DNA of 64,000 nucleotides from contig JAYKGU010000021.1 of assembly GCA_035285585.1 (NCBI GenBank), forward strand, positions 3,283-67,282. Direction: 5' to 3'. A model generated the notes under the pieces. That model ran no database searches and had not been told where the DNA came from. It worked only from the letters and a program-made list of their open reading frames with translations. Of this stretch, positions 1-64,000 are shown one piece after another. Positions within the stretch are counted from its first letter, which is position 1; every line of letters begins with the position of its first letter. Source of the DNA: Synechococcales cyanobacterium (GTDB lineage: Bacteria; Cyanobacteriota; Cyanobacteriia; CAKZMO01). The position numbers and the translations under genes were made by a program.

Positions 1-150
1 TACAACATCTTTGCAGATGTTTACTACGGCACCCACAGCGAGTTGCTGCACTTTTTCAATAAGCTCCATCAGATCCCCGGAATTTTGAGCTACGAGTCGC
101 AAATTGTTCTAAAGCTCCTGAAAGCTGAATATAAGTACACCCTTAACTAG
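1..150 (+). CDS. 3' end of an upstream gene of unknown function (partial; ...YNIFADVYYGTHSELLHFFNKLHQIPG...YTLN*)
   Basis: Open frame runs from the window edge to a TAG at ~148-150; no recognisable motif. Confidence 0.25.
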   Translation, partial: YNIFADVYYGTHSELLHFFNKLHQIPGILSYESQIVLKLLKAEYKYTLN

Positions 151-285
151 GCTCGTGCTCAGGCCAGAACAGCTAGTGGCTGGACGGGAGAAACAAGTTT
201 TGAGTTTTGAAAGTTGAGTTTTTAATAAAAGGGGGCGGCCCTTGGACTCAAAAATCAAAACTTGAAACTTGAATCTTGCTGCTTT

Positions 286-1788
286 CTAGTCAAGCTTCCC
301 GTCGCGATCGCCATAGTTCGGGGACGATTCTGCTGCCCGACGGCTGGGCTGTCCCCAGTCTTCTGCGGGTTGGGACGGGGTAGGCACCAGCTCAAGCTGA
401 CCGGAGCGGGCAGAGGATGGACGGGAAGTTTGCCGTCGTCGTTTGGATACGCCCTCCTCCGACGTCTCTTCGGCCACAACTTCATAGAGGCGGGCTACGG
501 TTTTGTCCGAACTTTTGCGCAGGACTCGCCCCAACCGCTGAATATACTCGCGGGTTGACCCCGTCCCCGACAGCAAAATCGCCACGCTCGCCGCTGGCAC
601 ATCTACCCCCTCGTTGAGCACATGGGAGGCGGCCAGAACGCGATAGGTGCCGTCGCGGAAGCTCTGGAGAATCTCGTGGCGCTCTTTAACGGGGGTCTGG
701 TGGGTGATGGCGGGAATGAGAAACTCCTGGGAAATGCGATAGACGGTAGCGTTGTCGTTGGTGAAGATCAGCGTTTGTTCCGGGTAGTGATCCGCCAGCA
801 GATCCGCCAGGATTCGCAGCTTGCCTTCCGTTCCCAGAGCGATCGCCTTGGCCTCCCGATGGGCCAGCATCGCCCGCCGCCCTGCCTTTGACCGGGCACT
901 GTCGCGCACAAACCGCTGCCAGCCCTCCATGCTGCCCAGCCAGATATTGGCCTCCTGGAGGAAAGCGTTGCGGGTTTGGATGAGTCGATCGTAGCGATCG
1001 CGCTCCTGCTCAGACAGGGACACTTTAATCTGAATAATTTCGTGGGGGGCCAGGGCCTGCCCTGCCAGGTCTTCGGGCGATCGCTGGTAGACCACCCGCC
1101 CCAGCAGCCCATCCAGATCTACATGGCGACCATCGGAGCGATCGGGGGTGGCTGTCAGCCCCAGGCGGTAGGGGGCAATGGCGAACTCCGCCGTCACCCG
1201 GTTAAAGTCACTGGGCAAATGATGGCACTCGTCGCAGATCAGCAGGGCATAGCGGTTGCCAATTTGCTCTGCATGGATGGCAGCACTGTCGTAGGTGGCC
1301 ACCAGAATGGGGGAGCGATCGCGCGAGCCGCCGCCCAGCACCCCCACCTCTACGTCGGGAAAAGCAGCCATCAGATGGGCATACCACTGGTGCATGAGAT
1401 CCAGGGTCGGGACGGTGATCAGGGTGCTACGGGGGGTTGCCTGCATCGCCATCTGGGCCAGGTAGGTTTTACCCGAGGCCGTGGGCAGTACCACCACCCC
1501 CTGACGATCGGCGGCAATCCACGCATCCAGCGCCTCCCGCTGGTGAGGGTAGGGCGTCATTTCCAGGCTGGGCTTGAGATCGAGGGGGCCAAACTCCCGC
1601 GCCTGGTCAATCAGCGCGACTCCGTCTGCCTGCAGGCACTCCACCAGCCGCCGATAGTGAATGGCGGGTATGCGGAACCGCTCGATGCGGTCGTCCCAGG
1701 TGGCATAGTCAATCCAGCCTTTCCCCCGCGGTGGGGGATGGAGGATGAGGGTTCCCCGGTCGTACTTAAGCGTTGGCGATCGCGCCAT
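286..1788 (-). CDS. SF2 DNA helicase, XPB/Rad25 (ERCC3)-like
   Basis: Walker A PTASGKTY; DECH box LLICDECHHL; helicase C-terminal motifs; overall XPB-like architecture. Confidence 0.8.
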   Translation of the reverse strand: MARSPTLKYDRGTLILHPPPRGKGWIDYATWDDRIERFRIPAIHYRRLVECLQADGVALIDQAREFGPLDLKPSLEMTPYPHQREALDAWIAADRQGVVVLPTASGKTYLAQMAMQATPRSTLITVPTLDLMHQWYAHLMAAFPDVEVGVLGGGSRDRSPILVATYDSAAIHAEQIGNRYALLICDECHHLPSDFNRVTAEFAIAPYRLGLTATPDRSDGRHVDLDGLLGRVVYQRSPEDLAGQALAPHEIIQIKVSLSEQERDRYDRLIQTRNAFLQEANIWLGSMEGWQRFVRDSARSKAGRRAMLAHREAKAIALGTEGKLRILADLLADHYPEQTLIFTNDNATVYRISQEFLIPAITHQTPVKERHEILQSFRDGTYRVLAASHVLNEGVDVPAASVAILLSGTGSTREYIQRLGRVLRKSSDKTVARLYEVVAEETSEEGVSKRRRQTSRPSSARSGQLELVPTPSQPAEDWGQPSRRAAESSPNYGDRDGKLD

Positions 1789-1840
1789 GAAGGGTTATTA
1801 AAGATGCAGCCGTCTCGCCTATTGTAGAGAACTTTCGTAC

Positions 1841-2245
1841 CTAATCAAATCGGCACACCACCTTTCCCAAAATTTGTTTGGCGGCAACTGCACCAAACTG
1901 GCGGCTGTCGGTACTTTCTGTGGGGTTGTCCCCCAGGACAAAGCAATGGCCCGTGGGCAGCACCAACCGCACTCGCTTGACCAAGCGAAAATGGGGGCGA
2001 TCGGGATGGTCGATTAATACCAGATCGCCTTCAACTGGGGGCGTCTGTCGGTAGGCCGTTGGATCGACCAGCACCTCATCGTCGGGCTGGAGCAGGGGCA
2101 GCATGGAGCGACCCACCACCCGGTAGCGACGACGGCGGCGCAGCAACCAGAGCAGCCAGTCCCGGGCCGTGGCGTCGGGGAGAGCTGTGGGGCTAGATGG
2201 AGCTGGCGTTTTGGCGGCGGGTAGAGAGGGGAGTAAGGATGACAC
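1841..2245 (-). CDS. sodX: S26 signal-peptidase-like NiSOD maturation protease (SodX-like)
   Basis: Ser nucleophile motif VVGRSMLP; RLVKRV Lys box; C-terminal GDNPTESTDSRQFG signature; sits immediately downstream of sodN on the same strand. Confidence 0.6.
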   Translation of the reverse strand: MSSLLPSLPAAKTPAPSSPTALPDATARDWLLWLLRRRRRYRVVGRSMLPLLQPDDEVLVDPTAYRQTPPVEGDLVLIDHPDRPHFRLVKRVRLVLPTGHCFVLGDNPTESTDSRQFGAVAAKQILGKVVCRFD

Positions 2246-2359
2246 CGGCAGCCGAAGTACGGGAATCGGGATGAATCATCAAGGGAACTGGGCGATCGCA
2301 GGCGTAAACATCGGGCGATCGCCCAGCAAGTCGATTAAAAATCAGAACCTGATGCCTAC

Positions 2360-2836
2360 CTAGCTGGCCTTATAGAAAGGCACGTCGCGCTCTTTGGTAG
2401 CCCAGAACATCTGGTGGATTTTTTCAATGGCCTCCATCAGCTCGGTGCAGTGCTCCTGGCTCACTTCCACCTTGCAGGCAGAGCAGAGCTTGGCTGCCTT
2501 CCAGAAGGTGTCGTGCAGGTCGGGGAACTTCTCGAGGTGAACGGGCTTGAAGTAGTCCGTCCAGAGAATCAGCAGTTCGTCCTTGGTGATTTGAGCCTGC
2601 TCTTCCTTGATGGCCACAAAGCGAGACATGGTGTTTTCGTAGGCTGCCATGGCATGGGAATCGCTGGGGGCCGGAGGCGTCAGGGCGAGAATTTTTTTGG
2701 TCATGGAAACCACTGCTTCGGCGGCGATCCGTGCGGACGCGGGATCGTATACACCACAAGGCCCATCACAGTGGGCGTGGGCTGCTTCAGCGGGGAACCA
2801 GGCTTTGATTTTGGAAGCAATTGTTTTAAGCATCAT
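2360..2836 (-). CDS. sodN: Nickel superoxide dismutase precursor (the track ORF extends to 2893; the likely start is the internal Met giving a ~21-aa propeptide)
   Basis: Ni-hook motif HCDGPCGVYDP directly after the leader ...AEAAHA; size ~160 aa. Confidence 0.85.
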   Translation of the reverse strand: MMLKTIASKIKAWFPAEAAHAHCDGPCGVYDPASARIAAEAVVSMTKKILALTPPAPSDSHAMAAYENTMSRFVAIKEEQAQITKDELLILWTDYFKPVHLEKFPDLHDTFWKAAKLCSACKVEVSQEHCTELMEAIEKIHQMFWATKERDVPFYKAS

Positions 2837-3323
2837 CTTTGCCACTCTATCAGTGTATCTGCTGTCAAACCGAGAGTAACGCTCGTCAAACACTCGTCAG
2901 AGAATGTAACCCGTTCAGGTACATCCCCCTATTCAGAGCATTGGGACTTTCAATAGTATTTTATATCAAAACTCCGCACCGAATCGCCAATATTGGCAAA
3001 CCCCCCAGAGGGGATGAATGTAGACTAGAATACAGTAACGGGCTTGATCGCCGCTTATAGCTTGGGATAGTCTAGCATCCGGAGCAACCCGGACTCCAAC
3101 ACTCCGATCAACGCAGCTCATCGCCTCCTCCCTCTTATGAATCGGTTAGGCTTAATAGATAGGCCAATAGGCCCGGCTTATGAATAGGTTAAGTTGAGAA
3201 CCTACCCGAAAAACTTGTAGGGACTTGGAATGCAAAAGATCTGACGGTTCTTCGGACAGGTCCTTAAGGGAATGGGTAGGAGCGCCTGTGGCTTATCGCC
3301 GTCATCGAAAGAAATGCGTGGGC

Positions 3324-3989
3324 ATGAGTGCACTTGCTAATGCTTCGGATTCCAGCGTCAAAGACCAAATCATTCAACTACTGAAGCTGCGAGGGCCACA
3401 AACGGCAGCATCCCTGGCTGACCAGCTTGGTGTGTCGCCAATGGCCATTCGCCAGCATCTGCAGGTGCTGCGGGAAAAGCAATGGGTTTCTTACACCGAA
3501 GAGCGCCAGCCCGTTGGGCGGCCCGTCAAGCGGTGGGAGCTAACGGCTCAGACCTGTCATCTGTTTCCCAATAATCACGAAGACCTCGCGATTAACCTGC
3601 TTCAGGATGTACAGCAAGTTTTTGGTGAAGAAGGTTTTGCAGCCCTGTTAGCAGAGCGGGTGCAAACCCAAATTCGAACCTATGCCGAAAAGCTTTCGGC
3701 CCACCACTGGCGCAGTCGCGTGGGGCAAATTGCCCAACTGCGAAGTCAGGAAGGGTACATGGCAGAGGTGATTGAGCAAGCGGATGAGTCGGTGCTGCTG
3801 GTGGAAAATCACTGCTCTATCCATGCTGCTGCCCAGGCCTGTTCTCAATTTTGTGCTGGTGAGCTAGAAGTTTTTCAGGCCCTGCTGGGGGATGGCATTA
3901 CCGTAGAACGGCAGGAACATATTTTAGTGGGCGATCGCCGCTGTGCTTACCGCATCTCTCCCCATCCCTCTCCTACCAAGGAGGAATAA
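3324..3989 (+). CDS. SufR-like winged-HTH transcriptional regulator with a C-terminal Cys cluster (track ORF starts at 3225)
   Basis: HTH SLADQLGVSPMAIRQHLQVL; C-terminal CSIHAAAQACSQFC...C arrangement typical of Fe-S-sensing SufR; divergent from sodN. Confidence 0.5.
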   Translation: MSALANASDSSVKDQIIQLLKLRGPQTAASLADQLGVSPMAIRQHLQVLREKQWVSYTEERQPVGRPVKRWELTAQTCHLFPNNHEDLAINLLQDVQQVFGEEGFAALLAERVQTQIRTYAEKLSAHHWRSRVGQIAQLRSQEGYMAEVIEQADESVLLVENHCSIHAAAQACSQFCAGELEVFQALLGDGITVERQEHILVGDRRCAYRISPHPSPTKEE

Positions 3990-4031
3990 ACGCGGTTAGG
4001 ATCAAGCAAGCGATTCGTCAGGAGTAGCGGA

Positions 4032-4406
4032 ATGGTTCGACTATTTTTAGGGTTGGCGGGGGCATCTGGAGCCATCGCAGTAGCGGCGGGGGCACTGGCC
4101 TCCCACGGGCTAGCCAGCCGCCTTAGCCCAGAGGCGATCGCCGTTTTTCAAACGGGGGTCCGCTACCAGATGTATCACGCGATCGCCCTCCTCGCCGTCG
4201 CCCTGTTGCTCGCCACCGCTAAATTTAAGGCCCTTCCCTTAATCGCTGCAGGCGCAGCTTTTGTTGTCGGAGCGATCCTCTTTTCCGGCAGTCTGTACTT
4301 GATTAGCGGCCTGGGGGTGACTTCGGTGGGCATTCTCACCCCCATTGGTGGCGTGATTCTCATTGGCGGCTGGTGCTGCCTGATTGGGGCTGCCTTTAGC
4401 CAGTAG
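4032..4406 (+). CDS. DUF423-family small membrane protein
   Basis: Four predicted TM helices; GALASHGL motif; ~124 aa. Confidence 0.55.
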   Translation: MVRLFLGLAGASGAIAVAAGALASHGLASRLSPEAIAVFQTGVRYQMYHAIALLAVALLLATAKFKALPLIAAGAAFVVGAILFSGSLYLISGLGVTSVGILTPIGGVILIGGWCCLIGAAFSQ

Positions 4407-4409
4407 GGT

Positions 4410-5627
4410 TCAGGTGGGGCGATCGCTCTCCAGCGGTGGGTGATATTCCAGTGGCGGCAATGCCACCCGGAGGTGGGTCATTTGCTTTCGACCAAACTCA
4501 AACAGGGCTGGAGCCTGCCCTTCTTGCCAGAGCCAGAGACTATCGGCAGCGCGCTGCTGGTACCTCCACGGATCGGCATCATAGGCAGCCCAGCCATAGG
4601 GATCGACTAACACCTTTTCTCCTGAGTCAAGCAACCGCCGCACGCCAAAGTGGAGGTGGGGGCCAGTGCTGCAGCCAGTGTTGCCAGAAAGACCAATCAC
4701 CTGCCCAGCCTGCACCCAATCCCCCGTCTGCACATCCACCCGGTTGAGATGAACGTATTCGCTCTCGAAGCGATCGCCCCCCGATGTTGTATGTTCGATG
4801 TAAACGTATTGCCCGGTGGTGGTGGTATCCAGCGGCGGACAGTAGAAGGGACGCCCCTCCCCCGCAAAGGTAATGGTGCCATCGGCCACGGCCCGCAAAG
4901 GCATATTTTCGGGTAACCCCCAGTCATAGCCGCCGTGCCCGTCAATGCCCGCTCCCGGACTGCCAATAGCGAGGCGATCGCCCCGCCAATTCAACATGTA
5001 GCCATTGTTGTCGACGAACTGACGCGGCACATCATGGTCAAAGTAGTTGCTGAGCAGAAACTCGCCGTCAAACGGTTTGCGAAAAAGCGCCAGGGTGCGC
5101 GCTTCAGGAGGCTTCTGCATTTTGGGCAGCCGCGTCAGTTTGAAGTCGTCCTTCAAGCCCCGACAAATCCCCTGAGGAACCGCAGCGCCGGAAAATTGAT
5201 TGGGTTCGCCCAGTTGCCCTTGAAACCGCATGGGAAAGCCACCCACTGCGGGCGGCGTCAGCTCAAACCAGGTGCGCCGCGAGCCAATGTTGCCGGAAAT
5301 AGCAGCCGAGCCGTCCTGTCCATTCCAAACCCAGGGAAGCGTGCCGTGCAAATCTCTTCCTTCCTGAGTTAACAGGGTGGTAATGGAGCCATTCAGTTGA
5401 CAAGCACCGTTGGCAACCCAGTAGCGGGGCAGCTCCAGTAGCCAGGTTTGGGTCTCAGGTTGCTCGACCGCGGCTGGCTGAAACCTGACTTGAACGGTGC
5501 GGCCCTGATCAGCGGATAGCCAGACAGGATTCCATTGGGATTGGTAGCCGCCCAACAGGAGGCTGAGGGCCAGGGTGGAGAGGGCAATCAAAACCAGGTG
5601 GACATATTTCATGGGAGAATCAAGCAC
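4410..5627 (-). CDS. Secreted M23 family metallopeptidase
   Basis: N-terminal signal peptide; M23 motif GNTGCSTGPHLHFGV; HxxxD-type site. Confidence 0.8.
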   Translation of the reverse strand: MLDSPMKYVHLVLIALSTLALSLLLGGYQSQWNPVWLSADQGRTVQVRFQPAAVEQPETQTWLLELPRYWVANGACQLNGSITTLLTQEGRDLHGTLPWVWNGQDGSAAISGNIGSRRTWFELTPPAVGGFPMRFQGQLGEPNQFSGAAVPQGICRGLKDDFKLTRLPKMQKPPEARTLALFRKPFDGEFLLSNYFDHDVPRQFVDNNGYMLNWRGDRLAIGSPGAGIDGHGGYDWGLPENMPLRAVADGTITFAGEGRPFYCPPLDTTTTGQYVYIEHTTSGGDRFESEYVHLNRVDVQTGDWVQAGQVIGLSGNTGCSTGPHLHFGVRRLLDSGEKVLVDPYGWAAYDADPWRYQQRAADSLWLWQEGQAPALFEFGRKQMTHLRVALPPLEYHPPLESDRPT

Positions 5628-6046
5628 GACCAGCAGCAGCTTCGGTTGGCTACTCAGTGCCTACCCGAAAACTCGGCAGAGTTTTTGAAATAGGACTTAC
5701 GCAATAGGTTCTAAATGAGAGGTTTCCCAGATGAGGGAGCCATGGCTCTTATCTGCCAACCGCCTCTGTTTTTTCTGCCGTTTGACAGATGACAACAGGG
5801 CTAGACGCACTATAACACCCTATTCGTAATGATTTGGTAACTCACCTCCCCCCAGTGGTTGCGAATTCTTGGGTTGCGGTCTGCCTTTTAGGGCAATTTG
5901 GCCCTCCGGATCATCCTGATAAATACCGAACAATCAAGAAGACGTAAGTCAGAAAAGTACCTGCTTTTCCCAAGAACCACCGAACTAACATTGAAAGTTC
6001 GTAAATTAGCCTTGATTAAGTTCTATTACTTTAGGGTTAAGTATAT

Positions 6047-6523
6047 ATGCTGAGCCAGTTTCAGTTGCTGAGCCAAGAAGCTGAAGGCCGATACGCTACG
6101 GATAATGAGCTGAAGTTTGTTACGGATTACATCAACTCGTTCCCGCTGCGCTTGCAAACTTACCAGAAGGTTCATGCGCTTGAAAGCAAAATTATTCAAG
6201 ACGCCTACGCCAAGATGGAAGCCAACCACCCCAAGCTGCTGCGGGTCGGCAGTCAGGATATGCGTAGTAAATGGAAGCGCGATACGTTACGGGTGCTGCG
6301 CTACTCGGCGATCGCCCTGCTGCTAGACGATCCTGACCTGCTGCAAGAGCGCTTTCTTTTCTGGTTTCAAACCATTATGCGTGCCTTTGGCACCCAGGAA
6401 AGCTGTGAAGTTACTTACTCGCTGATGCAAGAGGTCGTTAAAGACCATCTCAGTCCCATTGAGGCGGCGTTGTTCTGCCCTCTCCTGGAGCTGAACCGGG
6501 TTGCGCTGGGGGTAACGGCCTAG
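6047..6523 (+). CDS. Phycobilisome-protein-family (globin-fold, allophycocyanin-like) protein, apparently non-chromophorylated
   Basis: N-terminal pattern EAEGRYATDNELKFVTDYINSFPLRLQTYQKV parallels ApcA [32 protein letters not shown]; ~158 aa; no Cys at the position equivalent to Cys81. Confidence 0.55.
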   Translation: MLSQFQLLSQEAEGRYATDNELKFVTDYINSFPLRLQTYQKVHALESKIIQDAYAKMEANHPKLLRVGSQDMRSKWKRDTLRVLRYSAIALLLDDPDLLQERFLFWFQTIMRAFGTQESCEVTYSLMQEVVKDHLSPIEAALFCPLLELNRVALGVTA

Positions 6524-6571
6524 GGTTGGCTACGGGTGCTCAAGCCACAGATTACTGGTAACTGCTCAGGC

Positions 6572-6662
6572 TGCCCTCACCCTAAATTCCTCTCCCTAGG
6601 GAGAGGGACTTCAATCCGATTCCCCTTCTCCCTGGGGAGAAGGGGCTAGGGGATGAGGGCAG
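6572..6662. repeat. Nested palindromic element (repeat family B): an outer stem gccctcaccc/ggggatgagggc enclosing two hairpins (cctctccctagggagagg; ccccttctccctggggagaagggg)
   Basis: Perfect palindromes read in the sequence; partial copy at 47753-47800. Confidence 0.65.
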
Positions 6663-7091
6663 TTCAGGCTCCAGGTCAAGCCTGAGTAGTTACAAAATCT
6701 CCTAAGTGGTGGTTTACCTTGCAGCCAGGGGGAAATGACCCTTTCTCCCTGCAGTTAACAAAACTTGAGATGAGCGGGGTTAGATCCAAAAGTCCCAGGG
6801 CATATTGAACTTAACGGCATCTGACCGGCTACATCTGCTATTTGCAGTATCTGGTATTAACAGTCATCGCTGCTGACCTTTTCTGCAATCAGATGGGGCT
6901 GTCTGAACCCCAAAAAGCCTATACCGAGATTTTTTGAACGGCCTGTCTAGTTGAGTTTTAAGTTCTTAATTTAGACTGTCTGACGTTTAATCGGTCAGGC
7001 CTTACCACAGATTGAATAATAATTCAGTGTGAATACAGATTTGCTTCGTATTAATCGCACCCTTACCCGCTAGTGTTGTGTAGATAACATC

Positions 7092-7772
7092 ATGGTCACT
7101 GTAACGAATAACCAGCACCCTGTAAAAGCTAAGCATCCCAAAAAGCACAACCATTACAGCTTTCGGGACTTCTTTCAATTCAATACTCAAGAGGGTACGA
7201 TCACCGATTGGAACGGCAGTACGAACCTCTTGACCAGCGAAGATTTCATCATTGGCCTGATTGAAGGGCTTGAAGAAGAAGTGGGCGACGCCTCAGCGGC
7301 AACGATGTATACCATCGGTAACCACTGGGGCCAGCGCGACGCCTTTTTCTTTGAGAAATGGTTTGCCGAAGAGTTTGACCGGGGGGTTCGTCAGACAAAC
7401 CTGATGTTTCTTCTAGAAACCTGGTGGTGGCCTTTCACGTCCCAGGGCTGGGGGCGCTGGGAAATCGACATGGGCGATCGCAAGCAGGGCTTTATGTTTA
7501 TCAACCTGTTTGACTCGGCGGTGGCACGCACCCTGGGCGACGTGGGCAAGCCTGTTTGTTACCTCTATGCGGGTCTCTTTGCAGGATTTTTCACCGAAAT
7601 GGTCAAGAAAAAGCTGAGCTGCATTGAGATTCAGTGCTACTCCATGGGGGAAACCTACTGCAAGTTTTTGCTGGGCGGCCAGGATCGCATTGATGCGGCG
7701 GGGTTCTGGATGAATGAGGGGGCCACCGCACGGGACATTGAGAAGCGGTTACGCGCTGGAGAAATGAAATGA
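7092..7772 (+). CDS. V4R (4-vinyl reductase) domain protein
   Basis: C-terminal V4R-like signature E..C...G...C.F (IEIQCYSMGETYCKFLLG); paralog of 8685..9341. Confidence 0.5.
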   Translation: MVTVTNNQHPVKAKHPKKHNHYSFRDFFQFNTQEGTITDWNGSTNLLTSEDFIIGLIEGLEEEVGDASAATMYTIGNHWGQRDAFFFEKWFAEEFDRGVRQTNLMFLLETWWWPFTSQGWGRWEIDMGDRKQGFMFINLFDSAVARTLGDVGKPVCYLYAGLFAGFFTEMVKKKLSCIEIQCYSMGETYCKFLLGGQDRIDAAGFWMNEGATARDIEKRLRAGEMK

Positions 7773-8083
7773 GCACGATGACACTTCCTTCAAAGAACGG
7801 CTCAGCCCAGGGCATGACCTCGACCTGGCTGCCGTCGTCGGTGCAGGAGTTTTTCTCAGCAGTGAATTGGGACGACCGCCCCCTGGAACCCCAGGCCCCT
7901 GAGCAGGCCCACCAGGCAACCACAGGAGAACTTGGGCTGGACATGACGGTTACCCAGTTCTTCGAGGCGATCGCCTGGGATGGAGTGCGCGTCATTGCCG
8001 CCTTTACGCCCGTGGAAGAGCCAATGGCCGAAGAATCAACAGTAGATGAAATTACCCTGGATGATTTTTCGGGCCTGTTTTAA
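7769..8083 (+). CDS. Small acidic protein with an internal repeat (VQEFFSAVNWD / VTQFFEAIAWDG), translationally coupled to the upstream V4R gene
   Basis: ATGA start/stop overlap with the 7092..7772 stop; high acidic content; internal duplicated motif. Confidence 0.35.
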   Translation: MSTMTLPSKNGSAQGMTSTWLPSSVQEFFSAVNWDDRPLEPQAPEQAHQATTGELGLDMTVTQFFEAIAWDGVRVIAAFTPVEEPMAEESTVDEITLDDFSGLF

Positions 8084-8145
8084 CACTGAGGTCAACCCAG
8101 TTATATCTACTTTCATGCCACCCTTACCAGCTTGAGGACATTGCC

Positions 8146-8628
8146 ATGCACCCCCAGATCGATGCCATGTTTGATGAGGCGGAAAATCGCTACCTGAAGC
8201 CTGACGAGTTAAACACGCTAAACCAGTACGTTGAATCCCTGCCCGATCGCCTGGAAACCTACCGCTGTCTGCGGGATCAGGAAGTAACCATTATGCAGCG
8301 GGTCGCGGAACAGCTTGAACAGCAATTTCCCAGCGAAAAAATTGAAGTGCTGGAGCGCTGCCTTAAAAATGCGCTGCTGGTGATGCGCTATTCGGCCATG
8401 GGGATGTTGCTCAACGACGAGCTATTCCTCCAAACCCGCCTGATTAGCTGGTTGGAAGATACGGTTAAAGTTTTTAACACCCAGACCCTCGACACCGCTC
8501 TCTATCGGTTGCTCAACCAGCGACTGAGCGAGACCCTAACCGGCCCGCAGTTGCGGCTTATTCAGCCCCACCTGACGCTGGCGGAACGGGCACTCATTCA
8601 GCCTGCCCCGACAGCTCCAGCGCTCTAA
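8146..8628 (+). CDS. Phycobilisome-protein-family (globin-fold) protein, paralog of 6047..6523
   Basis: EAENRYLKPDELNTLNQYVESLPDRLETYRCL matches the same N-terminal pattern; 160 aa. Confidence 0.55.
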   Translation: MHPQIDAMFDEAENRYLKPDELNTLNQYVESLPDRLETYRCLRDQEVTIMQRVAEQLEQQFPSEKIEVLERCLKNALLVMRYSAMGMLLNDELFLQTRLISWLEDTVKVFNTQTLDTALYRLLNQRLSETLTGPQLRLIQPHLTLAERALIQPAPTAPAL

Positions 8629-8684
8629 GCATTGAGTTGTTCTTACTTGAAAGCAAATACCATTTCTAACCCTCGTGTAGTCCT

Positions 8685-9341
8685 ATGATTTCCATTACCG
8701 ATTTGCTGGTTGACAACCACATTCCTAGCAACTATTTCGCGAGCGATGTTTATGTGAAAGGTGACCTGGAGCTGGGTCTATTGGAAAACCGTCGGGGCGA
8801 TCGCCTCCTGGCCCTTCCAGCAACTTTGATTCAAGGCATTTATGCCGGACTGGAAAATGAAACTGGCCAGGCTGCAGGCATGGTGCTGTTTAACTGCGGT
8901 CGCTGGTGGGGGAAAAACTTCTACACCCGCTTCTGTGAAGAGCTGACCGATTATTACAACAAAGCCGTTGCCGACATGTCGATGGTTGAGTTTCTCCAGT
9001 GCCTCCGTCAGTGCTGGGTAACCCACGGCTGGGGCCGCATCGAGCTGGATCAGAGTCACCACCATCGCGGGTTGTTGCTCATCCAGATTTGGAACTCTCC
9101 CTTTGCCAGGGAAGCGCAAAACAGTACCAAGCCAGCCTGTCATCTGGAGGCAGGTGTGCTGAGCACCTTCTTCAGCCAGCTCACCAGCCGTGAACTGCAC
9201 TGCGTTCAAACCACCTGTGAGTCGCTGGGGTCAGACTGCAACCGGTTTATTTTGGGCCTAACCAAGCGGGTGCAGCCTGCTGAAGAGATGGTTGAGCGGG
9301 GTCTGGATCACGATACTATCCTGCAGCAACTGTGTAGTTGA
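8685..9341 (+). CDS. V4R domain protein, paralog of 7092..7772
   Basis: VQTTCESLGSDCNRFILG (E..C...G...C.F); alignable by eye along its length to 7092..7772. Confidence 0.5.
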   Translation: MISITDLLVDNHIPSNYFASDVYVKGDLELGLLENRRGDRLLALPATLIQGIYAGLENETGQAAGMVLFNCGRWWGKNFYTRFCEELTDYYNKAVADMSMVEFLQCLRQCWVTHGWGRIELDQSHHHRGLLLIQIWNSPFAREAQNSTKPACHLEAGVLSTFFSQLTSRELHCVQTTCESLGSDCNRFILGLTKRVQPAEEMVERGLDHDTILQQLCS

Positions 9342-9435
9342 TGTTGTCTGCCACCATCCAACTTTTTTCCAATCCACCCGGAATGCCTTTTGAGAATAAC
9401 GCCCAGGATTTGAGAATTCGTCGTCGCGGGTCGCT

Positions 9436-11508
9436 GTGTTAAGCCAATCTGGAGCATCCCTCAAATCGTCACAGTATCGTCGGCTTGGCCTGGTAGGGCA
9501 GGGACAGTTTGGTCAGGTGTATTGTGCTGTGCATCGCCAAACCGGACGACTAGTTGCCTTGAAAAACCTGGAGAAGGAGCGGTTTCCCACCCGGCAGTTT
9601 TTGCGGGAGTTGCGGTTTCTGCTGAGTTTGCGGCACCCCAACATCGTTACCTGCTACGCGCTGGAGCACACTCGCACCGGTCGATATCTGGTGATGGACT
9701 ACTGCGAGGGCGGCACCTTACGCAGTCTGATGGTTGACGGACGACACCTGACGCTGCGCTACAGCGTCAAGCTGGTGATGGATATTCTCATGGGGCTGGA
9801 ACACGCCCACAAGCAGGGCATTGTCCACTGCGACATCAAGCCTGAGAATATTCTGCTGAGTCTCCGGTCGGACGGTTGGCTGGCAAAAATTTCAGACTTT
9901 GGCATCGCCCGCCTCAATCAGGAATACTCTCGACAACATGCAGGCAATACCGGGTCGCCTGCCTACATGGCCCCAGAACGCTTCTACGGTCAATATTCCC
10001 CCACCGCCGACCTGTACTCGGTCGGTATTTTATTATTTGAGTTGATTGCGGGGCGGCGACCCTTTTCGGGGACGCCCGTGGCCCTGATGTCAGCCCACCT
10101 GAATCAAGCCGTCGAGTTTCCCGAACGAATTCCTGCTACGCTGCGACCGATTATCCAAAAATCCCTCCAGAAACTTTCTGCACGACGCTACCAGTCGGCG
10201 ACGGAGATGCTGGCAGACCTGGGAGCGATCGCCACCACCGCCGGTTGGGATTTTGCTCCTGAGGCGCGATCGCCCGTCACCATGCCTCCTCTGATGGAAC
10301 TGGAGACTCTCGCCCCGGTTTGTCAGCTTACAGGTTGGAAATGCGAACCCCTGCAGTATGCCGCCAACCAGTTGGTGTTTTGCTCTTTACCCGTGCGATC
10401 GCCCTCAGTCTTACCTTTCAACGAAGGACAACACAAACAGGCTGGGCTGCCTCCCCACCTTTTTTACGCTAGTGCCCACCGCGTTGCCGTCCGTCCGTTA
10501 CTACTCTCCCCAACTGCCGAGATGGGGGGAGCGGGCTGCATTGTTGGCAAAAGCTGGCAGATTACCCACCTACCCGAACCCGTTCAGCAACTGCTGGCCA
10601 GCCCAGTGGGATGCTTTGCCCTTACCCGCAATGCGGTCTATCGGCTTGAGCCTCATGGGGATCAGGATGAGCTGGTGCCCTATCTGGTTCACCAGTTGGA
10701 GCAAGACTGCGTCGCCACCATTGATGCCAGGGGCCGCTGGCTGGCCGCTGTGGCGGATCTGCGCAAAATTCGCCCCCAAACGGGATTTAGTACCCTCCAG
10801 TTTTATCCGCTGCTGGCCTCAGGCGGGGGGAAATTGGCCAGCCATCCAATCCGTCTGGCCAATGCAGGAGCTTCCTCAGAGTTACTGCGCATTGTGGCAC
10901 TGGATTCACGACACGTTGCGGTCATTTCAGAGTGCCCACGGCGAAAATCCTACTGCCGGATTCAAGACACCCGTGACAGGTCCCGTCATGTTCCCTGTAG
11001 GTATATGGATCGACCGAATGAAAGCCACGCAGCCAGCGATAGGGAGTACGAGGGGGGCGATCGCTCCCTCTCGCCAGGGGAACTCGGCACCCATATTGAA
11101 GTGGTAACTCGGCGGGGCACACGGCTGGGGGCACTTTACCTACCCATTCTGCTCAAAGCCGCCATCAAAACCGACAAGCCCTACCAGCTTCTGGCCGTCG
11201 ATCGCCAGGATTCCCACTCCATTCTGGTGATTGATCTGAAGCCATTTCGGGTGGCGCGTATCCCGGTCGAGATTGAACCGCACTTCCTGATGACAACTCC
11301 ATGGGGCTACCTGGTAATGGACGAATGGGGCCAGATGCTCATCCTTGACCGCGACGGCTACGGCGTTAATCGGGTGGAGGGGCCGACCGGGCCAACGGCG
11401 ATCGCCCTCATGGATGACCGCCACCTCTGGGTAGCCAGCCAGAATAAAGGGCAGACCTACCTGCACGGGTTTGACCTTAAAGAAATGGGAGTTGACTTGC
11501 TGCTATGA
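9436..11508 (+). CDS. Hanks-type Ser/Thr protein kinase with a ~400-aa uncharacterised C-terminal domain
   Basis: GQGQFGQVY...ALK (ATP site), HCDIKPENILL (catalytic loop), DFGIAR, SPAYMAPE. Confidence 0.85.
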   Translation: MLSQSGASLKSSQYRRLGLVGQGQFGQVYCAVHRQTGRLVALKNLEKERFPTRQFLRELRFLLSLRHPNIVTCYALEHTRTGRYLVMDYCEGGTLRSLMVDGRHLTLRYSVKLVMDILMGLEHAHKQGIVHCDIKPENILLSLRSDGWLAKISDFGIARLNQEYSRQHAGNTGSPAYMAPERFYGQYSPTADLYSVGILLFELIAGRRPFSGTPVALMSAHLNQAVEFPERIPATLRPIIQKSLQKLSARRYQSATEMLADLGAIATTAGWDFAPEARSPVTMPPLMELETLAPVCQLTGWKCEPLQYAANQLVFCSLPVRSPSVLPFNEGQHKQAGLPPHLFYASAHRVAVRPLLLSPTAEMGGAGCIVGKSWQITHLPEPVQQLLASPVGCFALTRNAVYRLEPHGDQDELVPYLVHQLEQDCVATIDARGRWLAAVADLRKIRPQTGFSTLQFYPLLASGGGKLASHPIRLANAGASSELLRIVALDSRHVAVISECPRRKSYCRIQDTRDRSRHVPCRYMDRPNESHAASDREYEGGDRSLSPGELGTHIEVVTRRGTRLGALYLPILLKAAIKTDKPYQLLAVDRQDSHSILVIDLKPFRVARIPVEIEPHFLMTTPWGYLVMDEWGQMLILDRDGYGVNRVEGPTGPTAIALMDDRHLWVASQNKGQTYLHGFDLKEMGVDLLL

Positions 11509-11656
11509 CCCCCAGTGGCTGCAGGATTAACAAATCTTGAGGGGCGGGCACCATCTCTCCCCGAAAGTCTAGAAGCTGCACCACCGCCAGATAGGCAAAG
11601 CTCAGCAGTAGGGCGATCGCCCCAGTAATAATGGCGACAATTTTTGATCGATCCAT
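11477..11656 (-). CDS. Candidate 59-aa single-TM small protein (below the ORF-track cutoff)
   Basis: Translated by hand: MDRSKIVAIITGAIALLLSFAYLAVVQLLDFRGEMVPAPQDLLILQPLGVIAASQLPFL; hydrophobic helix; overlaps the convergent kinase 3' end. Confidence 0.25.
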   Translation of the reverse strand: MDRSKIVAIITGAIALLLSFAYLAVVQLLDFRGEMVPAPQDLLILQPLGVIAASQLPFL

Positions 11657-11870
11657 CTTTCGCTCCGCCGTTTAAATTTTGAAGTTCTGCTTGCATTATC
11701 TCCCAGGACAAGGGGGCAGCGCTGTGGGAAGACGGCATTTCAAAAACACCGCGCCCTAAATCGGGAGTTAAGTGGTTGAACAAAACTATTTTCGTGGGGG
11801 TGTGCGCCCCCACAAGCTGTAATTAATTGTGCTTGAGCACTTAATCCTAAACAATGGAGGCTGGGGTTAG

Positions 11871-12200
11871 CTAAAAATCATCCGTAGGCAGGAACGTCTC
11901 AAACTCATCACGGTTTGCGTATACCTCAAACTTATCCGTCAGGCCAGCCCGCTCCAGCTCTGCCAGAGTTTGCGAGTTAAGGGAGCACAGCGATAGTTTT
12001 GCCCCCGCACGCCGCACCCGATTGCGAACAATCATCAGGGTGCCAATCCCGCTGCTGTCAATAGTTTCCACCTGACACAGATCGATGAGCAACAGTTGTG
12101 CTCCGGCTTCAAGCTGAAGATTGACCCAATACAGCAAGTCAGGGGCGATGTTCGTACCAAGGGTGGAAGTAGCGGGTTCATAGATGGAGGCATTCGTCAT
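11871..12200 (-). CDS. STAS-domain anti-sigma-factor antagonist (SpoIIAA-like)
   Basis: STAS pattern LLLIDLCQVETIDSSGIGTLM...AKLSLCSL; 109 aa. Confidence 0.75.
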   Translation of the reverse strand: MTNASIYEPATSTLGTNIAPDLLYWVNLQLEAGAQLLLIDLCQVETIDSSGIGTLMIVRNRVRRAGAKLSLCSLNSQTLAELERAGLTDKFEVYANRDEFETFLPTDDF

Positions 12201-12399
12201 TAGCAGAGTAAATCTGATGAGACGGCAACATAGGAGTCGAATTAATCTCCTTCCACCAATATCCAGCTCTCTTAACTCGGATCAGGAACTTGCCTTCGGG
12301 TTCCGACTTAAAGCGGCCCAAAATTAGCGGGAGGTTTGAAGTGGACCCAATCTTCCGCCTCAAGTTGATATAGCGTTACGCTTTCGCATTAGGATATTT

Positions 12400-12460
12400 A
12401 AGAGGGGTAGAACCCATACGTCGCGGGGGTTCCACACTCAAACCTTAGCCCGTAGGGCCA
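12400..12460. repeat. Dispersed repeat family A (hairpin-containing; second copy at 45540..45605 in inverted orientation)
   Basis: cgtcgcgggggttccacactcaaaccttagcccgtagggccatacc; the reverse complement of 45541-45603 matches with one or two mismatches. Confidence 0.7.
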
Positions 12461-12753
12461 TACCCTTTACCTTCTGTATTTGCCCAGCCCCCCTGGTAAC
12501 AAGAGAGTTTTAAGGGCACCTCGATTAATTGCCTTGTTGCGAATCTATAAAGCCTGCAACCATTGGAATTTCCCCGTCATTCTCAATAAGTATCTGGCCA
12601 CAAATAAAGCAAGTGGAGTTCAAAACCCCACCATAGCATCGTTTATTTATGGCTACCTACTTAGGATCTGTATTTTTCTTCGATCGGCGTAGAATTCTAT
12701 GACTCTACAGGTCGGATAATTACAGGTCATCTAAACTCACGATCCTAAGTTCC

Positions 12754-13224
12754 TCAGCTCAGCCGAGCTGTACACTCCAGAATGAGCTTTTGGTTAATTA
12801 AAGCGTAGGGTTGAATCTCCAGAGCGCGACGAAATGCCCGGATAGCGAGCTGATAGTTGCCCAAAGCTGCATAGCACAACCCCATGCCGTGCAGCGCCCC
12901 GAAATGAAACGGGGCCAATTCAATCACCGCCTGACAGTCGGCCAGCGATTTACGATATTGCTCCCGCATGTAGTACAAAACAGCACGGCGGTTCCAGGCT
13001 TCAATAAAATCAGGCTGATCGCGGATGAGATCAGTGAGGAGCGTTTCGGCTTCCAGATACTCCCCAGCTTGCAGCGCGATTTGGCTTTGCTGGAGGATGC
13101 TCAGGCCGTAATCTCCCTTTTGCTGAAACCAGCCCTGCCAGAGCTGGTGAGTTGCTTGTTCTCGAACCGCTTCATCTGGATGCTTCAGCTCTTCAAGTAA
13201 AACCCTCAGGGTGGTTTCATCCAT
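12754..13224 (-). CDS. TPR repeat protein
   Basis: Three or more TPR-like units (AWNRRAVLYYMREQYRKSLADCQAVIELAP...). Confidence 0.6.
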   Translation of the reverse strand: MDETTLRVLLEELKHPDEAVREQATHQLWQGWFQQKGDYGLSILQQSQIALQAGEYLEAETLLTDLIRDQPDFIEAWNRRAVLYYMREQYRKSLADCQAVIELAPFHFGALHGMGLCYAALGNYQLAIRAFRRALEIQPYALINQKLILECTARLS

Positions 13225-13325
13225 GACTAGGTGCCTTTGCGGGTAACGACTGCTGCTGATATCCAGCTGATATCAAAGGTTAAAGAACCCGATTTCAGTC
13301 TAGCGTCTGTTTATCAGCACGCGGG

Positions 13326-14336
13326 TCATCTGGCGATCGCCCCCCACCCTTGAGCACCAAACCCCATAAGCCAGAGGGGAATCGTGAGAACCAATAACCC
13401 CGTTGTTAAGACAATGCTGCTGGCAATCAAATCGCGATCGAGGTCGTATTCTTCCGCCAGGATCAGTCCTGCGAAGGCCGTCGGCATCCCCGACATCAGC
13501 ACCAGCGCCAGCCGGGCATCGGAAGCTAGACCCATCTCAGATGCCACCAATCCGACCAGGGCGGGCAGCACCAGCACCTTAATAGCCGCAGGCAGCAGAC
13601 TTAACCGCAGGCTCTGCCAGCCCCGAATCTGGCTGATGCGCATCCCCAGCAGCGCTAGCGCTAGCGGAATAACAATGCCAACGGAGGCATGAAGCCCGGT
13701 TTCCAGGGGGAGTGGGAGGGGCACATTTTGAGTAGCCACCCCCACCCCGAAGGCCCAGAGGGAGGGAACCGTCAGCACATCTCGCAGAATCATCCACCAG
13801 CGACGCGTGGGAGCCGATCGCCCAAAGTAGCTGGCAATGAGCACCCCCAGGCCATAGGTGCCAACAATGTTATGGGTAACGCTGTAGGACACGATCCAGC
13901 TCAGATGGGAGTCACTGACGAAAATGGGGGCGATCGCCAGCCCTACAAACCCCGTATTGCCGATAGCTGAGGAGATGAGGAAACTGCCCTGCCGCGACTG
14001 GTTTTCCCAGCCCAACTGAACATTCCAGGCCTGGCCAGTGTCAGGATAGGCCGGTTCGGGAGCGCTGGGGTTGACTCGCCGCAAAGCCTGAAGGGCGAAC
14101 CAGGCCATTGGGATGGACACCAACAACACTGCAATTGTAAAAGCAGGCGAAAGCCCTACCTCTGCTGAAAAACGGGTCTGGCGCGTGAGCGCCAGAATTT
14201 CCAGCGGCACCCCCACCCAAAACAAGGCACGCCCCAGTAAACGAGGTACCTGGTCGGGCAAAACTAGAAACAACAAAAAACCCAGCACCGTCCAGCCCAA
14301 GAGGGGGACGTATGCCTGCAACAGCATATCCGTCAT
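13326..14336 (-). CDS. Membrane transporter, auxin-efflux-carrier (AEC) family-like
   Basis: ~10 predicted TM helices; N-terminal LPLLGWTVLGFLLF pattern typical of AEC permeases. Confidence 0.5.
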   Translation of the reverse strand: MTDMLLQAYVPLLGWTVLGFLLFLVLPDQVPRLLGRALFWVGVPLEILALTRQTRFSAEVGLSPAFTIAVLLVSIPMAWFALQALRRVNPSAPEPAYPDTGQAWNVQLGWENQSRQGSFLISSAIGNTGFVGLAIAPIFVSDSHLSWIVSYSVTHNIVGTYGLGVLIASYFGRSAPTRRWWMILRDVLTVPSLWAFGVGVATQNVPLPLPLETGLHASVGIVIPLALALLGMRISQIRGWQSLRLSLLPAAIKVLVLPALVGLVASEMGLASDARLALVLMSGMPTAFAGLILAEEYDLDRDLIASSIVLTTGLLVLTIPLWLMGFGAQGWGAIAR

Positions 14337-14466
14337 GCAGTTTTGCGCCCTGGTGCGGCGTCACGGTTAAAAATTAGGGTAAGTCCCCTAGAACTCATCC
14401 TAAGGATAGCGGATGGGGTTACTCCTTTAGATTCCTGGCGCAGATGTAGATTCCTGGCGCAGATGA

Positions 14467-16725
14467 CTAGCGCAGGTCAATAGACTGCACTTTCCACCCG
14501 TTTTCATCTCGAACCAGGTCGTAGCTGACCTGTACCTCGCTGTCGTAGGACTGGGACAGGTCGAGCTGGCCATTCTTATAAAAATTGCCTACTTCTGTGA
14601 CTGTGGCGTAGATGGTTGCCTGATCGGGGGTTTCCTCTTCCCATTCCACCGACTCCACCGTCAGGTTGGGATGTTCGTACTCCAGATACCAGCCGCCTGC
14701 CTGGGCCGACGTGGACTGCCCCTGCCACTTATCTAGCAGCGAGCCAACCAGAATCTCACTCAGCGCTTCCGCATTGTGATTTTCGCCCATGGCTGCCGAT
14801 TTGGCTGCCAGCCAGGCACGAATGACCTCAATAGCCCCTGCTTCGGTCAGTTCTCCCTCGGCACTGCTGAGGGCGGGGGGTGGTTCGTTCGGGTCGGGGA
14901 TGGTAACAACGGGCTGATTCAGAGAGATTTGGAGTTGCTCACCCTGGAGGGCTGAGGTCTGCGATCGCTGACTCAGCAAACCGTACACCCAACTTGCCAG
15001 AATCCAGAGGATAATTATTCCGATGACCCCCATGGCCGCCAGGAAGAGTAGCCGATCCAACCGGGGGGGCTGGCCTTTGCCAACTCCCCGGCGGCTGAGG
15101 ACGGTTCCTGCAGGGGTTTTTAGCTCGGTCTTGGGGATGGTGTCTGTAGACCGCGATCGCCAGTTGCGCGGCGGTGAGCCGCCATTGCTGCTATCCAACT
15201 CCCGCTGGCTGAGACGGCCCTCCGGGGACAATTGGGAAACCCGCTCTGCCACAGGGAGGGTGGCCATGGGGGTGCTGGCCTGCCCATTGCCGTAGGCTGA
15301 GTTGCCCACGGTGGCGGTGGCTGCCCCAATACGAGCGTAGCGATCGCCATCGGGCGTCGCGGCTCCGTTGCCAAAGCGAGACTGGCTGCGCCCGTAGCCG
15401 ACCGGGGTCGCCACTTCCCAATCACCTGTATGTTCAGCCTCGTGGGGCATGTTTTCCAGATAGCTTTGCACCTCCGCATCTGCGAAGTAGTCTTTCAGGG
15501 ACGTGGTTTCTTCGGCCAAATCTCGGAAGTGAGGGAACACTTCGCCCTGGAGCCACTGCTCAGCATAGAGACACAGCCCCGGCAGCAGGTCGGGGGCACC
15601 GCGAGAATGTTCTTGAATATAGGCAAGGGCGTCCTGCTCGCTGCTCTGCTCGAGAAATTGGCTGGCTTCTGCTGTCTGCCCCAGTAGCAGGGCACAAATT
15701 GACTGCTCCAGGCTGACATCCTGTCGGACGCTCAGCCGCACCAGCAGCAGTTGGGCGCGGCGGACGAGGGCGGGCTGCCGGTAGGCAAAACCGCCAGCAA
15801 TCAGCGCATAAACCGCTAGATAGGTAGCCACGGCTGAGGGACGACGGGCCTCGGTTTCGAACAAACTTTGCTGTTCTGCAACCGTGAGGTAGCTGCGGAG
15901 CTGCTGAATAAACCGCAGAAAGTCGTCAGTACCTAACCCGGACTGATCGTTGCCGCTGCCGTCGATTCCTCCCCGCTCGTGGAGCATATCCTGTAGCAGG
16001 CGCAACCCCTTGTAGCGCTCTGCCTCGTTTGCCTCAGGGAGGGCAAGCAGCTCAAGAATTCGGTAGGGGCGTAGTTTAAATAAATCGGCTTGCATTTCAC
16101 CTCTGACGCTGGCAAATAACCCTTCTCTTAGCAGTAGTTCCTGTCCTGTTTCCAATGATTCTGCCGCATTTTCGTACTGCCCTTGCTGCCACTGCTCCCG
16201 TCCTAGCTCTAAACACGCCAGGGCAATGGTCAGGACAATGTCAGCCCCCACAATATCGGGTGCGCCAAATCGACCGCTCTCCAGGCTGACGTTGCCACTG
16301 CTAAGGTAGGGGCGGCCTAGCCGCAAGACCAGCTCATATTCGCCCAGCTCAAGCAAAATCAGCAGCGCCCCCACCAGCTGATCGTCTCGCACCTCAATGC
16401 GCGGTGTATAAGAGTCAGCTACGTCAGCGGTGGCAAAGGAGGAAAATTCATCAGTGGGTCGATCGGCGGACGGGGCTTCATCCTGCGCCTGAATGGTTTC
16501 GTAGGATCTGGCTAGAAAATTGGCGTCATAGGCTTGTCGCTGGGTGGAGTCGCTGAGGATCTCGTAAGCTTCGTCGATGAGTTGACGTCGCACGGCGATC
16601 GCCACTTCCGAGTACTCGCGCCGGGGAAGTTGCAGGGTGCGATCGCGGTGGGCGTGCCTGAGCTGCTCGTCAGTCGCCTGAATGGGAAGTCCTAAAATTC
16701 GGTAATAATCAAGCGGTATTTGCAC
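14467..16725 (-). CDS. zipN: Cell division protein ZipN/Ftn2 (ARC6 homolog)
   Basis: N-terminal J-like domain MQIPLDYYRILGLPIQAT; central TM helix (LLFLAAMGVIGIIILWILASW); C-terminal ARC6-like domain. Confidence 0.7.
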   Translation of the reverse strand: MQIPLDYYRILGLPIQATDEQLRHAHRDRTLQLPRREYSEVAIAVRRQLIDEAYEILSDSTQRQAYDANFLARSYETIQAQDEAPSADRPTDEFSSFATADVADSYTPRIEVRDDQLVGALLILLELGEYELVLRLGRPYLSSGNVSLESGRFGAPDIVGADIVLTIALACLELGREQWQQGQYENAAESLETGQELLLREGLFASVRGEMQADLFKLRPYRILELLALPEANEAERYKGLRLLQDMLHERGGIDGSGNDQSGLGTDDFLRFIQQLRSYLTVAEQQSLFETEARRPSAVATYLAVYALIAGGFAYRQPALVRRAQLLLVRLSVRQDVSLEQSICALLLGQTAEASQFLEQSSEQDALAYIQEHSRGAPDLLPGLCLYAEQWLQGEVFPHFRDLAEETTSLKDYFADAEVQSYLENMPHEAEHTGDWEVATPVGYGRSQSRFGNGAATPDGDRYARIGAATATVGNSAYGNGQASTPMATLPVAERVSQLSPEGRLSQRELDSSNGGSPPRNWRSRSTDTIPKTELKTPAGTVLSRRGVGKGQPPRLDRLLFLAAMGVIGIIILWILASWVYGLLSQRSQTSALQGEQLQISLNQPVVTIPDPNEPPPALSSAEGELTEAGAIEVIRAWLAAKSAAMGENHNAEALSEILVGSLLDKWQGQSTSAQAGGWYLEYEHPNLTVESVEWEEETPDQATIYATVTEVGNFYKNGQLDLSQSYDSEVQVSYDLVRDENGWKVQSIDLR

Positions 16726-17220
16726 AATTTAAGTCCCCAAGAGTCGGCTACTCCACGCGCATCACTTTTAATAAACTGCCGTCAGCACCATTGATGGCCA
16801 GCACTGTTTCTAGTAATGGTACGAAACCTGAATCGCAATAGGTAGATGTGCTATGTAAAGTATTGCGTAGCAAAGGGGCGATCGCTGGCGTTTTCATTTG
16901 ATGACTGGTTCAAACTTTCGGCACCCCACGCCCAGCCTTATCTGTCATGCCCACTTAGCTAGAGATTATGCCAGCATAACGCTGCCAGTGCGTGAATATA
17001 TTAAACTGCTGGTTCCCAGTCCGCAAGCAATTAGCTACGCCACCCATGGAGATAGGCCGCCTTTCGGACTGGGGTAATTTTTATCAGGACGGGGCCGGAT
17101 CCCTGGGGCCGGATCCCTTAAGATGTGGAATGAGCAGATGCGACATTGGAAGAGTGGGGCATCTGCAGGTTATTTTATTGAAATAAGCGAAATATATAGA
17201 GAAGGATCCAAGTCAGCCAA

Positions 17221-18249
17221 ATGGTTCAAGAAAGAACATTACCCGTATTATCCACCCAAGCAACTGTGACCCGTGAAGAAGGCTTGGTTCTCTACGAAGA
17301 CATGGTGCTGGGCCGCACCTTTGAAGATAAGTGTGCCGAAATGTACTATCGCGGGAAAATGTTCGGCTTTGTTCACCTTTACAACGGTCAGGAAGCCGTC
17401 TCCACTGGGGTGATTAAGGCTATGCGCCCCGATGACTTTGTGTGTAGTACTTACCGCGACCACGTCCATGCGCTGAGTGCTGGCGTCCCAGCGCGGGAAG
17501 TAATGGGTGAGCTATTTGGCAAAGAAACCGGCTGCAGCAGGGGGCGCGGCGGCTCCATGCACCTGTTTTCCGCTAAGCACAACTTGCTCGGAGGGTTTGC
17601 CTTCGTGGCGGAAGGGATTCCCGTGGGCACCGGGGCCGCTTTTCAGTCTAAATATCGGCGGGAAGTCTTGGGGGACGAAACCGCTGACCAGGTTACCGCC
17701 TGCTTCTTTGGCGATGGGGCCAGCAACAATGGCCAGTTCTTCGAATGCCTGAACATGGCCTCCCTGTGGAAGCTGCCGATTATCTATGTGGTAGAAAACA
17801 ACAAATGGGCGATCGGCATGGCCCACGACCGGGCCACCTCCCAGCCGGAGATTTTCAAAAAGGCCAGCGTCTTTGACATGGTAGGCGTTGAGGTAGATGG
17901 CATGGATGTGCTGGCGGTGCGTGCGGTTGCGCAAGAGGCGATCGCCCGTGCCCGTGCTGGAGAAGGCCCAACCCTCATTGAAGCGCTCACCTATCGCTTC
18001 CGCGGTCATTCCCTGGCCGACCCCGACGAGCTTCGCTCCAAGAGCGAGAAAGACACCTGGCTGGCCCGCGACCCCATTACCCGGCTCGCCAACTATCTGG
18101 TTGAGCACAACCTGGCGTCTCAGGATGACCTGAAAGCCATTGACCAGAAGATTCAGCAGGTCGTCGTCGATGCGGTCAAGTTTGCGGAAGAGAGTCCAGA
18201 ACCCAAACCCAGCGACCTCTATCGCTTTGTCTTCGCCGAAGACGAGTAG
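17221..18249 (+). CDS. pdhA: Pyruvate dehydrogenase E1 component alpha subunit
   Basis: TPP-binding [35 protein letters not shown]; 342 aa. Confidence 0.9.
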
Positions 18250-18281
18250 CACATCCAGTTCTGTGGGAGGCAGGCAGCACC

Positions 18282-18542
18282 ATGGTAGACCCCCGGCTTT
18301 ATGACGACCAGTCATTTGTGGTGCTGGCAACCAATCAGCCAGAGGAAATCGTCACCCGCGACGAACTGCTGAGCCGCCTCCAACAGATTCTGACCCACCG
18401 GCAGGATCACCTCCCCCGAGATCTTCAGCACCTCTCCGAGATTGATGAGCAGGCCGAATACCTGCTCGACACATCCTGTGAGCTGGATATGGGAGCGGGG
18501 GAGTTTCTCCAGTGGTACGCTGTGCGACTGGAAAAAGAGTAA
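18282..18542 (+). CDS. Small acidic hypothetical protein
   Basis: ORF immediately downstream of pdhA on the same strand; no motif recognised. Confidence 0.3.
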   Translation: MVDPRLYDDQSFVVLATNQPEEIVTRDELLSRLQQILTHRQDHLPRDLQHLSEIDEQAEYLLDTSCELDMGAGEFLQWYAVRLEKE

Positions 18543-18587
18543 CCCCTGAATCGCCAAACTTCGATAGCGACGGGATAGAGTCTCTGC

Positions 18588-19178
18588 CTACCGCTCACCT
18601 ACCTGATGGTTGATGCTAGGATCGGCAACCAGGGCCAGTTCCACCTTATCCTCTCGAAAGGAGTTCAAAACAGCCCGAACCCCCGGGCCAAAAAAGCGCT
18701 CAATTTTCTCCTGCTTTCCTGCCCAAACATCAAACGGCAGCAGGGGCGAATCAAACGTCAGCACCAGACGATAGGCGTTGTCAATGCACTCTTCGCGAAT
18801 GCTTTCGAGGTTCGGGCGCTCTTCATCAGTGGGGCTGAGGCCCAAGTATTCCAGGGTGGTATCCAGGTGGGCTTCTTGCCCATAGCGATACCGGGTAACG
18901 TCTTTGCGGATCTGCTTTTGGGTGGGCGTTGCCTGCTGTTCGCGAACGGCAACCACATCATCGGGGGTGGGCGGCACCATGGGCACAGGCTTTAGCTCAG
19001 CCGCTTTAAGGGCAAACCCGCCCAGCAATAGGGGAATTCCGTAGAAGAAGCCAACCAGATTGAGGGTGGCGTTGTCAGAAAAATAGGCAACAAAGCCAAT
19101 AACGCTCAGCACGCCGCCAACAATCAGTCCAAGGCTGCCAAGTGAGGTGCGCGGTAACATGGGGGAATGGGCCTCCAT
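18588..19178 (-). CDS. Hypothetical membrane protein (two N-terminal TM helices plus a soluble domain)
   Basis: Hydrophobic N-terminus LGLIVGGVLSVIGFVAYF / LVGFFYGIPLLLGGFAL. Confidence 0.4.
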   Translation of the reverse strand: MEAHSPMLPRTSLGSLGLIVGGVLSVIGFVAYFSDNATLNLVGFFYGIPLLLGGFALKAAELKPVPMVPPTPDDVVAVREQQATPTQKQIRKDVTRYRYGQEAHLDTTLEYLGLSPTDEERPNLESIREECIDNAYRLVLTFDSPLLPFDVWAGKQEKIERFFGPGVRAVLNSFREDKVELALVADPSINHQVGER

Positions 19179-19272
19179 TGTGATTAGAAAGATTAACGAA
19201 TTTTGCTCACGCTGCTACCCTAAACAAGGGTACTTAAGGGCAACGCTCACCGTTGTAAGGAAAACATCAGTA

Positions 19273-19449
19273 TGGAACCAGCGAATCTTCGTCAGCGTAT
19301 CAGCGTTATCCAGGACAAGCGTGAATCACTCGTGCGGCTCCTCGAACAGCCGGACTTGGGAACGCTACGGATTGACGTTAACCAGGCCCTTGAGGAACTG
19401 GACGACCTACTCGATGAGTTTAAGCGCACCTTCCCAGAGGTTGAGTAGC
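19273..19449 (+). CDS. Candidate 58-aa coiled-coil small protein (below the ORF-track cutoff)
   Basis: Hand translation MEPANLRQRISVIQDKRESLVRLLEQPDLGTLRIDVNQALEELDDLLDEFKRTFPEVE; clean ATG..TAG in the intergenic gap. Confidence 0.3.
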
Positions 19450-19472
19450 TCACCGGGGCAGCGAACGTCAGC

Positions 19473-20294
19473 CTACATCTCTTCTGACGCTGGAGAACTG
19501 CCGCCGAAGAAGGGCGTCAGGTAAGCCACTACCGCGCCCAGGGAAAATCCAGCAATGTTGCGCACCAGCGGCAGCCATTCGGATGTACGGGTGACAACCG
19601 GACCGATGCCAAAGGCGATAAACAGGATTCCCCACAGGGGCGAAAAGATGAGCATCCACTGCCAGGCGATCGCCTGACCTGATTTACGTGGCTGGGCGGC
19701 AAATCCGCAAACCACACCACCAACAATGGAGGTGATGAGGGTTAAAATCCATTGCTCTCGCGGCAGCCCTGGGACGACGTTGCAGCCGCCCTGTTTGAGG
19801 CAGAGTTGGATGGACTCCAGCGCTCCCAGGATTGAGCCGTCCTCACCATTGTCGCGAACGAAGAACTGATTGCCGTAGCGGGTTTGCAGCTCAATCCAGA
19901 AAGTGCGGGGCAGCAGCTCAAACAGGGCATCCCCTACACTGAAATTCAATAGATTTCCGCCTCGGGGATCGGCAACCAGCATCACGCTGCGATCGTCAAG
20001 CCCCCAAAACTCTTTGACCGCTAGACCAGGGGTGCGCTCAAACTGGGTCAGGACCCGCAGCTTCCAACCCGTTTCTTCTTCAAAAGCCCGTAGTCGCTGA
20101 TCTAACTCTTCCTGCTGCACTGTCGCCAGGGAGTCGGCTAGATCGATGATGTTGGTAGGCTGGTCGGGCAGTAGTTCGGGATTATTGAAGGCGTGGGCGG
20201 GAGGCTCAACGACCCAGGTCAGGAAAACGGTGAAAAATGCAAGCAGGCAGGGGAAAAACCGAGAGGACAGGTAGTGTGGCATTGACAGGTTCAC
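19473..20294 (-). CDS. TPM-domain (TLP18.3/Psb32-like) membrane-anchored protein
   Basis: Signal/anchor N-terminus; TPM-like block LADSLATVQQEELDQRLRAFEEETGWKLRVLT; C-terminal TM helices. Confidence 0.5.
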   Translation of the reverse strand: MNLSMPHYLSSRFFPCLLAFFTVFLTWVVEPPAHAFNNPELLPDQPTNIIDLADSLATVQQEELDQRLRAFEEETGWKLRVLTQFERTPGLAVKEFWGLDDRSVMLVADPRGGNLLNFSVGDALFELLPRTFWIELQTRYGNQFFVRDNGEDGSILGALESIQLCLKQGGCNVVPGLPREQWILTLITSIVGGVVCGFAAQPRKSGQAIAWQWMLIFSPLWGILFIAFGIGPVVTRTSEWLPLVRNIAGFSLGAVVAYLTPFFGGSSPASEEM

Positions 20295-20507
20295 TCAAGC
20301 TAACCAAACGCAGTGATGATGAGCAGCGATCGCAGAAGTCTGAAAATTCAATAAATAATTTGTTACACTCCTTAATCTAATACTAATCTTAAAGCACATG
20401 TGACTCGGAGTACATCTACCCGCCAAACTTAGAGAGCAGAGCCAGACTGAGGCTGGTTTCCCCGGTCGTTTCGCCGCTTACTTTCCACCGCTTACTTAAG
20501 GACTGCC

Positions 20508-21416
20508 GTGAACTTACCCATCTCCCCCCCAAACCGCCCCACCCCTACCCCTAAAGTTTTGCTGCGTGGGCTGAAGTCAGAGCACTTTCGCCATGCCCTC
20601 GACTTGCAGGCCACCCAGACGCTGCAGCAGATTCCCGGAGTCGATTTGTTGCTGCGTACCGTCATCGGCCCCCTAGCTGAGCAGGTGTTTTACCTGGACA
20701 ACATCGCGTCCAGCATTTTAGTGGGTGAAAAGCAGCTTCCCCATCTGCACGCCCTCCTGATAGAAGCCTGCAATATTCTGGATTTGGAGCCGCCCCAGCT
20801 CTACGTGCGGCAAAACCCGGCCCCCAACGCCTACACCTTCGCGATTCGGGGTAAGCAGCCTTTTGTCGTGATCCACAGCTCCCTGATCGAACTGTTGACC
20901 CCTGCTGAAATTCAGGCGGTGATCGGCCATGAGCTGGGGCACCTGAAATGCGACCACAGCCTTTATCTGACGCTGGCCAACTTACTAATTCTGGCGTCGG
21001 GGGAACTGTTGCCTTTTGGTGGGGTGATTGCCCAGAGCCTGCAGTCCCAGGTGATGGAGTGGATTCGCTGTGCTGAGTTTACGTGCGATCGCGCCGCCCT
21101 CTTGGTCGCCCAGGATGCCCGCGTCGTTGCCTCGGTGCTGATGAAGCTGGCGGGAGGCTCCCCCAGTTTGGCCGCCCAGCTCAACCTGGACGCATTCCTA
21201 GAGCAGGCTCGCTCTTACGATCAGGTTGCCAGGACGGAGATTGGCACGCTCATCAAGCAGGCCCAGACCGAACCCCTGACCCATCCGCTGCCGGTGCTAA
21301 GGGCAAGGGAAATTGACCGTTGGGCCAGTAGTCAACCCTACCATGACCTGCTGAAACAGTGTTCGATCAGCTATAATGATGAAGCCGCATCCAAGGGCGG
21401 ATGGCGAAATTGGTAG
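20508..21416 (+). CDS. M48 family zinc metallopeptidase
   Basis: HExxH in VIGHELGHLKCDH; 302 aa. Confidence 0.75.
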   Translation: MNLPISPPNRPTPTPKVLLRGLKSEHFRHALDLQATQTLQQIPGVDLLLRTVIGPLAEQVFYLDNIASSILVGEKQLPHLHALLIEACNILDLEPPQLYVRQNPAPNAYTFAIRGKQPFVVIHSSLIELLTPAEIQAVIGHELGHLKCDHSLYLTLANLLILASGELLPFGGVIAQSLQSQVMEWIRCAEFTCDRAALLVAQDARVVASVLMKLAGGSPSLAAQLNLDAFLEQARSYDQVARTEIGTLIKQAQTEPLTHPLPVLRAREIDRWASSQPYHDLLKQCSISYNDEAASKGGWRNW

Positions 21417-21476
21417 ACGCACCACACTCAAAATGTGGCGACTTCGGTCGTGGGAGTTCGAGTCTCCCTCCGCCCA
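21395..21476 (+). tRNA. tRNA-Leu (anticodon CAA), type II with a long variable arm
   Basis: Folded by hand: acceptor GGGCGGA/TCCGCCC, D-arm GCGA..AATTGGTAGA..CGC, anticodon stem CCACA/TGTGG with loop CTCAAAA, variable arm CGACTTCGGTCG, T-arm GGGAG-TTCGAGT-CTCCC. Confidence 0.85.
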
Positions 21477-21506
21477 TGTTTTCCAACACAACCAAAAGGA
21501 GGAATC

Positions 21507-21764
21507 ATGGCTCAGCGGCTAAAGCGATGGGAATCTCCCCGTAAAGAGGGCCGAAACGTCAAAGGCAAAGGAGGAAGCGCACGAGGGCGACAGCGCCGCA
21601 AGCAGACGCAGATGCTCAAGCAAAAGCTCAAGTCCGGCCCACCGGCTCCGAGGGACACACGCTCCCCACAGGCAGGTCAAAGCCCCAATTCAATTTCACC
21701 CCATCGGGAAGAGCCACCGCCGCTCTTCCCGATTTTTTTGGAACTAACGCAAAATTTCATTTAG
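21507..21764 (+). CDS. Candidate small Lys/Arg-rich protein
   Basis: Strong SD AAAGGAGGAATC before the ATG at 21507; very basic composition (KGKGGSARGRQRRKQTQMLKQKLK). Confidence 0.3.
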   Translation: MAQRLKRWESPRKEGRNVKGKGGSARGRQRRKQTQMLKQKLKSGPPAPRDTRSPQAGQSPNSISPHREEPPPLFPIFLELTQNFI

Positions 21765-22130
21765 TGGTATAAATTTAGACTGTCCTCCGTGGTCTGCCCT
21801 TTCCAACCCTGCTAATCTAGCTTTGCTCGGATACCCGCAATTTCCCCTAAGCTGGGCCGAGTGCCGTGATTATTCCGCTTTGCTCTTTAAAATCCTTATC
21901 AGAAAGATACGCAGAATTACGCATGATGAGGGCAAGTTCTAGCCAGCTACAATCAAATTAACTCAGTAGCCAGTGGAAACTGGTGAAAACCCTCAGCCCA
22001 TTCACGGGATTCATCGGTAATTCGGTGTGAACAAGTCTTATTTCTTAAAAGTGACTTATTCAAAAGAGCCTGGACTAAATTCAAAAAGACTTTTTCAAAA
22101 CGCCATTTCCACGCTTCACATTAAGTACAT

Positions 22131-22217
22131 GGCCATAAATAAAAGCCAGTGGGGTGCGCCCCCCGGCGGGGGGTGCACCCCACCATAGCTACGTTTACTT
22201 ATGACCACCTACTTATC
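22131..22217. repeat. Dispersed repeat family C (ccataaataaa..agtgg..ccccaccatagc..cgtttatttatg.c.acctactta), with a GC-rich hairpin inserted; second copy at 12586-12652
   Basis: The two loci share ~45 of ~55 aligned positions by eye. Confidence 0.55.
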
Positions 22218-22483
22218 TTCAACAAAGTTGTTTAATTTTTTGATTCATTTCAATTAGCCGTGAATGCTTCGCTGGCATTTACTCGGAACAAGCTTCAGCG
22301 AACAGGTTATCGAAACATGCGTCCGTCACCTATCGTTCGGTTTGAGTTAGTCACGACTGGCTGTGGGTCTGTCGTTAAGGATGTTATACGAGGTATGGGG
22401 TTGGCATCTCTGGCAGTGCTCAGGTTCCCTTCCTGCCCCTGCCCCTGGGCGCAAACTCATACTGACGAAGGGGAGGCAAACCA

Positions 22484-24952
22484 TTGAGCACAAGTCATTC
22501 AGAGCCGCTTGCTTTTTACCGAAGGCTAGCGACGCAGGCCATGCCCGTGACCAGCCAGGATATTATTTTATTGCTGGCTGACCTCTCGCGGATGATGACC
22601 GACCTGCAGCGCGTGACAGAAAACTTGCAAAATAAGCGAAATGAGCTATCTCAACACTGCCAGCTTCTCTCTAAAAGTCACCGATCTTATCAAATGCTGT
22701 TTGAGCAGGCCCCTGTTGGTTATATCGTGACAAACGCCATTGGCGTGATCGAACAGGTAAATGACGTTGGGGTGCGGCTGCTGCAGAGAACCAAGGACAC
22801 TCTGATTGGTCAACCCCTGCAGCGTCTTGTTTCAGAGCGGTCGTCCATTGCGCTGGCTAATTTTCTGGCCCAGTGTCTGTCCCAATCAGACGACATCGCC
22901 CGACAAATGGAGGTCTGTCTGCCTGGATCCGAAGGCAGGGAAGCCCGGGTCAACCTTTTTGTGAGTCCCATTTATCGGCAATCCCGTGAAATCTCCGGGT
23001 TTCGCTGGATTCTCCACGATATCACTGAGCGGTGGCAGGCGATCGCCTTTCTCCAGCAGCGCATCGACCAGGAAAGGCAGTTGCGGAAAATTGCCCACTC
23101 TATTCGTCGTTCGTTGAATCCGCAAGAAATTCTCCAGAGCACCGTTACCGAACTACAGCCGCTTCTACAGGCGGGTCAGGTCTTTGCCTACCGGCTGGCG
23201 TCCGCTGCTGAACCAACCCAGATGCAGGATCCCGGAGACTCCGCCACCCGCGGGCAGGCCGGGGGCAACCTGCTAAAGGCGGAAGCCACTGATGCAAGCT
23301 GGAGTGGGAAGGGACTCTTTCCTGTGGGCGATCGCCTGCTGCGAGAGCAAATTCAGCAGTTGATGCACCACCAGTGCCTGGCCATTGACGATTTGAACCA
23401 CGCCTGCCTGTTGCCGGATCTGCGAGCCGCCTGGCAGCAGCAGCAGGTAGAGGCCGTCTTGGTAGTGCCCCTGGTGTGGAGTGAGGAACCCATTGGCCTG
23501 CTGGGTATTTTGCAGCAATCTCCCTGCTACTGGCACCCGGCTGACATTGAGCTAATTTGTCAGCTTGCTGATGAAGTCAGCATCGCCCTGCACCACGCGG
23601 ATTTGTATCACCAGATTCAGCAACTGAACACCGACCTGGAGGCCGAGGTGGAGCGGCGCACCGTACAGGTGCGGACCGCGGCGGAGTTTGAGTCGATGCT
23701 GAAGCGTATTACCGACAAGGTGCGCGACTCGCTGGATGAGAGCCAGATTTTACAAACGGCGATGCGGGAGCTGGCCCAGGTTTTAGAGCTGGGGGGCTGT
23801 AATACGGCGCTTTATGACCTGGAGGAACAGACTTCCACCATTTCCCACGAATACACCAACTTTATTCCGGCGTATCGGGGGCGGGTGGCGCAGATGAATG
23901 ACTTCCCCGAAATTTATAACCAGCTCCGCCAGGGCCAGTACTTCCAGTTTTGCTCCCTGATTCCTAACCCGGCCCGAGGGCAGGTGGCGCTGCTGGCCTG
24001 TCCTATTTTTGTCGATTCTGAATCGTCGGCAGAAGGAACCCAGCAGGTGCTGGGGGATTTATGGCTAATTAACCACAAGGACCATATCTTTAACGAGTTC
24101 GAGATTCGCCTGGTGCAGCAGGTGGCTAACCAGTGTGCGATCGCCATTCGTCAGGCCCGCCTCTACCAGGCCGCCCAGGGACAGGTACACGAGCTGGAGC
24201 GGCTCAACCGGCTCAAGGATGAGTTTTTAAGCACCGTATCCCATGAGCTGCGCACGCCCATTTCCAACGTCAAAATGGCGATTCACATGCTAAAACGGGC
24301 CAGCACGGAAGAAAAGCGGCAGCGCTATTTCGAGATCCTAGAAGCCGAGTGCCAGCGGGAAGCTGATTTGATCAACGACCTGCTGGATCTGCAAAAGCTT
24401 GAGGTGTCGTCCTATCCCATCACCGTGAATACCATTGCCCTGCAGGACTGGATTCCCAGTGTGGTTGAACCGTTCCAGTCGCGCATTTCTACCTATCAGC
24501 AGCACCTCAACGTTATTTGTCCCCAATCGCTGCCGCTGCTTTGCACCGATTTCGACATTTTGCAGCGGATTCTCGCCGAACTGCTCAACAACGCCTGTAA
24601 GTATACGCCTTCGGATCGCACCATTGAGTTAAGCGTGTATAGCAATGAGGTAGTGGAAGATCCCCTGGGGCGATCGCTCCCCCCTGGCATTACCGTAATC
24701 GCGCGTAACCAGGCCGAAATTCCCGCCTCTGAACTTCCCCATATTTTTGAAAAATTCTATCGGGTGCCCAACGCCGATCCGTGGAAACAGGGCGGAACAG
24801 GGCTGGGGCTGGCCCTGGTGCAAAAGCTGGTAGAACAGTTGGGGGGATCGATTTACGTCGAAAGCAAAGATGGCTGGACGACGTTTACGGTCACCGTTCC
24901 CAACCTGCCCAAGCAAGACCCCCGCCTGACGATAGAATCACTGAGTCAGTAG
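22484..24952 (+). CDS. Multi-sensor (PAS/GAF) signal-transduction histidine kinase, TTG start
   Basis: H-box LSTVSHELRTPIS; N/G boxes ELLNNACKYT, GGTGLGLALV; upstream PAS and GAF-like regions; GGAGG RBS. Confidence 0.85.
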   Translation: MSTSHSEPLAFYRRLATQAMPVTSQDIILLLADLSRMMTDLQRVTENLQNKRNELSQHCQLLSKSHRSYQMLFEQAPVGYIVTNAIGVIEQVNDVGVRLLQRTKDTLIGQPLQRLVSERSSIALANFLAQCLSQSDDIARQMEVCLPGSEGREARVNLFVSPIYRQSREISGFRWILHDITERWQAIAFLQQRIDQERQLRKIAHSIRRSLNPQEILQSTVTELQPLLQAGQVFAYRLASAAEPTQMQDPGDSATRGQAGGNLLKAEATDASWSGKGLFPVGDRLLREQIQQLMHHQCLAIDDLNHACLLPDLRAAWQQQQVEAVLVVPLVWSEEPIGLLGILQQSPCYWHPADIELICQLADEVSIALHHADLYHQIQQLNTDLEAEVERRTVQVRTAAEFESMLKRITDKVRDSLDESQILQTAMRELAQVLELGGCNTALYDLEEQTSTISHEYTNFIPAYRGRVAQMNDFPEIYNQLRQGQYFQFCSLIPNPARGQVALLACPIFVDSESSAEGTQQVLGDLWLINHKDHIFNEFEIRLVQQVANQCAIAIRQARLYQAAQGQVHELERLNRLKDEFLSTVSHELRTPISNVKMAIHMLKRASTEEKRQRYFEILEAECQREADLINDLLDLQKLEVSSYPITVNTIALQDWIPSVVEPFQSRISTYQQHLNVICPQSLPLLCTDFDILQRILAELLNNACKYTPSDRTIELSVYSNEVVEDPLGRSLPPGITVIARNQAEIPASELPHIFEKFYRVPNADPWKQGGTGLGLALVQKLVEQLGGSIYVESKDGWTTFTVTVPNLPKQDPRLTIESLSQ

Positions 24953-25070
24953 AATTGAACCCGGCGCTTGCCGACGATAGGACTAGAATAGAGACGCCCA
25001 AAAGTCTACAGCGATAGAATCGGTGGAACGTGATGGTCACACCTATACAGCACCGAGGTCAGACTAGAGC

Positions 25071-26057
25071 GTGATTGGACGCATAATTGGACAGATGCGC
25101 CTGCTGCACCTGGTGAACCGGCGGTTTTTTCGGTTTTTTAGATATCTTACGCCTCGGGTTCTCTGGGAAACGGGTAGGCGAACCGGCGAACAGCGGCTGA
25201 TGGGGCTGGCGTCCGAAATCGCCTACAACGCCATGTTTGCCCTTTTCCCCTCAATTCTGGCAGTTTTCACCGCCATTGGCCTCTTTGACCCATTGACGAC
25301 CCGGTTTGAGCGCATGGTTGAGCGGGTGAGCGAGGTCGTGCCTTTGGAGGTGTTTCGCCTGGTCAACAACTTCGCGGAGGAGTTAAGTAACAGCAGCAAT
25401 GGTGGGCTGTTTTCCCTGAGCTTTTTTCTAGCGATCTGGATTTCATCGGGGGCTGTGGGATCTGCCATGCGGGCTATGGATCAGATTCACCAGGTGCCCC
25501 GCCGCCGCCGCCGCCCCTTCTGGAAGGCCAAGCTTATTTCCATTGGGCTGACCTTGGGGGCGATCGCCCTCCTGATCCTGGCTTCGTTTCTGATTTTCCT
25601 CAGCGACATTCTGCTGGGCATTCTCATCGACCAGGCGGCTCAGCGAAGCAGTATTTTAGAGCAGGCACTGCTCACTGTGGCCCAGTATTTGAGCTTTCCC
25701 CTGGCTCTGTGCACCATGTCCGTTGCCTTCGCCGTTCTCTATCGCTTTGGCCCCAGCCGCTGGAACCCAGGAAAACCCATTCTGCCGGGAGCAATGCTGG
25801 CAGCCATTTCCTGGGCGGTGATTTCGGGCCTGTTTCGCCTTTATGTCATTCGCTTCGGCAACTACAATCGGGTCTATGGTGCGGTGGGGGCTGTGATCGT
25901 CCTCTTGCTGTGGCTCTACCTTAGCTCCCTGGTGATGCTGATCGGGGATCAGCTAAATGTGGTGGTGGGCGAGGCGATGCAGCAAGCAAAAAGCGACAGG
26001 AGAGAGCTGAAAGGAAAGAAGGGCAAGGGATCGATAGAAAAAGGGGAGGAGCATTAG
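25071..26057 (+). CDS. YihY/BrkB (ribonuclease BN-like) family inner membrane protein
   Basis: ASEIAYNAMFALFPSILAV signature; six TM helices. Confidence 0.7.
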   Translation: MIGRIIGQMRLLHLVNRRFFRFFRYLTPRVLWETGRRTGEQRLMGLASEIAYNAMFALFPSILAVFTAIGLFDPLTTRFERMVERVSEVVPLEVFRLVNNFAEELSNSSNGGLFSLSFFLAIWISSGAVGSAMRAMDQIHQVPRRRRRPFWKAKLISIGLTLGAIALLILASFLIFLSDILLGILIDQAAQRSSILEQALLTVAQYLSFPLALCTMSVAFAVLYRFGPSRWNPGKPILPGAMLAAISWAVISGLFRLYVIRFGNYNRVYGAVGAVIVLLLWLYLSSLVMLIGDQLNVVVGEAMQQAKSDRRELKGKKGKGSIEKGEEH

Positions 26058-27167
26058 GTGAATCGGGTTGTTGTCGTGGGGGCGGGGGTTGTGGGGGCAG
26101 CGATCGCCTACGAGCTGAGCCTGGTGCCGGATCTACAGATAACCCTGCTCGATCGCCAGCCACCGGCTCAAGATTCCACGGGGGCAGCCCTGGGCGTCCT
26201 GATGGGAGCCATCAGTCAAAAGACCAGGGGACGGGCATGGCGACTGCGGGAGGCCAGCCTGCGCCGCTATAAGACCCTAATTCCCGAATTAGAAGCTCTT
26301 ATGGGCAACCTGATCCCCGTTAACCGGGACGGCATCCTCCTGCTGGGTTTTGCAGATGAAAATTGGGACAAATGGCGAGATCTGGCAGCGCTGCGCCAGA
26401 CTCAGGGCTGGCGGCTAGAGATCTGGGACGAGGGGACGCTGCGATCGCGCTACCCCCAGGTGGGCCAGCAGTTGGGCGGGCAGGCAATCACCGGGGCGGT
26501 TTATTCCCCTGGCGATCGCCAGATCGATCCGGTGGCCCTCACCCAGGCCCTGGTATCTGCCGCCCAGCATCAAGGAGTCACCGTGAGACTGGACACGTCG
26601 GTTATGGCGCTGACGCGATCGCCCGCTGTCGCCCACGGCCCATACCAACTGCACACCACCCAGGGAGACCTTCCTGCCGACTGGATAATCCTGGCCGCCG
26701 GGCTAGGGTCGCCCCTGCTGAGCGCATCGCTGCACCAGTCCCTGGATATTCGCCCGGTTCTAGGACAGGCCCTGCGGCTGCACCTCCCCCAGCCCCTGGG
26801 CACGGCAGCCTTTCGGCCCGTCCTCACCGGCCAGGATCTGCACATCGTACCCCTGGGAGAGCGGGAGTGCTGGGTAGGAGCAACCGTGGAATTTCCCGAT
26901 GAAGCAGGCGGGGTCGTAGCCGATGCAGCTCAGCTACAGACAGTGCTGGAAGGGGCGATCGCCCTCTGCCCACTCCTGGCCGGTGCCACCGTCCTCCATA
27001 CCTGGTCGGGCCAGCGTCCCCGCCCCTTTAACCGCTCAGCTCCAGTGATCGAGCCGCTTCCCGATCATCCCCAGGTCATCCTCGCCACCGGCCACTATCG
27101 CAATGGCGTACTGCTGGCCCCGGCAACGGCGCTCCAGGTGCGAGATTTAGTCATAAAAGCTGAATGA
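26058..27167 (+). CDS. FAD-dependent oxidoreductase, DAO family (glycine oxidase ThiO-like)
   Basis: Rossmann VVVVGAGVVGAAIAYEL; C-terminal GHYRNGVLLAP. Confidence 0.7.
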   Translation: MNRVVVVGAGVVGAAIAYELSLVPDLQITLLDRQPPAQDSTGAALGVLMGAISQKTRGRAWRLREASLRRYKTLIPELEALMGNLIPVNRDGILLLGFADENWDKWRDLAALRQTQGWRLEIWDEGTLRSRYPQVGQQLGGQAITGAVYSPGDRQIDPVALTQALVSAAQHQGVTVRLDTSVMALTRSPAVAHGPYQLHTTQGDLPADWIILAAGLGSPLLSASLHQSLDIRPVLGQALRLHLPQPLGTAAFRPVLTGQDLHIVPLGERECWVGATVEFPDEAGGVVADAAQLQTVLEGAIALCPLLAGATVLHTWSGQRPRPFNRSAPVIEPLPDHPQVILATGHYRNGVLLAPATALQVRDLVIKAE

Positions 27168-27312
27168 GCTGACTTGGGAAATACCTCAGAGAACCTCTGG
27201 CTTAACCCACTCTGGAGCCAGAGTCCCCTGGAAGTGTCCCCAGCGGGATGTCGGAACCAGCCGTCGCGCCAGCATCCTGCTTGCGTATGGATCACTCAAA
27301 ACTCACCGCTCC

Positions 27313-28494
27313 TCACTGCTGCGACAGCCGTTTCACCGTCTCCCCGCCCAGCAGGCGATCGGCCTCCGCCAGGGTGGCAGGGATCGTATCGGCATGGGGG
27401 CTGTGGGCCAGACACGCCCGCAGGTCAAGCTGGTGAATCTGGTCAGCTTTGTTCCCTGGAAACCAGTGACTGGCATTACCCAGCAGGTTATAGCGCATCT
27501 TGGCGTAGTCCACCATATCGTAGGCCAGGGCCAGGTTACGCAACCAGAGGATCACGGGAATATTGACCCCGCCGGGGGTATGCCGCTGATCCGGCAGGCC
27601 GACGTGCCAGCTTTTGTACCAGGTTTCACCCAGGGCCTCAATGGCGGCCTGCTCCAGTCGCTGCAGGATGGGCGGCAGCACTTCATCGGCGCGATCGAGC
27701 AGCTCCAGGGTTTTCAGGTGCTCATCAAAATCAGAGGGACGGGCCGCTCCCAGGCTCAGGGTATGCACCTGGGGATGGCTGAGGCAAAAGAGGTCGTTAA
27801 ACACCATCGGACTCAGGGGCGCACAGAGATCCACCAGCTTTTGCGGCGGACTGTAGAGCTTGCCACCCTTGTCGGAGGGGCTGATGATAAATACGCCCAT
27901 GTCCCGCTGGCTGGCCGCCTCAATGGCAGGCCAGTTGAACTGGTTGATGTAGTACCAGTGGAGATTCACGTAGTCGAACTGGTTGGTTTCGATGGTCTTG
28001 AGAATAATGTCCGTAGGGGCGTGGGTAGAAAAGCCAATGAAGCGCACCTTGCCCTGCTGCTGAAGCGATCGCGCCACTTCCAAACAGCCCCCCGGTCGCA
28101 CTGTCCAGTCGAGCATTTCGGGGGTGTTGATGCCGTGGATGCCCAGCAGGTCAACGGTGTCGAGTCGCAGATTAGACAGGCATTTCTGCACGGTTTTACC
28201 AAAATCTTTAGGATTTTCCTGGGGCGAAACCTTGGTTTGAACAATGAGCTGCTCCCGTGGCAGTCGCGGCAAAATCCGTCCCAGTTGAATTTCGGATGTG
28301 CCGTAGCCTCGCGCTGTTTCAATATGGTGAATGCCCACCTCAAGCGAGCGGCGAATGGTGGCCTCCAGGTTGTCCTGGCTGGGGTGGGGAATTTGCCAGC
28401 CAGGCACGTCTTTCCAGGAGTGTTGATAGCGCATCCCGCCACAGGAGAAGACGGGCATTTGTAAATTCGTGCGTCCGAATCGTCGGTATTGCAT
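27313..28494 (-). CDS. Aldo/keto reductase family oxidoreductase
   Basis: GIHHIETARGYGTSE; AKR fold length. Confidence 0.75.
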   Translation of the reverse strand: MQYRRFGRTNLQMPVFSCGGMRYQHSWKDVPGWQIPHPSQDNLEATIRRSLEVGIHHIETARGYGTSEIQLGRILPRLPREQLIVQTKVSPQENPKDFGKTVQKCLSNLRLDTVDLLGIHGINTPEMLDWTVRPGGCLEVARSLQQQGKVRFIGFSTHAPTDIILKTIETNQFDYVNLHWYYINQFNWPAIEAASQRDMGVFIISPSDKGGKLYSPPQKLVDLCAPLSPMVFNDLFCLSHPQVHTLSLGAARPSDFDEHLKTLELLDRADEVLPPILQRLEQAAIEALGETWYKSWHVGLPDQRHTPGGVNIPVILWLRNLALAYDMVDYAKMRYNLLGNASHWFPGNKADQIHQLDLRACLAHSPHADTIPATLAEADRLLGGETVKRLSQQ

Positions 28495-29018
28495 GGAAGC
28501 TGGTTCGCCTTATGGCCATCACTCACGTCATCTCTGAGTATGCCACGGCAGTTTCAGGCCTGCGGGCCGCTAGCGGACGGGTGGAGCATCCGAAAAATTA
28601 CGGAGAAGTTTGCCAGTATCAAAAAATTCATCCAATCTTGACTCAGTAATCAAGTACTTTTATTGAAACGTAAGGAATACTAAGTAACAGAGAATGCTAA
28701 CTAGCAGAACAACTTCAGTGTGCATCTCAAGTCCGTATCCGTGTTCGTTAAGCTACTTTCAGGGAAATTTGACAGGCATCTCATGCGCGGTTCTATTGCA
28801 TAGATCTCCCCAAATCTCCCTAAATCTCCCTAAGCCTATCTCAATGGATTGCCACCCGTTGATTGCCACCCCCACTTCCTCCACCAGCCCCCATAGTTGA
28901 GTCTGGTCATTCAAGTAAAGACCAGTAAGCGATCGCCCCTATCCCTCTTCCTCGCCACTTACTTCCACTGAGTAGCGTCAGTGACCTTATTATTCAGCGT
29001 TTTTAAACGCATCTGCCT

Positions 29019-30989
29019 ATGTTAGGACATGTTGTCGGCGGACGGTACCAAATTCTCCAGCACCTGGGTGGTGGTGGGTTTGGACGGACCTATCTGGCAG
29101 AAGACAAACACCTGCCGGGGCAGCCTCAGTGCGTCGTTAAGCAACTCAAACCTCGTAACACCCACCCGCAGGCTCTGGAAGTGGCGCGGCGATTATTTGA
29201 GCGGGAGGCAGAGGTGCTGTATCTGCTGGGCAACCATCCCCAAATTCCCCGTCTGTTCGCCCACTTCGAAGAAAATCAGGAGTTTTATCTCGTCCAGGAG
29301 TTCATTGACGGCACTGTCCTCAGCCGCGAGATTCGTCGGGGGCAGACTCTCAGCGAAATGGACACAATCGGGCTGCTAAAAGAAATTCTCACCATTCTCC
29401 AATTCGTCCACGGGCAACACGTCATTCATCGCGACATCAAACCCTCCAACCTGATGCGGCGACACCAGGACCAGGCCATCGTGCTCATCGATTTTGGTGG
29501 CGTTAAGCAAATTGGGTCTGAATCCTCCGATGCGGAGCAGAGCAGCATTACGATCGCCATCGGCTCCTCTGGATACATGCCCAACGAGCAGCTAGCAGGC
29601 AAGCCCCGCTACAGCAGCGACATCTACTCAGTGGGCATGATTGGCATTAAGGCATTGACGGGCTGCAGCCCGGCGCAATTGCCCGAAGATTTGCGGTCGG
29701 GGGAAATTCTCTGGCGCGATCGCGCCCCCCACACTTCCGACGAGTTTGCCCACATTCTCGAGACTATGACCCGTTATGACTTCCGCCATCGCTATGAAAC
29801 CGTCGAAGCGGTGATTGCTGCCCTCGACAACCTGACGGCCCAGTCTGATACGGCGACCATGACCTACCAGAAGCCCACAGGCAAGCCTTCTCGTCCACCT
29901 GAGCAGCAGGATCCCGTCGAGGGTCAAGCCTCCCATCTGCCCGATGCCGTCGATCGCGCCACCACGTCCTCCTCCACCGAATTATCGGCCCACGTCGGGC
30001 TATCGACCCTGCTGTTAAACACAGGTCAGTCAGGCATTGATGCCACTGCAGCTAGTTCGGGAATTAGGGATGGCTATTTGGTCTGGTATGAGCGGGGAGA
30101 TGAGTTATTCCAGCAGCAGCGGTTTCAGCGGGCAATTCCCTGTTATGAAAAGGTGCTGCAGGCAGTACCCGACGACTATTTTGCCTGGTTTAAGCTGGCG
30201 ATGGCCCTGGAAAATGTGCAGCGTCACGTGGATGCGATCGCCTGCTACGACCGGGTCGTCCAGCTTCAGCCTGAGGATTATCTCGCCTGGTTTAAGCGGG
30301 GCAAGGCGCTGGAGCATCTCCAGCGGTACGAAGAGTCGCTGGCATCTTATGACCGCGTGGTGCAGATTCAACCGCGCAACTACTGGGTTTGGCACGAGCG
30401 GGGCATGGTGTTAGAAGCGCTGAAGCGCAACGAGGATGCCATCAGCGCCTTTGACCGGGCGGTGCAGCTCAAGCCCGATTTCCAGCTTGCCATTGAACAC
30501 CGGAAGCGGCTTTTGCGACAGTCGAAGCAAGTTAGCCGCCTGTACGATTTGCATCATTACGATGAGGCGATCGCCTCCTGCAACCAGGCCATCCGTGACC
30601 AGCCCGACAATGTGATGGCGTGGCTTATGCGGGGAATGGCGTTTGAAAACGCAAATCAGTATGCAGAAGCCATTCGTTCTTATCAACAGGTCATCCGGCT
30701 GCAGCGGGACGACCATCTCGCCTGGTTTAAGTGTGGCACTTTGTTGGAAAAACTAGAGCGCTATCCCGACGCCGCTAAAGCTTATCAAGAAGTGACCCGG
30801 CTCCAACCCGATAACTACTGGGCCTGGTATGACTGGGGACGGGTATCCGAAACGCTTCACGATTACGAGCAGGCGCTAACGGCCTACGATCGCGCCGCCC
30901 ACCTCAACCCAAATTTAGGCGAGGCGATCGCCGGACGCAAGCGAACCATGCAGCAGCTTAAGCTAATCTGCTCCGTCTCGTCTGAATAG
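29019..30989 (+). CDS. Ser/Thr protein kinase with C-terminal TPR repeats
   Basis: HRDIKPSNLM, DFGGVK, kinase subdomains; six or more TPR units at the C-terminus. Confidence 0.85.
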   Translation: MLGHVVGGRYQILQHLGGGGFGRTYLAEDKHLPGQPQCVVKQLKPRNTHPQALEVARRLFEREAEVLYLLGNHPQIPRLFAHFEENQEFYLVQEFIDGTVLSREIRRGQTLSEMDTIGLLKEILTILQFVHGQHVIHRDIKPSNLMRRHQDQAIVLIDFGGVKQIGSESSDAEQSSITIAIGSSGYMPNEQLAGKPRYSSDIYSVGMIGIKALTGCSPAQLPEDLRSGEILWRDRAPHTSDEFAHILETMTRYDFRHRYETVEAVIAALDNLTAQSDTATMTYQKPTGKPSRPPEQQDPVEGQASHLPDAVDRATTSSSTELSAHVGLSTLLLNTGQSGIDATAASSGIRDGYLVWYERGDELFQQQRFQRAIPCYEKVLQAVPDDYFAWFKLAMALENVQRHVDAIACYDRVVQLQPEDYLAWFKRGKALEHLQRYEESLASYDRVVQIQPRNYWVWHERGMVLEALKRNEDAISAFDRAVQLKPDFQLAIEHRKRLLRQSKQVSRLYDLHHYDEAIASCNQAIRDQPDNVMAWLMRGMAFENANQYAEAIRSYQQVIRLQRDDHLAWFKCGTLLEKLERYPDAAKAYQEVTRLQPDNYWAWYDWGRVSETLHDYEQALTAYDRAAHLNPNLGEAIAGRKRTMQQLKLICSVSSE

Positions 30990-31005
30990 CCGCTGCCCGG
31001 GTTAG

Positions 31006-31860
31006 CTAGTTAGCTTCTCCCTGGGACTGGGATTGCTGCGACTCAGGCAAACCCTCTGGCTCTAGCTCCAGTTCACGGGGTTCGGGCGTGGCAAGCTCCC
31101 GAAGTTCGGGAAGTTCTAGCAGCTCTTTCTCTGGGAGAGCCTGCTTTTCCTTCAGATCAAGCGGCAGCGATAGCGGTTTAGGCGTCTCGATCCAGCAGCT
31201 GGCGACGGGCAGGGTGTGCTCCAGGTCTTCGAGGGGACGGGGGATGACCATGACAGAATGCAGTTCACCAATGCGCTCGGCTTCGTGCATCCCCACTTCG
31301 ATGGCGATCGTGACATCGGCCACATTGCCGCGAATAATGGCCGTACATAGCCCCGATCCAATCATCTCGTAGGAGGCGAGCTGCACCTCAGCAGACTTGA
31401 GCATGGCATCGGCGGCCCCCACCATCGCCGGAAATCCACGGGTTTCCAGGAGGCCAACCGCCTGGTTGCTGAGGCGACTGTAGCCGTTGATTTCAGAAAT
31501 TTGTGCCAGACGGCTGCCGATGGGCAACACTGCATCCAGATTGGGCAGCGGACGGGGGATGACTGACTTAGACACGAGCTGGCCAAACTGCTGAGCTGTT
31601 TCTGCGCCGCTCTCTACGGCAATTCGCACGTCTGCCAGTCGTCCGCGCACCACCGCAGTGCAGTAGCCGCTACCGATTTTTTCGTATCCCAGGAGGGTGA
31701 CCCCAGCGGATTTGAGCATCATGTCGGCGGTGCCAATGATGGCCGGGAAACTGCGAGTGGAGACCAGCCCCAGCGCCGTGTGGCTGAAGTCGGGCGATCG
31801 CCCCGAACGCTGGCCCTGAACCATACCTCGTGCTTGCATGTTCACCGTTGTCTTCTCCAC
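31006..31860 (-). CDS. ccmO: Carboxysome shell protein CcmO (tandem BMC domains)
   Basis: Two BMC domains (ALGLVSTRSFPAIIGTADMMLKSAGV... and AVGLLETRGFPAMVGAADAMLKSAEV...). Confidence 0.8.
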   Translation of the reverse strand: MEKTTVNMQARGMVQGQRSGRSPDFSHTALGLVSTRSFPAIIGTADMMLKSAGVTLLGYEKIGSGYCTAVVRGRLADVRIAVESGAETAQQFGQLVSKSVIPRPLPNLDAVLPIGSRLAQISEINGYSRLSNQAVGLLETRGFPAMVGAADAMLKSAEVQLASYEMIGSGLCTAIIRGNVADVTIAIEVGMHEAERIGELHSVMVIPRPLEDLEHTLPVASCWIETPKPLSLPLDLKEKQALPEKELLELPELRELATPEPRELELEPEGLPESQQSQSQGEAN

Positions 31861-31877
31861 TTACAAAACCCGCTGCA

Positions 31878-32528
31878 TCAGTCTTCAACCTGGCTGTCAG
31901 GATTCTCATCAACCGCTGGGGCTGGGGACTCAGGCCCCTGCTGCCCTGGGCCACCCCGGTGAAACATCATCTGCATGAGCCGCTCCACCGATGTTCGCCC
32001 GTAGACATGGGCAAATTTAACCGTTGATGAGGAAACGAACGTCGCTGAAGGGGCACTGGGGTGCTGGCCTGCCTCTGCACAATCCGGATCGCCAGGGGGC
32101 GGAGCAGGCTGTTTTCCTGAGGTCTGCTCCGCAGGCGGGGCAGCAGCAGGGGAAGGCGGCGGCGGTGATCCACCATTTCCTGGGTCTTCCAGCAAACTCC
32201 CTGGGGCAACTACCTGCTGGGGGGCAACCTTTACCTCGAAGAGAATCGATGTTGCCGCACCAATGCAGGCTCCTTGGCCAATCAGGCCACACCCCATAAT
32301 CAGCACCCGCGAACCAATCGTGACATTATCCTGCACTTCCAGGATACCCTGGTGGGCGTGGAGAATGGAGCCTGCCCCAATGGAGACCCCCGCAGCGATC
32401 CGTAGCTGACTGTCAGGATCTGCCTGGAGGAGCACCCCTGACGCAATGACCGCTGACGGATGAATCGTAACATTTCCACCAATGAAGAAATGTGCTCCAT
32501 TCACTGATTCCGGCAACAGGCCATGCAT
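31878..32528 (-). CDS. ccmN: Carboxysome assembly protein CcmN
   Basis: N-terminal left-handed beta-helix hexapeptide repeats; Pro-rich linker; C-terminal encapsulation-peptide-like helix VYGRTSVERLMQMMF. Confidence 0.7.
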   Translation of the reverse strand: MHGLLPESVNGAHFFIGGNVTIHPSAVIASGVLLQADPDSQLRIAAGVSIGAGSILHAHQGILEVQDNVTIGSRVLIMGCGLIGQGACIGAATSILFEVKVAPQQVVAPGSLLEDPGNGGSPPPPSPAAAPPAEQTSGKQPAPPPGDPDCAEAGQHPSAPSATFVSSSTVKFAHVYGRTSVERLMQMMFHRGGPGQQGPESPAPAVDENPDSQVED

Positions 32529-32574
32529 TCAAAAATCCGCCTCCGGACTGATCGCTTTAGGTGACACTGAAGGG

Positions 32575-34662
32575 CTAAGGTCGCTGCACAATTAGCTCGA
32601 GTACCCGCCGCTTGGCATTGGGATCAATTCCAATGATGCGGACGTACTCTCCTACATGCTCGCTCAGGCAGGCCTCAATGGCAGCCACCGCCTCCGCTGG
32701 ACGACTAGACTGGATGGACGCACAGTTTTTCCACGAGCTGGTCTGGAAACGACGGGCATCGGCATACTCAATACCAATGCGGTAGCCCTGGGAAAGAAGC
32801 TGGTTCACCTGGCCCAGGATCTCCGGGGTCAGGGTCTGACTTTGAACCGCTGGGTTGCTGGTAAACCGGGTCGCCTCACGCGGAGAGGCTGCACTGCCTG
32901 CCGGATGAGCTGCTGGCGTGAAGGGACGCTGGACATCATCTGGTCGCTGGATGATCATTTCCAGCACCCGTCGCTTGGCGTTGGCATCAATGCCGATGAG
33001 CCGGACATATTCTCCAGCATGTTCAGCCAGGCAGGCTTCCAGGGCCGCAACCACCTCCCGGGGGCGGGTCGACTCGATGGGGGCACAACTCTTCCAGGAG
33101 CTGGTTTGGAAGCGACGGGCGTCGGCGTGCTCAGTACCGATGCGGTAGCCCTGGGAGAGAAGCTGGCTCACCTGATCCACCACTTCGGGCGGAAGAGCCT
33201 GGCTTTGAACGGATGACCTGTAGCCATTGGCCTGGGTGGCACGGGGGGGGGCCGCACTGCCCGCCGGGTGAGCGGCAGGGGTGAAGGATGGGGGGCGATC
33301 GCCCGGACGTTGAATAATAACTTCTAGTACACGCCGCTTGGCCTGGGTGTCAACCCCAACCAGCTTCACATACTCGCCGGGATGTTCGGCTAAACAGGCT
33401 TCCAGAGCGGCAAAGACATCTGCTTCCCTCGGCGACTCCACCATCGGGCAGGTTTTCCAGGAGCTGGTCTGGAAGCGACGGGCATCGGCATGCTCCATGC
33501 TGACGCGATGTCCCTGGGCCAAGAGCTGGCGCACCTGCTGGGCAAGGTCGCCACTTAAGGAGCCTGACGTTGCGGCTGGTGTCGGGCGGCTGCTACTGTA
33601 GCTGCTGCGACCATTTCCATTGGAGGACGGAGCCGACGAAGGCACATATCCGTGACCATTGCTGGAGGGATTGAGCTGCACAGCCGCATCTCCGGGACGC
33701 TGGATAATTTTCTCGAGCACCCGCCGCTTAGAGGCCGTATCGACGCCCAGCAGCCGGACGTAGTCACCCTCGTGCTCAGCCAGGCAGTTGGCGAGGGCGG
33801 CCAATACATCGCCTGGGCGACTAGAGGCAATGGGCGGACAGCTCTGCCACGAACTGGTTTGAAAGCGACGTCGATCAGCATACTCGGCACTCACACGGTA
33901 GCCCTGGGCCAGCAGTTGCTGCACATCAGAGGCGATCGCCCCGCTAATATCGGTTTGCCCCGGCGAGCTGGTGGAAGACATTGGTGAAGAATAGGTCGGT
34001 TTCATGGTGTTTGAGGTATTAGACTGGTAGCTCCGTTCTAGTTCGCTGCGAATGGCAGCAACGCAGGCGATATCTTCAGAGCAGCGATAACCCGATCGCA
34101 GTGCATCATTAACATCGACCACGTGGTTGGCAAACTGGACATCAAGGGATTGAACATCGGGTAGCTGGTCGGCCTGCTGCTGGGTGGTAATAATCGCGCC
34201 AGAGGGAACGTATTTTCCTGGTGGCACTTCAACGTCTTGAATAAGGGCATGCATCATAACAACGCAGCCCTTGCCAAGGCGAGCATTGAAAACGGTTGAG
34301 CGAAAACCAATGAAGCAGTTATCCCCCACGTAGGCTGGCCCGTGGATCAGGCACATGTGGGTGATTGAGGTGTTGCGGCCAATCCAAACAGAGTATTGCT
34401 GCTGATCGTCGCCAACTACGCGCCCCTGCTCCAAACCGTGGATGACCACCCCGTCTTGAACGTTGCTATTCTCGCCAATGTGGAAAGGATGCCCCTCATC
34501 GGCTCGAATGGATGTTCCGGGAGCAACCAGAACATCAGGGCCAATGTGAACATCCCCAATAATATTCGAGAAAGAGTGAACGTAGGCGGTTTCGTGGATC
34601 GTGGGCTGCGCCAAACTTTTCGACCAGGGAGTCGGTGGGGCAGCGGAGGTATGAGCAGCCAT
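32575..34662 (-). CDS. ccmM: Carboxysome scaffold protein CcmM (gamma-CA domain plus four SSU-like repeats)
   Basis: Gamma-carbonic-anhydrase hexapeptide domain at the N-terminus; four repeats of LAQGYR...[13 protein letters not shown] (RbcS-like modules). Confidence 0.9.
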
Positions 34663-34854
34663 AGAATATATCTCCTATATATCTCTTAGCTGAAGTGCGA
34701 TCGCCCAAGTCGCTGCTATGCGACTCGCTCAAGGGGTGCTGTTGAGCGGAAACCGACTTAACTGACGAGCTGCAAAGCCAATAAACAAATGACTTTGACT
34801 CTGGCTGATAACTGACATTAACCCCGGACCAATCACGGATCAGACTGGGCAGTT

Positions 34855-35157
34855 TTAGCGATCTTGATCACGCTTGCTGTAGAGAAAGCGCCGATCGATC
34901 GTGACTGTGTCAATGATGCCTACCACCAGAGCGTCAACTGGTCGAGTATCACCGCCCGGAGTTTGCCGAGCAGCACTCCCACGACTCACCAGAACCCATT
35001 CATCGATTCCTGCGCCCACGTTGTCAGCCGCAACCTCATATTCAGGCAGCGGATTACCGTCTTCGTCCATTAGCTGAACGAGCAGGAACTTCACCCCTGT
35101 GAGGCTTGGCTCCTTTTGGGTACTGACAACGGTGCCGCGAACTCTTGCAATCTGCAT
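34855..35157 (-). CDS. ccmL: Carboxysome vertex protein CcmL (EutN/CcmL pentamer family)
   Basis: MQIARVRGTVVSTQKEP...; 100 aa. Confidence 0.85.
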   Translation of the reverse strand: MQIARVRGTVVSTQKEPSLTGVKFLLVQLMDEDGNPLPEYEVAADNVGAGIDEWVLVSRGSAARQTPGGDTRPVDALVVGIIDTVTIDRRFLYSKRDQDR

Positions 35158-35162
35158 CAGGC

Positions 35163-35501
35163 TTATCGGCCAACCGGACGAATGCCAGTGACGCTTTCCC
35201 GGAAGGCTTCAACCGCCTCAGTGTAGCGGATTGGTAGCACATATTCCAGGTTTTCGTGGGGGCGGGCAATGATGTGGGTAGAAAGTACCTGACCACCATT
35301 GACTCGCTTGACGTTGTCAATTCCGGCGGCTACAGAGGCCTGCACTTCGGACACATCTCCGCGCACAATAACCGTTACCCGGCCACTGCCGATTTTTTCA
35401 TAACCAACCAGGGTTACCCGCGCTGCCTTCACCATCGCGTCTGCAGCTTCTACCACAGCAGGAAACCCCAGCGTTTCAACCATTCCAACAGCAATTGCCA
35501 T
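35163..35501 (-). CDS. ccmK: Carboxysome shell hexamer CcmK (track ORF extends to 35531)
   Basis: [57 protein letters not shown]. Confidence 0.9.
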
Positions 35502-35786
35502 AGTTCGATCCCTTCCAGTCAGTGTTATCAAATAGGGCCAGAAATGCCAGCCAATGCCTCAGCTAAACATCTGGCCTCAAAGCTCTAAATTTTTGCTCAC
35601 GGGTCTGAACACCGTTGAACACGACCTGAGCAAGACATCTGAGTTACAGCAGCTCAGGGCTTGCGTAGCCTGGTGTTCAGACCGTTGAGGGCTAGATGCA
35701 CACCCAGACACATATCAGCTTACAAAAGTAAAGTACTGCTTTGCCTGGATGCGATCGCCCCTTGTCAGCCGGTTAACTCTGAGCCG

Positions 35787-36095
35787 TCAACTCCGGAATT
35801 GCTCAACCGCCTCGGTGTAGCGAATGGGCAGAACATATTCCAGGTTTTCGTGGGGGCGGGCGATGATATGGGTGGAAAGTACTTCGCCACCATTGACCCG
35901 CTTAGCATTCTCAATGCCGGCGGCGACGGAGGCTTGCACCTCAGAAACATCTCCGCGAACGATGACCGTTACCCGGCCACTACCGATTTTTTCATAACCA
36001 ACCAGGGTTACCCGTGCTGCTTTTACCATCGCGTCTGCAGCTTCTACCACAGCAGGAAAACCCAACGTTTCAACCATTCCAACAGCAATTGGCAT
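35787..36095 (-). CDS. ccmK: Carboxysome shell hexamer CcmK (second paralog)
   Basis: [40 protein letters not shown]...; near-identical to 35163..35501. Confidence 0.9.
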
Positions 36096-36900
36096 CTCTA
36101 AATCTCCTAACTAAATCCAAGCCCCTAAAAAACACAAGAATTCCGCATTTTCTGATTCAAATACTGGGTAATGAATGACTCAGAAAAAGCACCTTAAAAT
36201 TCCAGCTTAAGCATACAGGGCCGCTCTTAGCTTTGGCAATATAAACCAAAATGATTATCTTAAATAAGATATATAATTCTAGCTTATAAAAGCCTTTGCC
36301 AACAGATCCGCTGCTGCTCACGCGACGCCCTATTCCCTTCTTTGCAGTTTTTTGGGGGTGGGGCACTGCGGGACAAGGGCGGAGTAAGCTGATAGAACAG
36401 AGCCATCACCAGCAACCCACTCTTCATTGTCATTTAAGATTGAAGTGAAAGACTTGATCGAATTAAGTCTCAAGGTATCTATATCAATCCTCAAATTTGG
36501 CAAGAATTATTCAAGGGGAGTTAGATTTCTTAACAATCTTTCCTCCCTATGGCACGGGTTTGGCAGGGAAGCGGTATGGGTAGCCTCAATCCTGCTACTC
36601 TAAATAAGTAAGCAGGAGATGAAGCATTTGTTACATTTATGCCCTGGCTACAGGGTAGTCCAAGTCTGTGGCTCTTTGAGGGCACTGTGCTTTGGGACTG
36701 CTGACAGCCAATGGTTCCCAGGTCGATTGCTAAAGCGCTATTGCATTTAATGTGGAGCAGTCTGGCTGATAAAGGGCCTGGTATGAGTAGCAGTGCATCT
36801 CCCTGGCGTCGGTGACGTCACCTACTGGCATGAGCGTGCGGTTCTGGCCTTTTTGATAGGCATCTTTTTTGGTAGACATCTTCAGAATGGGACGGTTGCA
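36096..36900. promoter_or_regulatory. ~800-bp divergent intergenic control region between the ccmK operon and the ndhF-ndhD-cup operon
   Basis: AT-rich stretch 36160-36300 (TATAAT-like hexamers); no long ORF; sits between two divergently oriented CCM operons. Confidence 0.5.
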
Positions 36901-38769
36901 ATGGAGCAGTTTTTACTGCAAACAAGTTGGTTGATTCCCTTCTATGGCCTGCTGGGAGCATTGTTAACCCTGCCGTGGTCTTCTGGGGTAATTGCCCGGA
37001 CGGGGCCTCGACCAGCGGCCTACCTCAATCTTTTGATGACCTCCCTGGCGGTTCTGCATGGCTCTATTGCGTTTTACCTGATCTGGCGATCGCCCCCCCA
37101 AACCTTCCTGCTGAACTGGCTCCAGGTAGCTGACCTCAAGCTAACACTGGCGGTGGAAATCTCCCCGGTCAACCTGGGTGCAATGGAGCTGGTCGCTGGC
37201 ATTAGCCTGTTGGCCCAGTTTTATGCCCTCGGCTACATGGAGAAGGACTGGTCGCTTGCCCGTTTCTTTGGCATGATGGGCTTCTTTGAAGCAGCCCTGA
37301 GCGGCATTGCCATTAGCGACTCGCTGCTGCTCAGCTATGGGCTGCTGGAGCTGTTAACCCTGTCTACCTACCTGCTGGTGGGCTTCTGGTATGCTCAACC
37401 TCTGGTGGTAACGGCGGCACGGGATGCGTTCCTCACCAAACGAGTGGGCGATATTATTTTGCTGATGGGCATTGTAGCCCTATCCAGCTATGGGGCAGGG
37501 CTATCCTTCTCTGAGCTGCAGTCCTGGGCCGAAACGTCGCCGCTGCCGCCGCTGGTCGCTGCCCTGCTGGGGTTGTCCTTAATTGCCGGACCGACCGGTA
37601 AGTGTGCTCAATTTCCCCTCAATCTCTGGCTAGACGAGGCCATGGAAGGCCCCAATCCCGCTGGAATTATGCGGAATTCCGTTGTGGTTTCTGCTGGGGC
37701 CTATGTGCTCATCAAACTGCAGCCGGTATTCAGCCTGTCCCCTGTCTCTGCCGATGCCCTGATCTTGATTGGAGCGGTAACAAGTGTAGGGGCGTCATTG
37801 GTGGCGATCGCCCAAATTGACATCAAGCGAGCATTATCTCACTCAACAAGCGCCTGGTTGGGGCTGGTGTTTATTGCCGTAGGGCTGGAGCAGGTTGACA
37901 TCGCCCTCATGCTGCTGATGGTTCATGCCCTGGCCAAGTCCCTGATGTTTATGAGCATCGGTTCAGTTATTTCTACCACCAGCAACCAGAACATTACCGA
38001 AATGGGCGGGCTTTGGTCGCGGATGCCTGCCACCACCAGTGCCTTCGCCGTCGGCGGAGCCAGCCTGATCGGCCTCCTGCCCCTGGGGGCCTTTTGGACG
38101 TTTCGGCGCTGGACAGGGGGGCAGTGGGACTTGCCCGGATGGCTGCTGCTCATCCTGTTGACCGTTAATTTACTGACCGCCATCAACTTTACGCGGGTCT
38201 TTCGCCTGGTTTTCTGTGGTGCGCCCCAGATGAAAACCCGTCGTACCCCTGAGGTGGGATGGCCCATGGCGCTGCCCATGGTAACCATGACCGCCATCGT
38301 GCTGCTGTCGCCGCTGATTCCTATGAACTGGTCGCTCTGGCTCAGTTCGATTCAGCCGCTAGGAAACACCGATCTGCCGATTGTAAGACTGGCATTGCCA
38401 GCACTGGTGCTGTCTGGGCTGGTTGGGGTCGTCATTGGGGCCACCATTGAGCTGCGTCGTGCCTGGTCGCGCCCTGCCCAGGTTTCCATGCGATTCACCC
38501 AGGATCTGTTAGCCTATGACTTTTACATCGATCGCCTTTACAACATTACCGTTGTCTGGCTGGTTGGCCAGGCTTCGAAGCTAACCGCCTGGTTTGATCG
38601 CTATGTGGTTGATGGAGCGGTCAACCTGCTGGGGTTTGCGGCAGTACTTAGCGGTCAGGCGTTGCGGTACAGCGCGTCGGGGCAGTCTCAGTTCTACATC
38701 CTGACGATTCTGATTGGCATGGTGGGGGTATTTATGCTGGCCCTGGGCTGGCTGGGTTGGCTGTTTTAG
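36901..38769 (+). CDS. ndhF: NDH-1 CO2-uptake subunit NdhF3/NdhF4 (track ORF starts at 36793)
   Basis: MEQFLLQTSWLIPFYGLLGA start; NuoL/NdhF proton-pumping membrane subunit; ~620 aa. Confidence 0.85.
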   Translation: MEQFLLQTSWLIPFYGLLGALLTLPWSSGVIARTGPRPAAYLNLLMTSLAVLHGSIAFYLIWRSPPQTFLLNWLQVADLKLTLAVEISPVNLGAMELVAGISLLAQFYALGYMEKDWSLARFFGMMGFFEAALSGIAISDSLLLSYGLLELLTLSTYLLVGFWYAQPLVVTAARDAFLTKRVGDIILLMGIVALSSYGAGLSFSELQSWAETSPLPPLVAALLGLSLIAGPTGKCAQFPLNLWLDEAMEGPNPAGIMRNSVVVSAGAYVLIKLQPVFSLSPVSADALILIGAVTSVGASLVAIAQIDIKRALSHSTSAWLGLVFIAVGLEQVDIALMLLMVHALAKSLMFMSIGSVISTTSNQNITEMGGLWSRMPATTSAFAVGGASLIGLLPLGAFWTFRRWTGGQWDLPGWLLLILLTVNLLTAINFTRVFRLVFCGAPQMKTRRTPEVGWPMALPMVTMTAIVLLSPLIPMNWSLWLSSIQPLGNTDLPIVRLALPALVLSGLVGVVIGATIELRRAWSRPAQVSMRFTQDLLAYDFYIDRLYNITVVWLVGQASKLTAWFDRYVVDGAVNLLGFAAVLSGQALRYSASGQSQFYILTILIGMVGVFMLALGWLGWLF

Positions 38770-38864
38770 TTGGGCGTTTGATCGGGTTTATTGAAAGAAT
38801 TGATCCATCTCTAGGTCGAGAGTGCATCGGTGTTAATTATTAGAAAAGTGGAGGGACTGGAAAG

Positions 38865-40433
38865 ATGCTGAGTGCGCTGATTTGGGTTCCACTCTTGGGT
38901 ACGATTTTCATCAGTTTGTTGCCCAAATCAATTCAGCCCCACTGGTACCGTCGGGCGGCTCTGGCGATCGCCATTAGTCTACTCGCCTGGACGGTAATAC
39001 TGGCCTTTCAGTTCGATGTCTCCCAGCCAAACCTCCAGTTCATCGAAGATATCACCTGGATCCGCCCCATTGGACTGAACTATCAGCTTGGGCTGGATGG
39101 GCTATCGTTGCCCCTGCTGGCCTTAAACAACCTGCTGACCATCATCGCCATCGTCAGCACCGACCACGACATTGAGCGGCCCCGCTTTTACTACGCGATT
39201 CTGCTTTTTCTGGGTGCGGGCGTTACTGGGGCATTTCTAGCTCAGGATGTGCTGCTGTTTTTCCTGTTCTATGAGCTGGAGATTGTTCCGCTCTACTTTT
39301 TAATCGCCATTTGGGGGGGCAAGCAGCGCGGCTACGCCGCCACCAAGTTTTTAATTTACACCGCCATTTCTGGCATCTTTATTCTGGCTGCCTTCCTGGG
39401 GCTAACCTGGCTCTCTGGGGCAGAGACATTTAACTACGACGCCCTCCGCTCCCAATCGGTGCCCCTGTCGGCCCAGGTGCTGCTGCTGGGCAGCTTGCTC
39501 ATCGGGTTTGGCATCAAAATTCCCTTTTTTCCACTGCATACCTGGCTCCCCGACGCCCACGTGGAAGCATCCACCCCCATCTCCGTTTTGCTAGCAGGGG
39601 TGTTGCTTAAGTTGGGCACCTATGGTCTGCTGCGCTTTGGAGTCGGGCTGTTCCTCGAAGCCTGGACTTATCTGGCACCGTGGCTGGCGGTGTGGGCCGC
39701 CGTGAGTGCGCTATATGGAACGTCCTGTGCGATCGCCCAAACTGACATGAAGCGAGTCGTGGCCTATTCCTCCATTGCCCACATGGCCTTTGTGCTGCTG
39801 GCCCTCTCCGCTACCACCCGCCTCAGCGTTACGGCGGCGGTGTTTCAGATGGTAAGCCACGGCCTCATCTCGGCCATGCTGTTTTTGCTGGTGGGCATGG
39901 TTTACAAGAAAACGGGCAGCCGGGATGTGAACTACCTGCGGGGTTTGCTCAACCCAGAGCGGGGTTTGCCCCTGACGGGCAGTTTGATGATTATGGGCGT
40001 GATGGCCAGTGCGGGGATCCCCGGTATGGTGGGCTTTATTGCTGAGTTTTTGGTATTTCGGGGCAGCTTCCCCATCTTTCCCCTGCAAACCCTGCTGTGC
40101 ATGGTAGCAACGGGCCTCACCGCTGTGTACTTTTTGCTGATGATCAATAAGGTGTTTTTTGGCCGCCTACCTGTTTACCTGGGCAACCTGCCGCCGGTAC
40201 TTTGGTCAGAGCGATTTCCGGCGATCGCCCTGGCTTGTCTGGTTCTGGTCTTGGGGCTACAGCCCGGTTGGATGGTGCGCTGGACTGAGCCAGAAGCCGG
40301 ATATCTCCTCACCGGCCAGTTTGCTGCTCAGCGGTTGCCCGACCCCAGTCCTATCCAGCATTCGTCCACTGCCCCTACCGTCTCCTTCGGTACTGGAAAT
40401 CTGCCAGCTTCCCTATCCTCCATTCGCGACTAG
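38865..40433 (+). CDS. ndhD: NDH-1 CO2-uptake subunit NdhD3/NdhD4
   Basis: MLSALIWVPLLGTIFISLLP; NuoM/NdhD family; 522 aa. Confidence 0.85.
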   Translation: MLSALIWVPLLGTIFISLLPKSIQPHWYRRAALAIAISLLAWTVILAFQFDVSQPNLQFIEDITWIRPIGLNYQLGLDGLSLPLLALNNLLTIIAIVSTDHDIERPRFYYAILLFLGAGVTGAFLAQDVLLFFLFYELEIVPLYFLIAIWGGKQRGYAATKFLIYTAISGIFILAAFLGLTWLSGAETFNYDALRSQSVPLSAQVLLLGSLLIGFGIKIPFFPLHTWLPDAHVEASTPISVLLAGVLLKLGTYGLLRFGVGLFLEAWTYLAPWLAVWAAVSALYGTSCAIAQTDMKRVVAYSSIAHMAFVLLALSATTRLSVTAAVFQMVSHGLISAMLFLLVGMVYKKTGSRDVNYLRGLLNPERGLPLTGSLMIMGVMASAGIPGMVGFIAEFLVFRGSFPIFPLQTLLCMVATGLTAVYFLLMINKVFFGRLPVYLGNLPPVLWSERFPAIALACLVLVLGLQPGWMVRWTEPEAGYLLTGQFAAQRLPDPSPIQHSSTAPTVSFGTGNLPASLSSIRD

Positions 40434-40442
40434 TCCTCTGCT

Positions 40443-41579
40443 ATGACGAGCACCAATCTACCCAAGCCTTCCCACCATCCCCTTGCAGAATATATTTATC
40501 GGTTAGAATCCGGGGCGGCGCTGCTGGATGATTCACCAGCGAACGTCATGGAAGTTGTCGGGGTTCTCAAAAGCTATGGCGTCATCCTGGATGCTTACTC
40601 AAATAACCTGATTTACATCGCCAACGAGCAATTTCTGGTCTTTTTTCCTTTCTTTAAGTATTTCAACGGTGATCTGACGGTTCAGAAGCTGCTACGCCAC
40701 TGGTGGCACGACCGCATTAATTATGAATACGCCGAGTACTGTATGAAAGCGATGCTCTGGCACGGCGGCGGTGGCCTGGAGGATTATGTAAATGATCCCA
40801 AGTTCAAAGCGCTGGTGGAACCACTTATTCAGGCAAAATTTCGCTGGAACTGGCCTTTACGGGGACTCCATCGGGCATTTCCAGAGTTTTTGCCAGAGCA
40901 GATGCGCCAGATGTGCTACTACAGTGCATTAGGTCAGTTTTGGCGGGTAATGAGCGATATTTTTTTGAATCTGTCAGATCAGTATGATTGCGGCAATATT
41001 CAAACCGTTCCCGATGTGGTCGCCCATATTCTTGATGGTCTGGTTGCCGATGCCGCTCGCCCTATTACCTATCAGGTTAGGGTGGGGGGGGAAACCTTCG
41101 AGGTGATTCCCAAATCCGCCGGGTTGACCTTCCTGGCCGACGCAGCAGTTCCCTACGTGGAAGCCGTGTTCTTTAGAGGAACCCCCTTCCCGGGCACCAT
41201 TTCGTACAACGCCCAGGCTTATCAAATTCCCTACTACCAGCAAGATTTTGCCTACGGTGCGCTCTTTGCCGACCCCCTGCCCATTGGCGGCTCGGGCATT
41301 CCCCCCACCCAACTCATGCAGGATATGCGACATTACTTACCTGACTATTTGCACGACATTTACCGGCACACCGGGCGCGGTGAGGATGACCTGCGCGTTA
41401 AGATCTGTGAAAGCTTTCAAAAGTCTATGTTTTGCGTGACCACAGCAGCCATTCAGGGGCTGGCTCCCTACCCGCTTACCACCGATGATCCCCAACAGCG
41501 CCAGGAAAATCGGGTCTACCTGGAAACCTGGATGGATCGGTTTCTAGAGTCACGACTGCGGGCAGTGCAATCCGTATAA
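40443..41579 (+). CDS. CO2 hydration protein CupA/CupB (ChpY/ChpX); size favours CupB/ChpX
   Basis: Follows ndhF-ndhD directly; conserved VVGVLKSYGVILDAYSNNLIYIA...FFPFFKYFNG block; 378 aa. Confidence 0.7.
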   Translation: MTSTNLPKPSHHPLAEYIYRLESGAALLDDSPANVMEVVGVLKSYGVILDAYSNNLIYIANEQFLVFFPFFKYFNGDLTVQKLLRHWWHDRINYEYAEYCMKAMLWHGGGGLEDYVNDPKFKALVEPLIQAKFRWNWPLRGLHRAFPEFLPEQMRQMCYYSALGQFWRVMSDIFLNLSDQYDCGNIQTVPDVVAHILDGLVADAARPITYQVRVGGETFEVIPKSAGLTFLADAAVPYVEAVFFRGTPFPGTISYNAQAYQIPYYQQDFAYGALFADPLPIGGSGIPPTQLMQDMRHYLPDYLHDIYRHTGRGEDDLRVKICESFQKSMFCVTTAAIQGLAPYPLTTDDPQQRQENRVYLETWMDRFLESRLRAVQSV

Positions 41580-41774
41580 TCACGGCATTATCACGGTAGA
41601 GATTTTTGCTCAGGCTCAACGAGCGGTAAAAGATTGGGTGCTAGGATACGGGCAATTTTGGCAGCTTGCTGTAGAGTGGAAGTGCGTTCACGTGCTGTGG
41701 CTGCTTCGCCGCCTTCAGGTTCGATATCTTCCGAATCGTTCAATGCATCTGCACTGATTCGCTAAATCGCTCCT

Positions 41775-44510
41775 ATGTCAGCTTCATCTTCTTTACCCAA
41801 TCATCCGTTGCACGATATGACCAATGCTGACGTGGTGTCAGTCGATGCTGTGGTCGTGAGTACAGGGATGCCGCCAACGGCTGAGGGCAGTCTTGCCAAG
41901 TCTCCGTTAGAGCAATCCATCGAAGCGTCTCCGATCAGCGTGCAGGGTGCAACCGAGGGCTTCTCGTCGGATGGCTCTGCTTTCTCAGGCCCTTCTAGAA
42001 CCGGGGGGACGCTGGCTACCACCCAGGGCAGCTTCGGCTCTTTCCTGGCCCCGTTAACCACCGAAACTTTCAAGCAGGTGGTTAACGATGTCGAGGAAAA
42101 GCTGCACATCGTCAACCAGACCCTGTCGATGCTCGACTCCCTCCTTGACAGCCAGGGGTTCGACGCCATCCTCAACGAGATGCTGCGCTCGATTACTCTG
42201 AAAACTGGGGAGTTGCTCAACGCCGATCGCACCACAATTTATCTTTTAGACGAAGAAAAGAATGAACTGTGGTCCATTCTCGCTAAAAACGAAAAAGGCG
42301 GCAATTTGGAGCTACGGTTTCCCGCCACGATGGGGATTGCTGGAGAATCCGCAACGTTCAAAAAAACAATCAACATTCCCTTCGATTTCTATAGCGACCC
42401 ACGGGCGGAATTTGCTAAGCAAAAAGACTTAGAAACGGGATATCGCACCTACACCATGCTGGTGCTGCCTCTGCTGGACGAGGCAGGGAACCTGGTGGCG
42501 GTGGTGCAGCTAATCAACAAGCTGCGGAAGGAGTATGCGTCCAATGCTTCCCTGGCAGACAAAATTGACCTGGAAGGCTTCAGTCACACTGACGAAGCGC
42601 TCTTTGAAGAATTCGCGCCATCGATTCGCCTGATTCTGGAGTCCTCCCGCTCCTTCTACAAAGCCACCCAGCAGCAGCGGGCCGCCTCAGCCCTGATGAA
42701 GGCCACCAAGGCCCTCAGCCAGAGCAGCCTGGATCTGGAGGAGACCCTGAAGCGGGTGATGGACGAAGCCAAGGAGCTGATGCAGGCCGATCGCAGCACC
42801 CTCTGGCTGGTGGACGAAGACCGGGAAGAGCTGTGGACCAAAATTCCCATTGATGGCGTGCTGCGGGAGATTCGCATTCCCCGGTCGGCGGGGTTTGCCG
42901 GACAGGTTGCTACCACCGGGGAACCGGTGATCATCCCGTTTGACCTGTATGATCACCCCAACGCTGATACCGCCAAAGAAACGGACAAGAAAACCCATTA
43001 CCGCACCTGCAGCATGCTGTGCATGCCCGTGTTTAACGCTGACGGCAACTTAATCGGGGTTACCCAGCTCATCAACAAAAAACGCCAGGGGGATTACCCG
43101 CCCTACGATCCCCAGAAATGGCCAATGCCGCCTGAATGCTGGAAGGCGAGCTTCAATCGCAACGATATGGAGTTCATGAAGGCGTTTAATATCCAGGCGG
43201 GGGTGGCTCTGCAAAACGCCAAGCTGTTCAACACGGTGAAGCAGCAGGAGCAGATGCAGCGGGATATTTTGCGATCGCTCTCTAATGCAGTCCTCTCCAC
43301 TGACCACGAAGGCCGGGTAATTGCCGTCAACCAGAGTGCCTGCCAGTTGCTCAACCTGGAAGATGCTTCCGCAGTCGAAGGGAAGCCAATTGAGACCCTG
43401 ATTAACGTCCAGGAGCGCAGCTTTGCTGAATGCTTCAGTCGGGCGCTCAAGCCAGAGGACGACACAGACCGCCAGCAGTACTATCCCGAACAAACCCTGG
43501 TGTCCAGTGAGATGCTGCACCAGGCGGAACAGCACAGCGTCCACCTCTCCATTAACTCCATTGCTGATGTGGAGGACCCCTCTAACATCTACGGTGCTCT
43601 GATTGTCATGGACGACATCAGCGACGAGAAGCGGCTGAAAAGCACCATGTATCGCTACATGAGCCAGGAGGTGGCCGAGCAGCTCTTGAAGTCTGGCGAG
43701 GCGCGACTGGGGGGCGATCGCAAAGATGTGTCCATCCTGTTCTCCGATATCCGCAGCTTTACCACCATTGCTGAAAGCATGGAGGCGGAGGAACTGGTGA
43801 CCATGCTCAACGAATATTTTGAGTCCATGGTGGACGCCGTTTTCCAGTACAAGGGCACTTTGGATAAATATATCGGTGACGCCATCATGGCGGTGTTTGG
43901 CGCGCCCCTGGCCCTGGAGGATCACGCCTGGCGGGCGGTACAGACGGGGATCGAAATGCGCCACCGGCTGGAGGTGTTTAATCGCGATCGCCAGGCCCAA
44001 AACAAAATTCCCATCACCATCGGGATCGGCATTAACTCTGGCCCAGTCATCAGCGGCAATATCGGCTGCAGCAAGCGGATGGAGTTTACGGCGATCGGCG
44101 ATGGCGTCAACTTAGGTTCTCGTCTGGAGGGGGCGACCAAGCAGTATGGCTGCGACATCGTCATCAGCGAAAGTACTTACCAGCCCTGTGCTGACCTGGT
44201 GTGGGCGCGGGAGCTAGACCGCATCCGGGTGAAGGGCAAGAACGAGCCGGTGGGCATCTACGACTTGATTGCCCTCCGTTCTGAGCCATTGACGGATGCA
44301 ACCCTGCAAAAGATCGAGCGCTATCGCCAGGGGCGGGCCTACTACCTCGACCAGAGGTTTACCAAGGCGATGAACGAGTTTGGCAGCATCCTGGAAGACA
44401 TCGATCGCCACGATAAGCCCTCGGCGGTGCAGCTCAAGCGCTGCCAGCACTGGCTGGAGAATCCGCCCCCGGAAGATTGGGACGGTGTCTGGTCGCTCAC
44501 GGAAAAGTAG
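41775..44510 (+). CDS. Class III adenylate cyclase with tandem GAF domains and a PAS domain (CyaB1/CyaB2-like)
   Basis: Two GAF domains; PAS; CHD catalytic core ILFSDIRSFTTIAE...KYIGDAIMAVFGAP...GINSGPVISGNIG. Confidence 0.85.
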   Translation: MSASSSLPNHPLHDMTNADVVSVDAVVVSTGMPPTAEGSLAKSPLEQSIEASPISVQGATEGFSSDGSAFSGPSRTGGTLATTQGSFGSFLAPLTTETFKQVVNDVEEKLHIVNQTLSMLDSLLDSQGFDAILNEMLRSITLKTGELLNADRTTIYLLDEEKNELWSILAKNEKGGNLELRFPATMGIAGESATFKKTINIPFDFYSDPRAEFAKQKDLETGYRTYTMLVLPLLDEAGNLVAVVQLINKLRKEYASNASLADKIDLEGFSHTDEALFEEFAPSIRLILESSRSFYKATQQQRAASALMKATKALSQSSLDLEETLKRVMDEAKELMQADRSTLWLVDEDREELWTKIPIDGVLREIRIPRSAGFAGQVATTGEPVIIPFDLYDHPNADTAKETDKKTHYRTCSMLCMPVFNADGNLIGVTQLINKKRQGDYPPYDPQKWPMPPECWKASFNRNDMEFMKAFNIQAGVALQNAKLFNTVKQQEQMQRDILRSLSNAVLSTDHEGRVIAVNQSACQLLNLEDASAVEGKPIETLINVQERSFAECFSRALKPEDDTDRQQYYPEQTLVSSEMLHQAEQHSVHLSINSIADVEDPSNIYGALIVMDDISDEKRLKSTMYRYMSQEVAEQLLKSGEARLGGDRKDVSILFSDIRSFTTIAESMEAEELVTMLNEYFESMVDAVFQYKGTLDKYIGDAIMAVFGAPLALEDHAWRAVQTGIEMRHRLEVFNRDRQAQNKIPITIGIGINSGPVISGNIGCSKRMEFTAIGDGVNLGSRLEGATKQYGCDIVISESTYQPCADLVWARELDRIRVKGKNEPVGIYDLIALRSEPLTDATLQKIERYRQGRAYYLDQRFTKAMNEFGSILEDIDRHDKPSAVQLKRCQHWLENPPPEDWDGVWSLTEK

Positions 44511-44572
44511 GGCGCAACGGAGGCGCTCTCTGGAGAAGGGTTAGCCGTTGGACGGGGCGGTTGAGTTTTTAA

Positions 44573-44673
44573 TCCGCAGATTTCGCAGATTTCGCAGATG
44601 GCTACCCATTCCGAACAAACTGCGCCCCCTCCGTACTGATTCTCTATCTGCGTTCATCTGCGGCATCTGCGGA
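44573..44673. repeat. Small MITE-like element with GCAGAT(G/T) heptad terminal inverted repeats
   Basis: CCGCAGATTTCGCAGATTTCGCAGATG ... CTGCGTTCATCTGCGGCATCTGCGG in inverted orientation. Confidence 0.5.
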
Positions 44674-44723
44674 AAGATAACAGGCCCTAATAACAAACCC
44701 CAACCTGTCGGCTGGGGTTGCTT

Positions 44724-44772
44724 TAGCGCTTCTGTATAGCGCTTCTGTATAGCAAGTTCTGTATAGCAGATA
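44724..44772. repeat. Short tandem repeat (~14-nt unit TTCTGTATAGC(G/A), 3-4 copies)
   Basis: gcgcttctgtatagcgcttctgtatagcaagttctgtatagcag read directly. Confidence 0.6.
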
Positions 44773-44941
44773 GAGATATCAAATCGAACCTGTAATTACT
44801 CTACTTTACGAACTGTAAAGAACAGCCAAATTCCCGATAAAGAGTGAATGAAACTCCGTAGATAGCCCGATTTTTCAAGGACTGAGGTACAATCACAGCA
44901 AATCTTGTGTTGATCGGTAAATTACGTGAGGAGCTTGGGTG

Positions 44942-45223
44942 ATGAATAAGGGCGAGTTGGTAGATAAAATTGCCGAAAAAGCTGGGGTAACGAAAAAGCA
45001 GGCTGACGCTATTTTGACCGCAGCGCTGGACAGCATTATGGAGGCCGTTAGCGATGGCGAAAAGGTGACCCTGGTAGGGTTTGGTACCTTTGAACCGCGC
45101 GATCGCCAGGCCAGAGAAGGGCGCAATCCCAAAACGGGTGAGGCGTTGACGATTCCGGCTACCACAGTTCCGGCCTTCAGCGCTGGGAAAGTTTTCAAGG
45201 AAAAAATGACTGAAGCAGAGTAG
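44942..45223 (+). CDS. hup: HU family DNA-binding protein
   Basis: MNKGELVDKIAEKAGVTKKQADAILTA...GFGTFEPRDRQAREGRNPKTGE...; GAGGAG RBS. Confidence 0.85.
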   Translation: MNKGELVDKIAEKAGVTKKQADAILTAALDSIMEAVSDGEKVTLVGFGTFEPRDRQAREGRNPKTGEALTIPATTVPAFSAGKVFKEKMTEAE

Positions 45224-45539
45224 GGGCATCGTCGTGTGGGGAGCCTCAGCGATGGGCTGGCAATGGTTTGAGTTTTGAGTTTGATCGGATTTTGCCTAAA
45301 GATTTACTGTTGATACTCCCGTTATCCTTGGCCCCGCGCTGAGGATTTTTGCGTATGGGGCCAGGGTTGCCTTGGGGGAAGTGCGCTTTTCAGGCTTTGC
45401 AGAAATTTCACGGTGAGTTAAAGTTTGCCCATCGTTGTGGGTTAACTAAAAGTGGCAGGCTTCCCGCTGATGGTTTCAGATCATTGGCTTCTGCACCTTC
45501 GCGCCGGTTTTTCGCTGGCTCTGTCAGCTACCTCGCCCC

Positions 45540-45605
45540 TGGTATAGCCCTACGGGCTAAGGTTTGAGTGTGGAACCCCCGCGTCGCGGGGGTTCCACAC
45601 CTCTT
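45540..45605. repeat. Dispersed repeat family A, inverted copy with a 13-bp stem hairpin (gtgtggaaccccc gcgtcgc gggggttccacac)
   Basis: Read directly; matches 12400-12460. Confidence 0.7.
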
Positions 45606-45643
45606 AAGTGTCCTAACGCGAAAGCGTAACGCTATAACGTGAA

Positions 45644-46594
45644 ATGACCGATCCCCAAATTGCCGCCATTATCTGCACCCACAACCGGGATGCCTATCTG
45701 GGTCAGGCCATCAACAGCCTGCTGGAGCAGGCTACATCGGTAGGGTATGAAATCATTGTGGTGGACAATGCCTCCACCGATGCCACCCGCGAACTGGTGC
45801 ATGCCTACCTGCCCCACCCCCGGCTTCGTTATCTCTATGAGCCTACGGTGGGGCTGTCCGTGGCGCGAAATACTGGGGCAGAGGCCACTGATGCCCCCAT
45901 TCTGGCCTACCTGGACGACGATGCCGTGGCCTCGCCCCGGTGGCTGGACGTTCTCCATCAGGCTTACCAAACTTACGAAAAGCTGGCGATCGCCGGAGGC
46001 AAGGTCACCCTCATCTGGCCGCCCAACATCACTCAGCCACGCTGGATTTCCAGCAACCTGGCGGGCAATTTGGGAGCCTACGACCTGGGCGATCGCCTCC
46101 AGCTAATCACCACCCCCGGCCTCACCCCCAGAGGGCTAAACTACTCGGTGCGGCGATCGTTTCTAGAAAAAATTGGGGGATTCGATACCCATTTGGGCCG
46201 CGTCGGCACCCGCCTGCTGTCCAACGAAGAGCTGCACATGACCGAACGGGCGATCGCCACCGGCTGGCAGGTGGCCTATCTGCCCGATGCCCAGGTGGCC
46301 CACCATGTCGCCCCCGAACGGGTACAGCCAAGCTGGTTTCTGCGACGGAGCTGGTGGCAGGGCATCAGCGAGTGCTACCGCGAGCGGTGCGCCGGACGGG
46401 ATGGCCTGCCCCAATTTCAGCGGGGCGGCGAGCGGCTGCTGCGGGGCCTGTATCGAGCCGTGCGGGAAATGGGCGATCGCGCCCAGTGCTTCGACCATCT
46501 GGTGTATGCCTACGGCCAGCTGGGATACCTTAGCTCGGCTTTGCAGGGACTGTGGTCAAAATCTGAAGCGCAATCTCCTGGGAAAGTGTCCTAA
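45644..46594 (+). CDS. Glycosyltransferase family 2
   Basis: AAIICTHNRDAYLGQAINSLLEQ...YEIIVVDNASTD; DxD-like DDD. Confidence 0.75.
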   Translation: MTDPQIAAIICTHNRDAYLGQAINSLLEQATSVGYEIIVVDNASTDATRELVHAYLPHPRLRYLYEPTVGLSVARNTGAEATDAPILAYLDDDAVASPRWLDVLHQAYQTYEKLAIAGGKVTLIWPPNITQPRWISSNLAGNLGAYDLGDRLQLITTPGLTPRGLNYSVRRSFLEKIGGFDTHLGRVGTRLLSNEELHMTERAIATGWQVAYLPDAQVAHHVAPERVQPSWFLRRSWWQGISECYRERCAGRDGLPQFQRGGERLLRGLYRAVREMGDRAQCFDHLVYAYGQLGYLSSALQGLWSKSEAQSPGKVS

Positions 46595-46668
46595 CTGGTG
46601 CGGCGCATTGCCCCTACGAATTCAAAATTCAAACCAAAATCTAAAATCCAAAATCTAAAATCCAAAAT

Positions 46669-47646
46669 TTGCTGTTATCTTCCCCTAACGCCATGTCGCC
46701 TACTCTCCCCAAAATCCCGGTATCGGTGCTGATTCCCGCCAAGAACGAGGAGGAAAATCTGCCTGCCTGCCTTGAGAGCCTGGCACGGGCCGATGAAATC
46801 TTCATGGTGGATTCCCAAAGTGGCGATCGCTCCGTGGCGATCGCCGAAAGCTATGGGGCCAAAGTCGTGCAGTTCCACTTCAACGGGCGCTGGCCCAAGA
46901 AGAAGAACTGGGCACTGGACACCCTGCCCTTCCGCAATGACTGGGTGCTGATTGTGGACTGCGACGAGCGCATTCCCGCTGAGCTGTGGGAGGAAATTGC
47001 CGTCAAAATCCAGGACCCGACTTACAGCGGCTATTACCTCAACCGTCGGGTGTTCTTCCTGGGCAAGTGGATTCGCTACGGGGGCAAATATCCCGACTGG
47101 AATCTGCGTCTGTTTCGCCACAAGCTGGGTCGCTACGAGAATCTCTGTACCGAAGAAATTCCCAACACAGGAGACAACGAAGTCCACGAGCACGTAATCC
47201 TTCAGGGAGCAGTGGGCTACCTGCAAAACGATATGCTCCATGAGGACTTCCGGGATCTGTTCCACTGGCTGGAGCGCCACAACCGTTACTCCAACTGGGA
47301 GGCGCGAGTTTACTACAACCTGCTGACTGGCATGGGGGACGAAGGCACCATTGGTGCAAATCTGTTTGGCGACGCGGTGCAGCGCAAGCGGTTTCTGAAG
47401 AAAATTTGGGTGCGCCTGCCCTTCAAGCCTATGCTGCGGTTCATTCTGTTCTACATCATTCGGCTGGGCTTTCTGGATGGGCGAGCGGGCTACATCTATG
47501 GTCGTCTGCTGAGTCAGTACGAATACCAGATTGGGGTCAAGCTCTACGAGCTGCGGCAGCTGGGCGGACGGCTGAACCAGGCGGCTCCTTCGCCTCAGAC
47601 GTCTGCGAACCCGCCCATGCAGGCGGATGTTCAGCCTAATACGTGA
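46669..47646 (+). CDS. Glycosyltransferase family 2
   Basis: VSVLIPAKNEEENLPACLESL...IFMVDSQSGDRS. Confidence 0.75.
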   Translation: MLLSSPNAMSPTLPKIPVSVLIPAKNEEENLPACLESLARADEIFMVDSQSGDRSVAIAESYGAKVVQFHFNGRWPKKKNWALDTLPFRNDWVLIVDCDERIPAELWEEIAVKIQDPTYSGYYLNRRVFFLGKWIRYGGKYPDWNLRLFRHKLGRYENLCTEEIPNTGDNEVHEHVILQGAVGYLQNDMLHEDFRDLFHWLERHNRYSNWEARVYYNLLTGMGDEGTIGANLFGDAVQRKRFLKKIWVRLPFKPMLRFILFYIIRLGFLDGRAGYIYGRLLSQYEYQIGVKLYELRQLGGRLNQAAPSPQTSANPPMQADVQPNT

Positions 47647-47695
47647 GGTAGTTTCTAGAAACGTCCATCTTCGATCCAGTCAGTGACGTTTTATC

Positions 47696-47876
47696 AGTCC
47701 GCAGATGACGCAGATGGACGCAGAAGCCCAGGGTGTCATTGGGTACGGACCTCGCCCTCATCCCCCAGCCCCTTCTCCCATTGAGGAAGAAGGGGAGCCA
47801 GAGCGGATCCTTAGCAGCAGATGACCCACCATAGGGAAGACCATTCATCTGCGTCATCTGCGTCATCTGCGGATAG
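47696..47876. repeat. MITE-like element with GCAGATG heptad terminal inverted repeats, enclosing a copy of palindromic repeat family B
   Basis: CCGCAGATGACGCAGATGGACGCAGAAG ... CATCTGCGTCATCTGCGTCATCTGCGG. Confidence 0.5.
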
Positions 47877-47917
47877 GTCGCATACCGCCACAACAAATAG
47901 TCAAACCTTCCCCAGAA

Positions 47918-48595
47918 ATGAATCTCCCGACTCCTGACTCCCGACTCCTGACTCCCGACTCCCCCGCTCCCGAACTAAACGCCCCGCCCCTGGTGGATCT
48001 GCGTCGCTACGACCAGTCGAATTTTGATCGGGGACGTCCTGGTTGGCTGATTCTGCTGTGGTGGTTCGTGCAGGCGATCGCCTTCCCTCTCACCCCCCAT
48101 TCCCTCCACGGCCTGCGGATTGGCCTGCTGCGGCTCTTCGGTGCCCAGATTGGGACGGGAGTCGTCATCCGGCCCACGGCCCGGTTTACCTATCCCTGGA
48201 AGGTGGCGATCGGTGACCATAGCTGGGTGGGGGACGATGTGGTGTTCTACAGCCTGGACTGGATTCACGTCGGGCAGCACTGCGTCATTTCCCAGAAGTG
48301 CTACCTGTGTACGGGAAGTCATGACATTCACGACCCGTGCTTTCGGCTGCAAACCGCCCCCATTCACATCGGCAATGGGGCATGGGTGGCCACCGACTGC
48401 TTTGTGGCTCCAGGGGTCTCGATTGGGGCGAACGCAGTCATTGGGGCCAGGAGCAGCGTCTTCAGCAACATGCCCGCCCAGCAGGTGTGCTGGGGCACCC
48501 CCTGCCGCCCCCACCGTCACCGTGACGTAAAATCTGATGCCGACCGACTGAATGGATGCCATGCCGCCGAAGAACGTGGTGTAATGGGGACGTGA
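47918..48595 (+). CDS. Hexapeptide-repeat acetyltransferase, WcaF-like (colanic-acid-type O-acetyltransferase)
   Basis: N-terminal LRRYDQSNFDRGRPGW; left-handed beta-helix repeats; the N-terminus overlaps a GACTCC tandem repeat, so the true start may lie downstream. Confidence 0.65.
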   Translation: MNLPTPDSRLLTPDSPAPELNAPPLVDLRRYDQSNFDRGRPGWLILLWWFVQAIAFPLTPHSLHGLRIGLLRLFGAQIGTGVVIRPTARFTYPWKVAIGDHSWVGDDVVFYSLDWIHVGQHCVISQKCYLCTGSHDIHDPCFRLQTAPIHIGNGAWVATDCFVAPGVSIGANAVIGARSSVFSNMPAQQVCWGTPCRPHRHRDVKSDADRLNGCHAAEERGVMGT

Positions 48596-48674
48596 ATCCA
48601 GATTGGCTGGTGCGTTGGGCTTGCGCCGCAACACACCCTACGGTGACTTGAATCTAGCAGAAATCGCGTAATCC

Positions 48675-49013
48675 ATGACGAATCCTGCCTCCCATCCACC
48701 CACCCATCCGTCCACCCCACCCAGCCGCCGCTGTGTCCTCGTCTGCCAGCATCGCTCCTGTCAGCGCAACGGCTCGGAGGCGGTATTGGCGGCCTTCAAA
48801 GCGACCCCCGTGGCGAATGTATTTGTCAGCGGTAGTGACTGTACCGGACAGTGCAGCTCAGGGCCAACGGTGCGGGTGATGCCCGATGGCACCTGGTATT
48901 GTCGGGTGAAGCCGGAGGATGTGGTTACCATTGTGGACGAGCACTTAAAGGGCGATCGCCCCGTCCAGTCTCTCCTCCACCCCCGACTGCATCCCCGATT
49001 TGACGCAATGTAG
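48675..49013 (+). CDS. Thioredoxin-like [2Fe-2S] ferredoxin domain protein
   Basis: Cys pattern CQHRSC...C..QC...GP.V (NuoE-like). Confidence 0.55.
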
Positions 49014-49021
49014 GTGCCACC

Positions 49022-49246
49022 GTGACCAAGATCCAGGTGAAAGCCAAGCCCAACTCAAAAGTCCAGGATATCCAGACGGCGGCGGATGGCAGTCTGGTGG
49101 TGCGGCTGAAGTCGCCACCTACGGACGGCAAGGCCAATGCCGAGCTGATTGGGCTGTTAGCAGAACACCTCCAGGTACCCCGGTCGAGTATTCGGATTAA
49201 GACGGGGCTGAATTCGCGGCAAAAGCTGATTGAGGTGGACGATTAG
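49022..49246 (+). CDS. DUF167 (YggU) family protein
   Basis: [46 protein letters not shown]. Confidence 0.6.
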
Positions 49247-49258
49247 GGAGGGCTAGAC

Positions 49259-49966
49259 GTGCAAGCTGATCCGGTGATCCTTCAGGAGTGGGTGCCGCCA
49301 CTAGAGAGTGGCGATCGCCTCACTCGCCATGAGTTTGAACGCCGCTATCGAGCCATGCCTCAGGTCAAAAAAGCTGAACTCGTTGAAGGAGTTGTCTACG
49401 TGGCTTCCCCGGTTCGCATGATGCGCCACGCTCGGCCCCACGGCAGGGTAATCACCTGGTTGGGAACTTATGAAGCGGCGACGCCAGGGGTAATGGTGGG
49501 GGATAATCCGACAGTGCGGCTGGATTTGGACAACGAACCCCAGCCCGATGCCCTGCTGCGAATTGAGGAAGCCTGTGGTGGGCGATCGCGCATTACCGCA
49601 GATGACTATGTCGAAGGTGCGCCAGAGCTGATTGTGGAGGTGGCGGCTAGCAGCGCCTCCTATGACCTGCATGACAAGCTGACTGCCTATCGCCGCAACG
49701 GAGTGGAGGAATATCTGGTGTGGCTGGTGATGGAAGGGGAGTTTCGCTGGTACGAACTGCGGGAGGGAGCCTATTACCTCCAGTCCGCTATAACTGGGGA
49801 GGCGGTTTATAAAAGTCGGGTCATGCCGGGACTGTGGCTAGATACGAATGCGCTGCTGGCGGGGGAGATGGCGCAGGTGCTAGCAGTGCTCCAGCAGGGA
49901 ATTGATTCTCAGGAACACCAGGATTTTGTCAGGCGGCTGCGGAACTTAGCAGAAGGAACAGCTTGA
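49259..49966 (+). CDS. Uma2-family (DUF820) putative restriction-endonuclease-like protein
   Basis: Typical Uma2 N-terminus (WVPPLESGDRLTRHEFERRY...) and length. Confidence 0.65.
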   Translation: MQADPVILQEWVPPLESGDRLTRHEFERRYRAMPQVKKAELVEGVVYVASPVRMMRHARPHGRVITWLGTYEAATPGVMVGDNPTVRLDLDNEPQPDALLRIEEACGGRSRITADDYVEGAPELIVEVAASSASYDLHDKLTAYRRNGVEEYLVWLVMEGEFRWYELREGAYYLQSAITGEAVYKSRVMPGLWLDTNALLAGEMAQVLAVLQQGIDSQEHQDFVRRLRNLAEGTA

Positions 49967-50171
49967 GCAGATGAATGAGGATGCTCGTGAGGTTGCTCCG
50001 CACGGCCCGCTTTTCGCTGCGCCCCATGTCCGCCAGTTCTTCCGCTAGTAAGTCAATATCCAGGGTGTGGAGCTGGCGCGATCGCAACTTTTCCACCTGC
50101 TGTTCAAGCCACAGGTAATAGTCCTGGTCGTACAGTGACTCAAACGATGACTGGTGGTGCGGGAATAACAT
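49929..50171 (-). pseudogene. DUF29-family fragment (N-terminal ~80 aa only)
   Basis: LYDQDYYLWLEQQVEKLRSRQLHTLDIDLLAEELADMGRSEKRA matches the DUF29 N-terminus; truncated and overlaps the Uma2 gene. Confidence 0.3.
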
Positions 50172-50190
50172 CGGTATCCTTCACTGCTAG

Positions 50191-51354
50191 CTATGATCGC
50201 GGTCTCTGACGCAGCGCTTTCAGCTCTTGCTGAGCCAGTTCGCAGTCTGGAGCCGCCGCCAGGGCAAGCTCGAATGCCTGCTCCGCCTTTTCCCAGTTTT
50301 GCAGTTCCAGATGGGCCTGTCCTAACGCGCAAGCGGGGTCAACATGGAGCAGCCCCCTATCAAATGGCTCTACGGAATAGAACTGATCGGTTTGCGAGAG
50401 GCGTAGACAGGTTTCGAAGTAAGGAACTGCGCCCAGGGCAAATCCAGCATTGAGGAGCACTTTCCCGGCAAAATAATTCATCGGCAGGGCATTGGGAAAC
50501 CACTCCAGCCCCCGCTGGCACAGTAGAAATGCCGTTTCAAAATCCTGACGATCCACCGCTCCCTCTGCCAGCGTCAGCATCATCGTAATAAGCCAGTAGG
50601 AGTCGGCTGGTTTATCGCCCGTCAGCAGGTGGGGCAGCAGCCGATCCATCGCTTCGGCATAGCAGTGATTAGCGGCATCGTCTTGCCCGACAGACAGATA
50701 GTTTCTGGCAAGGCAGTCCAGCAACCAAAACGACAATCCCTCCTCGCAACGAATTTGCTCCAGAATGGGGATATTGCGTGACAGCGTCTTTTCCCGTACC
50801 AGATCCTCATCGCTATTGCCGTGGTGGAGAATTTGTGCGCCTGTTAGCTGGGCGTATTGTTTGGGGCGATCGCCCTCATAAACCAACTGCTCGTGGTAGC
50901 GACCGCGATACTGAAACCCAGGAATATTTTGGAAAAGCCTGACATGGAAGCCGCCCACCATGTTGGACGCGTATTGGCTGGGCACCAGGTCGACCCGATC
51001 GATAGCGAAGGCGAGAATATCCCTGGATGACTCGATCTGGGAACGAAAGGCAGCCGCATCCCCCGTCAATTCCTCATCGGCGTCCAGGATGAGAACCCAG
51101 TTGCCCGATGCCTTAGAAATTGAGTAGTTCCGCGCCGCTCCAAAATCATCGCGCCAGGCAAAGAAATCGACAGTTGCCCCATACTGTTGGGCGATCGCCA
51201 CGGTCTCATCACTGGATCCGGTATCGACGATGATCATTTCGTCAACCCAGGCGCAAACACTCGACAGACAACGATGGAGATTGTGGCTCTCGTTCTTGAC
51301 GATCATGCAGAGGGAGAGGCGTAGCGGAGCCGTTTCGACAGAGGCGGGGGTCAT
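50191..51354 (-). CDS. Glycosyltransferase family 2 with C-terminal TPR repeats
   Basis: LSLCMIVKNESHNLHRCLSS...IIVDTGSSDET; TPR-like C-terminal half. Confidence 0.7.
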   Translation of the reverse strand: MTPASVETAPLRLSLCMIVKNESHNLHRCLSSVCAWVDEMIIVDTGSSDETVAIAQQYGATVDFFAWRDDFGAARNYSISKASGNWVLILDADEELTGDAAAFRSQIESSRDILAFAIDRVDLVPSQYASNMVGGFHVRLFQNIPGFQYRGRYHEQLVYEGDRPKQYAQLTGAQILHHGNSDEDLVREKTLSRNIPILEQIRCEEGLSFWLLDCLARNYLSVGQDDAANHCYAEAMDRLLPHLLTGDKPADSYWLITMMLTLAEGAVDRQDFETAFLLCQRGLEWFPNALPMNYFAGKVLLNAGFALGAVPYFETCLRLSQTDQFYSVEPFDRGLLHVDPACALGQAHLELQNWEKAEQAFELALAAAPDCELAQQELKALRQRPRS

Positions 51355-51365
51355 AGGTCTGGGAA

Positions 51366-52154
51366 TTACTCATCGGGGGGGAGCTGAACTTGAAGTTGAC
51401 CATCCGCAGATAGGGAAACCTGAGCACCTAGGGCCTGCATGCGGCTGATGGCGAGCTGGCGCACGTCGTCACTGACGGCGGTGTAGAAGACGCTCGTCCA
51501 GGCAGAAATCTGGGCGGGGCGGCTGTTGGGGTCGTCTGCAAGAAATTCTGCAGTTTGGCGAGATTGGGCGGCGATCGCCTCACTTTCCGAATCCGTATAG
51601 GCACTGGCCCAATCGGCGGCAGTCTCGAAGGATGCTTGAGCTGCCTGGGAATCGCCCAGGAACAGCAGTTCGTCCACCCCTTTCCAGCGCCAGATATAGT
51701 AGGCCCGGTCGGGCACTTTGGGGGAGAGCTGGGGCAGGTGTTCGTCCATCAGGGCGATCGCCCGCTCGGGCTGTCCGGCGTAGAGGGTGGTGCTGCCGGA
51801 GAGGAACAGGTAGGCGTCCCAGAAGTAGGGGTCCTGGCTGAGGATTACCTCGAAGTATTCGGGGCTGAGGTCGTAGCCAGTTTCGAGACGGGCAGGCTCA
51901 TCGCCGAAGTATTGCAGGAAGTTCAGGAAGGTCCACTTGGCGGTGAGGTTGCCAAAGCCAAAGGTGGGGGTGCGCTCCATCAGATCCAGCCGTGCTTGGG
52001 TGAGCTGATCCTGTCGCTGGAGTTCGGCGGTGGAGAGCTGGCTGTTACGATTTCTGGCGGATTGCAGACGGGGGAACTGGAGGGCACCCAAACCCGCGAT
52101 GCAGGTGAGGGCGATCGCCACGGTGACCACAATCGATTGGTGAGACTGCTTCAT
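51366..52154 (-). CDS. Hypothetical secreted/periplasmic protein (TPR-like)
   Basis: N-terminal signal peptide; no specific motif. Confidence 0.35.
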   Translation of the reverse strand: MKQSHQSIVVTVAIALTCIAGLGALQFPRLQSARNRNSQLSTAELQRQDQLTQARLDLMERTPTFGFGNLTAKWTFLNFLQYFGDEPARLETGYDLSPEYFEVILSQDPYFWDAYLFLSGSTTLYAGQPERAIALMDEHLPQLSPKVPDRAYYIWRWKGVDELLFLGDSQAAQASFETAADWASAYTDSESEAIAAQSRQTAEFLADDPNSRPAQISAWTSVFYTAVSDDVRQLAISRMQALGAQVSLSADGQLQVQLPPDE

Positions 52155-52400
52155 GGGACGGAACCCGGACGGGGGGAAGGTCTGGCTTTGGTCGGTTGAA
52201 AAATTGCTATTGTTCGAGTTTACCCAAAAGCAGAAGAGCGTACCATCACGAACGGGCTGACGAATCGTGACAAATGTTTTGAGGATGATGGTTGTTGCCC
52301 GTTCAGGTGGGTATCCTGACCAGTAGACCTGGTTCGTGAATCTCCCGGATGTCAGTCTTAGGAATTCACGTTCTATTAACCCACGCAGCGGATATCTCCT

Positions 52401-52790
52401 ATGACTCTCTCCTCCAGTTCAGACAAGCCGAAAAGACGCCCTAAGAATCCCGTTGTAGTGGGCATGACCTGGCTGTCAATTGTATCGTTTGTGGGCTTTA
52501 CGGGCTTTAGCGTCGTCCAGCTCTTTCAGAGTGCGCTAAATTTTGGCGATGAAGAGGTGGCGGAGACGGTTTCCCTGAATGAGCAGCTCCAGACCCAGGA
52601 GCGGGGCTATGAGATTGTTCTGGAGCGAGAACCGGACAATGTGGTGGCCCTGGAGGGACTGGCGAATACGCGGATGGAGATGGGGGATTATGAAGGGGCG
52701 ATCGCCCCTCTGGAAAAACTCGTTGAAATGTATCCGGATTTCCCTCAATATCAAACCCTGCTGCAACAAGCCGCTGAACAGGCTCCTTAA
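52401..52790 (+). CDS. Small membrane-anchored TPR-like protein
   Basis: One TM helix plus TPR-like C-terminus. Confidence 0.35.
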   Translation: MTLSSSSDKPKRRPKNPVVVGMTWLSIVSFVGFTGFSVVQLFQSALNFGDEEVAETVSLNEQLQTQERGYEIVLEREPDNVVALEGLANTRMEMGDYEGAIAPLEKLVEMYPDFPQYQTLLQQAAEQAP

Positions 52791-52868
52791 CGCTGTAATT
52801 TGTTTATTTACAAGATTCTCCTCCAGGCTTTAACTATTTGGTTTCGAACCAAAATTTCTAAACACTCA

Positions 52869-53756
52869 ATGAATATCTTGTTTATTTCGTCGGGGTTGAT
52901 GCCGGATTATCAGTGTGATTCCCTTTTTCATGGGTTAAGGGAAGTCTTTGGAAATGGGGTGGTTGATATAAACAAAGTTGAATATATGTATAAAACCTTT
53001 CCATTATCAGAAAAGCCAAACCTCTACGGAAAAGGATTTACACTGTACGGGCTTTTAGAGGATGAATCGGATATCGACAGGAGTGATATAGAGAGCAAGA
53101 TTAAGCACAGATTCTTCGACTTCATCGTCTACGGTAGTATTCACAGGTGTCAAACTTATGTTGAAACCGTTCTGGACATCTACCCACCCGAAAATATCGT
53201 TTTCATTGATGGAGAGGATGATGGCAAGGTCATAAATCTACTGCTCAACAGGGGCTTCTATTTCAAGCGAGAGCTTCAAGCAGAAAATCGCTTCATTTTG
53301 CCAATTCACTTTTCCGTGCCGAAGGACAAGTTTATTAATGACATTTACGAATTAGAAAAACTCAGCTTTCGGTCCCACTGTGATCCTAGAGATCGGAGTA
53401 CTTACATCTATGAAAAGGAGGAGGACTATTACCAGCAGTATCAAGAAAGCTTCTTCGGTTTCACTACGAAAAAAGCCGGATGGGATTGCTTACGTCACTA
53501 TGAAATCATTGCTCAAGGATGCGCCCCGTACTTTCCCGATCTGTTAGACTGCCCCTATTTGACGATGCATAGATTTCCTCGCCTGGAAACGATAAGGCTG
53601 ATGGAAATCGCCGACTACTGCGTTCAGAACGAGTATCTGGATATGGAAGGATATTTATCTAATCTTGAGTACCTTTTTAACTACGCAAAAAAATATTTGA
53701 CGACGGCAGCAGTTGCCAGCTATGTTATTGAGCAATTAAAATCTTATTCCAATTGA
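52869..53756 (+). CDS. Hypothetical protein, first gene of the low-GC island
   Basis: Low GC; no recognisable motif; ATG at 52869 (MNILFISSGL...). Confidence 0.4.
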   Translation: MNILFISSGLMPDYQCDSLFHGLREVFGNGVVDINKVEYMYKTFPLSEKPNLYGKGFTLYGLLEDESDIDRSDIESKIKHRFFDFIVYGSIHRCQTYVETVLDIYPPENIVFIDGEDDGKVINLLLNRGFYFKRELQAENRFILPIHFSVPKDKFINDIYELEKLSFRSHCDPRDRSTYIYEKEEDYYQQYQESFFGFTTKKAGWDCLRHYEIIAQGCAPYFPDLLDCPYLTMHRFPRLETIRLMEIADYCVQNEYLDMEGYLSNLEYLFNYAKKYLTTAAVASYVIEQLKSYSN

Positions 53757-53845
53757 ATAAATTTATCTAATTTCAAGCAAGATATAAGTTCTTTAATAAA
53801 CTAGATACTATTGCATGTTCTCTTTGCAAGCGCTGGTGCCCCCAT

Positions 53846-56800
53846 ATGACCTCTCTACCTACTCCTACACGTGTTGATATCGGCTGTGGACCTCGCAAGG
53901 CTCCGGGCTTCATTGGGGTTGATATTGCCCCTATCCCTGGGGTTGACATTGTTGCTGACCTTAACAAGAAGTTCCCCTTCGAAGATAGTACTGTAGACGA
54001 GCTGCGTGCCTATGATGCAATTGAGCATCTCGTCGATCGCATACACACCATGAACGAAATCTGGCGTGTCTGTAAACCCGGTGCAAAAGTTGATATCTTT
54101 GTGCCTTCTAGCGATGGGAGGGGTGCGTTCCAAGACCCAACGCACGTCAGTTTTTGGAATATCAACTCTTTCAAGTACTACTGCATTGAGTTTCCTGGCT
54201 ACATCGGTTTATGCCATCAGTACGGGTTTAAAGGCGCATTTCGGCTACTCGAAGCAGGGCACGTAAAATCTCCTGATGAGGTCATCCATGTTAGCGCGAA
54301 ATTGGAGGTCGTCAAACCTGTTCCGTGGGATGCCGAGCTATCAGGCGTTCCGTCTCAGGCTCACACACTTCGTCAAGAGGCGACTCAAACGAGTGCTACA
54401 GAGATTAAAGAACCGGTTTCCTCGCTTGACTATGTGATTCCTCCTGAAATTAAGCACGATGAGTCTGATCAAGCGATTCAGCAGATTACTCAGGAAGAGG
54501 AGATTCGCACCATTTCTGAAATCGGCTCCTTGTCAGGGCAGAGCAGTATGGATACATTAGAGCGGGGCAGTATGGATACATTAGAGCAGGGCAGTATGGA
54601 TACATTTACTTATAAGGGAAAGGTTTTCCATTATAACAGTATAAAGTACAACAATCCGAGCGAGAGAGCTGTAGAAATTCCCATTGGTTTTGAATTCCTT
54701 GTCAGAAACTCACGCAAGAGTAAGATATTAGAAGTTGGGAATACATTGTCTAATTATGAAAATTTCCTAAGTGAATATATTGGAATAAAAAACAGAAAGA
54801 TTATCGACAAGTTCGAGAAAAACATCGGTGTAGATCAGATTGATTTGATGGAAATCCCATCAACAGAGAAATATGGTGCCGTTGTTTGTATCTCAACAGC
54901 AGAGCATATTGGACAGGGAGAAAATCCCCAAGGAATTTATGGCGAAGTAGCCAATCATGAGAGGGATAGGGAAGCTCCATTAAAGGGGATAGCCAAAATT
55001 TATGAGATCCTGGAAATTGGGGGAGAAGCGCTAATAACTGTCCCTTTTGGGAAATTAATTGATGGAAATTGGTATATTCAGTTTAGCCAGGAATATCTTG
55101 ACTTGTTATTTCAGAAGTATCAAGTCAGGAAGCAGGATGCCTTCATTGGTTTCTTGAAAAAAACTGATATGAGAACTAGCGAAGATTATCCTTATCCAAC
55201 TTACCAAAGATGGATTCAGGTTGAGAATCCTGAAGATTTATCAGACGTTGAATATAATAATCCTTTTCTCTTCGCAAATTCAATTGCTGTTATTGAGTTA
55301 AGTAAGAGTGACCACAGCTTTCGACTCAACCTTGCAAAGCCACCCTCAACACTTGAGTATGCATCCCCCATTGAACTGGAAACAGCAGTTGGCCGACTAA
55401 AAATAGAGAAAGCCATTCAGAGAAAGGATTCAGCTGGTCGGGTCTCTGAAGCGCTTGAGAATTACAAATCTACTAAACACCCATATATTGCTATCGATGG
55501 CGTTTTCTTTCAACTTTATAATACTGGCATTGCAAGGGTTTGGCGCTCGCTTCTTGAGTATTGGTCCAAAAATGAGTTTAGAGACCATATCATTGTTCTT
55601 GAGCGCGGAGACTCAGCCCCAAAATTCCCTGGAATAAAGTACCTTTCGATTCCTGAATATAGTTACAATTCGGCTACAGAAGATAGAGGGATTTTACAAG
55701 CTGTTTGTGATTATTTAGAAGTTGACTTATTCATTTCAACTTACTACACTTCACCCATTTCAACACCTTCTGTTTTCATGGCGTACGACATGATTCCAGA
55801 AGTAATGGGGTGGGATTTGAATCATCCTATGTGGCGCGAGAAACATCGTGCTATCCAACAAGCATCAGCGTATGTTTCAATATCACAGAATACAGCTAAT
55901 GATCTAGCTAAATTATTCTCTGGTATTGACTCAGATCAAATAACAGTTGCTTTATGCGGCGTAAGTGACGTCTTTAAACCTGCATCAACTGAAAACATTA
56001 TTCAATTCAAAGAAAGATATAGTATCACTAAGCCTTATTTTATTCTGGTAGGAGCAAACAGCGGACCTCAGAGCTATAAAAATGCTATTTTGTTCTTTCA
56101 AGCGTTTGCCAAGTTGCCTAGTAGAGCTGGATTTGAAGTGATTTGCACGGGTTCAGATTCGATACATGAAGCGTTTCGAGAATATGTATTTGGTACGAAG
56201 ATCCATGCTTTGAGATTAAGCGACGAAGAACTAGGAGTAGCGTATTCAGGAGCGATCGCTCTAGTCTATCCTTCCAAATATGAGGGTTTTGGGTTGCCTC
56301 TAGTCGAAGCAATGGCATGTGGCTGCCCTATTATTACTTCCCCCAATGCGTCTATTCCAGAAGTAGTGGGTGAAGCAGGGCTTTATGTGAATAGTGACGA
56401 TGTGATTGGCATGACGACTGCCCTCTGTGAAATTCAGAAACCTGAACTTCGTCAGTCCCTTATCTCTGTAGGTAAAGAGAGAGCCGAGCAGTTTACTTGG
56501 CAGTCAATGGCTGAGACTGTTCAAGCCGCATTAATTCGTACGACCTTGGCGAACTTGAATTTACAGGATATCAACTATCTTGCATTTCCTGATTGGACTC
56601 GGCCCATAGAGACCTTGGGTGAAGAGTTTCAGAATATTCTCCGCTCTCTTAGTCATCATCCGGACAAAGAGCGGATGACTTTAGTGCTCGACGGGAGTGA
56701 TATTGCAGAAGAAGAGGCTGAATTGCTCATGTCCAGCATTGCAGTAAACCTGATGCTGGAGGAAGAAATAGATTTTGGAACCGGACCAAAAGTCGCATTA

Positions 56801-56938
56801 ACTGGAGAACTTAGTTCGATGCAATGGAGTAATTTACTAAAGCTAGTTCAAGGGAGGATTTCGTTGGAAGGAGAAAATACGGCAAAAGTTCAGGGAGTTA
56901 ATGCTTCTTTGCTACCGATTATTGAATATGATATGTGA
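53846..56938 (+). CDS. 1030-aa fusion: class I SAM methyltransferase, a second Rossmann MT-like domain, and a GT4 (group 1) glycosyltransferase
   Basis: [18 protein letters not shown] (MT motif I); central ILEVGN...; C-terminal [20 protein letters not shown] (GT4 E-x7-E); internal 3x24-bp tandem repeat. Confidence 0.75.
54535..54606 (+). repeat. 3 x 24-bp perfect or near-perfect in-frame tandem repeat encoding (Q/R)GSMDTLE
   Basis: cagagcagtatggatacattagag / cggggcagtatggatacattagag / cagggcagtatggatacattt. Confidence 0.8.
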
Positions 56939-57033
56939 AGTAACGTCATTTTGCTCAACTACTTCTAGACAAGTAAATAGTGCTCTGATTACATTAATGG
57001 CGTTAAAGCATAGATGGAAATCGAGTTCTTATT

Positions 57034-57933
57034 TTGTATACCGTAGAATTATTCACAACCTACCCCTATTCTGAGATGCCAAAAGAGTATGAGATCGGTT
57101 CCTACAAAATTATGTTGCCTGATGATCATCAACTTGATCATTATCAATCTGTATATCCTCGTTATGATATTTGTTTGGGATATATCTCGCAGTTTGCTGC
57201 TCTCAAATATCAGAATTTAACTGTAATTGACGTTGGGGCAAACGTTGGCGATAGTGCTGCACTGATTCAAAAATATCAGAGCATTCCAACTTTATGTATT
57301 GAGGGCAATCCAGAGTTCCTGGAGTACCTTGAACACAATGCAGAAGTTATTGGAAACATTCAGATCGAAGATTGTTTCATTGGGAAAGACGGCGAATCTG
57401 TAGATTTGAGTAAAGTATGGATGCAAGGTGGAACGGCTTCGATTGTTAATGCAGTCAATTCTGACGGATTTTTCTATGTGAACATGAAAAGCCTTGAAAC
57501 GATTTTAGAAGGTCATCCATCTTTTCGTAACTTTAAACTTATAAAATCTGACACTGATGGTTTTGATTTTTCTATTATCAAACAATCAAAGGAAATTCTT
57601 CAGGTGAATAAGCCGATTATCTATTTTGAATATTCAACACTTTTTCACTTGTCAGCTTATACTGAATCATTGGAAGCGATAACAGTTTTAATCGAGTGTG
57701 GCTATACAAAGTTTCTAGTGTATGATAATTTTGGTAATTATGTGATAAGCTTGGAGGATGATCTTGAGAAATTTATCGATTTGACTACTTTTCTCTTCTC
57801 AAACTTACGGTGTAACGGGAGAGCAGCAGTATATTACCTGGATATTTGTGCATTTACAAACGAGGATTTGGACTTGTTTGAATCAATTAGGGAAAAAGAA
57901 CTTGAACTTATCCAAGTAACCCTAAGTAGGTAA
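57034..57933 (+). CDS. FkbM-family methyltransferase
   Basis: LTVIDVGANVGDSAALI motif; low GC. Confidence 0.7.
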   Translation: MYTVELFTTYPYSEMPKEYEIGSYKIMLPDDHQLDHYQSVYPRYDICLGYISQFAALKYQNLTVIDVGANVGDSAALIQKYQSIPTLCIEGNPEFLEYLEHNAEVIGNIQIEDCFIGKDGESVDLSKVWMQGGTASIVNAVNSDGFFYVNMKSLETILEGHPSFRNFKLIKSDTDGFDFSIIKQSKEILQVNKPIIYFEYSTLFHLSAYTESLEAITVLIECGYTKFLVYDNFGNYVISLEDDLEKFIDLTTFLFSNLRCNGRAAVYYLDICAFTNEDLDLFESIREKELELIQVTLSR

Positions 57934-58069
57934 AGGCAGAGAAACTCAGCTACATAATTACATAATTACGTTAGTGGCAGACAACGCCTCACCGTCCAGC
58001 AAGTCCGCAAATTAGCAGAGCAATTTCACGTTTCACCGGCAATCTTCGTGTAAGCAGTCAATTCTTGTC

Positions 58070-60301
58070 CTACCGTCGCGACTCCAGATACAGTGCCCAC
58101 ATCCGCTGATAGGCATCCTCCATATCTTGGGTAAATTGCCGTCCATTCCAGAGTGGGGCTGTTTTTCGAGATTGAATTAGCTTCCATGTCACTTGAGATC
58201 GAAGGGAATGATCCGTTCCCAGACGAATGCCCCAGTCCACATATTCCTCATCTGTCCAGGCAATACCTTCCACAACGCCTCCATTCACCATCATGGTATA
58301 GCTATTGCGGGCAGCAAACTGGGTGCCTACCCGCGTAACCAGCGGAATGCCCATCCATAGGGTTTCCAGCGTGGTGGTGGCTCCGTTGTAGGGATAGGTA
58401 TCCAGAACCACGTCAGCGATACCCAGATTGGCGCGATGGTCAGCTTCAGAGCTAACCATCGGTAAAAACCGGAGGCGATCGAAGCTAACCCCCTCCTCTT
58501 CTGCAATCTGGCTAAAGAGATGCCTGACAGCTTCCTGGTCTGCCTTTCCCTTGATTAGGAAATAGCTGTTGGGGACGTTTCGCAAAACTTGCATCTGTAG
58601 CCGTACCGTATCGGGATGGCGCTTATATCCACTTTGATTGCTGAGATAAACGATTGCATCACTGGGAATATCAAGGGCATCGCGACGTAAATTAGGGATA
58701 CCCACTTCAAAGCCATCTACGGCGATGTAAGTTTGAGGCAATCGCCAAATTGTTTCTTTATAGTATTTTTGGGCATCCGGTGGCAGCACGTACGGGTCGG
58801 CCATGAAGTAGTCAACCGCCGGTAGTCCAGAGGCATCCCAACCCAGCCAGGTAACCTGGATAGGTGCTGCCTTCAAGGCCAAAACCTGACAAGTTATGGG
58901 AGCTGTGATGCTATCTAAATCAACTAAAATGTCTATCTGATCTTTGTGAATTTGGTCAGCAATCGCCTCAGATTTTGCCTCTATCTGATAAGCCTGATCC
59001 GCCTGACGCATATACCAATCTTCCAACGGGTCAGGCATCTCGACAGCATACTGAATGTGATAGGTATAGACCCTGACGCGATCACGGCGGTGGTGTTGAA
59101 TTAACCAGCGAGCCAACCAACCAACTGAATGAGTCCGCAAGCATCGGGAGAGGTAGCCAATTCTCAAAGGACGGGAAGAAGCTTGAATCTTTTGTTGATT
59201 GAGTTGGTGTTCAGTGAGTTCGTATTTACCAGACAAATCAACCCCGGCGTCCTGCTCTACCCGCATAATTGTCTGGCAAATCTGGGTTGTCCGATTGGTT
59301 ATAGCCCGATTTTCTTCAATATCGTCCTTCATGTAAGGCAGCAGAAAAACAGAACTAAATAGTTTACGAATATCGCGATCACTCACATCAGGCTCATCAT
59401 CCAGCGAGAGGTTGCTCAACAGGTTTACGTAATCAGTCCAATCGGGCAGGAAGTCATTCCGCCGCCCTCCTGATGCGGCGATTCCACGGAGGATCAAATA
59501 CTTGGCATAAATCTGATCGACGGATGACTGGACCAGTGTAAAGCAGCGATGAGCAACCTGAATGCCCTGCTTATAGTGATGGATATTTTGATAGAAAGCC
59601 GCTAGCTCTTCTAAAACGATAAGGTTTGTCGGATTAAGCTGGAGGCAGATCTCGGCAATCTGTAGCGCCGTGTCCCATGATTTCCAGGTATAGGCTGCTT
59701 GTTTAAGCGCTTTGATCAGAATACGGTCTCGCTGGGAAGACGGTTCCAGATAAGTTGATGCCAGGCGAAGGCATTCAAGAATCATCGGATTAGTGGGATC
59801 CCACTCCAAAACTGCTTGCAGGGTTTCTGACAGTACCTCCGATTTGCTTTCATCAGGTGTCGTAATTGAACCAAAGGCGTCTACCAGCGACAGGTCTACT
59901 AGACGCTCGGTGGTTAATGTCCTAAGCCTGCTTTCTAGAATGACAATTTTGAAGCGGTTATAGATGTTTTCAGGATTTAACTCGTAAATATACTGTCGAA
60001 TTGCCCAGGCGACTGAGTGATTGTTATAGGACTCCTGGTGCTTGGCCTCAGTATCTAAAATTTGAACTAATTCTGACAGACCACTGTACCCATCTTCGGT
60101 GTCGCAATTCATGAGAGCAGCCATCCAGACTGCCTGGGCTTCCGCTTCTTCACCTTGAAGCAAGAGAGCCAGTCCCAGGTACCAATAATGAGTGTGAATT
60201 GCGGGTTCTAACTCAATGGCATGGCGATAACACTGCTCTGCACCAGAGTAATCCTTTGCTACCCAGCGTTGATGAACCTGTTGTTGCCAATCGTCTTGCA
60301 T
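58070..60301 (-). CDS. TPR-repeat / GT41-like (SPINDLY/OGT family, COG3914) glycosyltransferase, paralog 1 with lower GC (track ORF extends to 60367 via a GTG)
   Basis: C-terminus DTYPYNGATTTLETLWMGIPLVT...MWALYLESRR resembles the OGT catalytic C-lobe; N-terminal TPRs. Confidence 0.7.
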   Translation of the reverse strand: MQDDWQQQVHQRWVAKDYSGAEQCYRHAIELEPAIHTHYWYLGLALLLQGEEAEAQAVWMAALMNCDTEDGYSGLSELVQILDTEAKHQESYNNHSVAWAIRQYIYELNPENIYNRFKIVILESRLRTLTTERLVDLSLVDAFGSITTPDESKSEVLSETLQAVLEWDPTNPMILECLRLASTYLEPSSQRDRILIKALKQAAYTWKSWDTALQIAEICLQLNPTNLIVLEELAAFYQNIHHYKQGIQVAHRCFTLVQSSVDQIYAKYLILRGIAASGGRRNDFLPDWTDYVNLLSNLSLDDEPDVSDRDIRKLFSSVFLLPYMKDDIEENRAITNRTTQICQTIMRVEQDAGVDLSGKYELTEHQLNQQKIQASSRPLRIGYLSRCLRTHSVGWLARWLIQHHRRDRVRVYTYHIQYAVEMPDPLEDWYMRQADQAYQIEAKSEAIADQIHKDQIDILVDLDSITAPITCQVLALKAAPIQVTWLGWDASGLPAVDYFMADPYVLPPDAQKYYKETIWRLPQTYIAVDGFEVGIPNLRRDALDIPSDAIVYLSNQSGYKRHPDTVRLQMQVLRNVPNSYFLIKGKADQEAVRHLFSQIAEEEGVSFDRLRFLPMVSSEADHRANLGIADVVLDTYPYNGATTTLETLWMGIPLVTRVGTQFAARNSYTMMVNGGVVEGIAWTDEEYVDWGIRLGTDHSLRSQVTWKLIQSRKTAPLWNGRQFTQDMEDAYQRMWALYLESRR

Positions 60302-60367
60302 ATTTACATTCACAGTGATTTTAACCGCGGTAATTTCTCTTAAAAGCCCTTCACCCAGTTTGCCCAC

Positions 60368-60480
60368 ATCTGCTGATAGGAATCCTCTATACCGTGGATA
60401 AACTGTTGCCCATCCCGCAGAGGATTCGTTTTGCGGGATTGGAGCAGTTTCCAGGCTACCTGCTATCGGAGCATTTGATC
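60368..60480 (-). pseudogene. Remnant 3' end (~35 codons) of a fourth TPR/GT41-like gene
   Basis: The reverse complement translates ...LLQSRKTNPLRDGQQFIHGIEDSYQQMWAN, matching the paralog C-termini (LIQSRKTAPLWNGRQFTQDMEDAYQRMWALY). Confidence 0.5.
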
Positions 60481-60616
60481 CGTTTCCAACAAACGCTTCA
60501 ATCTCCTACTCCTTAATTTGTCCAAACAATGCCCTCCTATAAGCCCACATTCACCATCGACTTGGTGTTCGCCCTACCGATTGTGTTTTCTGAGGAAGCT
60601 CTCCTTCGCATCAAAA

Positions 60617-62878
60617 TTACCGTCGCGACTCCAGATACAGCGTCCACATCTGTTCATAGGCATCCTCTATCTCGCGGGTAAACCGTCGCGTATCCCAGAG
60701 CCGTGCCGTGTGCCGCGCCTTCTGCAACTGCCACCCAATTTTTTGCCGCAGCTTCACATCCGTTCCCAGGCGGATGCCCCACTCCACATACTCCTCAGTC
60801 GACCAGGCAATGCCCTCCGTCAGGCCCACATTCACCATCATAGAATAGCTGTTGCGGCTGGAGAACTGCTGCCCCACCTGGGTTACCATCGGCACCCCCA
60901 TCCACAGGGTTTCCAGCGTAGTGGTGGCCCCATTGTAGGGGTAGGTATCCAGCACCACGTCGGCGATCGCCAGATTAGCCCGATGGGTCGTTTCGCTGGG
61001 CACCTCCGGCAGAAAACGGAGGCGATCGCCCGCCACCCCCGCCGCTTGAGCCGTCTGGATGAAGAAATCCTGGAGCGAGGCTTCCTGGCTGGAGCTTTTG
61101 GTGAGCAGGTAGCTATTAGGCACCGCCTGCAAAATCTGCATTTGCCGCTGCACCGTGTCGGGGTGGAGCTTTTGCCCCCGCTGGGCGCTGAGGTAGATCA
61201 CCGCATCCGCAGGAATGCCCAGCTCATCCCGCCGCAGGCTGGGCACCGTGGCCTCTACCCCGTCGATGGCCACAAAGGTAGACGGGAGCCGCCAGAGGGT
61301 TTCCCGGTAATCTGCCTGGGCATTGTCTGGCAGCACGTAGGGGTCGGTAATGAAATAGTCCACCGCTGGAATTCCGGGCGCATCCCAGCCCAGCCAGCTA
61401 ATCTGCACGGGGGCGGGCTTCAGGGCCATTACCTGACAGGCCACGTCAAAGGTGGCGCTATCCAGGTCAATGAGCACGTCAATCTCGTCGTCATGGATTT
61501 GCTGAGCCACCGTCAGGGCATCGGCGGGCAGGCGATGGGCCACCTCCGCCCAGTCGGCAAACTGATCCTGCAAAAAATCCGTGCCCTGGGAGCCTGCCCC
61601 CACAAAGTAGGCATGGAGCATCAGCCGCTCCCGGTCGTGGTGTTGGAACAGCCAGCGCACAATCCAGCCCACGGAGTGCCGTCGCAGGCAGCTCGACAGG
61701 TAGCCCACCCGCAGCCGTCGGGGAGAAGTTTGGGCAGATGGGGCCACACCCGCCCGCCAGCGTCTGCGATAGGTGGCCACTGGGTCGGGCAGCAGGCGTT
61801 CCAGATGGGTCTGGCACAGTTGGCCCAGGGCGTTTTGCAGGGCGCGGTTTTCCTGGGGGGCATCGCGGAAATAGGGCTGGAAAAATCCCATCGTAAACAG
61901 TTGGCGCACCTCATCGCGGCTCAAGTCCGCTGGGGGAGCCGCCAGCAACTGCCGCAGCAGTGCTTGTTCCTGCTGAAAGTGCTGACAGCCCTGCTGCCAG
62001 TAGCCACCGCGAATCATCACCACCTGAATCATTAAGTGCTGGGCAAAAATCCGGTCGGTGACGTTCTGGGCCAGCTCCAGACAACGCTGGGCCGTGGTGA
62101 TCGCCTCGTCATAGCGCACCGCCCGCTGATAAAACCCGGCCAACTGCCGCAGCATCCCCACATGATCCGGCTGAAACTGAAGGCAGCATTCCGCCAGCCG
62201 CACCGCCAGCGCTGGCTTGTGGTTCACATAGGCAATCTTATTTGCCGCCTGCCTCACAATGCTGGTGAAGCGATCGCCATAGTCCGCCAGCTCCGCTACC
62301 CAGGCTGCCGCCCCATTGACCAGGGCGGAGAGTAAATCATCGGCGCGATCGCCCCGCAGTGACTCATCACAGAACAGCACCTGGGCCACCACTTGCAGCA
62401 ATAGATCCAGGTTGACCTCACTGGGGTTAGCGGCTGCAAGTGCCTCCAGGACGCCCCAGTCCTCCAGATGCTCGGCGGCAAACTGCTCCTGCATGATGTC
62501 AAGCTGCACCAGCAGCAGCAAATTGTTAAGGGCATCGGGGGCAATTTCCCGCAGGTGCTGGCGAATCAGCCAGGCCCGATCGTAGTGCCGCTGCTCGTGC
62601 TGGCGGGCCGCCTCAGTGTCCAGGACTTGCAGCAGCTCCAGGGTCCAGTCGGCCACCTGGGCCTCATCCCCAGCGGCGAGGGGCGTCATCCAGATGGCCT
62701 GGGCCTCCATTTCTTCGCCCTGGAGCAGCCGCACCAGCCCCAAATGCCAGTAGTGGGAGACAACATCGGGTTCGGCTTCGATGGCCTGCCGATAGAGGGC
62801 TTCTGCCTGGGTGTAGTTGCCTGTGGCGATGTAGCGATCGCCCTGTTGCCGCCAGTCGGATGTCAGTTCTTGCATCAT
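60617..62878 (-). CDS. TPR-repeat / GT41-like (SPINDLY/OGT family) glycosyltransferase, high-GC paralog 2
   Basis: DTYPYNGATTTLETLWMGVPMVTQVG...MWTLYLESRR; alignable along its length with paralog 1. Confidence 0.7.
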   Translation of the reverse strand: MMQELTSDWRQQGDRYIATGNYTQAEALYRQAIEAEPDVVSHYWHLGLVRLLQGEEMEAQAIWMTPLAAGDEAQVADWTLELLQVLDTEAARQHEQRHYDRAWLIRQHLREIAPDALNNLLLLVQLDIMQEQFAAEHLEDWGVLEALAAANPSEVNLDLLLQVVAQVLFCDESLRGDRADDLLSALVNGAAAWVAELADYGDRFTSIVRQAANKIAYVNHKPALAVRLAECCLQFQPDHVGMLRQLAGFYQRAVRYDEAITTAQRCLELAQNVTDRIFAQHLMIQVVMIRGGYWQQGCQHFQQEQALLRQLLAAPPADLSRDEVRQLFTMGFFQPYFRDAPQENRALQNALGQLCQTHLERLLPDPVATYRRRWRAGVAPSAQTSPRRLRVGYLSSCLRRHSVGWIVRWLFQHHDRERLMLHAYFVGAGSQGTDFLQDQFADWAEVAHRLPADALTVAQQIHDDEIDVLIDLDSATFDVACQVMALKPAPVQISWLGWDAPGIPAVDYFITDPYVLPDNAQADYRETLWRLPSTFVAIDGVEATVPSLRRDELGIPADAVIYLSAQRGQKLHPDTVQRQMQILQAVPNSYLLTKSSSQEASLQDFFIQTAQAAGVAGDRLRFLPEVPSETTHRANLAIADVVLDTYPYNGATTTLETLWMGVPMVTQVGQQFSSRNSYSMMVNVGLTEGIAWSTEEYVEWGIRLGTDVKLRQKIGWQLQKARHTARLWDTRRFTREIEDAYEQMWTLYLESRR

Positions 62879-62931
62879 TACGCCTGTCCTGCCCGTTTCT
62901 CTTCTGTGTGGATGTTTCCCAAGGAATGCGG

Positions 62932-63270
62932 CTAGAGATACAAAACCATCCGCAACCCCTCGTCTACCTCCGCTTGCAAGTAGTCTGGTAGTGAGCCGAT
63001 CCGTTCGGTTAGGAATGCTTTATCAACGGTAGAAATTTGCGATACGTTTGCAACAGAATCCCTGAGTAAACCTGACGCTTCCCGAGGCAACAACACATTT
63101 CCGGGTGCTTCTGCTAATTGGGTATTCGAGGTAATGATCACGACGATAACCGTCTTGATACGGCTTTGAGTAAAGACATCATCTTGAATTACCAAAACAG
63201 GACGACGATACCCCGGTTCTGAACCGACTGGATTCGGTAAATGCGCCCACCACAGTTCTCCCCGATACAT
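62932..63270 (-). CDS. Type II toxin, MazF/PemK family
   Basis: RGELWWAHLPNPVGSEPGYRRPVLVIQDD...TVIVVIITS pattern; ATGA overlap with the upstream antitoxin. Confidence 0.65.
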   Translation of the reverse strand: MYRGELWWAHLPNPVGSEPGYRRPVLVIQDDVFTQSRIKTVIVVIITSNTQLAEAPGNVLLPREASGLLRDSVANVSQISTVDKAFLTERIGSLPDYLQAEVDEGLRMVLYL

Positions 63271-63506
63271 TACCAATCCTCATGAGGCAGAGACATAAAT
63301 TGCATCTTTGCTATTACTGGATCAAGCTCAGAAGGCTCTCTAGAGTAAACCTGGTTCAACTTGTGCAGAATTTGATTGCGGTTGTACTTTTTCAAGTAAG
63401 CTTTTAACGCCTGGGTGTAAAGCTCACTACGGGACAAGCCAAGCCGCTGGGCCAACGCTTCTGCCTCTTCAAAAACAGAGTCTGGAAGCGAAATTGCAGT
63501 TTTCAT
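63270..63506 (-). CDS. Ribbon-helix-helix-type antitoxin
   Basis: 78 aa; MKTAISLPDSVFEEAEALAQRLGLSRSELYTQAL (RHH-like); immediately upstream of the MazF-like toxin. Confidence 0.5.
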   Translation of the reverse strand: MKTAISLPDSVFEEAEALAQRLGLSRSELYTQALKAYLKKYNRNQILHKLNQVYSREPSELDPVIAKMQFMSLPHEDW

Positions 63507-63691
63507 AATGACCTCGGTAATCAGCCCTACTCTTCAGGTTACACCCTGGTTATACCAAAGCTGCAATCCTCATGTGCCATTGTTTTGGAACGATCATTTG
63601 ATTGATTCTACCTTTGGTGGGGCGGAGCATTCGGTGGGAAGCTTTTGCAGAAGTCAATAACGTGTTGGCCGAATGCTTCGCCCCTACGGGG

Positions 63692-64000
63692 TTATGCCTC
63701 TAAATAGGTGGCCCACATTTGCTCGTATGCCCGTTCCATTTCGCGGGCGAACTGGCGACCGTTCCACAGGGGGGCGGTCTGGCGGGACTGCTTTAGCTTC
63801 CAGTGGATTTGCTCCCGCAGGGCGCGATCGCACCCCAGACGCACGCCCCACTCGACGTATTCCTCATCGGTCCAGGCGATGCCTTCGGTGATGCCTGCGT
63901 TAACCATCATGGTGTAGCTGTTGCGGGCAGCAAACTGTTGCCCCACCCTTGTCACCAGGGGAATGCCCATCCATAGGGTTTCCAGGGTGGTGGTGGCCCC
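63692..64000 (-). CDS. TPR/GT41-like glycosyltransferase paralog 3 (3' part only; gene continues past the window end)
   Basis: MGIPLVTRVGQQFAARNSYTMMVNAGITEGIAWTDEEYVEWG...MWATYLEA; the open frame continues to position 64000. Confidence 0.7.
   Translation of the reverse strand, partial: GATTTLETLWMGIPLVTRVGQQFAARNSYTMMVNAGITEGIAWTDEEYVEWGVRLGCDRALREQIHWKLKQSRQTAPLWNGRQFAREMERAYEQMWATYLEA

Follow-up and report, generated by a model that had tools for sequence, protein, structure and literature searches.

The closest described counterpart of the locus analysed here is the slr0144-slr0152 operon of Synechocystis sp. PCC 6803, known as "Pap", the PSII assembly protein operon of Wegener et al. 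(2008), as that work is related in papers citing it (PMC11863333, PMC9145668, PMC4853703). Its last gene is spkG, and a review summarizes that phosphorylation of Fd5 is lost in a ΔspkG mutant, in which salt-induced gene expression is also changed (PMC11863333). Whether the operon products associate with PSI or with PSII is disputed (PMC4853703). A conserved cyanobacterial "cluster e / e′ (+ threonine protein kinase)" was catalogued in work on ferredoxins (Cassier-Chauvat and Chauvat, 2014; PMC4284462), and the cyanobacterial cluster of BBAG, two V4R and Fe-S proteins was analysed by Rockwell, Martin and Lagarias (2023), who report that it descends from pre-PcyA bilin-biosynthesis clusters and that the BBAGs found outside the cyanobacteria bind bilins (PMC10151467). 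The gene arrangement has thus been in the literature since 2008.

Gene order and identity of the locus

The window, a 64-kb stretch of DNA (64,000 nucleotides) from a Synechococcales cyanobacterium, contains all six open reading frames of the original prediction, with exact coordinates and all on the + strand. These are globin_b (6047-6523; 158 aa) at the slr0149 position, V4R_a (7092-7772; 226 aa) at that of slr0144, a small acidic protein (7769-8083) at that of slr0145, globin_a (8146-8628; 160 aa) at that of slr0146, V4R_b (8685-9341; 218 aa) at that of slr0147 and a SpkG-type Hanks Ser/Thr kinase (9436-11508; 690 aa) at that of slr0152. A 568-bp gap, which contains a dispersed palindromic element, separates globin_b from the remaining genes. 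The acidic protein was correctly described as a translationally coupled repeat protein: its start overlaps the V4R_a stop by ATGA, 17 of its residues are acidic against 3 basic ones, and its sequence includes two FFxxxxW[DEQ][GD] repeats as well as LDDFSxLF, conserved at the C-terminus. It had no match in Pfam or NCBIfam and shares 34-43% identity with its counterparts in three related loci, L081-L083.

Comparison with Synechocystis was made through L081 (Xenococcaceae), where the order V4R, small ORF, globin, V4R, Fer2, globin, a 339-aa TM/coiled-coil/TPR protein and kinase equals the published Synechocystis order, so that L081 serves as a bridging locus. Each of the six window proteins has a unique best, one-to-one counterpart in L081, L082 and L083. 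The operon and the window share 4VRa, a small hypothetical protein, an apcB-like gene, 4VRb and SpkG last, all on one strand, together with a second apc-like globin and a kinase whose extra C-terminal region lacks an annotated domain ("cbSTKI-other", PMC2176072). They differ in that the window globin_b lies upstream of V4R_a, whereas its Synechocystis counterpart follows an Fe-S gene downstream of V4R_b, and in that the window is without Fed5 (slr0148), Fed4 (slr0150) and the Slr0151-type TPR protein, whose genes were absent between V4R_b and the kinase and also elsewhere in the 64 kb. Orthology to slr0144-slr0152 was drawn from the order of the genes, their domain content and the bridging locus; on this basis, the identification of the window locus as a reduced local version of the cyanobacterial slr0144-slr0152 "Pap"/BBAG-V4R-SpkG cluster is well supported, as is an Elainellaceae/Leptolyngbya-like cyanobacterium as its host. 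The match to the Synechocystis operon with spkG last refutes the original view of an undescribed arrangement (PMC11863333, PMC9145668, PMC4853703). The Fe-S protein missing from the window is part of the published cluster definition and is also the only reported SpkG-dependent phosphoprotein.

Among the related loci compared, the conserved unit consisted of V4R_a, the small acidic protein, globin_a, V4R_b and the kinase. The small acidic ORF followed V4R_a in 81 of 81 loci, and the small ORF, globin_a and V4R_b lay downstream of V4R_a in 72 of 74. Linkage of the kinase to the V4R and globin genes was likewise supported, since it adjoined them in 64 of the 65 related loci with enough flanking sequence, within a sampled clade that is Leptolyngbya-like; the same adjacency was seen in L081-L083. 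Globin_b is an optional gene: only 29 of 72 loci have it upstream of V4R_a, and it is missing from that position in 43. A Fer2 (Fe-S) gene, also optional and not present in the window, was upstream in 23 of 72. In two Pleurocapsa-type genomes, homologues of the propeller kinase had no V4R or globin gene adjoining, which indicates that coupling of the kinase to the cluster is not obligatory.

Globin and V4R paralogues

Both globins belong to the phycobilisome family as originally assigned (PF00502, E = 1.6e-22 for globin_b and 1.8e-11 for globin_a), and sequence comparison with the PDB ranks ApcF, ApcB and CpcB first; both results would suit ordinary accessory subunits of the phycobilisome or allophycocyanin type that harvest light or transfer energy and have unrelated neighbours. 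Their scores, however, miss all the NCBIfam equivalog cut-offs for subunits of the apc, cpc and cpe types by a factor of 5-10 (globin_b, for example, reached 43.9 bits against a cut-off of 228 bits for true apc/cpc subunits), they are strictly co-linear with the V4R genes, and published phylogeny separates the cluster globins (BBAGs) from light-harvesting phycobiliproteins (PMC10151467). The claim that the genes lie outside any phycobilisome context was also upheld, as a scan that took in the ORFs of 180 aa or more from the whole 64 kb, together with the cluster and flank ORFs, detected no apc/cpc, pcyA, heme oxygenase or Fer2 gene. The canonical chromophore cysteine, moreover, is missing or unconserved. 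Globin_b has W-K-R-D where phycobiliproteins carry C-x-R-D, with the HMMER alignment placing WKRD on the CLRD of ApcF, and 29 of 32 globin_b orthologues share a K-W-K-x-D motif. Globin_a reads C-L-K-N in the window, with Asn replacing Asp, and in 78 orthologues the Cys82-equivalent position is S, C, A or T, followed by [LI]-K-N. We consider a light-harvesting role very improbable; judged from sequence, both proteins are BBAG-type phycobiliprotein paralogues in whose lineages the CxRD bilin-attachment cysteine is lost or unconserved within the sampled clade, and the alignments argue that this cysteine cannot be the route for bilin binding there. Because globin_b retains the R-D pair, it could bind a bilin non-covalently at most.

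The order of the window genes is superficially globin-V4R-(small)-globin-V4R, which had been read as a duplicated cassette and could suggest that a two-gene unit was recently duplicated in tandem, giving functionally redundant copies. The term is misleading, as the two globins are just 30% and the two V4R proteins 25% identical to each other, while in distant orders each paralogue is matched one to one by a separate orthologue (44-86% identity). Thus globin_b shares 44% identity with the post-Fer2 globin of L081 and 28% with the other globin, globin_a shares 47-54% with the globin that lies between the two V4R genes of L081-L083, and V4R_b is 62-67% identical to V4R_b of the same loci. The frequent absence of globin_b from its window position and its place after the Fe-S gene in Synechocystis-type loci also speak against a cassette, and in published trees the V4R duplication (clades A and B) lies at the base of the thylakoid-bearing cyanobacteria or earlier (PMC10151467). 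Recent duplication was rejected on this divergence and orthology pattern as scarcely credible; the sequences instead indicate that the globin and V4R pairs are ancient paralogues.

Assignment of the other two proteins to the V4R family holds (PF02830, E = 4.7e-21 for V4R_a and 7.1e-16 for V4R_b), with the fold backed by sequence and structure searches. V4R_a is the most conserved cluster member, at 70-88% identity across cyanobacterial genera, with relatives encoded by at least 584 species genomes. Its residues 40-193 matched PoxR (5fru) with E = 0.0017 in phmmer, and the top 17 Foldseek matches of its model, which is of low confidence (pLDDT 57), were all PoxR, MopR or DmpR. The proposed E..C...G...C.F signature is exact in V4R_a (E179, C182, G186, C190, F192), and all four of its cysteines are invariant in 81 sequences. 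In V4R_b the signature did not stand in full: C152, C173 and C178 are kept, but Gln takes the place of Glu, and the final Cys, displaced by one position, is variable, being found in 53 of 74 sequences. V4R_a thus resembles a full-length PoxR/MopR-like sensor-type domain with an intact Cys3Glu Zn-site motif.

The kinase, its propeller and a possible mechanism

The kinase catalytic domain (nt 9475-10212, + strand; Pkinase at aa 14-259, E = 5.8e-54) has intact GQGQFG, VALK, HCD, DFG and APE motifs and is of the non-RD type; 71 of the 89 cluster kinases share the HCD. The last ~430 aa had no Pfam match, and this region had been described as lacking any recognisable fold. That description is overturned by an all-β AF2 model (pLDDT 81.6, pTM 0.80) that matched WD40 propellers such as those of eIF3i, ATG16L1 and WDR5 in Foldseek with probability 1.0 and target TM of 0.6-0.7; the C-terminus is accordingly modelled as a ~7-bladed β-propeller (nt ~10258-11505, + strand) with a window-specific disordered insert (nt ~10933-11088, + strand). 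The propeller family is small, with 207 representatives at E<=1e-3 among 1.84 billion searched, and the full-length proteins in this search are ~560-700 aa with the propeller C-terminal. Over its full length the kinase is 40-45% identical to the kinases of L081-L083, and it is 100% identical to a protein (P0121) of a "Synechococcales bacterium" MAG. Actinobacterial PknD carries a C-terminal β-propeller. Among bacterial Hanks kinases with a C-terminal WD40/β-propeller, such as the cyanobacterial WD40(7) class (PMC2176072), an N-terminal kinase is likewise followed by a ~7-bladed propeller with a presumed role in binding proteins or ligands. The window kinase differs from these in its non-RD catalytic loop (HCD), in a propeller family that is tiny and specific to SpkG-type kinases, and in having no detectable WD40 sequence repeat, which explains the silence of Pfam.

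These features would fit a cytosolic complex of two V4R proteins, predicted to be PoxR/MopR-like hydrophobic-ligand domains (V4R_a with a structural Zn site), and two non-light-harvesting globins, which may bind or handle a hydrophobic, probably tetrapyrrole-derived molecule; a link of this complex to photosystem assembly and repair is taken from the Synechocystis work. Partners encoded in the cluster would dock on the propeller and be phosphorylated by the kinase, which would thereby regulate the complex rather than just pass on its signal, as suggested by the SpkG-dependent phosphorylation of Fd5 in Synechocystis.

The original prediction favored the reverse direction, with a sensor of a bilin, tetrapyrrole or hydrophobic ligand feeding the kinase. 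In a rival model of this kind, the V4R proteins and globins would be that sensor, and the ligand state would pass through the propeller to the kinase and on to targets outside the cluster, as a dedicated ligand-gated Ser/Thr module. Such a sensor is consistent with the very tight kinase adjacency in the Leptolyngbya-like clade and in L081-L083, with the likeness of V4R_a to a bona fide effector-sensing domain, with retention of the kinase in a window that lacks its Fe-S substrate of Synechocystis, and with the altered salt-induced gene expression in ΔspkG (PMC11863333). The kinase is, furthermore, non-RD, which implies that activation-loop phosphorylation is probably not its control and that some other input is needed. 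The bilin part of the idea is weakened by the lack of a conserved attachment cysteine in either globin, and the supposed novelty of the arrangement is refuted by the literature (PMC10151467, PMC11863333, PMC4284462). While the linkage to the kinase holds, the direction from sensor to kinase is weakened as well, since the sole phosphorylation dependence reported in the literature consulted here concerns Fd5, a cluster-internal protein (PMC11863333); kinase homologues unlinked to the cluster also exist. Taken together, we regard the sensor model as unlikely, and identity with the slr0144-slr0152 cluster joined to a kinase-regulated V4R/globin complex as the probable and best explanation.

Relation to described systems

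The details added here to a known arrangement are the predicted kinase propeller, the PoxR/MopR likeness of V4R_a with its Cys3Glu Zn-site motif, and globins without a conserved CxRD cysteine. V4R_a can be aligned in sequence and fold over ~155-200 residues with the effector-sensing "A" domain of PoxR, MopR, DmpR and XylR (PDB 5fru, 5kbe, 6iy8), a domain of NtrC-family phenol/xylene regulators that binds small hydrophobic aromatics and dimerises. The two share the four Zn ligands at identical spacing (23/3/8), C156/E179/C182/C190 in V4R_a corresponding to the proven ligands C149/E172/C175/C183 (XylR numbering). V4R_a differs, however, in being only 14-18% identical, in standing alone without an AAA+ or DNA-binding output domain and in an extra invariant Cys177.

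With the BBAG/V4R/Fe-S clusters that accompany pre-PcyA bilin reductases in heterotrophs, and with their cyanobacterial descendants (PMC10151467), the locus shares phycobiliprotein-superfamily globins that are not light-harvesting and two deeply diverged V4R proteins (clades A and B) per cluster, as well as the absence of FDBR and heme oxygenase that marks the cyanobacterial version. It differs in having no Fe-S protein and in its globins, as BBAG-1, BBAG-2 and BBAG-3 bind bilins covalently via CxRD or RGMC, whereas the window proteins have WKRD and CLKN, with the Cys unconserved among orthologues. Finally, the kinase is treated in that work as a variable neighbour (PMC10151467), whereas in the clade sampled here it is adjacent almost invariably.

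Gene content and identity of the locus

The original prediction placed six genes on one strand and assigned them phycobilisome-family globins, V4R proteins and a Hanks-type kinase; all six ORFs were confirmed on the forward strand, and Pfam matches bear out this domain content. Globin_b (6047-6523, 158 aa) and globin_a (8146-8628, 160 aa) match Phycobilisome (PF00502; E=1.6e-22 and E=1.8e-11, respectively), V4R_a (7092-7772, 226 aa) and V4R_b (8685-9341, 218 aa) match V4R (PF02830; E=4.7e-21 and E=7.1e-16), and the kinase (9436-11508, 690 aa), which starts 94 nt after V4R_b on the same strand, carries a Pkinase domain at residues 14-259 (E=5.8e-54). The remaining gene (7769-8083) encodes a 104-aa acidic protein with 17 D/E vs. 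3 K/R residues and two FFxxxxW[DEQ][GD] repeats, and it overlaps the V4R_a stop codon as ATGA.

Also in agreement with the original prediction, the locus has no phycobilisome gene context: across the cluster flanks and the other window ORFs of at least 180 aa, Pfam detected neither apc, cpc or linker genes nor pcyA, and likewise no gene for a heme oxygenase or a ferredoxin. The genes nearby are those of an ordinary cyanobacterial chromosome (ZipN/ARC6, ccmM/N/O, ndhF3/D3/cupA, GAF-PAS sensors and glycosyltransferases). The regions 31006-34662 (-) and 36793-41579 (+) hold carboxysome genes (for a double-BMC CcmO-like protein, a hexapeptide CcmN-like protein and a CcmM-like protein with four RbcS-like repeats) adjoining NDH-1 CO2-uptake genes (NdhF3/NdhD3-like, ChpXY/CupA), an ordinary cyanobacterial CCM context. 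A PAS-GAF histidine kinase and a GAF-PAS adenylate/guanylate cyclase are encoded at 22484-24952 (+) and 41775-44510 (+). Additionally, a second Hanks Ser/Thr kinase with a long fused C-terminal TPR array (29019-30989, +; Pkinase 6.7e-36, TPR_2 4.6e-51) is related to the SpkG-type kinase in the catalytic domain only. The window kinase is 100% identical to a protein of a MAG labelled "Synechococcales bacterium", and the nearest relatives of the locus are found in Elainellaceae and Leptolyngbyaceae genomes.

The original prediction held this arrangement to be undescribed, which is wrong because it has been published as slr0144-slr0152 or cluster e′ (PMC10151467, PMC11863333, PMC4284462). Cassier-Chauvat and Chauvat (2014) described a conserved "cluster e" consisting of hypothetical, 4VRa, apcB-like, 4VRb, fed, apcA-like, fed and TPR genes, and a "cluster e′" to which a threonine protein kinase is added; slr0144-slr0152 is co-transcribed in Synechocystis (PMC4284462). 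The same genes are known as the "photosystem II assembly protein (Pap) operon", with spkG (slr0152) as the last gene (PMC11863333). In order to connect the window with Synechocystis, a Xenococcaceae MAG locus (L081), located via the kinase C-terminal domain, served as a bridge. Its genes run V4R (239 aa), small ORF (121), Phycobilisome (162), V4R (227), Fer2 (160), Phycobilisome (155), a TM/coiled-coil/TPR protein (339) and Pkinase (620), which is the published order of slr0144-slr0152.

BLASTP comparison of the window proteins with those of L081 and two further loci (L082 and L083) resulted in an unambiguous one-to-one correspondence for all six. V4R_a is 71-86% identical to the first V4R protein and ~25% to its paralogue, V4R_b is 62-67% identical to the second V4R protein and ~25-27% to its paralogue, and globin_a is 47-54% identical to the globin encoded between the V4R genes vs. 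25% to its paralogue. Globin_b shares 44% identity with the post-Fer2 globin and 28% with its paralogue, while the acidic protein is 34-43% identical to the small ORF, which overlaps the V4R gene there too. The kinase is 40-45% identical over its full length to the terminal kinases; for L081 the value is 41% (E=7.5e-142), C-terminal domain included. Compared with each other, globin_a and globin_b are 30% identical, and V4R_a and V4R_b 25%. The recent-duplication origin suggested by the phrase "duplicated cassette" is ruled out by this low paralogue identity together with the separate counterparts in L081-L083, and the sequences indicate that both pairs are ancient paralogues.

Taken together, gene order, domains and the bridging locus L081 make it highly probable that the window locus is the slr0144-slr0152 cluster. 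As judged by these comparisons, it appears orthologous to most of that cluster and is likened to it in its working. No named Synechocystis protein came up in the homologue searches; the one seeded with the Xenococcaceae kinase C-terminus yielded 33 proteins, most of them nameless and the named ones generic or Pleurocapsa, so that no Synechocystis protein could be identified among them. When metagenome contigs were scanned for exact copies of a published spkG RT-PCR primer, the 104 matches were chance ones, unaccompanied by the second primer or a cluster gene.

Conservation of a five-gene core

A V4R_a relative was matched in at least 584 cyanobacterial species genomes, showing the cluster to be widespread, and 80 loci from reference genomes were fetched via the V4R_a alignment, mapped by tblastn and ORF clustering and counted only where enough flank was available. 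V4R_a, a small ORF, globin_a and V4R_b follow each other in this order in 72 of 74 loci, and a small ORF follows V4R_a in all 81 of 81. The kinase lies directly 3' of V4R_b in 64 of 65 loci once one split ORF and two artefacts of ORF-start calling are taken into account; at the exceptional locus the kinase is ~6 kb off on the other strand. The predicted linkage to the kinase is thus upheld by the gene neighbourhood, as is the co-occurrence of V4R genes with globin_a. Globin_b is directly upstream of V4R_a in only 29 of 72 loci. The minimal conserved unit is V4R_a, the acidic protein, globin_a, V4R_b and the kinase. This five-gene core is almost invariant in Leptolyngbya-like cyanobacteria and is maintained where Fe-S, ferredoxin and TPR genes are lacking; the locus can do without the Fe-S protein, the second globin and the TPR protein.

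A 160-aa Fer2 gene precedes globin_b in 23 of 72 loci, and the window arrangement is globin_b plus the core without Fer2. Neither an Fe-S (Fed5-type) gene nor a remnant of one was matched by tblastn anywhere in the 64 kb, including a 420-bp region upstream and the gap of 568 bp that separates globin_b from V4R_a, nor did a profile of the 23 cluster Fer2 proteins find a match at E<=10 in any frame of the 64-kb window. The closest relative of the window locus (L002) has Fer2, and the window locus has therefore lost or relocated this gene recently. Because the Fe-S protein and likewise the Fed4 and TPR neighbours are not at the locus, it is a reduced version of the cluster. A TPR protein encoded at 12754-13224 (-, 156 aa) was rejected as an Slr0151 orthologue, being on the opposite strand and not a conserved neighbour; its 25% identity over 100 aa to the 339-aa protein of L081 is generic TPR similarity only.

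The 23 Fer2-bearing loci usually have a conserved ~291-aa protein without a Pfam match and a divergent LysR regulator before Fer2, frequently joined by a second kinase encoded on the other strand (for example L069:7623-8498, L083:6193-7077 and L068:6867-7889), an extension not mentioned in the cited cluster literature. In ~35 of 80 relatives, an NnrU-family membrane protein and a thioredoxin, which the window does not have, are encoded immediately 3' of the kinase (for example L083:11874-13094, L045:15112-15825 and L041:13943-14305), and in L082 an ArsC/glutaredoxin-like gene replaces them. The NnrU/thioredoxin neighbours hint at a redox connection for the cluster.

The 568-bp gap contains a compound palindrome of ~135 nt (6558-6693; RNA fold -85.8 kcal/mol, z = -7.8), and Rfam, consulted for a regulatory RNA in this gap, gave only sub-threshold matches. 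A partial copy recurs at 47754-47796, and palindrome-like copies occur at unrelated places in other loci (L052:16528-16623, L062:7870-7967 and L004:85-164). A cluster-specific RNA was rejected on account of this dispersal, and the element resembles a dispersed repeat of the MITE-like or palindromic kind. Promoter and terminator scans yielded no more sites than shuffled sequence.

At the other end of the locus, a 59-aa ORF at 11477-11656 (-), MDRSKIVAIITGAIALLLSFAYLAVVQLLDFRGEM..., with an N-terminal TM helix and no Pfam match, is convergent with the kinase gene, with a 32-nt overlap at the 3' end of the latter. A stretch of about 116 nt is ~80% conserved, with third-codon-position wobble, directly 3' of the kinase in relatives L006, L012, L022, L024 and L050; this is probably an unannotated gene for a small membrane protein.

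Globins, V4R proteins and the kinase propeller

The possibility that the globins are ordinary phycobilisome subunits was rejected on their scores, the best of which (43.9 bits vs. the NCBIfam apcB cut-off of 228) is far under the apc/cpc/cpe equivalog cut-offs. HMMER aligned W-K-R-D of globin_b onto C-L-R-D of ApcF; K-W-K-x-D is found in 29 of 32 globin_b orthologues and [S/C/A/T]-[LI]-K-N in the globin_a orthologues (n=78). From these motif alignments, the canonical thioether Cys is absent in globin_b and unconserved in globin_a, and the Arg-Asp pair is kept in globin_b only. As far as the motifs allow us to judge, the conserved role of these globins in this clade cannot be covalent bilin attachment.

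The V4R assignment for 7092-7772 is supported at the sequence level beyond Pfam, as the best solved relative of V4R_a is the phenol-sensor domain of PoxR (E = 0.0017, residues 40-193). An AF2 model of low confidence (pLDDT 57), used solely as corroboration of this match, agrees with it: the top 17 Foldseek matches are the sensor domains of PoxR, MopR and DmpR over ~200 columns, and the next are Bet3/TRAPP and the V4R protein MJ1460. V4R_a is exceptionally conserved, at 70-88% identity across orders and with 145 of 226 columns at least 95% conserved. Its residues C156/E179/C182/C190 are spaced (23/3/8) like the demonstrated Zn ligands of PoxR, MopR and DmpR (C149/E172/C175/C183 in XylR numbering). 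The four V4R_a Cys, the extra C177 included, are invariant in 81 orthologues, and E179 is invariant in a 17-sequence alignment. V4R_b has Gln at the Glu position, and its last Cys is shifted and variable. V4R_a has the appearance of a Zn-stabilised small-ligand sensor domain.

The kinase has intact GQGQFG, VALK, DFG and APE motifs. Its catalytic loop reads HCD, as in 71 of 89 cluster kinases, and it is therefore a non-RD kinase. The last ~430 residues have no Pfam or NCBIfam match, and the original prediction saw no recognisable fold there; this does not stand, as structure prediction and WD40 structural matches identify a β-propeller. The model of the C-terminal 416 residues from a 28-sequence alignment (pLDDT 81.6, pTM 0.80) is all-β with ~29 strands and matches 7-bladed WD40 propellers with probability 1.0 at ~10% identity. 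One blade is broken by a charged, low-confidence insert of ~50 residues (…RKSYCRIQDTRDRSRHVPCRYMDRPNESHAASDREYEGGDRS…; kinase ~500-551, window ~10933-11088), which is specific to the window kinase, disordered in the model and largely explains its 690 aa compared with ~600-660 aa for most homologues.

Among 1.84 billion representatives searched exhaustively with HMMER, only 207 are related to the propeller at E <= 1e-3; full-length relatives measure ~560-700 aa and carry the domain C-terminally. The propeller family is small and exclusive to the SpkG-type kinase. Two Pleurocapsa-type genomes carry homologues outside the cluster (L188:2493-4247 and L189:3752-5515) in a conserved context of HIT, GDPD, an uncharacterised 226-aa protein on the other strand and an uncharacterised ~665-aa protein, with no V4R or globin genes within ~13-15 kb at either locus. 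Because these homologues sit in an unrelated context, the linkage of kinase to V4R/globin genes is not universal. The propeller probably docks partners.

In the mechanism we put forward, the two V4R paralogues and the globins would form a cytosolic complex that handles a hydrophobic ligand, probably tetrapyrrole-derived, and the kinase would dock cluster partners via its propeller and phosphorylate them, thereby regulating the V4R/globin complex. We hold this direction, from kinase to complex, only tentatively. The original prediction had the reverse direction, in which ligand sensing by the complex would gate the kinase; we consider this improbable, and it is kept alive by the non-RD nature of the kinase, by the PoxR-like sensor fold of V4R_a and by the retention of the kinase where the Fe-S substrate is absent.

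It is likewise doubtful that the five-gene core is an autonomous ligand-gated Ser/Thr kinase module. In such a module, a V4R heterodimer that is PoxR-like and contains Zn could act with a globin that is either free of chromophore or loaded non-covalently; the two could sense a hydrophobic, tetrapyrrole or redox metabolite and could control the non-RD Hanks kinase through its dedicated β-propeller, while the conserved C-terminal LDDFSxLF motif of the acidic protein might be the docking element. If true, this would be a bacterial signalling architecture without a characterised precedent and would offer a concrete mechanism for the long-unexplained Pap operon.

Comparison with known systems

The window adds nothing categorically new, being a known operon, described 18 years ago, that is mechanistically open. 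The operon is down-regulated under iron limitation and oxidative stress, with its association with PSI vs. PSII disputed (PMC4853703), mutants are impaired in PSII function (PMC9145668), and ferredoxin 5 (Slr0148) is no longer phosphorylated in ΔspkG (PMC11863333). What is new here is modest, namely the five-gene minimal unit, the propeller, the conservation of the Zn site and the loss of CxRD, and this comparative picture sharpens testable hypotheses for specialists.

Both window globins differ from the light-harvesting subunits (ApcA/B/D/F, CpcA/B and CpeA/B) in score and in genomic context. Rockwell, Martin and Lagarias (2023) traced the cyanobacterial clusters, which combine a globin paralogous to phycobiliproteins (BBAG) with two V4R proteins, of clades A and B, and with an Fe-S protein, as in slr0144-slr0149 of Synechocystis 6803, to pre-PcyA bilin-reductase clusters of heterotrophic bacteria, and described the cyanobacterial versions as "quite variable" (PMC10151467). 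Whereas the non-cyanobacterial BBAGs are bilin-binding (PMC10151467), neither window globin keeps the CxRD motif (the Cys82 equivalent plus the Arg and Asp contacts) of bilin-binding BBAGs and phycobiliproteins. With PoxR, MopR, DmpR and XylR, V4R_a appears to share the putative Zn-site motif Cys-x22-Glu-x2-Cys-x7-Cys; the resemblance is limited to the sensor domain, as the AAA+ σ54-activator and DNA-binding output domains are missing from the stand-alone V4R_a and V4R_b.

Relative to slr0144-slr0152 itself, the window does not have the defining adrenodoxin-like 2Fe-2S protein (Fed5/Slr0148), nor does it have Fed4 (Slr0150) and the TPR protein Slr0151, which are Synechocystis-specific neighbours called variable in the literature; V4R_b and the kinase are separated by only 94 nt. 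It does have both ancient V4R lineages (Slr0144-type and Slr0147-type, with the clade A/B names applied by position) and both non-light-harvesting globins (Slr0146 and Slr0149 type). Furthermore, the small ORF coupled to the first V4R gene (the Slr0145 position) and the terminal same-strand Hanks kinase (SpkG/Slr0152, as in cluster e′) are common to the window and the slr0144-slr0152 cluster.

Follow-up and report, generated by a model that had tools for sequence, protein, structure and literature searches.

A low-GC glycosyltransferase and methyltransferase block fills a swap-prone gene slot beside Ogt-like genes in a cyanobacterium

Near one end of a 64-kb stretch of cyanobacterial DNA (the window, by which we mean the whole stretch analysed), base composition falls abruptly across a run of glycosyltransferase and methyltransferase genes. 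Which modules do these genes encode, on what glycan might they act, and did they arrive from elsewhere? A preliminary description had read the run as a horizontally acquired cassette for an O-methylated sugar, built around an unusual fusion protein and set in a polysaccharide neighbourhood. We find instead that the island is the local copy of a swap-prone gene slot lying beside the pilin-glycosylating Ogt in many cyanobacteria, and is no new kind of system; as such a copy, it most likely changes the methylated sugar decoration of a surface protein.

Modules of the block

The relevant features, in order along the window, are as follows.

52401–52790, + strand: small protein of 129 aa, N-terminal TM plus TPR (TPR Pfam matches); native left anchor
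52869–53756, + strand: 295-aa protein of an unannotated family, predicted GT-B-like fold (AF2 and Foldseek)
53846–54355, + strand: MT11, predicted class I SAM methyltransferase, residues 1–170 of the fusion (PF08241, 27.8 bits against a cut-off of 21.2)
54356–54592, + strand: linker, fusion residues 171–249, ending in a tandem repeat of 24 nt × 2.9 at 54538–54606
54593–55435, + strand: mid domain, predicted class I SAM-methyltransferase fold, fusion residues 250–530 (AF2 and Foldseek)
55436–56545, + strand: GT4, predicted retaining GT-B glycosyltransferase, fusion residues 531–900 (PF13692, 63.8 bits; PF00534, 57.8 bits)
56546–56938, + strand: unannotated C-terminal domain, fusion residues 901–1030 (consensus INLIxFPDW...HP...TLLID...MNLLMEE)
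57034–57933, + strand: FkbM-family SAM methyltransferase (PF05050, 36.2 bits against 22.7; TIGR01444, 55.5 against 37.7)
58070–60367, − strand: GT41A, TPR plus GT41, Ogt/SPINDLY-like (PF13844, E = 1e-46); intermediate GC
60361–60560, − strand: decayed 3′-end fragment of a GT41 gene between GT41A and GT41B (repeats; indels and lost frame in alignment)
60617–62878, − strand: GT41B, resident Ogt paralogue of native composition; right anchor (PF13844, E = 3e-50)
63692–64000, − strand: GT41C, third in the GT41 tandem and running off the window, which holds its C-terminal end (92-aa ORF)

The gene content first described is all present, namely a protein assigned to no family, a 1,030-aa ORF with matches to Methyltransf_11 (residues 35–81) and GT4 (residues 561–892), and an FkbM methyltransferase. 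The first ORF extends to a TTG at 52800, and its start is most likely the ATG at 52869, the start in the NCBI record (P0121); the gene bears the locus tag VKK04_02330. Like the linker, the mid domain and the C-terminal domain of the fusion, the resulting 295-aa protein finds no counterpart by sequence in Pfam, NCBIfam or the PDB at thresholds up to E = 10. It has 2,337 homologues across many phyla, the best coming from an ENA contig (77% identity) and from Geminocystis and Cyanobacterium HL-69 (59–61%). Nearest relatives of the gene are also found among GT41 plus C-terminal-domain genes, in loci of 29–30% GC. Foldseek matches the AF2 model (pLDDT 89.8) to the GT-B enzymes T4 AGT, MshA, PimB′, HepE, BshA and EXT1/2 (E from 3e-5 to 1e-3, TM ~0.5), and a GT-B glycosyltransferase fold is predicted for this ‘hypothetical’ protein.

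The fusion protein opens with an MT11 domain whose motif I is canonical (DIGCGPRK) and which shares 70–75% identity with the MT11 modules that are fused to a GT41 protein in Nostoc and others, and 71% with a module that follows the TPR gene at another locus (L082). The tandem repeat that closes the linker (TRF score 124) encodes GSMDTLE(R/Q), with ATG GAT ACA in each unit, and three stand-alone homologues (P0002, P0004 and P0008) start exactly at the end of the third repeat. GC3 is 0.49 for MT11 plus linker versus 0.34–0.40 for the remainder of the gene. The 1,030-aa gene thus looks as if an MT11 module had been fused to a stand-alone gene of mid, GT4 and C-terminal domains, apparently at the linker, where the triplicated 24-nt unit would retain the old start codon.

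A second SAM-methyltransferase-like domain had been proposed for the protein, and modelling of the Pfam-invisible mid domain agrees: the AF2 model (pLDDT 81.7) is predicted to adopt a class I SAM-methyltransferase fold, and almost all of the top 50 Foldseek hits in the PDB are either SAM-dependent methyltransferases or closely related class I SAM-fold proteins (E ~1e-5, though TM is only 0.35–0.43). By sequence the mid domain matches nothing in Pfam or the PDB. It lacks the glycine-rich motif I (E/DxGxGxG); the corresponding stretch is LEVGNTLS, in which E, G and N are the sole invariant positions, and the invariant residues of the domain include E47, G49, N50, D72, D84, E104 and H105. Lacking the canonical glycine-rich loop, the domain may not bind SAM. 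Homologues of 44–59% identity are fused to GT4, FkbM or MT23 modules.

The GT4 domain carries an EX7E motif (EGFGLPLVE), exceeds the cut-off of both Pfam families and has MshA, Tll1590, GlgM, BshA and PimA/B as PDB relatives. In 37 loci an orthologue of 52–64% identity follows the TPR gene, and we regard GT4, a predicted glycosyltransferase, as the enzyme that forms the conserved core of the locus. The C-terminal domain that follows it has no Pfam match even at E = 10 and matches 424 representative clusters at E ≤ 1e-3 among 1.84 billion. It mostly forms the extreme C terminus of proteins of 400–3,300 aa, sometimes in 2–4 copies, and in related loci it follows GT4, GT41, mid and MT11 modules.

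The FkbM protein (285 aa from the NCBI start at 57076; 299 aa from 57034) resembles FkbM-family O-methyltransferases (PF05050/TIGR01444) in passing both cut-offs and in its DVGANxG motif, here a motif I of DVGANVGDS. Its best homologues are cyanobacterial and uncharacterised (53–59% identity), and no solved structure is matched by sequence. In the one genomic context examined for a relative, the gene sits beside a GT4 gene, away from the ogt locus. With the EX7E motif of GT4, motif I of both MT11 and FkbM and the catalytic Lys and His of GT41A all kept, the cassette enzymes look intact.

A slot shared among cyanobacteria

Orthologues of the TPR gene (37–58% identity, the 58% relative being the closest found in the genome scan) occur at 78 other cyanobacterial loci, mostly followed by the same set of modules: a large protein ending in GT4 plus the unannotated C-terminal domain, then a convergent Ogt orthologue, then often pilA. 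Module counts are based on the 61 of these 78 loci whose sequence extends 9 kb or more past the TPR gene. The C-terminal domain, which we count as the same module set, lies downstream in 46 of the 61; GT4 at ≥50% identity is present in 34, the convergent Ogt orthologue in 30 and a pilin gene in 19, and linkage to GT41 protein glycosyltransferases recurs in 39. The TPR gene stands without any cassette in 15 of the 61 genomes, and so may be merely a neighbour.

Positional orthologues of the fusion show architectures of MT11–GT2–GT4, MT24–GT4, FkbM–GT4, MT23–GT4, GT4–MT24–TylF–GT4 and mid–GT4. Methyltransferase–GT4 fusions are therefore the normal occupant of the slot, and the architecture loses its claim to be unusual in kind; in these comparisons only the combination MT11–mid–GT4–C-terminal domain is unique, as a permutation of common modules. 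The idea of a new cassette within a polysaccharide neighbourhood gives way likewise, because the island fills a slot that is syntenic across cyanobacteria, from the TPR gene to the convergent Ogt.

On the right side of the slot, GT41A (true start probably ~60301) shares 47–50% identity with the convergent Ogt found at the other loci and matches human OGT (9e-52) and SPINDLY (5e-48). GT41A, GT41B and GT41C have the TPR plus GT41 make-up, with catalytic Lys and His, of the cyanobacterial enzymes Ogt (S. elongatus Synpcc7942_0051) and OgtA (N. punctiforme); alignment to human OGT places YK and H in register. Accounts of Ogt/OgtA in the literature searched deal with a single enzyme and neighbours annotated as hypothetical; here, unlike at those single-Ogt loci, there are three tandem GT41 paralogues and a multi-enzyme methyltransferase/GT4 cassette.

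Protein glycan or polysaccharide

Our assignment of function draws on gene order in other genomes, and its link to pilin also on papers that deal with one Ogt enzyme at a time. In S. elongatus, Ogt adjoins pilA and is needed for GlcNAc glycosylation of PilA (PMC9306852), and a review extends the ogt–pilA adjacency to many cyanobacteria (PMC12288463). N. punctiforme OgtA, a further cyanobacterial Ogt (GT41 plus TPR) beside pilA, is cited here through three papers (PMC9306852, PMC12288463 and PMC6495340). In at least 20 of the related loci the Ogt orthologue has a pilin gene immediately upstream of it; the 64-kb window itself, off whose end GT41C runs, holds no pilA.

We lean, with some reserve, towards reading 52,791–~60,600 as a recent import, one allele of a hypervariable cassette for glycan tailoring that occupies a fixed slot between the TPR gene and a convergent ogt and acts on a protein glycan, probably that of pilin. 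In the cytoplasm, a GT41 Ogt would place the first sugar on Ser/Thr of a protein substrate, most probably the major pilin. The GT4 domain of the 1,030-aa protein, and possibly the GT-B-like 295-aa protein, would then add one or more sugars directly from nucleotide sugars, and MT11, FkbM and perhaps the atypical mid domain would O-methylate the added sugars. The C-terminal domain that ends nearly every enzyme of the system may dock the enzymes to one another or to the TPR arm of Ogt. Exchange of the cassette would give the pilus a different surface chemistry. The enzyme set, with two proteins of GT-B type and three domains that are methyltransferases or resemble them, is in keeping with the O-methylated sugar of the preliminary description; the polysaccharide context of that description is less well supported.

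That context deserves weighing, as the strongest of the alternatives: the cassette could serve to decorate EPS, LPS O-antigen or a sheath polysaccharide with methylated sugars, and its adjacency to ogt would then be coincidental. FkbM, TylF and MT11-type enzymes do methylate the sugars of polysaccharides and natural products, a NeuB lies within the HL-69 cluster, and GT2 genes and a hexapeptide acyltransferase lie 4–7 kb upstream of the island. These upstream genes, however, are native in composition and separated from it by unrelated genes. Pfam detects no flippase, polymerase, ABC exporter, priming phosphoglycosyltransferase or sugar-nucleotide genes in the island and its 10-kb flanks, and direct glycosylation of a protein fits this lack of export, polymerisation, priming and sugar-nucleotide functions better than polysaccharide synthesis does. 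The linkage to GT41 genes, moreover, recurs across the loci counted above. We consider the polysaccharide explanation unlikely, if worth keeping in mind.

Known loci offer parallels on both sides. O-antigen (rfb-type) loci are low in GC relative to their genomes and undergo whole-cassette replacement between conserved flanking genes, and in WbdD/WbdA and WsaE methyltransferase domains are fused to, or partnered with, GT4 enzymes. The island resembles rfb-type loci in its low GC, cassette swapping and methyltransferase–GT4 pairing, and differs from them in having no export or polymerisation genes, in having GT41 protein glycosyltransferases as partners and in modules that bear an apparently cyanobacterial C-terminal domain absent from Pfam. 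P. aeruginosa TfpO/PilO plus TfpW, Neisseria pgl and the Campylobacter flagellin island are strain-variable, often AT-rich and placed beside the gene for a filament subunit, and such pilin and flagellin islands of heterotrophs encode glycosyltransferases and methyltransferases that diversify the glycan of a surface protein. In the heterotroph pilin systems the glycan is built on a lipid carrier and transferred in the periplasm by a PglL/PilO-type oligosaccharyltransferase. Here, unlike in those systems, Pfam finds no Wzy_C-type O-oligosaccharyltransferase, flippase or priming phosphoglycosyltransferase among the genes at 36.8–63.3 kb, which implies a cytoplasmic GT41 route.

More speculatively, and with clearly less confidence than we attach to the local reading, these loci could together form a phylum-wide system for diversifying protein glycans, in which Ogt would prime pilin in the cytoplasm, swappable MT, GT4, GT2 and GT41 modules would extend the glycan and cap it with methyl groups, the shared C-terminal domain might dock the enzymes, and whole cassettes would move between lineages and re-coat the pilus. 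We found no description of such a system in the searchable literature, nor one of cyanobacterial pilin glycan structures or of the enzymes that build them beyond the single Ogt. Cyanobacteria use type IV pili to move, to take up DNA, to flocculate and to control biofilms, and glycosylation of the pilin influences how the pilus is assembled; were the diversification reading true, cassette moves would re-coat the pilus and so could, for example, provide escape from pilus-binding phages or grazers. The window and about 45 syntenic loci supply a candidate gene set with a conserved core (GT4 plus C-terminal domain) and a variable arm (MT11, MT23, MT24, FkbM, TylF and GT2 modules), and bring to light three sizeable protein or domain families without annotation. 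For the present genome alone the significance is modest, a recently exchanged glycan-tailoring cassette being common at surface-glycan loci.

Base composition, extent and origin

Sliding-window GC bears out the abrupt drop reported at ~52.8 kb. The segment 52,791–57,960 has 40.4% GC versus 55.7 ± 1.6% in 191 other windows of 5.17 kb (z = −9.8), the lowest of which has 52.9%; the flanks average about 56–57%, rather than the ~60% first given. In 500-bp windows GC falls from 0.60 at 51.5–52.2 kb to 0.34–0.49 over 52.75–58.0 kb, and 100-bp windows reveal a sharp left edge (0.50 at 52,690, 0.31 at 52,790), located immediately 3′ of the stop codon of the TPR gene in non-conserved intergenic DNA. The TPR gene itself has a GC3 of 0.59 and a HIP1 site at 52698. 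The reported shift in codon usage is equally clear, with GC3 values of 0.47, 0.38 and 0.33 for the 295-aa, fusion and FkbM genes (the last being the lowest in the window) versus 0.59–0.75 for nearly all other measured genes; the exceptions outside the island are 3225–3989 (0.525), 31878–32528 (0.558) and mazF at 62932–63276 (0.47). The dinucleotide distance (delta*) of the island is 71 versus 33 ± 11.5 for native sequence, whose maximum is 64. The cyanobacterial HIP1 octamer GCGATCGC is 13-fold depleted in the block (1 seen versus 13.2 expected, Poisson P = 3e-5), and the two longest HIP1-free gaps of the whole window both fall inside it. Four compositional measures (GC, GC3, dinucleotide signature and HIP1 depletion) thus agree with the horizontal acquisition proposed earlier: the drop in GC is genuine, and the stretch has the look of a recent import.

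No native composition is found at 57,960, where the right border had been placed. GC stays at 0.46–0.52 (~48%) through GT41A and first reaches 0.61 at ~60.7 kb, so the anomalous block measures ~7.8 kb, running to ~60.6 kb and spanning the GT41/TPR Ogt-like gene and the decayed GT41 fragment. GT41A, with a GC3 of 0.49 and no HIP1 sites, probably belongs to the imported block. GT41B, 45% identical to it, has a GC3 of 0.755, and HIP1 sites resume at 60963; GT41C is 76% identical to GT41A and 65% to GT41B. In a neighbour-joining tree of GT41 catalytic domains, GT41A and GT41B group together weakly, on long branches, which does not fit a simple import of GT41A. As the tree fails to separate the two as xenologues, we do not claim import of GT41A from it.

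The upstream GT2 and acetyltransferase genes were considered as members of the island and rejected, their GC3 being native and HIP1 sites being present. A donor was not identified, since the best identities to any sampled homologue are only 56–77%: 77% for the 295-aa protein, 56–58% for the mid–GT4 part, 70–75% for the MT11 module only and 59% for FkbM.

An alternative to recent import, less probable in our view than the polysaccharide reading, is that the genes are long resident and that the locus is intrinsically AT-rich, like many glycan-diversity loci, owing to selection on codon use that is weaker or of another kind. In 24 of 25 other genomes the cassette has a higher AT content than the 10 kb upstream of it (by 6.4 points on average and up to 11), so some of the GC drop belongs to the locus itself. 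The GT4 tree also broadly follows taxonomy, a donor of more than 77% identity is not known and signatures of mobility are absent: the repeat search found neither the direct repeats suggested for the island borders nor inverted repeats of note at either edge, the sole tRNA of the window lies at 21395, away from the borders, Pfam annotation of the ORFs shows no integrase, transposase or recombinase, and terminator-like sites are fewer than in shuffled sequence. Against long residence, the drop of 16.5 points here is the largest observed among these genomes, HIP1 depletion is only ~1.6-fold in the cassettes of other genomes, GC3 of the GT4 gene is ~0.34 here versus 0.54 in the two other high-GC genomes, and the low-GC GT41 gene has as neighbours an Ogt paralogue of native composition and the decayed GT41 remnant.

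An assembly chimera, in which DNA of a co-occurring cyanobacterium of low GC would have been joined in at conserved sequences, is highly improbable. In its favour, the contig comes from a MAG, the genes flanking the slot are conserved among cyanobacteria and the 3′ ends of the GT41 genes are 79% identical over 229 nt. Against it, native sequence on both sides of the block would demand two switches, the left one falls in non-conserved intergenic DNA directly past a stop codon, 79% identity is insufficient to mislead a k-mer assembler, and the GT41 remnant and graded GC at the right resemble biological history.

Two further observations concern the surroundings of such loci. The mazF toxin gene of the window is itself low in GC. 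Kastovskya, unlike the present window, has a serine recombinase upstream of its own locus.

Composition and extent of the low-GC block

At 51.5-52.2 kb GC content is ~0.60 (500-bp windows); across 52.75-58.0 kb it is down to 0.34-0.49. The left edge is sharp: in 100-bp steps GC is 0.50 at 52,690 versus 0.31 at 52,790, directly past the stop codon of the upstream gene. The genes concerned are as follows.

52401-52790: TPR gene; 129-aa product with one TM helix and TPR repeats
52869-53756: 295-aa protein; hypothetical in the NCBI annotation
53846-56938: 1030-aa fusion protein in five parts
Fusion residues 1-170: canonical Methyltransf_11 (MT11) domain
Fusion residues 171-249: linker
Fusion residues 250-530: 'mid' domain, no profile match
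Fusion residues 531-900: GT4 domain with EX7E motif
Fusion residues 901-1030 (56546-56935): C-terminal domain (Cterm), without Pfam match even at E = 10
57034/57076-57933: FkbM methyltransferase
58070-60367 (-): GT41A, Ogt-like gene
60361-60560: decayed GT41 3' fragment between the full genes GT41A and GT41B
60617-62878 (-): GT41B, Ogt-like gene
63692-64000 (-): GT41C, third tandem GT41 gene, running past the window end

The island as first delimited (52,791-57,960) has 40.4% GC (z = -9.8 against 191 other equal-length windows; mean 55.7%, s.d. 1.6, minimum 52.9). GC3 of the 295-aa, fusion and FkbM genes is 0.47, 0.38 and 0.33, with nearly all other measured genes at 0.59-0.75, and the dinucleotide-signature distance between island and rest of window is 71 (native 5-kb windows, mean 33, maximum 64). 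HIP1 serves as an independent marker: this cyanobacterial octamer, GCGATCGC, has 90 copies in the window versus ~1.3 expected by chance (1.60 per kb outside the block; in native DNA, roughly one per 630 bp), but 1 copy between 52,706 and 60,962 versus 13.2 expected (Poisson P = 3e-5), and both of the window's longest HIP1-free gaps lie within the block. The abrupt drop at ~52.8 kb in the preliminary description is thus real and strong. Its right border at 57,960 is not: GC remains at 0.46-0.52 throughout GT41A (GC3 0.49; zero HIP1) and recovers only near 60.7 kb, giving an anomalous block of ~7.8 kb in two tiers. Direct repeats at the island edges, a check proposed in that description, were not found, nor was any tRNA, recombinase or border repeat at the block borders.

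HIP1 is a handy native-DNA marker in this Synechococcales genome, and bounds the foreign block at 52,706-60,962. A second, smaller dip (GC 0.47-0.48, with positive GC and AT skew) occupies 44500-45250, directly 3' of a GAF-PAS adenylate cyclase gene and ahead of the first GT2 gene. AT skew is strongly negative (-0.21 to -0.26) at 36793-41579, where a ChpXY CO2-hydration gene comes after two Proton_antipo_M (NdhF/NdhD-type) genes, an arrangement that resembles an NDH-1 CO2-uptake operon.

Island proteins and the fusion

A TTG start at 52800 for the 295-aa gene is probably an over-extension. The protein lacks any Pfam, NCBIfam or PDB sequence match, and belongs to a family of >2,300 members from many phyla (cyanobacteria, Terriglobales, Alphaproteobacteria, Myxococcota and a Bathyarchaeota MAG) with invariant K202, G204, W205, D206, R209, H210 and E212. 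The best structural matches of its model (pLDDT 89.8; alignment of 42 sequences) are all GT-B glycosyltransferases (T4 alpha-glucosyltransferase, MshA, PimB', HepE, BshA and EXT1/2; E 3e-5 to 1e-3, TM ~0.5); the protein is predicted to be GT-B-like, with a compact GT-B fold, rather than a proven enzyme.

Modelling gives the mid domain a class I SAM-methyltransferase fold (pLDDT 81.7); nearly all of its top 50 Foldseek matches are SAM-dependent methyltransferases or near fold relatives; its motif I is LEVGNTLS, not GxGxG. Together with the MT11 profile and GT4, this makes the earlier reading of two SAM-MT-like domains plus GT4 right at fold level. The FkbM methyltransferase, also proposed there, passes both curated cut-offs. 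The C-terminal domain (~125 aa, consensus INLIxFPDW...TLLID...MNLLMEE) is found in 424 representative clusters, usually at the extreme C terminus of 400-3300-aa proteins; some proteins repeat it (2-4 copies) and free-standing 110-200-aa versions also exist. Most enzymes of the locus family end in it (it is present in the window, in the related loci L005, L006, L022, L039 and L049, and in others), and we speculate that it is a docking element.

Among 5.8 billion proteins searched, the only full-length match to the fusion is the window's own record, and by this measure the MT11-mid-GT4-Cterm combination is unique. The protein seems to have arisen by the joining of two genes: MT11 and linker have a GC3 of 0.49, the remainder 0.34-0.40. 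The MT11 part shares 70-75% identity with the MT11 modules of GT41 fusion proteins, and the remainder only 53-58% with its best relatives. A 24-nt unit, repeated 2.9 times (54538-54606, TRF score 124), closes the linker; in every copy an in-frame ATG GAT ACA matches the start of stand-alone homologues, and the first residue of stand-alone mid-GT4 proteins falls exactly at the end of the last copy. This repeat may be what remains of the gene join, or it may supply internal start sites.

A conserved slot at the cyanobacterial ogt locus

Comparison of related sequences places the island in a conserved slot at the cyanobacterial ogt locus. The TPR gene (native composition, one HIP1 site) has orthologues likewise upstream of fusion relatives in Kastovskya and Lyngbya, and was found in 79 loci in a scan of one genome per species. 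Gene order, read by tblastn with the window proteins domain by domain, recurs: the TPR gene, then at least one large same-strand protein ending in GT4 (52-64% identical to the window's) and the C-terminal domain, often a distant same-strand GT41 gene, and finally a convergent GT41+TPR gene, 47-50% identical to GT41A and GT41B. In the 61 loci whose downstream sequence extends for at least 9 kb, the C-terminal domain is present in 46, GT4 in 34, the convergent GT41 in 30 and a pilin gene, always directly upstream of that GT41 and on its strand, in 19; 15 of the 61 have the TPR gene without any of these four, such TPR-only loci including Nodosilinea and related Leptolyngbya-type genomes.

Architecture of the first large gene 3' of the TPR gene
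Two Nostocales: MT11-GT2-GT4
Coleofasciculus: MT24-GT4
Oscillatoria PCC 10802, Fischerella: FkbM-...-GT4
Limnoraphis: MT23-GT4
Lyngbya aestuarii: GT4-MT24-TylF-GT4
A Lyngbya MAG: mid-MT23-GT4
Kastovskya: mid-GT4

These architectures make methyltransferase-GT4 fusion the norm, so that the fusion, at first considered unusual in design, is distinctive to the window only in its exact combination. The 295-aa and FkbM genes have no counterpart among 83 loci (tblastn). The closest relatives of the 295-aa gene, in Cyanobacterium sp. HL-69 (61%) and an ENA contig (77%), are surrounded by three tandem GT41 genes, methyltransferases and C-terminal-domain proteins in loci of 29-30% GC, which indicates that the gene comes from the same gene pool.

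Pleurocapsa (L036) has two copies of the TPR gene (2648-3007 and 4936-5295), and an uncultured cyanobacterium (L049, 11218-18148) three tandem GT4 plus C-terminal-domain units within the slot. A ~441-446-aa multi-profile SAM methyltransferase, absent from the window, adjoins the pilin gene in Kastovskya (L001, 16977-18302) and recurs in the HL-69 cluster (L084, 10997-12337; 44% identity). Putative Uma2-family endonuclease genes lie near or inside the locus in unrelated cyanobacteria (window 49259-49966; L003 13309-13929; L084 1344-1901).

The window's GT41 genes are, from their sequences, clear family members: in the PDB they match human OGT (9e-52) and Arabidopsis SPINDLY (5e-48) best, and the alignment puts the catalytic Lys and His in register. 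In many cyanobacteria ogt adjoins the major pilin gene and acts in PilA glycosylation (2025 review, PMC12288463). Synechococcus elongatus Ogt (Synpcc7942_0051) is encoded near pilA (0048/0049); Ogt is required for PilA to give its GlcNAc signal and have its normal mass, a catalytic K445A allele fails to complement the ogt mutant, and the neighbours of ogt are described only as hypothetical (PMC9306852). N. punctiforme ogtA is listed with hormogonium-motility-required genes and genes encoding T4P components (PMC6495340). A limited full-text literature search, which leaves absence unproven, found no description of a methyltransferase/GT4 cassette beside ogt. There is no pilA within the window.

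No flippase, polymerase or exporter is found among the island proteins or the genes at 36.8-63.3 kb, and no priming phosphoglycosyltransferase, sugar-nucleotide enzyme or PglL/PilO-type oligosaccharyltransferase either. Given that GT41 enzymes are always the partners, the simplest model is stepwise cytoplasmic protein glycosylation: Ogt would add the first sugar in the cytoplasm, extension of the glycan would fall to the conserved GT4, with the GT-B-like 295-aa protein perhaps taking part, and MT11, FkbM and possibly the mid domain would O-methylate it. The target is most probably pilin. That the cassette instead tailors a polysaccharide, as the GT2 and acyltransferase genes upstream might suggest, is doubtful; those genes are native in composition and export machinery is absent.

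Origin of the block

Whether the block was imported or is INTRINSICALLY AT-rich has a divided answer: both, in part. In 24 of 25 other genomes, too, the cassette has a lower GC than the 10 kb upstream of it (mean 6.4, at most 11.3 points), so part of the low GC belongs to the locus itself, a trait shared with many surface-glycan loci. That the locus is simply long-resident and intrinsically AT-rich is nevertheless improbable as a full account: the drop here is 16.5 points, HIP1 depletion is 13-fold in the block versus ~1.6-fold in other genomes' cassettes, and GC3 of GT4 is ~0.34 versus 0.54 in two other high-GC genomes. An assembly chimera is unlikely because it needs two switches, one within non-conserved intergenic DNA.

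At the conserved ogt locus, whose methyltransferase/glycosyltransferase cassette is variable, the island is best read as an allele that was exchanged recently. The original observation is confirmed and its interpretation supported in part; foreign composition and HIP1 depletion speak for import, the AT-rich slot elsewhere and the lack of mobility marks against it. We read the event as arrival of a donor segment, from just 3' of the TPR gene through its own ogt, placed beside resident ogt copies; homologous replacement between conserved flanks would be the likelier mode of entry. This reading has its caveats: the GT4 tree largely tracks taxonomy, the window's GT4 sitting close to low-GC Oscillatoriales (Lyngbya, Arthrospira, Trichodesmium) at the end of a long branch, and no donor closer than 56-77% identity occurs among sampled sequences. 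Such an exchange is in itself of an ordinary kind; worth more is the comparative picture, in which the slot is fixed, the GT4 core is conserved, methyltransferase modules are shuffled and three families lack annotation; it yields testable candidates for pilin-glycan synthesis.

GT41B has native composition (GC3 0.755) and is 45% identical to GT41A, which it joins weakly in a neighbour-joining tree, a further caveat on the import reading. The last 92 residues of GT41C are 76% identical to GT41A versus 65% to GT41B, though its GC looks native. Over 229 nt at their 3' ends (58211-58439 versus 60758-60986), GT41A and GT41B are 79% identical in nucleotide sequence, which may reflect gene conversion. 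Between GT41B and GT41C, a PemK/MazF toxin gene with an upstream 78-aa putative antitoxin ORF (62932-63506, -) has a local GC of 0.46-0.51, below the native level.

Follow-up and report, generated by a model that had tools for sequence, protein, structure and literature searches.

A tandem array of TPR-GT41 genes, whose predicted products are protein glycosyltransferases of the OGT/SPINDLY superfamily, has its distal part in the last 6 kb of the window, the 64,000-nucleotide stretch of DNA analyzed here. This part is quite likely the tail of an old array, of a pilin-associated family, that evolves by birth and death. The window is cyanobacterial chromosome and contains cyanobacterial marker genes (ccmM, ccmK, ndhF3/D3/chpY, ARC6, and phycobilisome genes) and 90 HIP1 sites.

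Organization of the array

In the direction of transcription, the array runs from P3 through a mazEF-like pair, P2, and a remnant of a fourth copy (P4) to P1, and it stands head-on to a low-GC island of methyl- and glycosyltransferases. Two short contigs served for comparison, L001, a related metagenome contig from a more distant relative, and L002, from a closer one. The features are as follows:

52800..57933, plus strand: low-GC island (GC 0.33-0.49), adjoining P1 on the opposite strand
57973..58053, plus strand: 3′ remnant of an HTH_3/XRE-type gene, its last 26 codons and stop
58070..60301, minus strand: P1, intact TPR-GT41 gene with a Glyco_transf_41 match
58071..58093, minus strand: terminal 23 nt of P1 (CTGTATCTGGAGTCGCGACGGTA), identical to those of P2
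60328..60380, minus strand: 53-nt block exactly identical between the window and L001
60340..60556, minus strand: P4, 3′ pseudogene remnant collinear with an intact L001 ortholog (tblastn, MAFFT)
60617..62878, minus strand: P2, intact TPR-GT41 gene (753 aa) with a Glyco_transf_41 match
60618..60640, minus strand: terminal 23 nt of P2, identical to those of P1
62932..63270, minus strand: MazF/PemK-family toxin gene with a PemK_toxin match
63270..63506, minus strand: ribbon-helix-helix (CopG/RHH_3) antitoxin gene (78 aa) with RHH_3 and RHH_1 matches
63692..64000, minus strand: P3, 3′-terminal 102 codons of a third TPR-GT41 gene, truncated where the window ends

No GT41 copies beyond those listed were found elsewhere in the 64-kb window. 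A 752-aa open reading frame at 14467-16725 was considered as an extra copy and rejected as an ARC6/Ftn2 homolog. A promoter and terminator scan of the 57.9- to 64-kb region returned counts at or below the shuffled expectation and was uninformative, and an NCBIfam profile search gave only subthreshold TPR and VapB matches.

A MazF/RHH pair had been described between P2 and P3 in an earlier note on this DNA, and we found it there as well. The toxin matched PemK_toxin (E = 4e-27, 94.9 bits), and the antitoxin matched RHH_3 (22.5 bits) and RHH_1 (21.6 bits), both barely over the cut-offs. The likely toxin ATG at 63270 overlaps the antitoxin stop as TAATG, an alternative toxin start being the TTG at 63276. 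The GC3 values were 0.47 for the MazF gene and 0.48 for the antitoxin gene. In plasmids, MazF homologs reached at most 54% identity; nothing pointed to a recent plasmid origin, and the nearest homologs (53-54%) were likewise paired with a CopG protein. The island contains a 318-aa gene without a family match, a gene for a 1030-aa methyltransferase-GT4 fusion, and an FkbM methyltransferase gene. Different cassettes occupy its position in L001 and L002, and these strain-specific islands encode modular fusions of methyltransferase, GT4, GT41, and pyruvyl-transferase modules.

Family assignment and catalytic residues

All three minus-strand genes proposed earlier as TPR/GT41 genes matched Glyco_transf_41 (PF13844) in Pfam, with E-values of 1e-46 (P1, 159.5 bits), 3e-50 (P2, 171.4 bits), and 3e-13 (P3 fragment, 49.3 bits), all above the gathering cut-off of 25 bits. 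The TPR matches were weak, with one or two detectable repeats per protein; those above cut-off were TPR_2 (29.9 versus 27 bits) and TPR_11 (29.6 versus 26.8 bits) in P2 and TPR_17 (27.0 versus 24.4 bits) in P1.

P2 aligned to both catalytic lobes of human OGT (hOGT; HMMER, E = 1e-53), over residues 551-709 and 823-1028, and also to TtOGT, XcOGT, and SPY (SPY E = 8e-45). The positions of hOGT H498, K842, H901, and the TT pair T921/T922 are kept in P2; that of H920 is Ala, and that of D925 is Glu, as is E752 of SPY. By inspection, P1 has the same catalytic motifs, and the conserved catalytic halves of the copies look catalytically competent. The residues that govern specificity are K689/A731/Y744 in SPY and L866/R904/C917 in hOGT (Kumar et al. 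2023, PMC10027727). The corresponding triad of P1, mapped by conserved spacing (catalytic Lys +24; His +3 and +16) and not by structure, is K/N/Y, of which two residues are SPY-like and the third is unlike either SPY or OGT. For P2, the HMMER alignment has a gap of two residues close to the first triad position.

Divergence and age of the paralogs

P1 and P2 are 45% identical as full-length proteins; their catalytic halves, at 60% identity, are conserved, and their TPR halves, at 32%, are strongly diverged. Across the copies, the last 260-300 nt show 65-74% identity, and over the last 102 aa P3 is 78% identical to P1 and 69% to P2. The C-terminal lobes had earlier been called near-identical; the motifs quoted for them are indeed shared, but these identities fall well short of that description. 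P1 and P2 match exactly over their terminal 23 nt, the longest such run that they share; the next is 14 nt. With 45-60% identity, the copies are therefore old paralogs.

The P3 tail is the most canonical copy, with 80-88% identity to many cyanobacterial homologs. A homolog search with its 102-aa fragment returned short fragments only and no full-length P3, and a metagenome search with it gave no close ortholog, the best match being 88%. P2 has a 94% ortholog, P0121. A search of species-representative genomes with P2 found relatives at 48% identity or less only, and Nostoc homologs among the P1 family matches were 49-50% identical. The 3′ ends of P3 and of the L001 ortholog of P1 share 80% nucleotide identity, versus 74% for P3 and P1 of the window, which raised the possibility of gene conversion between the former two. 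This was rejected; the states that they share are the family consensus, so derived changes in P1 of the window explain the difference.

Probable loss of copies among close relatives

P1 and P4 lie at the same position in L001 as in the window, and L002 is without both. In L002, the body of a P2 ortholog (94% nucleotide identity) is joined to sequence that lies downstream of P1 in the window, and the switch falls inside the 23-nt block common to the P1 and P2 3′ ends. Before the block, L002 matched 63 P2-only sites versus about 5 P1-only sites (the before-stop P1-type count of 15 includes 10 gap columns located after the stop), and after the stop it matched 45 P1-type versus 4 P2-type sites. 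Recombination between direct repeats would place the breakpoint in such a shared block. An insertion of P4-P1 on the lineages of the window and L001 would explain the junction just as well as a deletion in L002; we infer the direction to be that of a loss.

The HTH remnant is convergently oriented to P1, 16 nt away from the P1 stop. In L002, the gene is intact (143 aa, 2307-2738), downstream of the P2 ortholog, and the two C-terminal ends read SGRQRLTVQQVRKLAEQFHVSPAIFV in the window and SGKQSLTVQQIRKLAEQFHVSPAVFV in L002, each followed by the stop; compared with L002 2307-2738, the window copy is a pseudogene. Arrays of this kind are frequent, with two or more GT41 genes in 41 of 111 fetched loci and up to 4 of them in tandem, and decayed copies were also seen in L112 and L113. 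Of the recombination-driven expansion and contraction proposed earlier, the contraction is thus supported by the L001/L002 comparison, but a recent expansion is not, given copies that are 45-60% identical.

The P4 remnant and the start of P1

A 3′ remnant of a fourth copy had been reported at about 110 bp; it is real, but about twice as long, covering ~217 nt (60340-60556), with a MAFFT extension to about 60577 over a 19-nt gap. It matched P1 in tblastn (E = 1e-10), was found independently in a repeat search (families D2 and D4), and aligns both with the paralog 3′ ends and with an intact L001 gene (61-1605, 514+ aa, ending in QQMWANWVKGF and a stop). Over L001 1388-3877 and window 60556-58068, identity was 83.8%. 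Collinear with this intact ortholog and disabled by a 1-nt frameshift and in-frame stops, the stub is a pseudogene. For P1, the ATG at 60301 favored in the earlier note is present and gives 743 aa, a typical family length; the publicly annotated start is the GTG at 60367, giving 765 aa (P0001, 100% identical to P1, and P0002), and either start is possible.

Alternative explanations

P4 could instead be a functional element of P1, i.e., a leader, a promoter, or a small open reading frame that resembles GT41 3′ ends, which we regard as quite unlikely. The 53-nt block gives this some footing, being the second-longest exact run between the window and L001 in 2.5 kb averaging 84% identity; it spans the remnant end, the remnant stop codon, and the annotated GTG of P1, and gene callers put the P1 start inside it. 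The block probably holds the translation-initiation or promoter region of P1, or an N-terminal extension of it, and the last ~50 nt of the stub are perfectly conserved, probably because the P1 start region is there. Conservation is, however, limited to these ~50 nt: over the ~165 nt upstream, where the frameshift and stops are located, identity to L001 is 63-80%, and the full stretch is collinear with the intact L001 gene. This pattern and the collinearity therefore point to a relic whose distal end was kept for P1, and the two readings of P4 are compatible.

The composition of the copies bears on their origin. As had been noticed earlier, they differ in GC, and their GC3 values are far from equal: P1 has a GC of 0.486 and a GC3 of 0.495, versus 0.620 and 0.755 for P2 and 0.608 and 0.757 for the P3 fragment. 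The 34 core open reading frames of the window have a GC3 of 0.661 (sd 0.050, range 0.525-0.734), which places P1 3.3 sd under the core mean and also under the core minimum. One explanation is that P1 and the P4 stub are a xenolog that, rather than arising in situ as a paralog, came in with the flexible low-GC island through recombination in the conserved GT41 3′ ends, the donor being a cyanobacterium of lower GC. Consistent with this, the GC3 of P1 is like that of the toxin-antitoxin genes and approaches that of the island genes, P1 has no HIP1 sites versus 5 in P2, and P1 and P4 are missing from the closest relative, L002. The P1 catalytic domain is 71% identical to P4 and 70% to other cyanobacteria, but only 60% to P2. 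Moreover, P1 has a lower GC3 here than in L001 (0.544), although the core GC3 is higher here, which simple vertical inheritance does not explain. On the other hand, P1 and P4 occupy the same place in the more distant L001, and P1 differs from its L001 ortholog by a dS of 0.67, the same order as the 0.98 of a neighboring core gene; any import would therefore be older than that lineage split. No donor clade emerged either, since the best other-lineage match to P1 was 52% identical and the best taxa were the same for P1 and P2, at about 52%. In a neighbor-joining tree, P1, P4, and P2 sat on long branches, weakly grouped (bootstrap 30-39%) and nested in no other lineage, with key nodes weakly supported. 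We find the import somewhat unlikely, and the xenologous replacement of P1 suggested earlier is not demonstrated, although the GC3 anomaly, the lack of HIP1 sites, and the absence from L002 make an older import or exchange with the island possible. Local mutation or recombination regimes, e.g., GC-biased gene conversion raising P2 and P3 while P1, bordering an AT-rich island, drifts down, might also produce the contrast, although we regard this as very unlikely. P2 and P3 have a higher GC3 than every core open reading frame of the window, the P2 ortholog in L002 (0.765) follows the same pattern, and beyond P2 the GC steps down at P1 and again at the island. Yet the boundaries are sharp and located at gene ends, and GC3 along P1 is flat (0.42-0.58) without a gradient toward the island.

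We therefore favor the tail of an old array undergoing birth and death. An internal deletion would have taken all of P4 but its last ~217 nt in the window genome, and the stub would then have gained its frameshift and stop codons. In L002, P4 and P1 may have been lost by recombination at the 23-nt direct repeats. Replacement of the island would have clipped the HTH gene to 27 codons, and a compositionally foreign toxin-antitoxin pair occupies the P3-P2 spacer. The retained copies P1 and P2 are under purifying selection, with a dN/dS of 0.12 for P1 versus its L001 ortholog and of 0.17 for P2 versus its L002 ortholog.

Linkage of the family to pilin genes in related loci

In other cyanobacteria, the family directly follows the gene for the major type IV pilin. 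The array and pilin statistics drew on the 80 loci from the metagenome search with the P3 fragment. In all of the related loci with enough upstream sequence (61/61), a same-strand pilin open reading frame with a GFTLIELL motif was found no more than 2.5 kb upstream. This points to a type IV pilin as the likely target of the array enzymes, which may glycosylate it; the enzymes of the island could then extend or modify the pilin glycan. The likely pilin target had been missed in the earlier note. No pilin gene was found in the window or in the short contigs L001 and L002; in the window genome it would fall beyond 64000, and the pilin linkage of this array is therefore extrapolated.

Discussion

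The locus indicates that the pilin-linked Ogt gene can occur as several arrayed copies, with members gained and lost, and that the array borders a cassette region whose content differs between three close relatives. Given experimental confirmation, this would suggest strain-level variation in pilin glycans. In itself, it is a tidy and well-explained case of paralog birth and death, i.e., ordinary genome turnover and no new kind of system. TPR halves are the substrate-selecting part of OGT/SPINDLY superfamily proteins. A bolder and rather unlikely reading is that diverged TPR paralogs and strain-specific islands form a locus for pilin-glycan diversification, giving a strain-specific pilin glycan. 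Phage or grazer pressure would then favor cassette swaps by recombination, with the conserved GT41 3′ ends as anchors, and the glycans might be made from GDP-sugars, as hinted by the K/N/Y signature. If true, cyanobacteria would have in this locus an equivalent of the O-antigen and flagellin glycosylation islands.

Cyanobacterial type IV pili serve in motility, biofilm suppression, flotation, and DNA uptake, and their Ogt-type glycosylation is known. The closest known systems are the TPR-GT41 enzymes of Synechococcus elongatus (Ogt, Synpcc7942_0051) and Nostoc punctiforme (OgtA, Npun_F0677), which are needed for PilA glycosylation or accumulation; loss of OgtA abolishes PilA accumulation in N. 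punctiforme, and ogt-pilin adjacency was reported in 77/201 cyanobacterial genomes (PMC9306852). The copies described here have the same N-terminal TPR region and GT41 domain without the metazoan intervening domain, they keep the catalytic Lys, and the family lies directly downstream of a pilA-like gene in the related loci (61/61), as in the published adjacency. Unlike these, the present locus has at least three tandem copies (P3 being read for 102 aa) and one stub, very divergent TPR halves, and a pilin gene that would lie beyond the window; the likeness seen is one of architecture and family. The K/N/Y triad, as mapped by spacing, appears nearer to that of SPY than to that of OGT, whereas S. 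elongatus Ogt was reported to hydrolyze UDP-GlcNAc. With Arabidopsis SPINDLY, a protein O-fucosyltransferase (PDB 7y4i, 8dtf), and human OGT (3pe3 among others), the copies appear by sequence to have the GT-B two-lobe GT41 fold in common, but they are bacterial, shorter (~750 aa), and have few recognizable TPRs.

The toxin-antitoxin pair, as predicted from sequence, resembles type II MazEF/PemIK systems with an RHH (CopG) antitoxin in its PemK_toxin domain, upstream RHH gene, and TAATG overlap, as well as in its low GC relative to the surroundings, and shows nothing unusual. Pilin and flagellin glycosylation islands are found in Gram-negative bacteria, e.g., TfpO/TfpW of Pseudomonas and the pgl loci of Neisseria. 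They share with our locus the linkage of a glycosyltransferase to pilin and the adjacent strain-variable sugar-modifying genes of atypical composition, but the enzyme here would be a cytoplasmic GT41 protein, not an oligosaccharyltransferase, and its function in pilin glycosylation is a predicted one.

Array genes and their divergence

Pfam Glyco_transf_41, together with weak TPR matches, was found in each of three genes at the end of the window (P1, P2, and P3), and these carry the shared motifs that the earlier note had quoted. Two further genes between P2 and P3 confirm the MazF/ribbon-helix-helix pair described as wedged there.

58070-60301, or to 60367 with the annotated GTG start, minus strand: P1
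60617-62878, minus strand: P2
62932-63270/63276: PemK/MazF toxin gene
63270-63506: ribbon-helix-helix antitoxin gene
63692 to beyond 64000, minus strand: P3, only its last 102 codons lying inside the window

The description of the catalytic lobes as near-identical did not hold. The P1 and P2 proteins are 45% identical over their full length, with identity lower in the N-terminal TPR half (32%) than in the catalytic half (60%); the copies share 65-74% identity over their 3′ 260-300 nt, and over the last 102 aa P3 is 78% identical to P1 and 69% to P2. By these identities, the three genes are old paralogs rather than near-identical duplicates. P1 and P4 (a fourth paralog present in the window only as a stub) have catalytic halves about 70% identical to those of typical homologs and 71% to each other; here P2 is the most divergent copy. 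A tblastn search of the whole window with P1 and P2 found no further copy except a short degenerate match located between these two genes.

We compared the window with two contigs from one JGI metagenome: L001, found via its 85% ortholog of P1, and L002, carrying a P2 ortholog with 94% nucleotide identity. P1 (dN/dS 0.12, dS 0.67, window versus L001) and P2 (dN/dS 0.17, dS 0.16, window versus L002) are therefore under purifying selection. A flanking core gene has dS of 0.98 versus L001 and 0.32 versus L002.

This family often occurs in tandem arrays: 41 of the 111 fetched loci have at least two GT41-domain genes, and as many as four full-length copies follow one another in L050 (three in L106). 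Their spacers mostly measure about 40-100 nt, a few reaching several hundred nt or more. The family gene in Pseudanabaena-type loci (L004, 9983-14443; L005, 396-4859) is one ORF of about 1487 aa with a second GT41 domain, i.e., a fused double-GT41 protein and not two tandem genes. L004, nearly the same as the Pseudanabaena locus L005, is titled "MAG: Rhizobium sp. Q54", and the homolog record P0153 comes from an "Actinomycetota bacterium" MAG; both are typical cyanobacterial pilin-plus-TPR-GT41 loci, and their taxonomic labels probably reflect binning contamination.

Decay and loss of copies

The stretch between P2 and P1 is alignable to the 3′ ends of all three genes and was recovered independently by a repeat search (families D2 and D4). 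The fourth-copy remnant proposed earlier is therefore real, although about twice as long as stated (approximately 217 nt). L001 has an intact GT41 gene, P4, ahead of its P1 ortholog; its tail, ...QQMWANWVKGF*, is the one encoded by the window's remnant, and L001 1388-3877 matches window 60556-58068 collinearly by BLASTN with 83.8% identity. The common tail and this collinearity therefore identify the remnant as the orthologous last ~217 nt of P4, disabled by in-frame stops and a frameshift of 1 nt. Between the window and L001, no base differs over the remnant's distal 53 nt (60380-60328); across the 2.5 kb compared, where identity averages 84%, only one exact run is longer. The stop codon of the remnant and the GTG annotated as the P1 start both fall within this block, which was therefore probably kept because P1 expression needs it. 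Read from the ATG at 60301, P1 has a family-typical length; the conservation of the block and a slight third-position excess of changes just downstream are compatible with the longer form from GTG 60367.

L002 is the closer relative, a flanking 262-aa gene being about 90% identical between it and the window and about 82% between L001 and the window. Neither P4 nor P1 is present in L002. In that contig, the P2 ortholog's stop is immediately followed by about 97 nt matching, at about 80%, the window sequence beyond the P1 stop; they form the 3′ end of an HTH_3 gene that is intact there. In the window, this gene is reduced to a stub, the second pseudogene stub and one missing from the earlier note:

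57973-58053, plus strand: HTH_3/XRE gene reduced to its last 27 codons, 16 nt away from the P1 stop; L002 has the complete gene (2307-2738, 143 aa)

Until about 25 nt before the end of the gene, L002 has P2-specific bases at 63 sites and P1-specific bases at about five real sites (the count of 15 in the site-by-site comparison includes ten gap columns after the stop); after the stop, 45 sites are of the P1-flank type versus 4. The switch falls inside CTGTATCTGGAGTCGCGACGGTA, a 23-mer exactly common to the P1 and P2 3′ ends; no other exact match between them exceeds 14 nt. Such a position is the footprint that would be expected from recombination between direct repeats. An insertion in the opposite direction leaves the same junction, but we favor deletion of P4-P1 in L002 because the more distant L001 has both genes. 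Of the recombination-driven expansion and contraction suggested earlier, the P4 stub and the L002 junction support contraction only.

Decayed copies recur elsewhere. Two stand-alone GT41 C-terminal fragments from a P3 search were traced to the genomic loci L113 (Planktothrix, CP136572.1), where the second tandem copy at 4182-6396 is split (594 and 131 aa), and L112, where a copy at 4158-6363 is broken into five small ORFs. Decay of this kind, or truncation at contig ends, may also account for many of the 90- to 180-aa GT41 C-terminal "proteins" in the databases.

Composition and the origin of P1

GC3 of the array and its surroundings
P1: 0.495
P2: 0.755
P3 fragment: 0.757
mazF: 0.470
RHH antitoxin: 0.481
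Island genes: 0.33-0.47
34 core ORFs upstream of 52.2 kb: mean 0.661, sd 0.050, range 0.525-0.734

The contrast in GC claimed between P1 and the other two copies is evident in GC3, which is not equal across them: P1 lies beneath the entire range of the core ORFs, and P2 and P3 slightly above it. The window has 90 copies of the cyanobacterial HIP1 octamer GCGATCGC (1.4 per kb); five lie in P2, none in P1, and one in the adjoining 5.1-kb island. The stretch 52.8-60.4 kb is nearly devoid of them (1 site). The P1 ortholog in L001 has three. The toxin and antitoxin frames overlap (TAATG), and the pair fits an insertion into the P3-P2 spacer, since this spacer (813 nt) is at the long end of the family's range and 575 nt of it is toxin-antitoxin coding sequence of foreign composition.

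For P1 itself, the earlier note had suggested xenologous replacement. The filamentous cyanobacteria that P1 matches, at about 50-52% identity, are also those that P2 matches. In a bootstrapped neighbor-joining tree, P1, P4, and P2 have long branches and group weakly with each other (30-39%), none of the three being nested inside another lineage. No donor could be named from these matches and this tree. The divergence of P1 from its L001 ortholog is roughly in step with the flank, indicating that P1 is no recent arrival. Xenology of P1 is possible but unproven. P1 and P4 behave like part of a flexible region: their composition is atypical, they are absent from the nearest relative, and there are gene stubs on both sides.

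The adjoining island

The three relatives each carry a different set of genes in the low-GC island next to P1 (window 52800-57933, plus strand).

Window: a 318-aa gene without a family match; a 1030-aa methyltransferase-GT4 fusion (53846-56938); an FkbM methyltransferase
L001: a 1471-aa TOD1-methyltransferase-GT41 fusion (3935-8350)
L002: the HTH gene; a Uma2 gene; a 1030-aa pyruvyl-transferase-GT41 fusion (3629-6721); a methyltransferase

The three giant proteins have a common C-terminal module of about 125 aa (30-38% identity, beginning N(Y/F)L(A/V)FPDW...) with no Pfam match, and those of the window and L001 have a methyltransferase segment in common (74% identity), which looks like domain shuffling at one locus. 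Such a mosaic beside a pilin-type glycosyltransferase array suggests a possible strain-specific elaboration of a protein glycan. Three tandem 24-nt repeats (54535-54606) inside the methyltransferase-GT4 gene encode a repeated SMDTLE(R/Q)G linker between its domains.

A GT2-TPR gene (50191-51354, minus strand) that is present in the window and L001 is missing from L002, whose match to the window picks up again at 50138, so the three relatives differ by a further indel here. Two other GT2 genes, a hexapeptide transferase, and a Uma2 gene also lie at 45.6-51.4 kb. At 6047-9341, two consecutive pairs look like a duplicated two-gene unit:

6047-6523 with 7092-7772, plus strand: phycobilisome-family and V4R-domain proteins
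8146-8628 with 8685-9341, plus strand: phycobilisome-family and V4R-domain proteins

Enzyme family and pilin linkage

P2 lacks the intervening domain of metazoan enzymes, and its alignment with human OGT (E = 1e-53) takes in the two catalytic lobes; it also aligns with TtOGT (5djs), Arabidopsis SPINDLY (7y4i, 8dtf), and XcOGT. The positions of hOGT H498, K842, H901, T921/T922, and D925 are conserved, that of D925 being Glu, as in SPY (E752). Three positions split SPY (K689/A731/Y744, GDP-fucose) from OGT (L866/R904/C917, UDP-GlcNAc) (Kumar et al., PMC10027727). Mapped by conserved spacing, they are K/N/Y in this family, which would be SPY-like or intermediate.

An ORF with a type IV prepilin motif (GFTLIELLVVIIIIGIL...) lies at most 2.5 kb upstream on the same strand in 61/61 loci, i.e., all fetched loci (L003-L113) whose sequence extends 900 nt or more beyond the 5′ end of the first family copy; L056, L064, L106, and L110 have two pilin copies. 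The motif is absent from the window, L001, and L002, as expected because the upstream end of the array is cut off in each. In Planktothrix L113, a pilin gene is followed by a full-length TPR-GT41 gene, the split second copy, and then opposite-strand glycosyl- and methyl-transferases. In L112, a pilin fragment precedes the decayed GT41 gene, and a GT41 gene and a methyltransferase-GT2-GT4 fusion come next on the opposite strand.

Most plausibly, the locus is a pilin-associated TPR-GT41 array that is turning over by birth and death and borders a variable glycosylation island. The locus is ordinary in character, given how common tandem arrays are and that decayed copies recur; its kind of enzyme, pilin linkage, multiple copies, and pseudogenization have all been seen elsewhere. 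In S. elongatus, Ogt (Synpcc7942_0051, beside pilA) is needed for PilA glycosylation, and in N. punctiforme the loss of OgtA abolishes PilA accumulation (PMC9306852). By analogy, the enzymes of the array likely target a type IV pilin. The published cyanobacterial ogt-pilin linkage, an adjacency reported in 77/201 genomes (PMC9306852), is matched by the upstream pilin in all 61 related loci.
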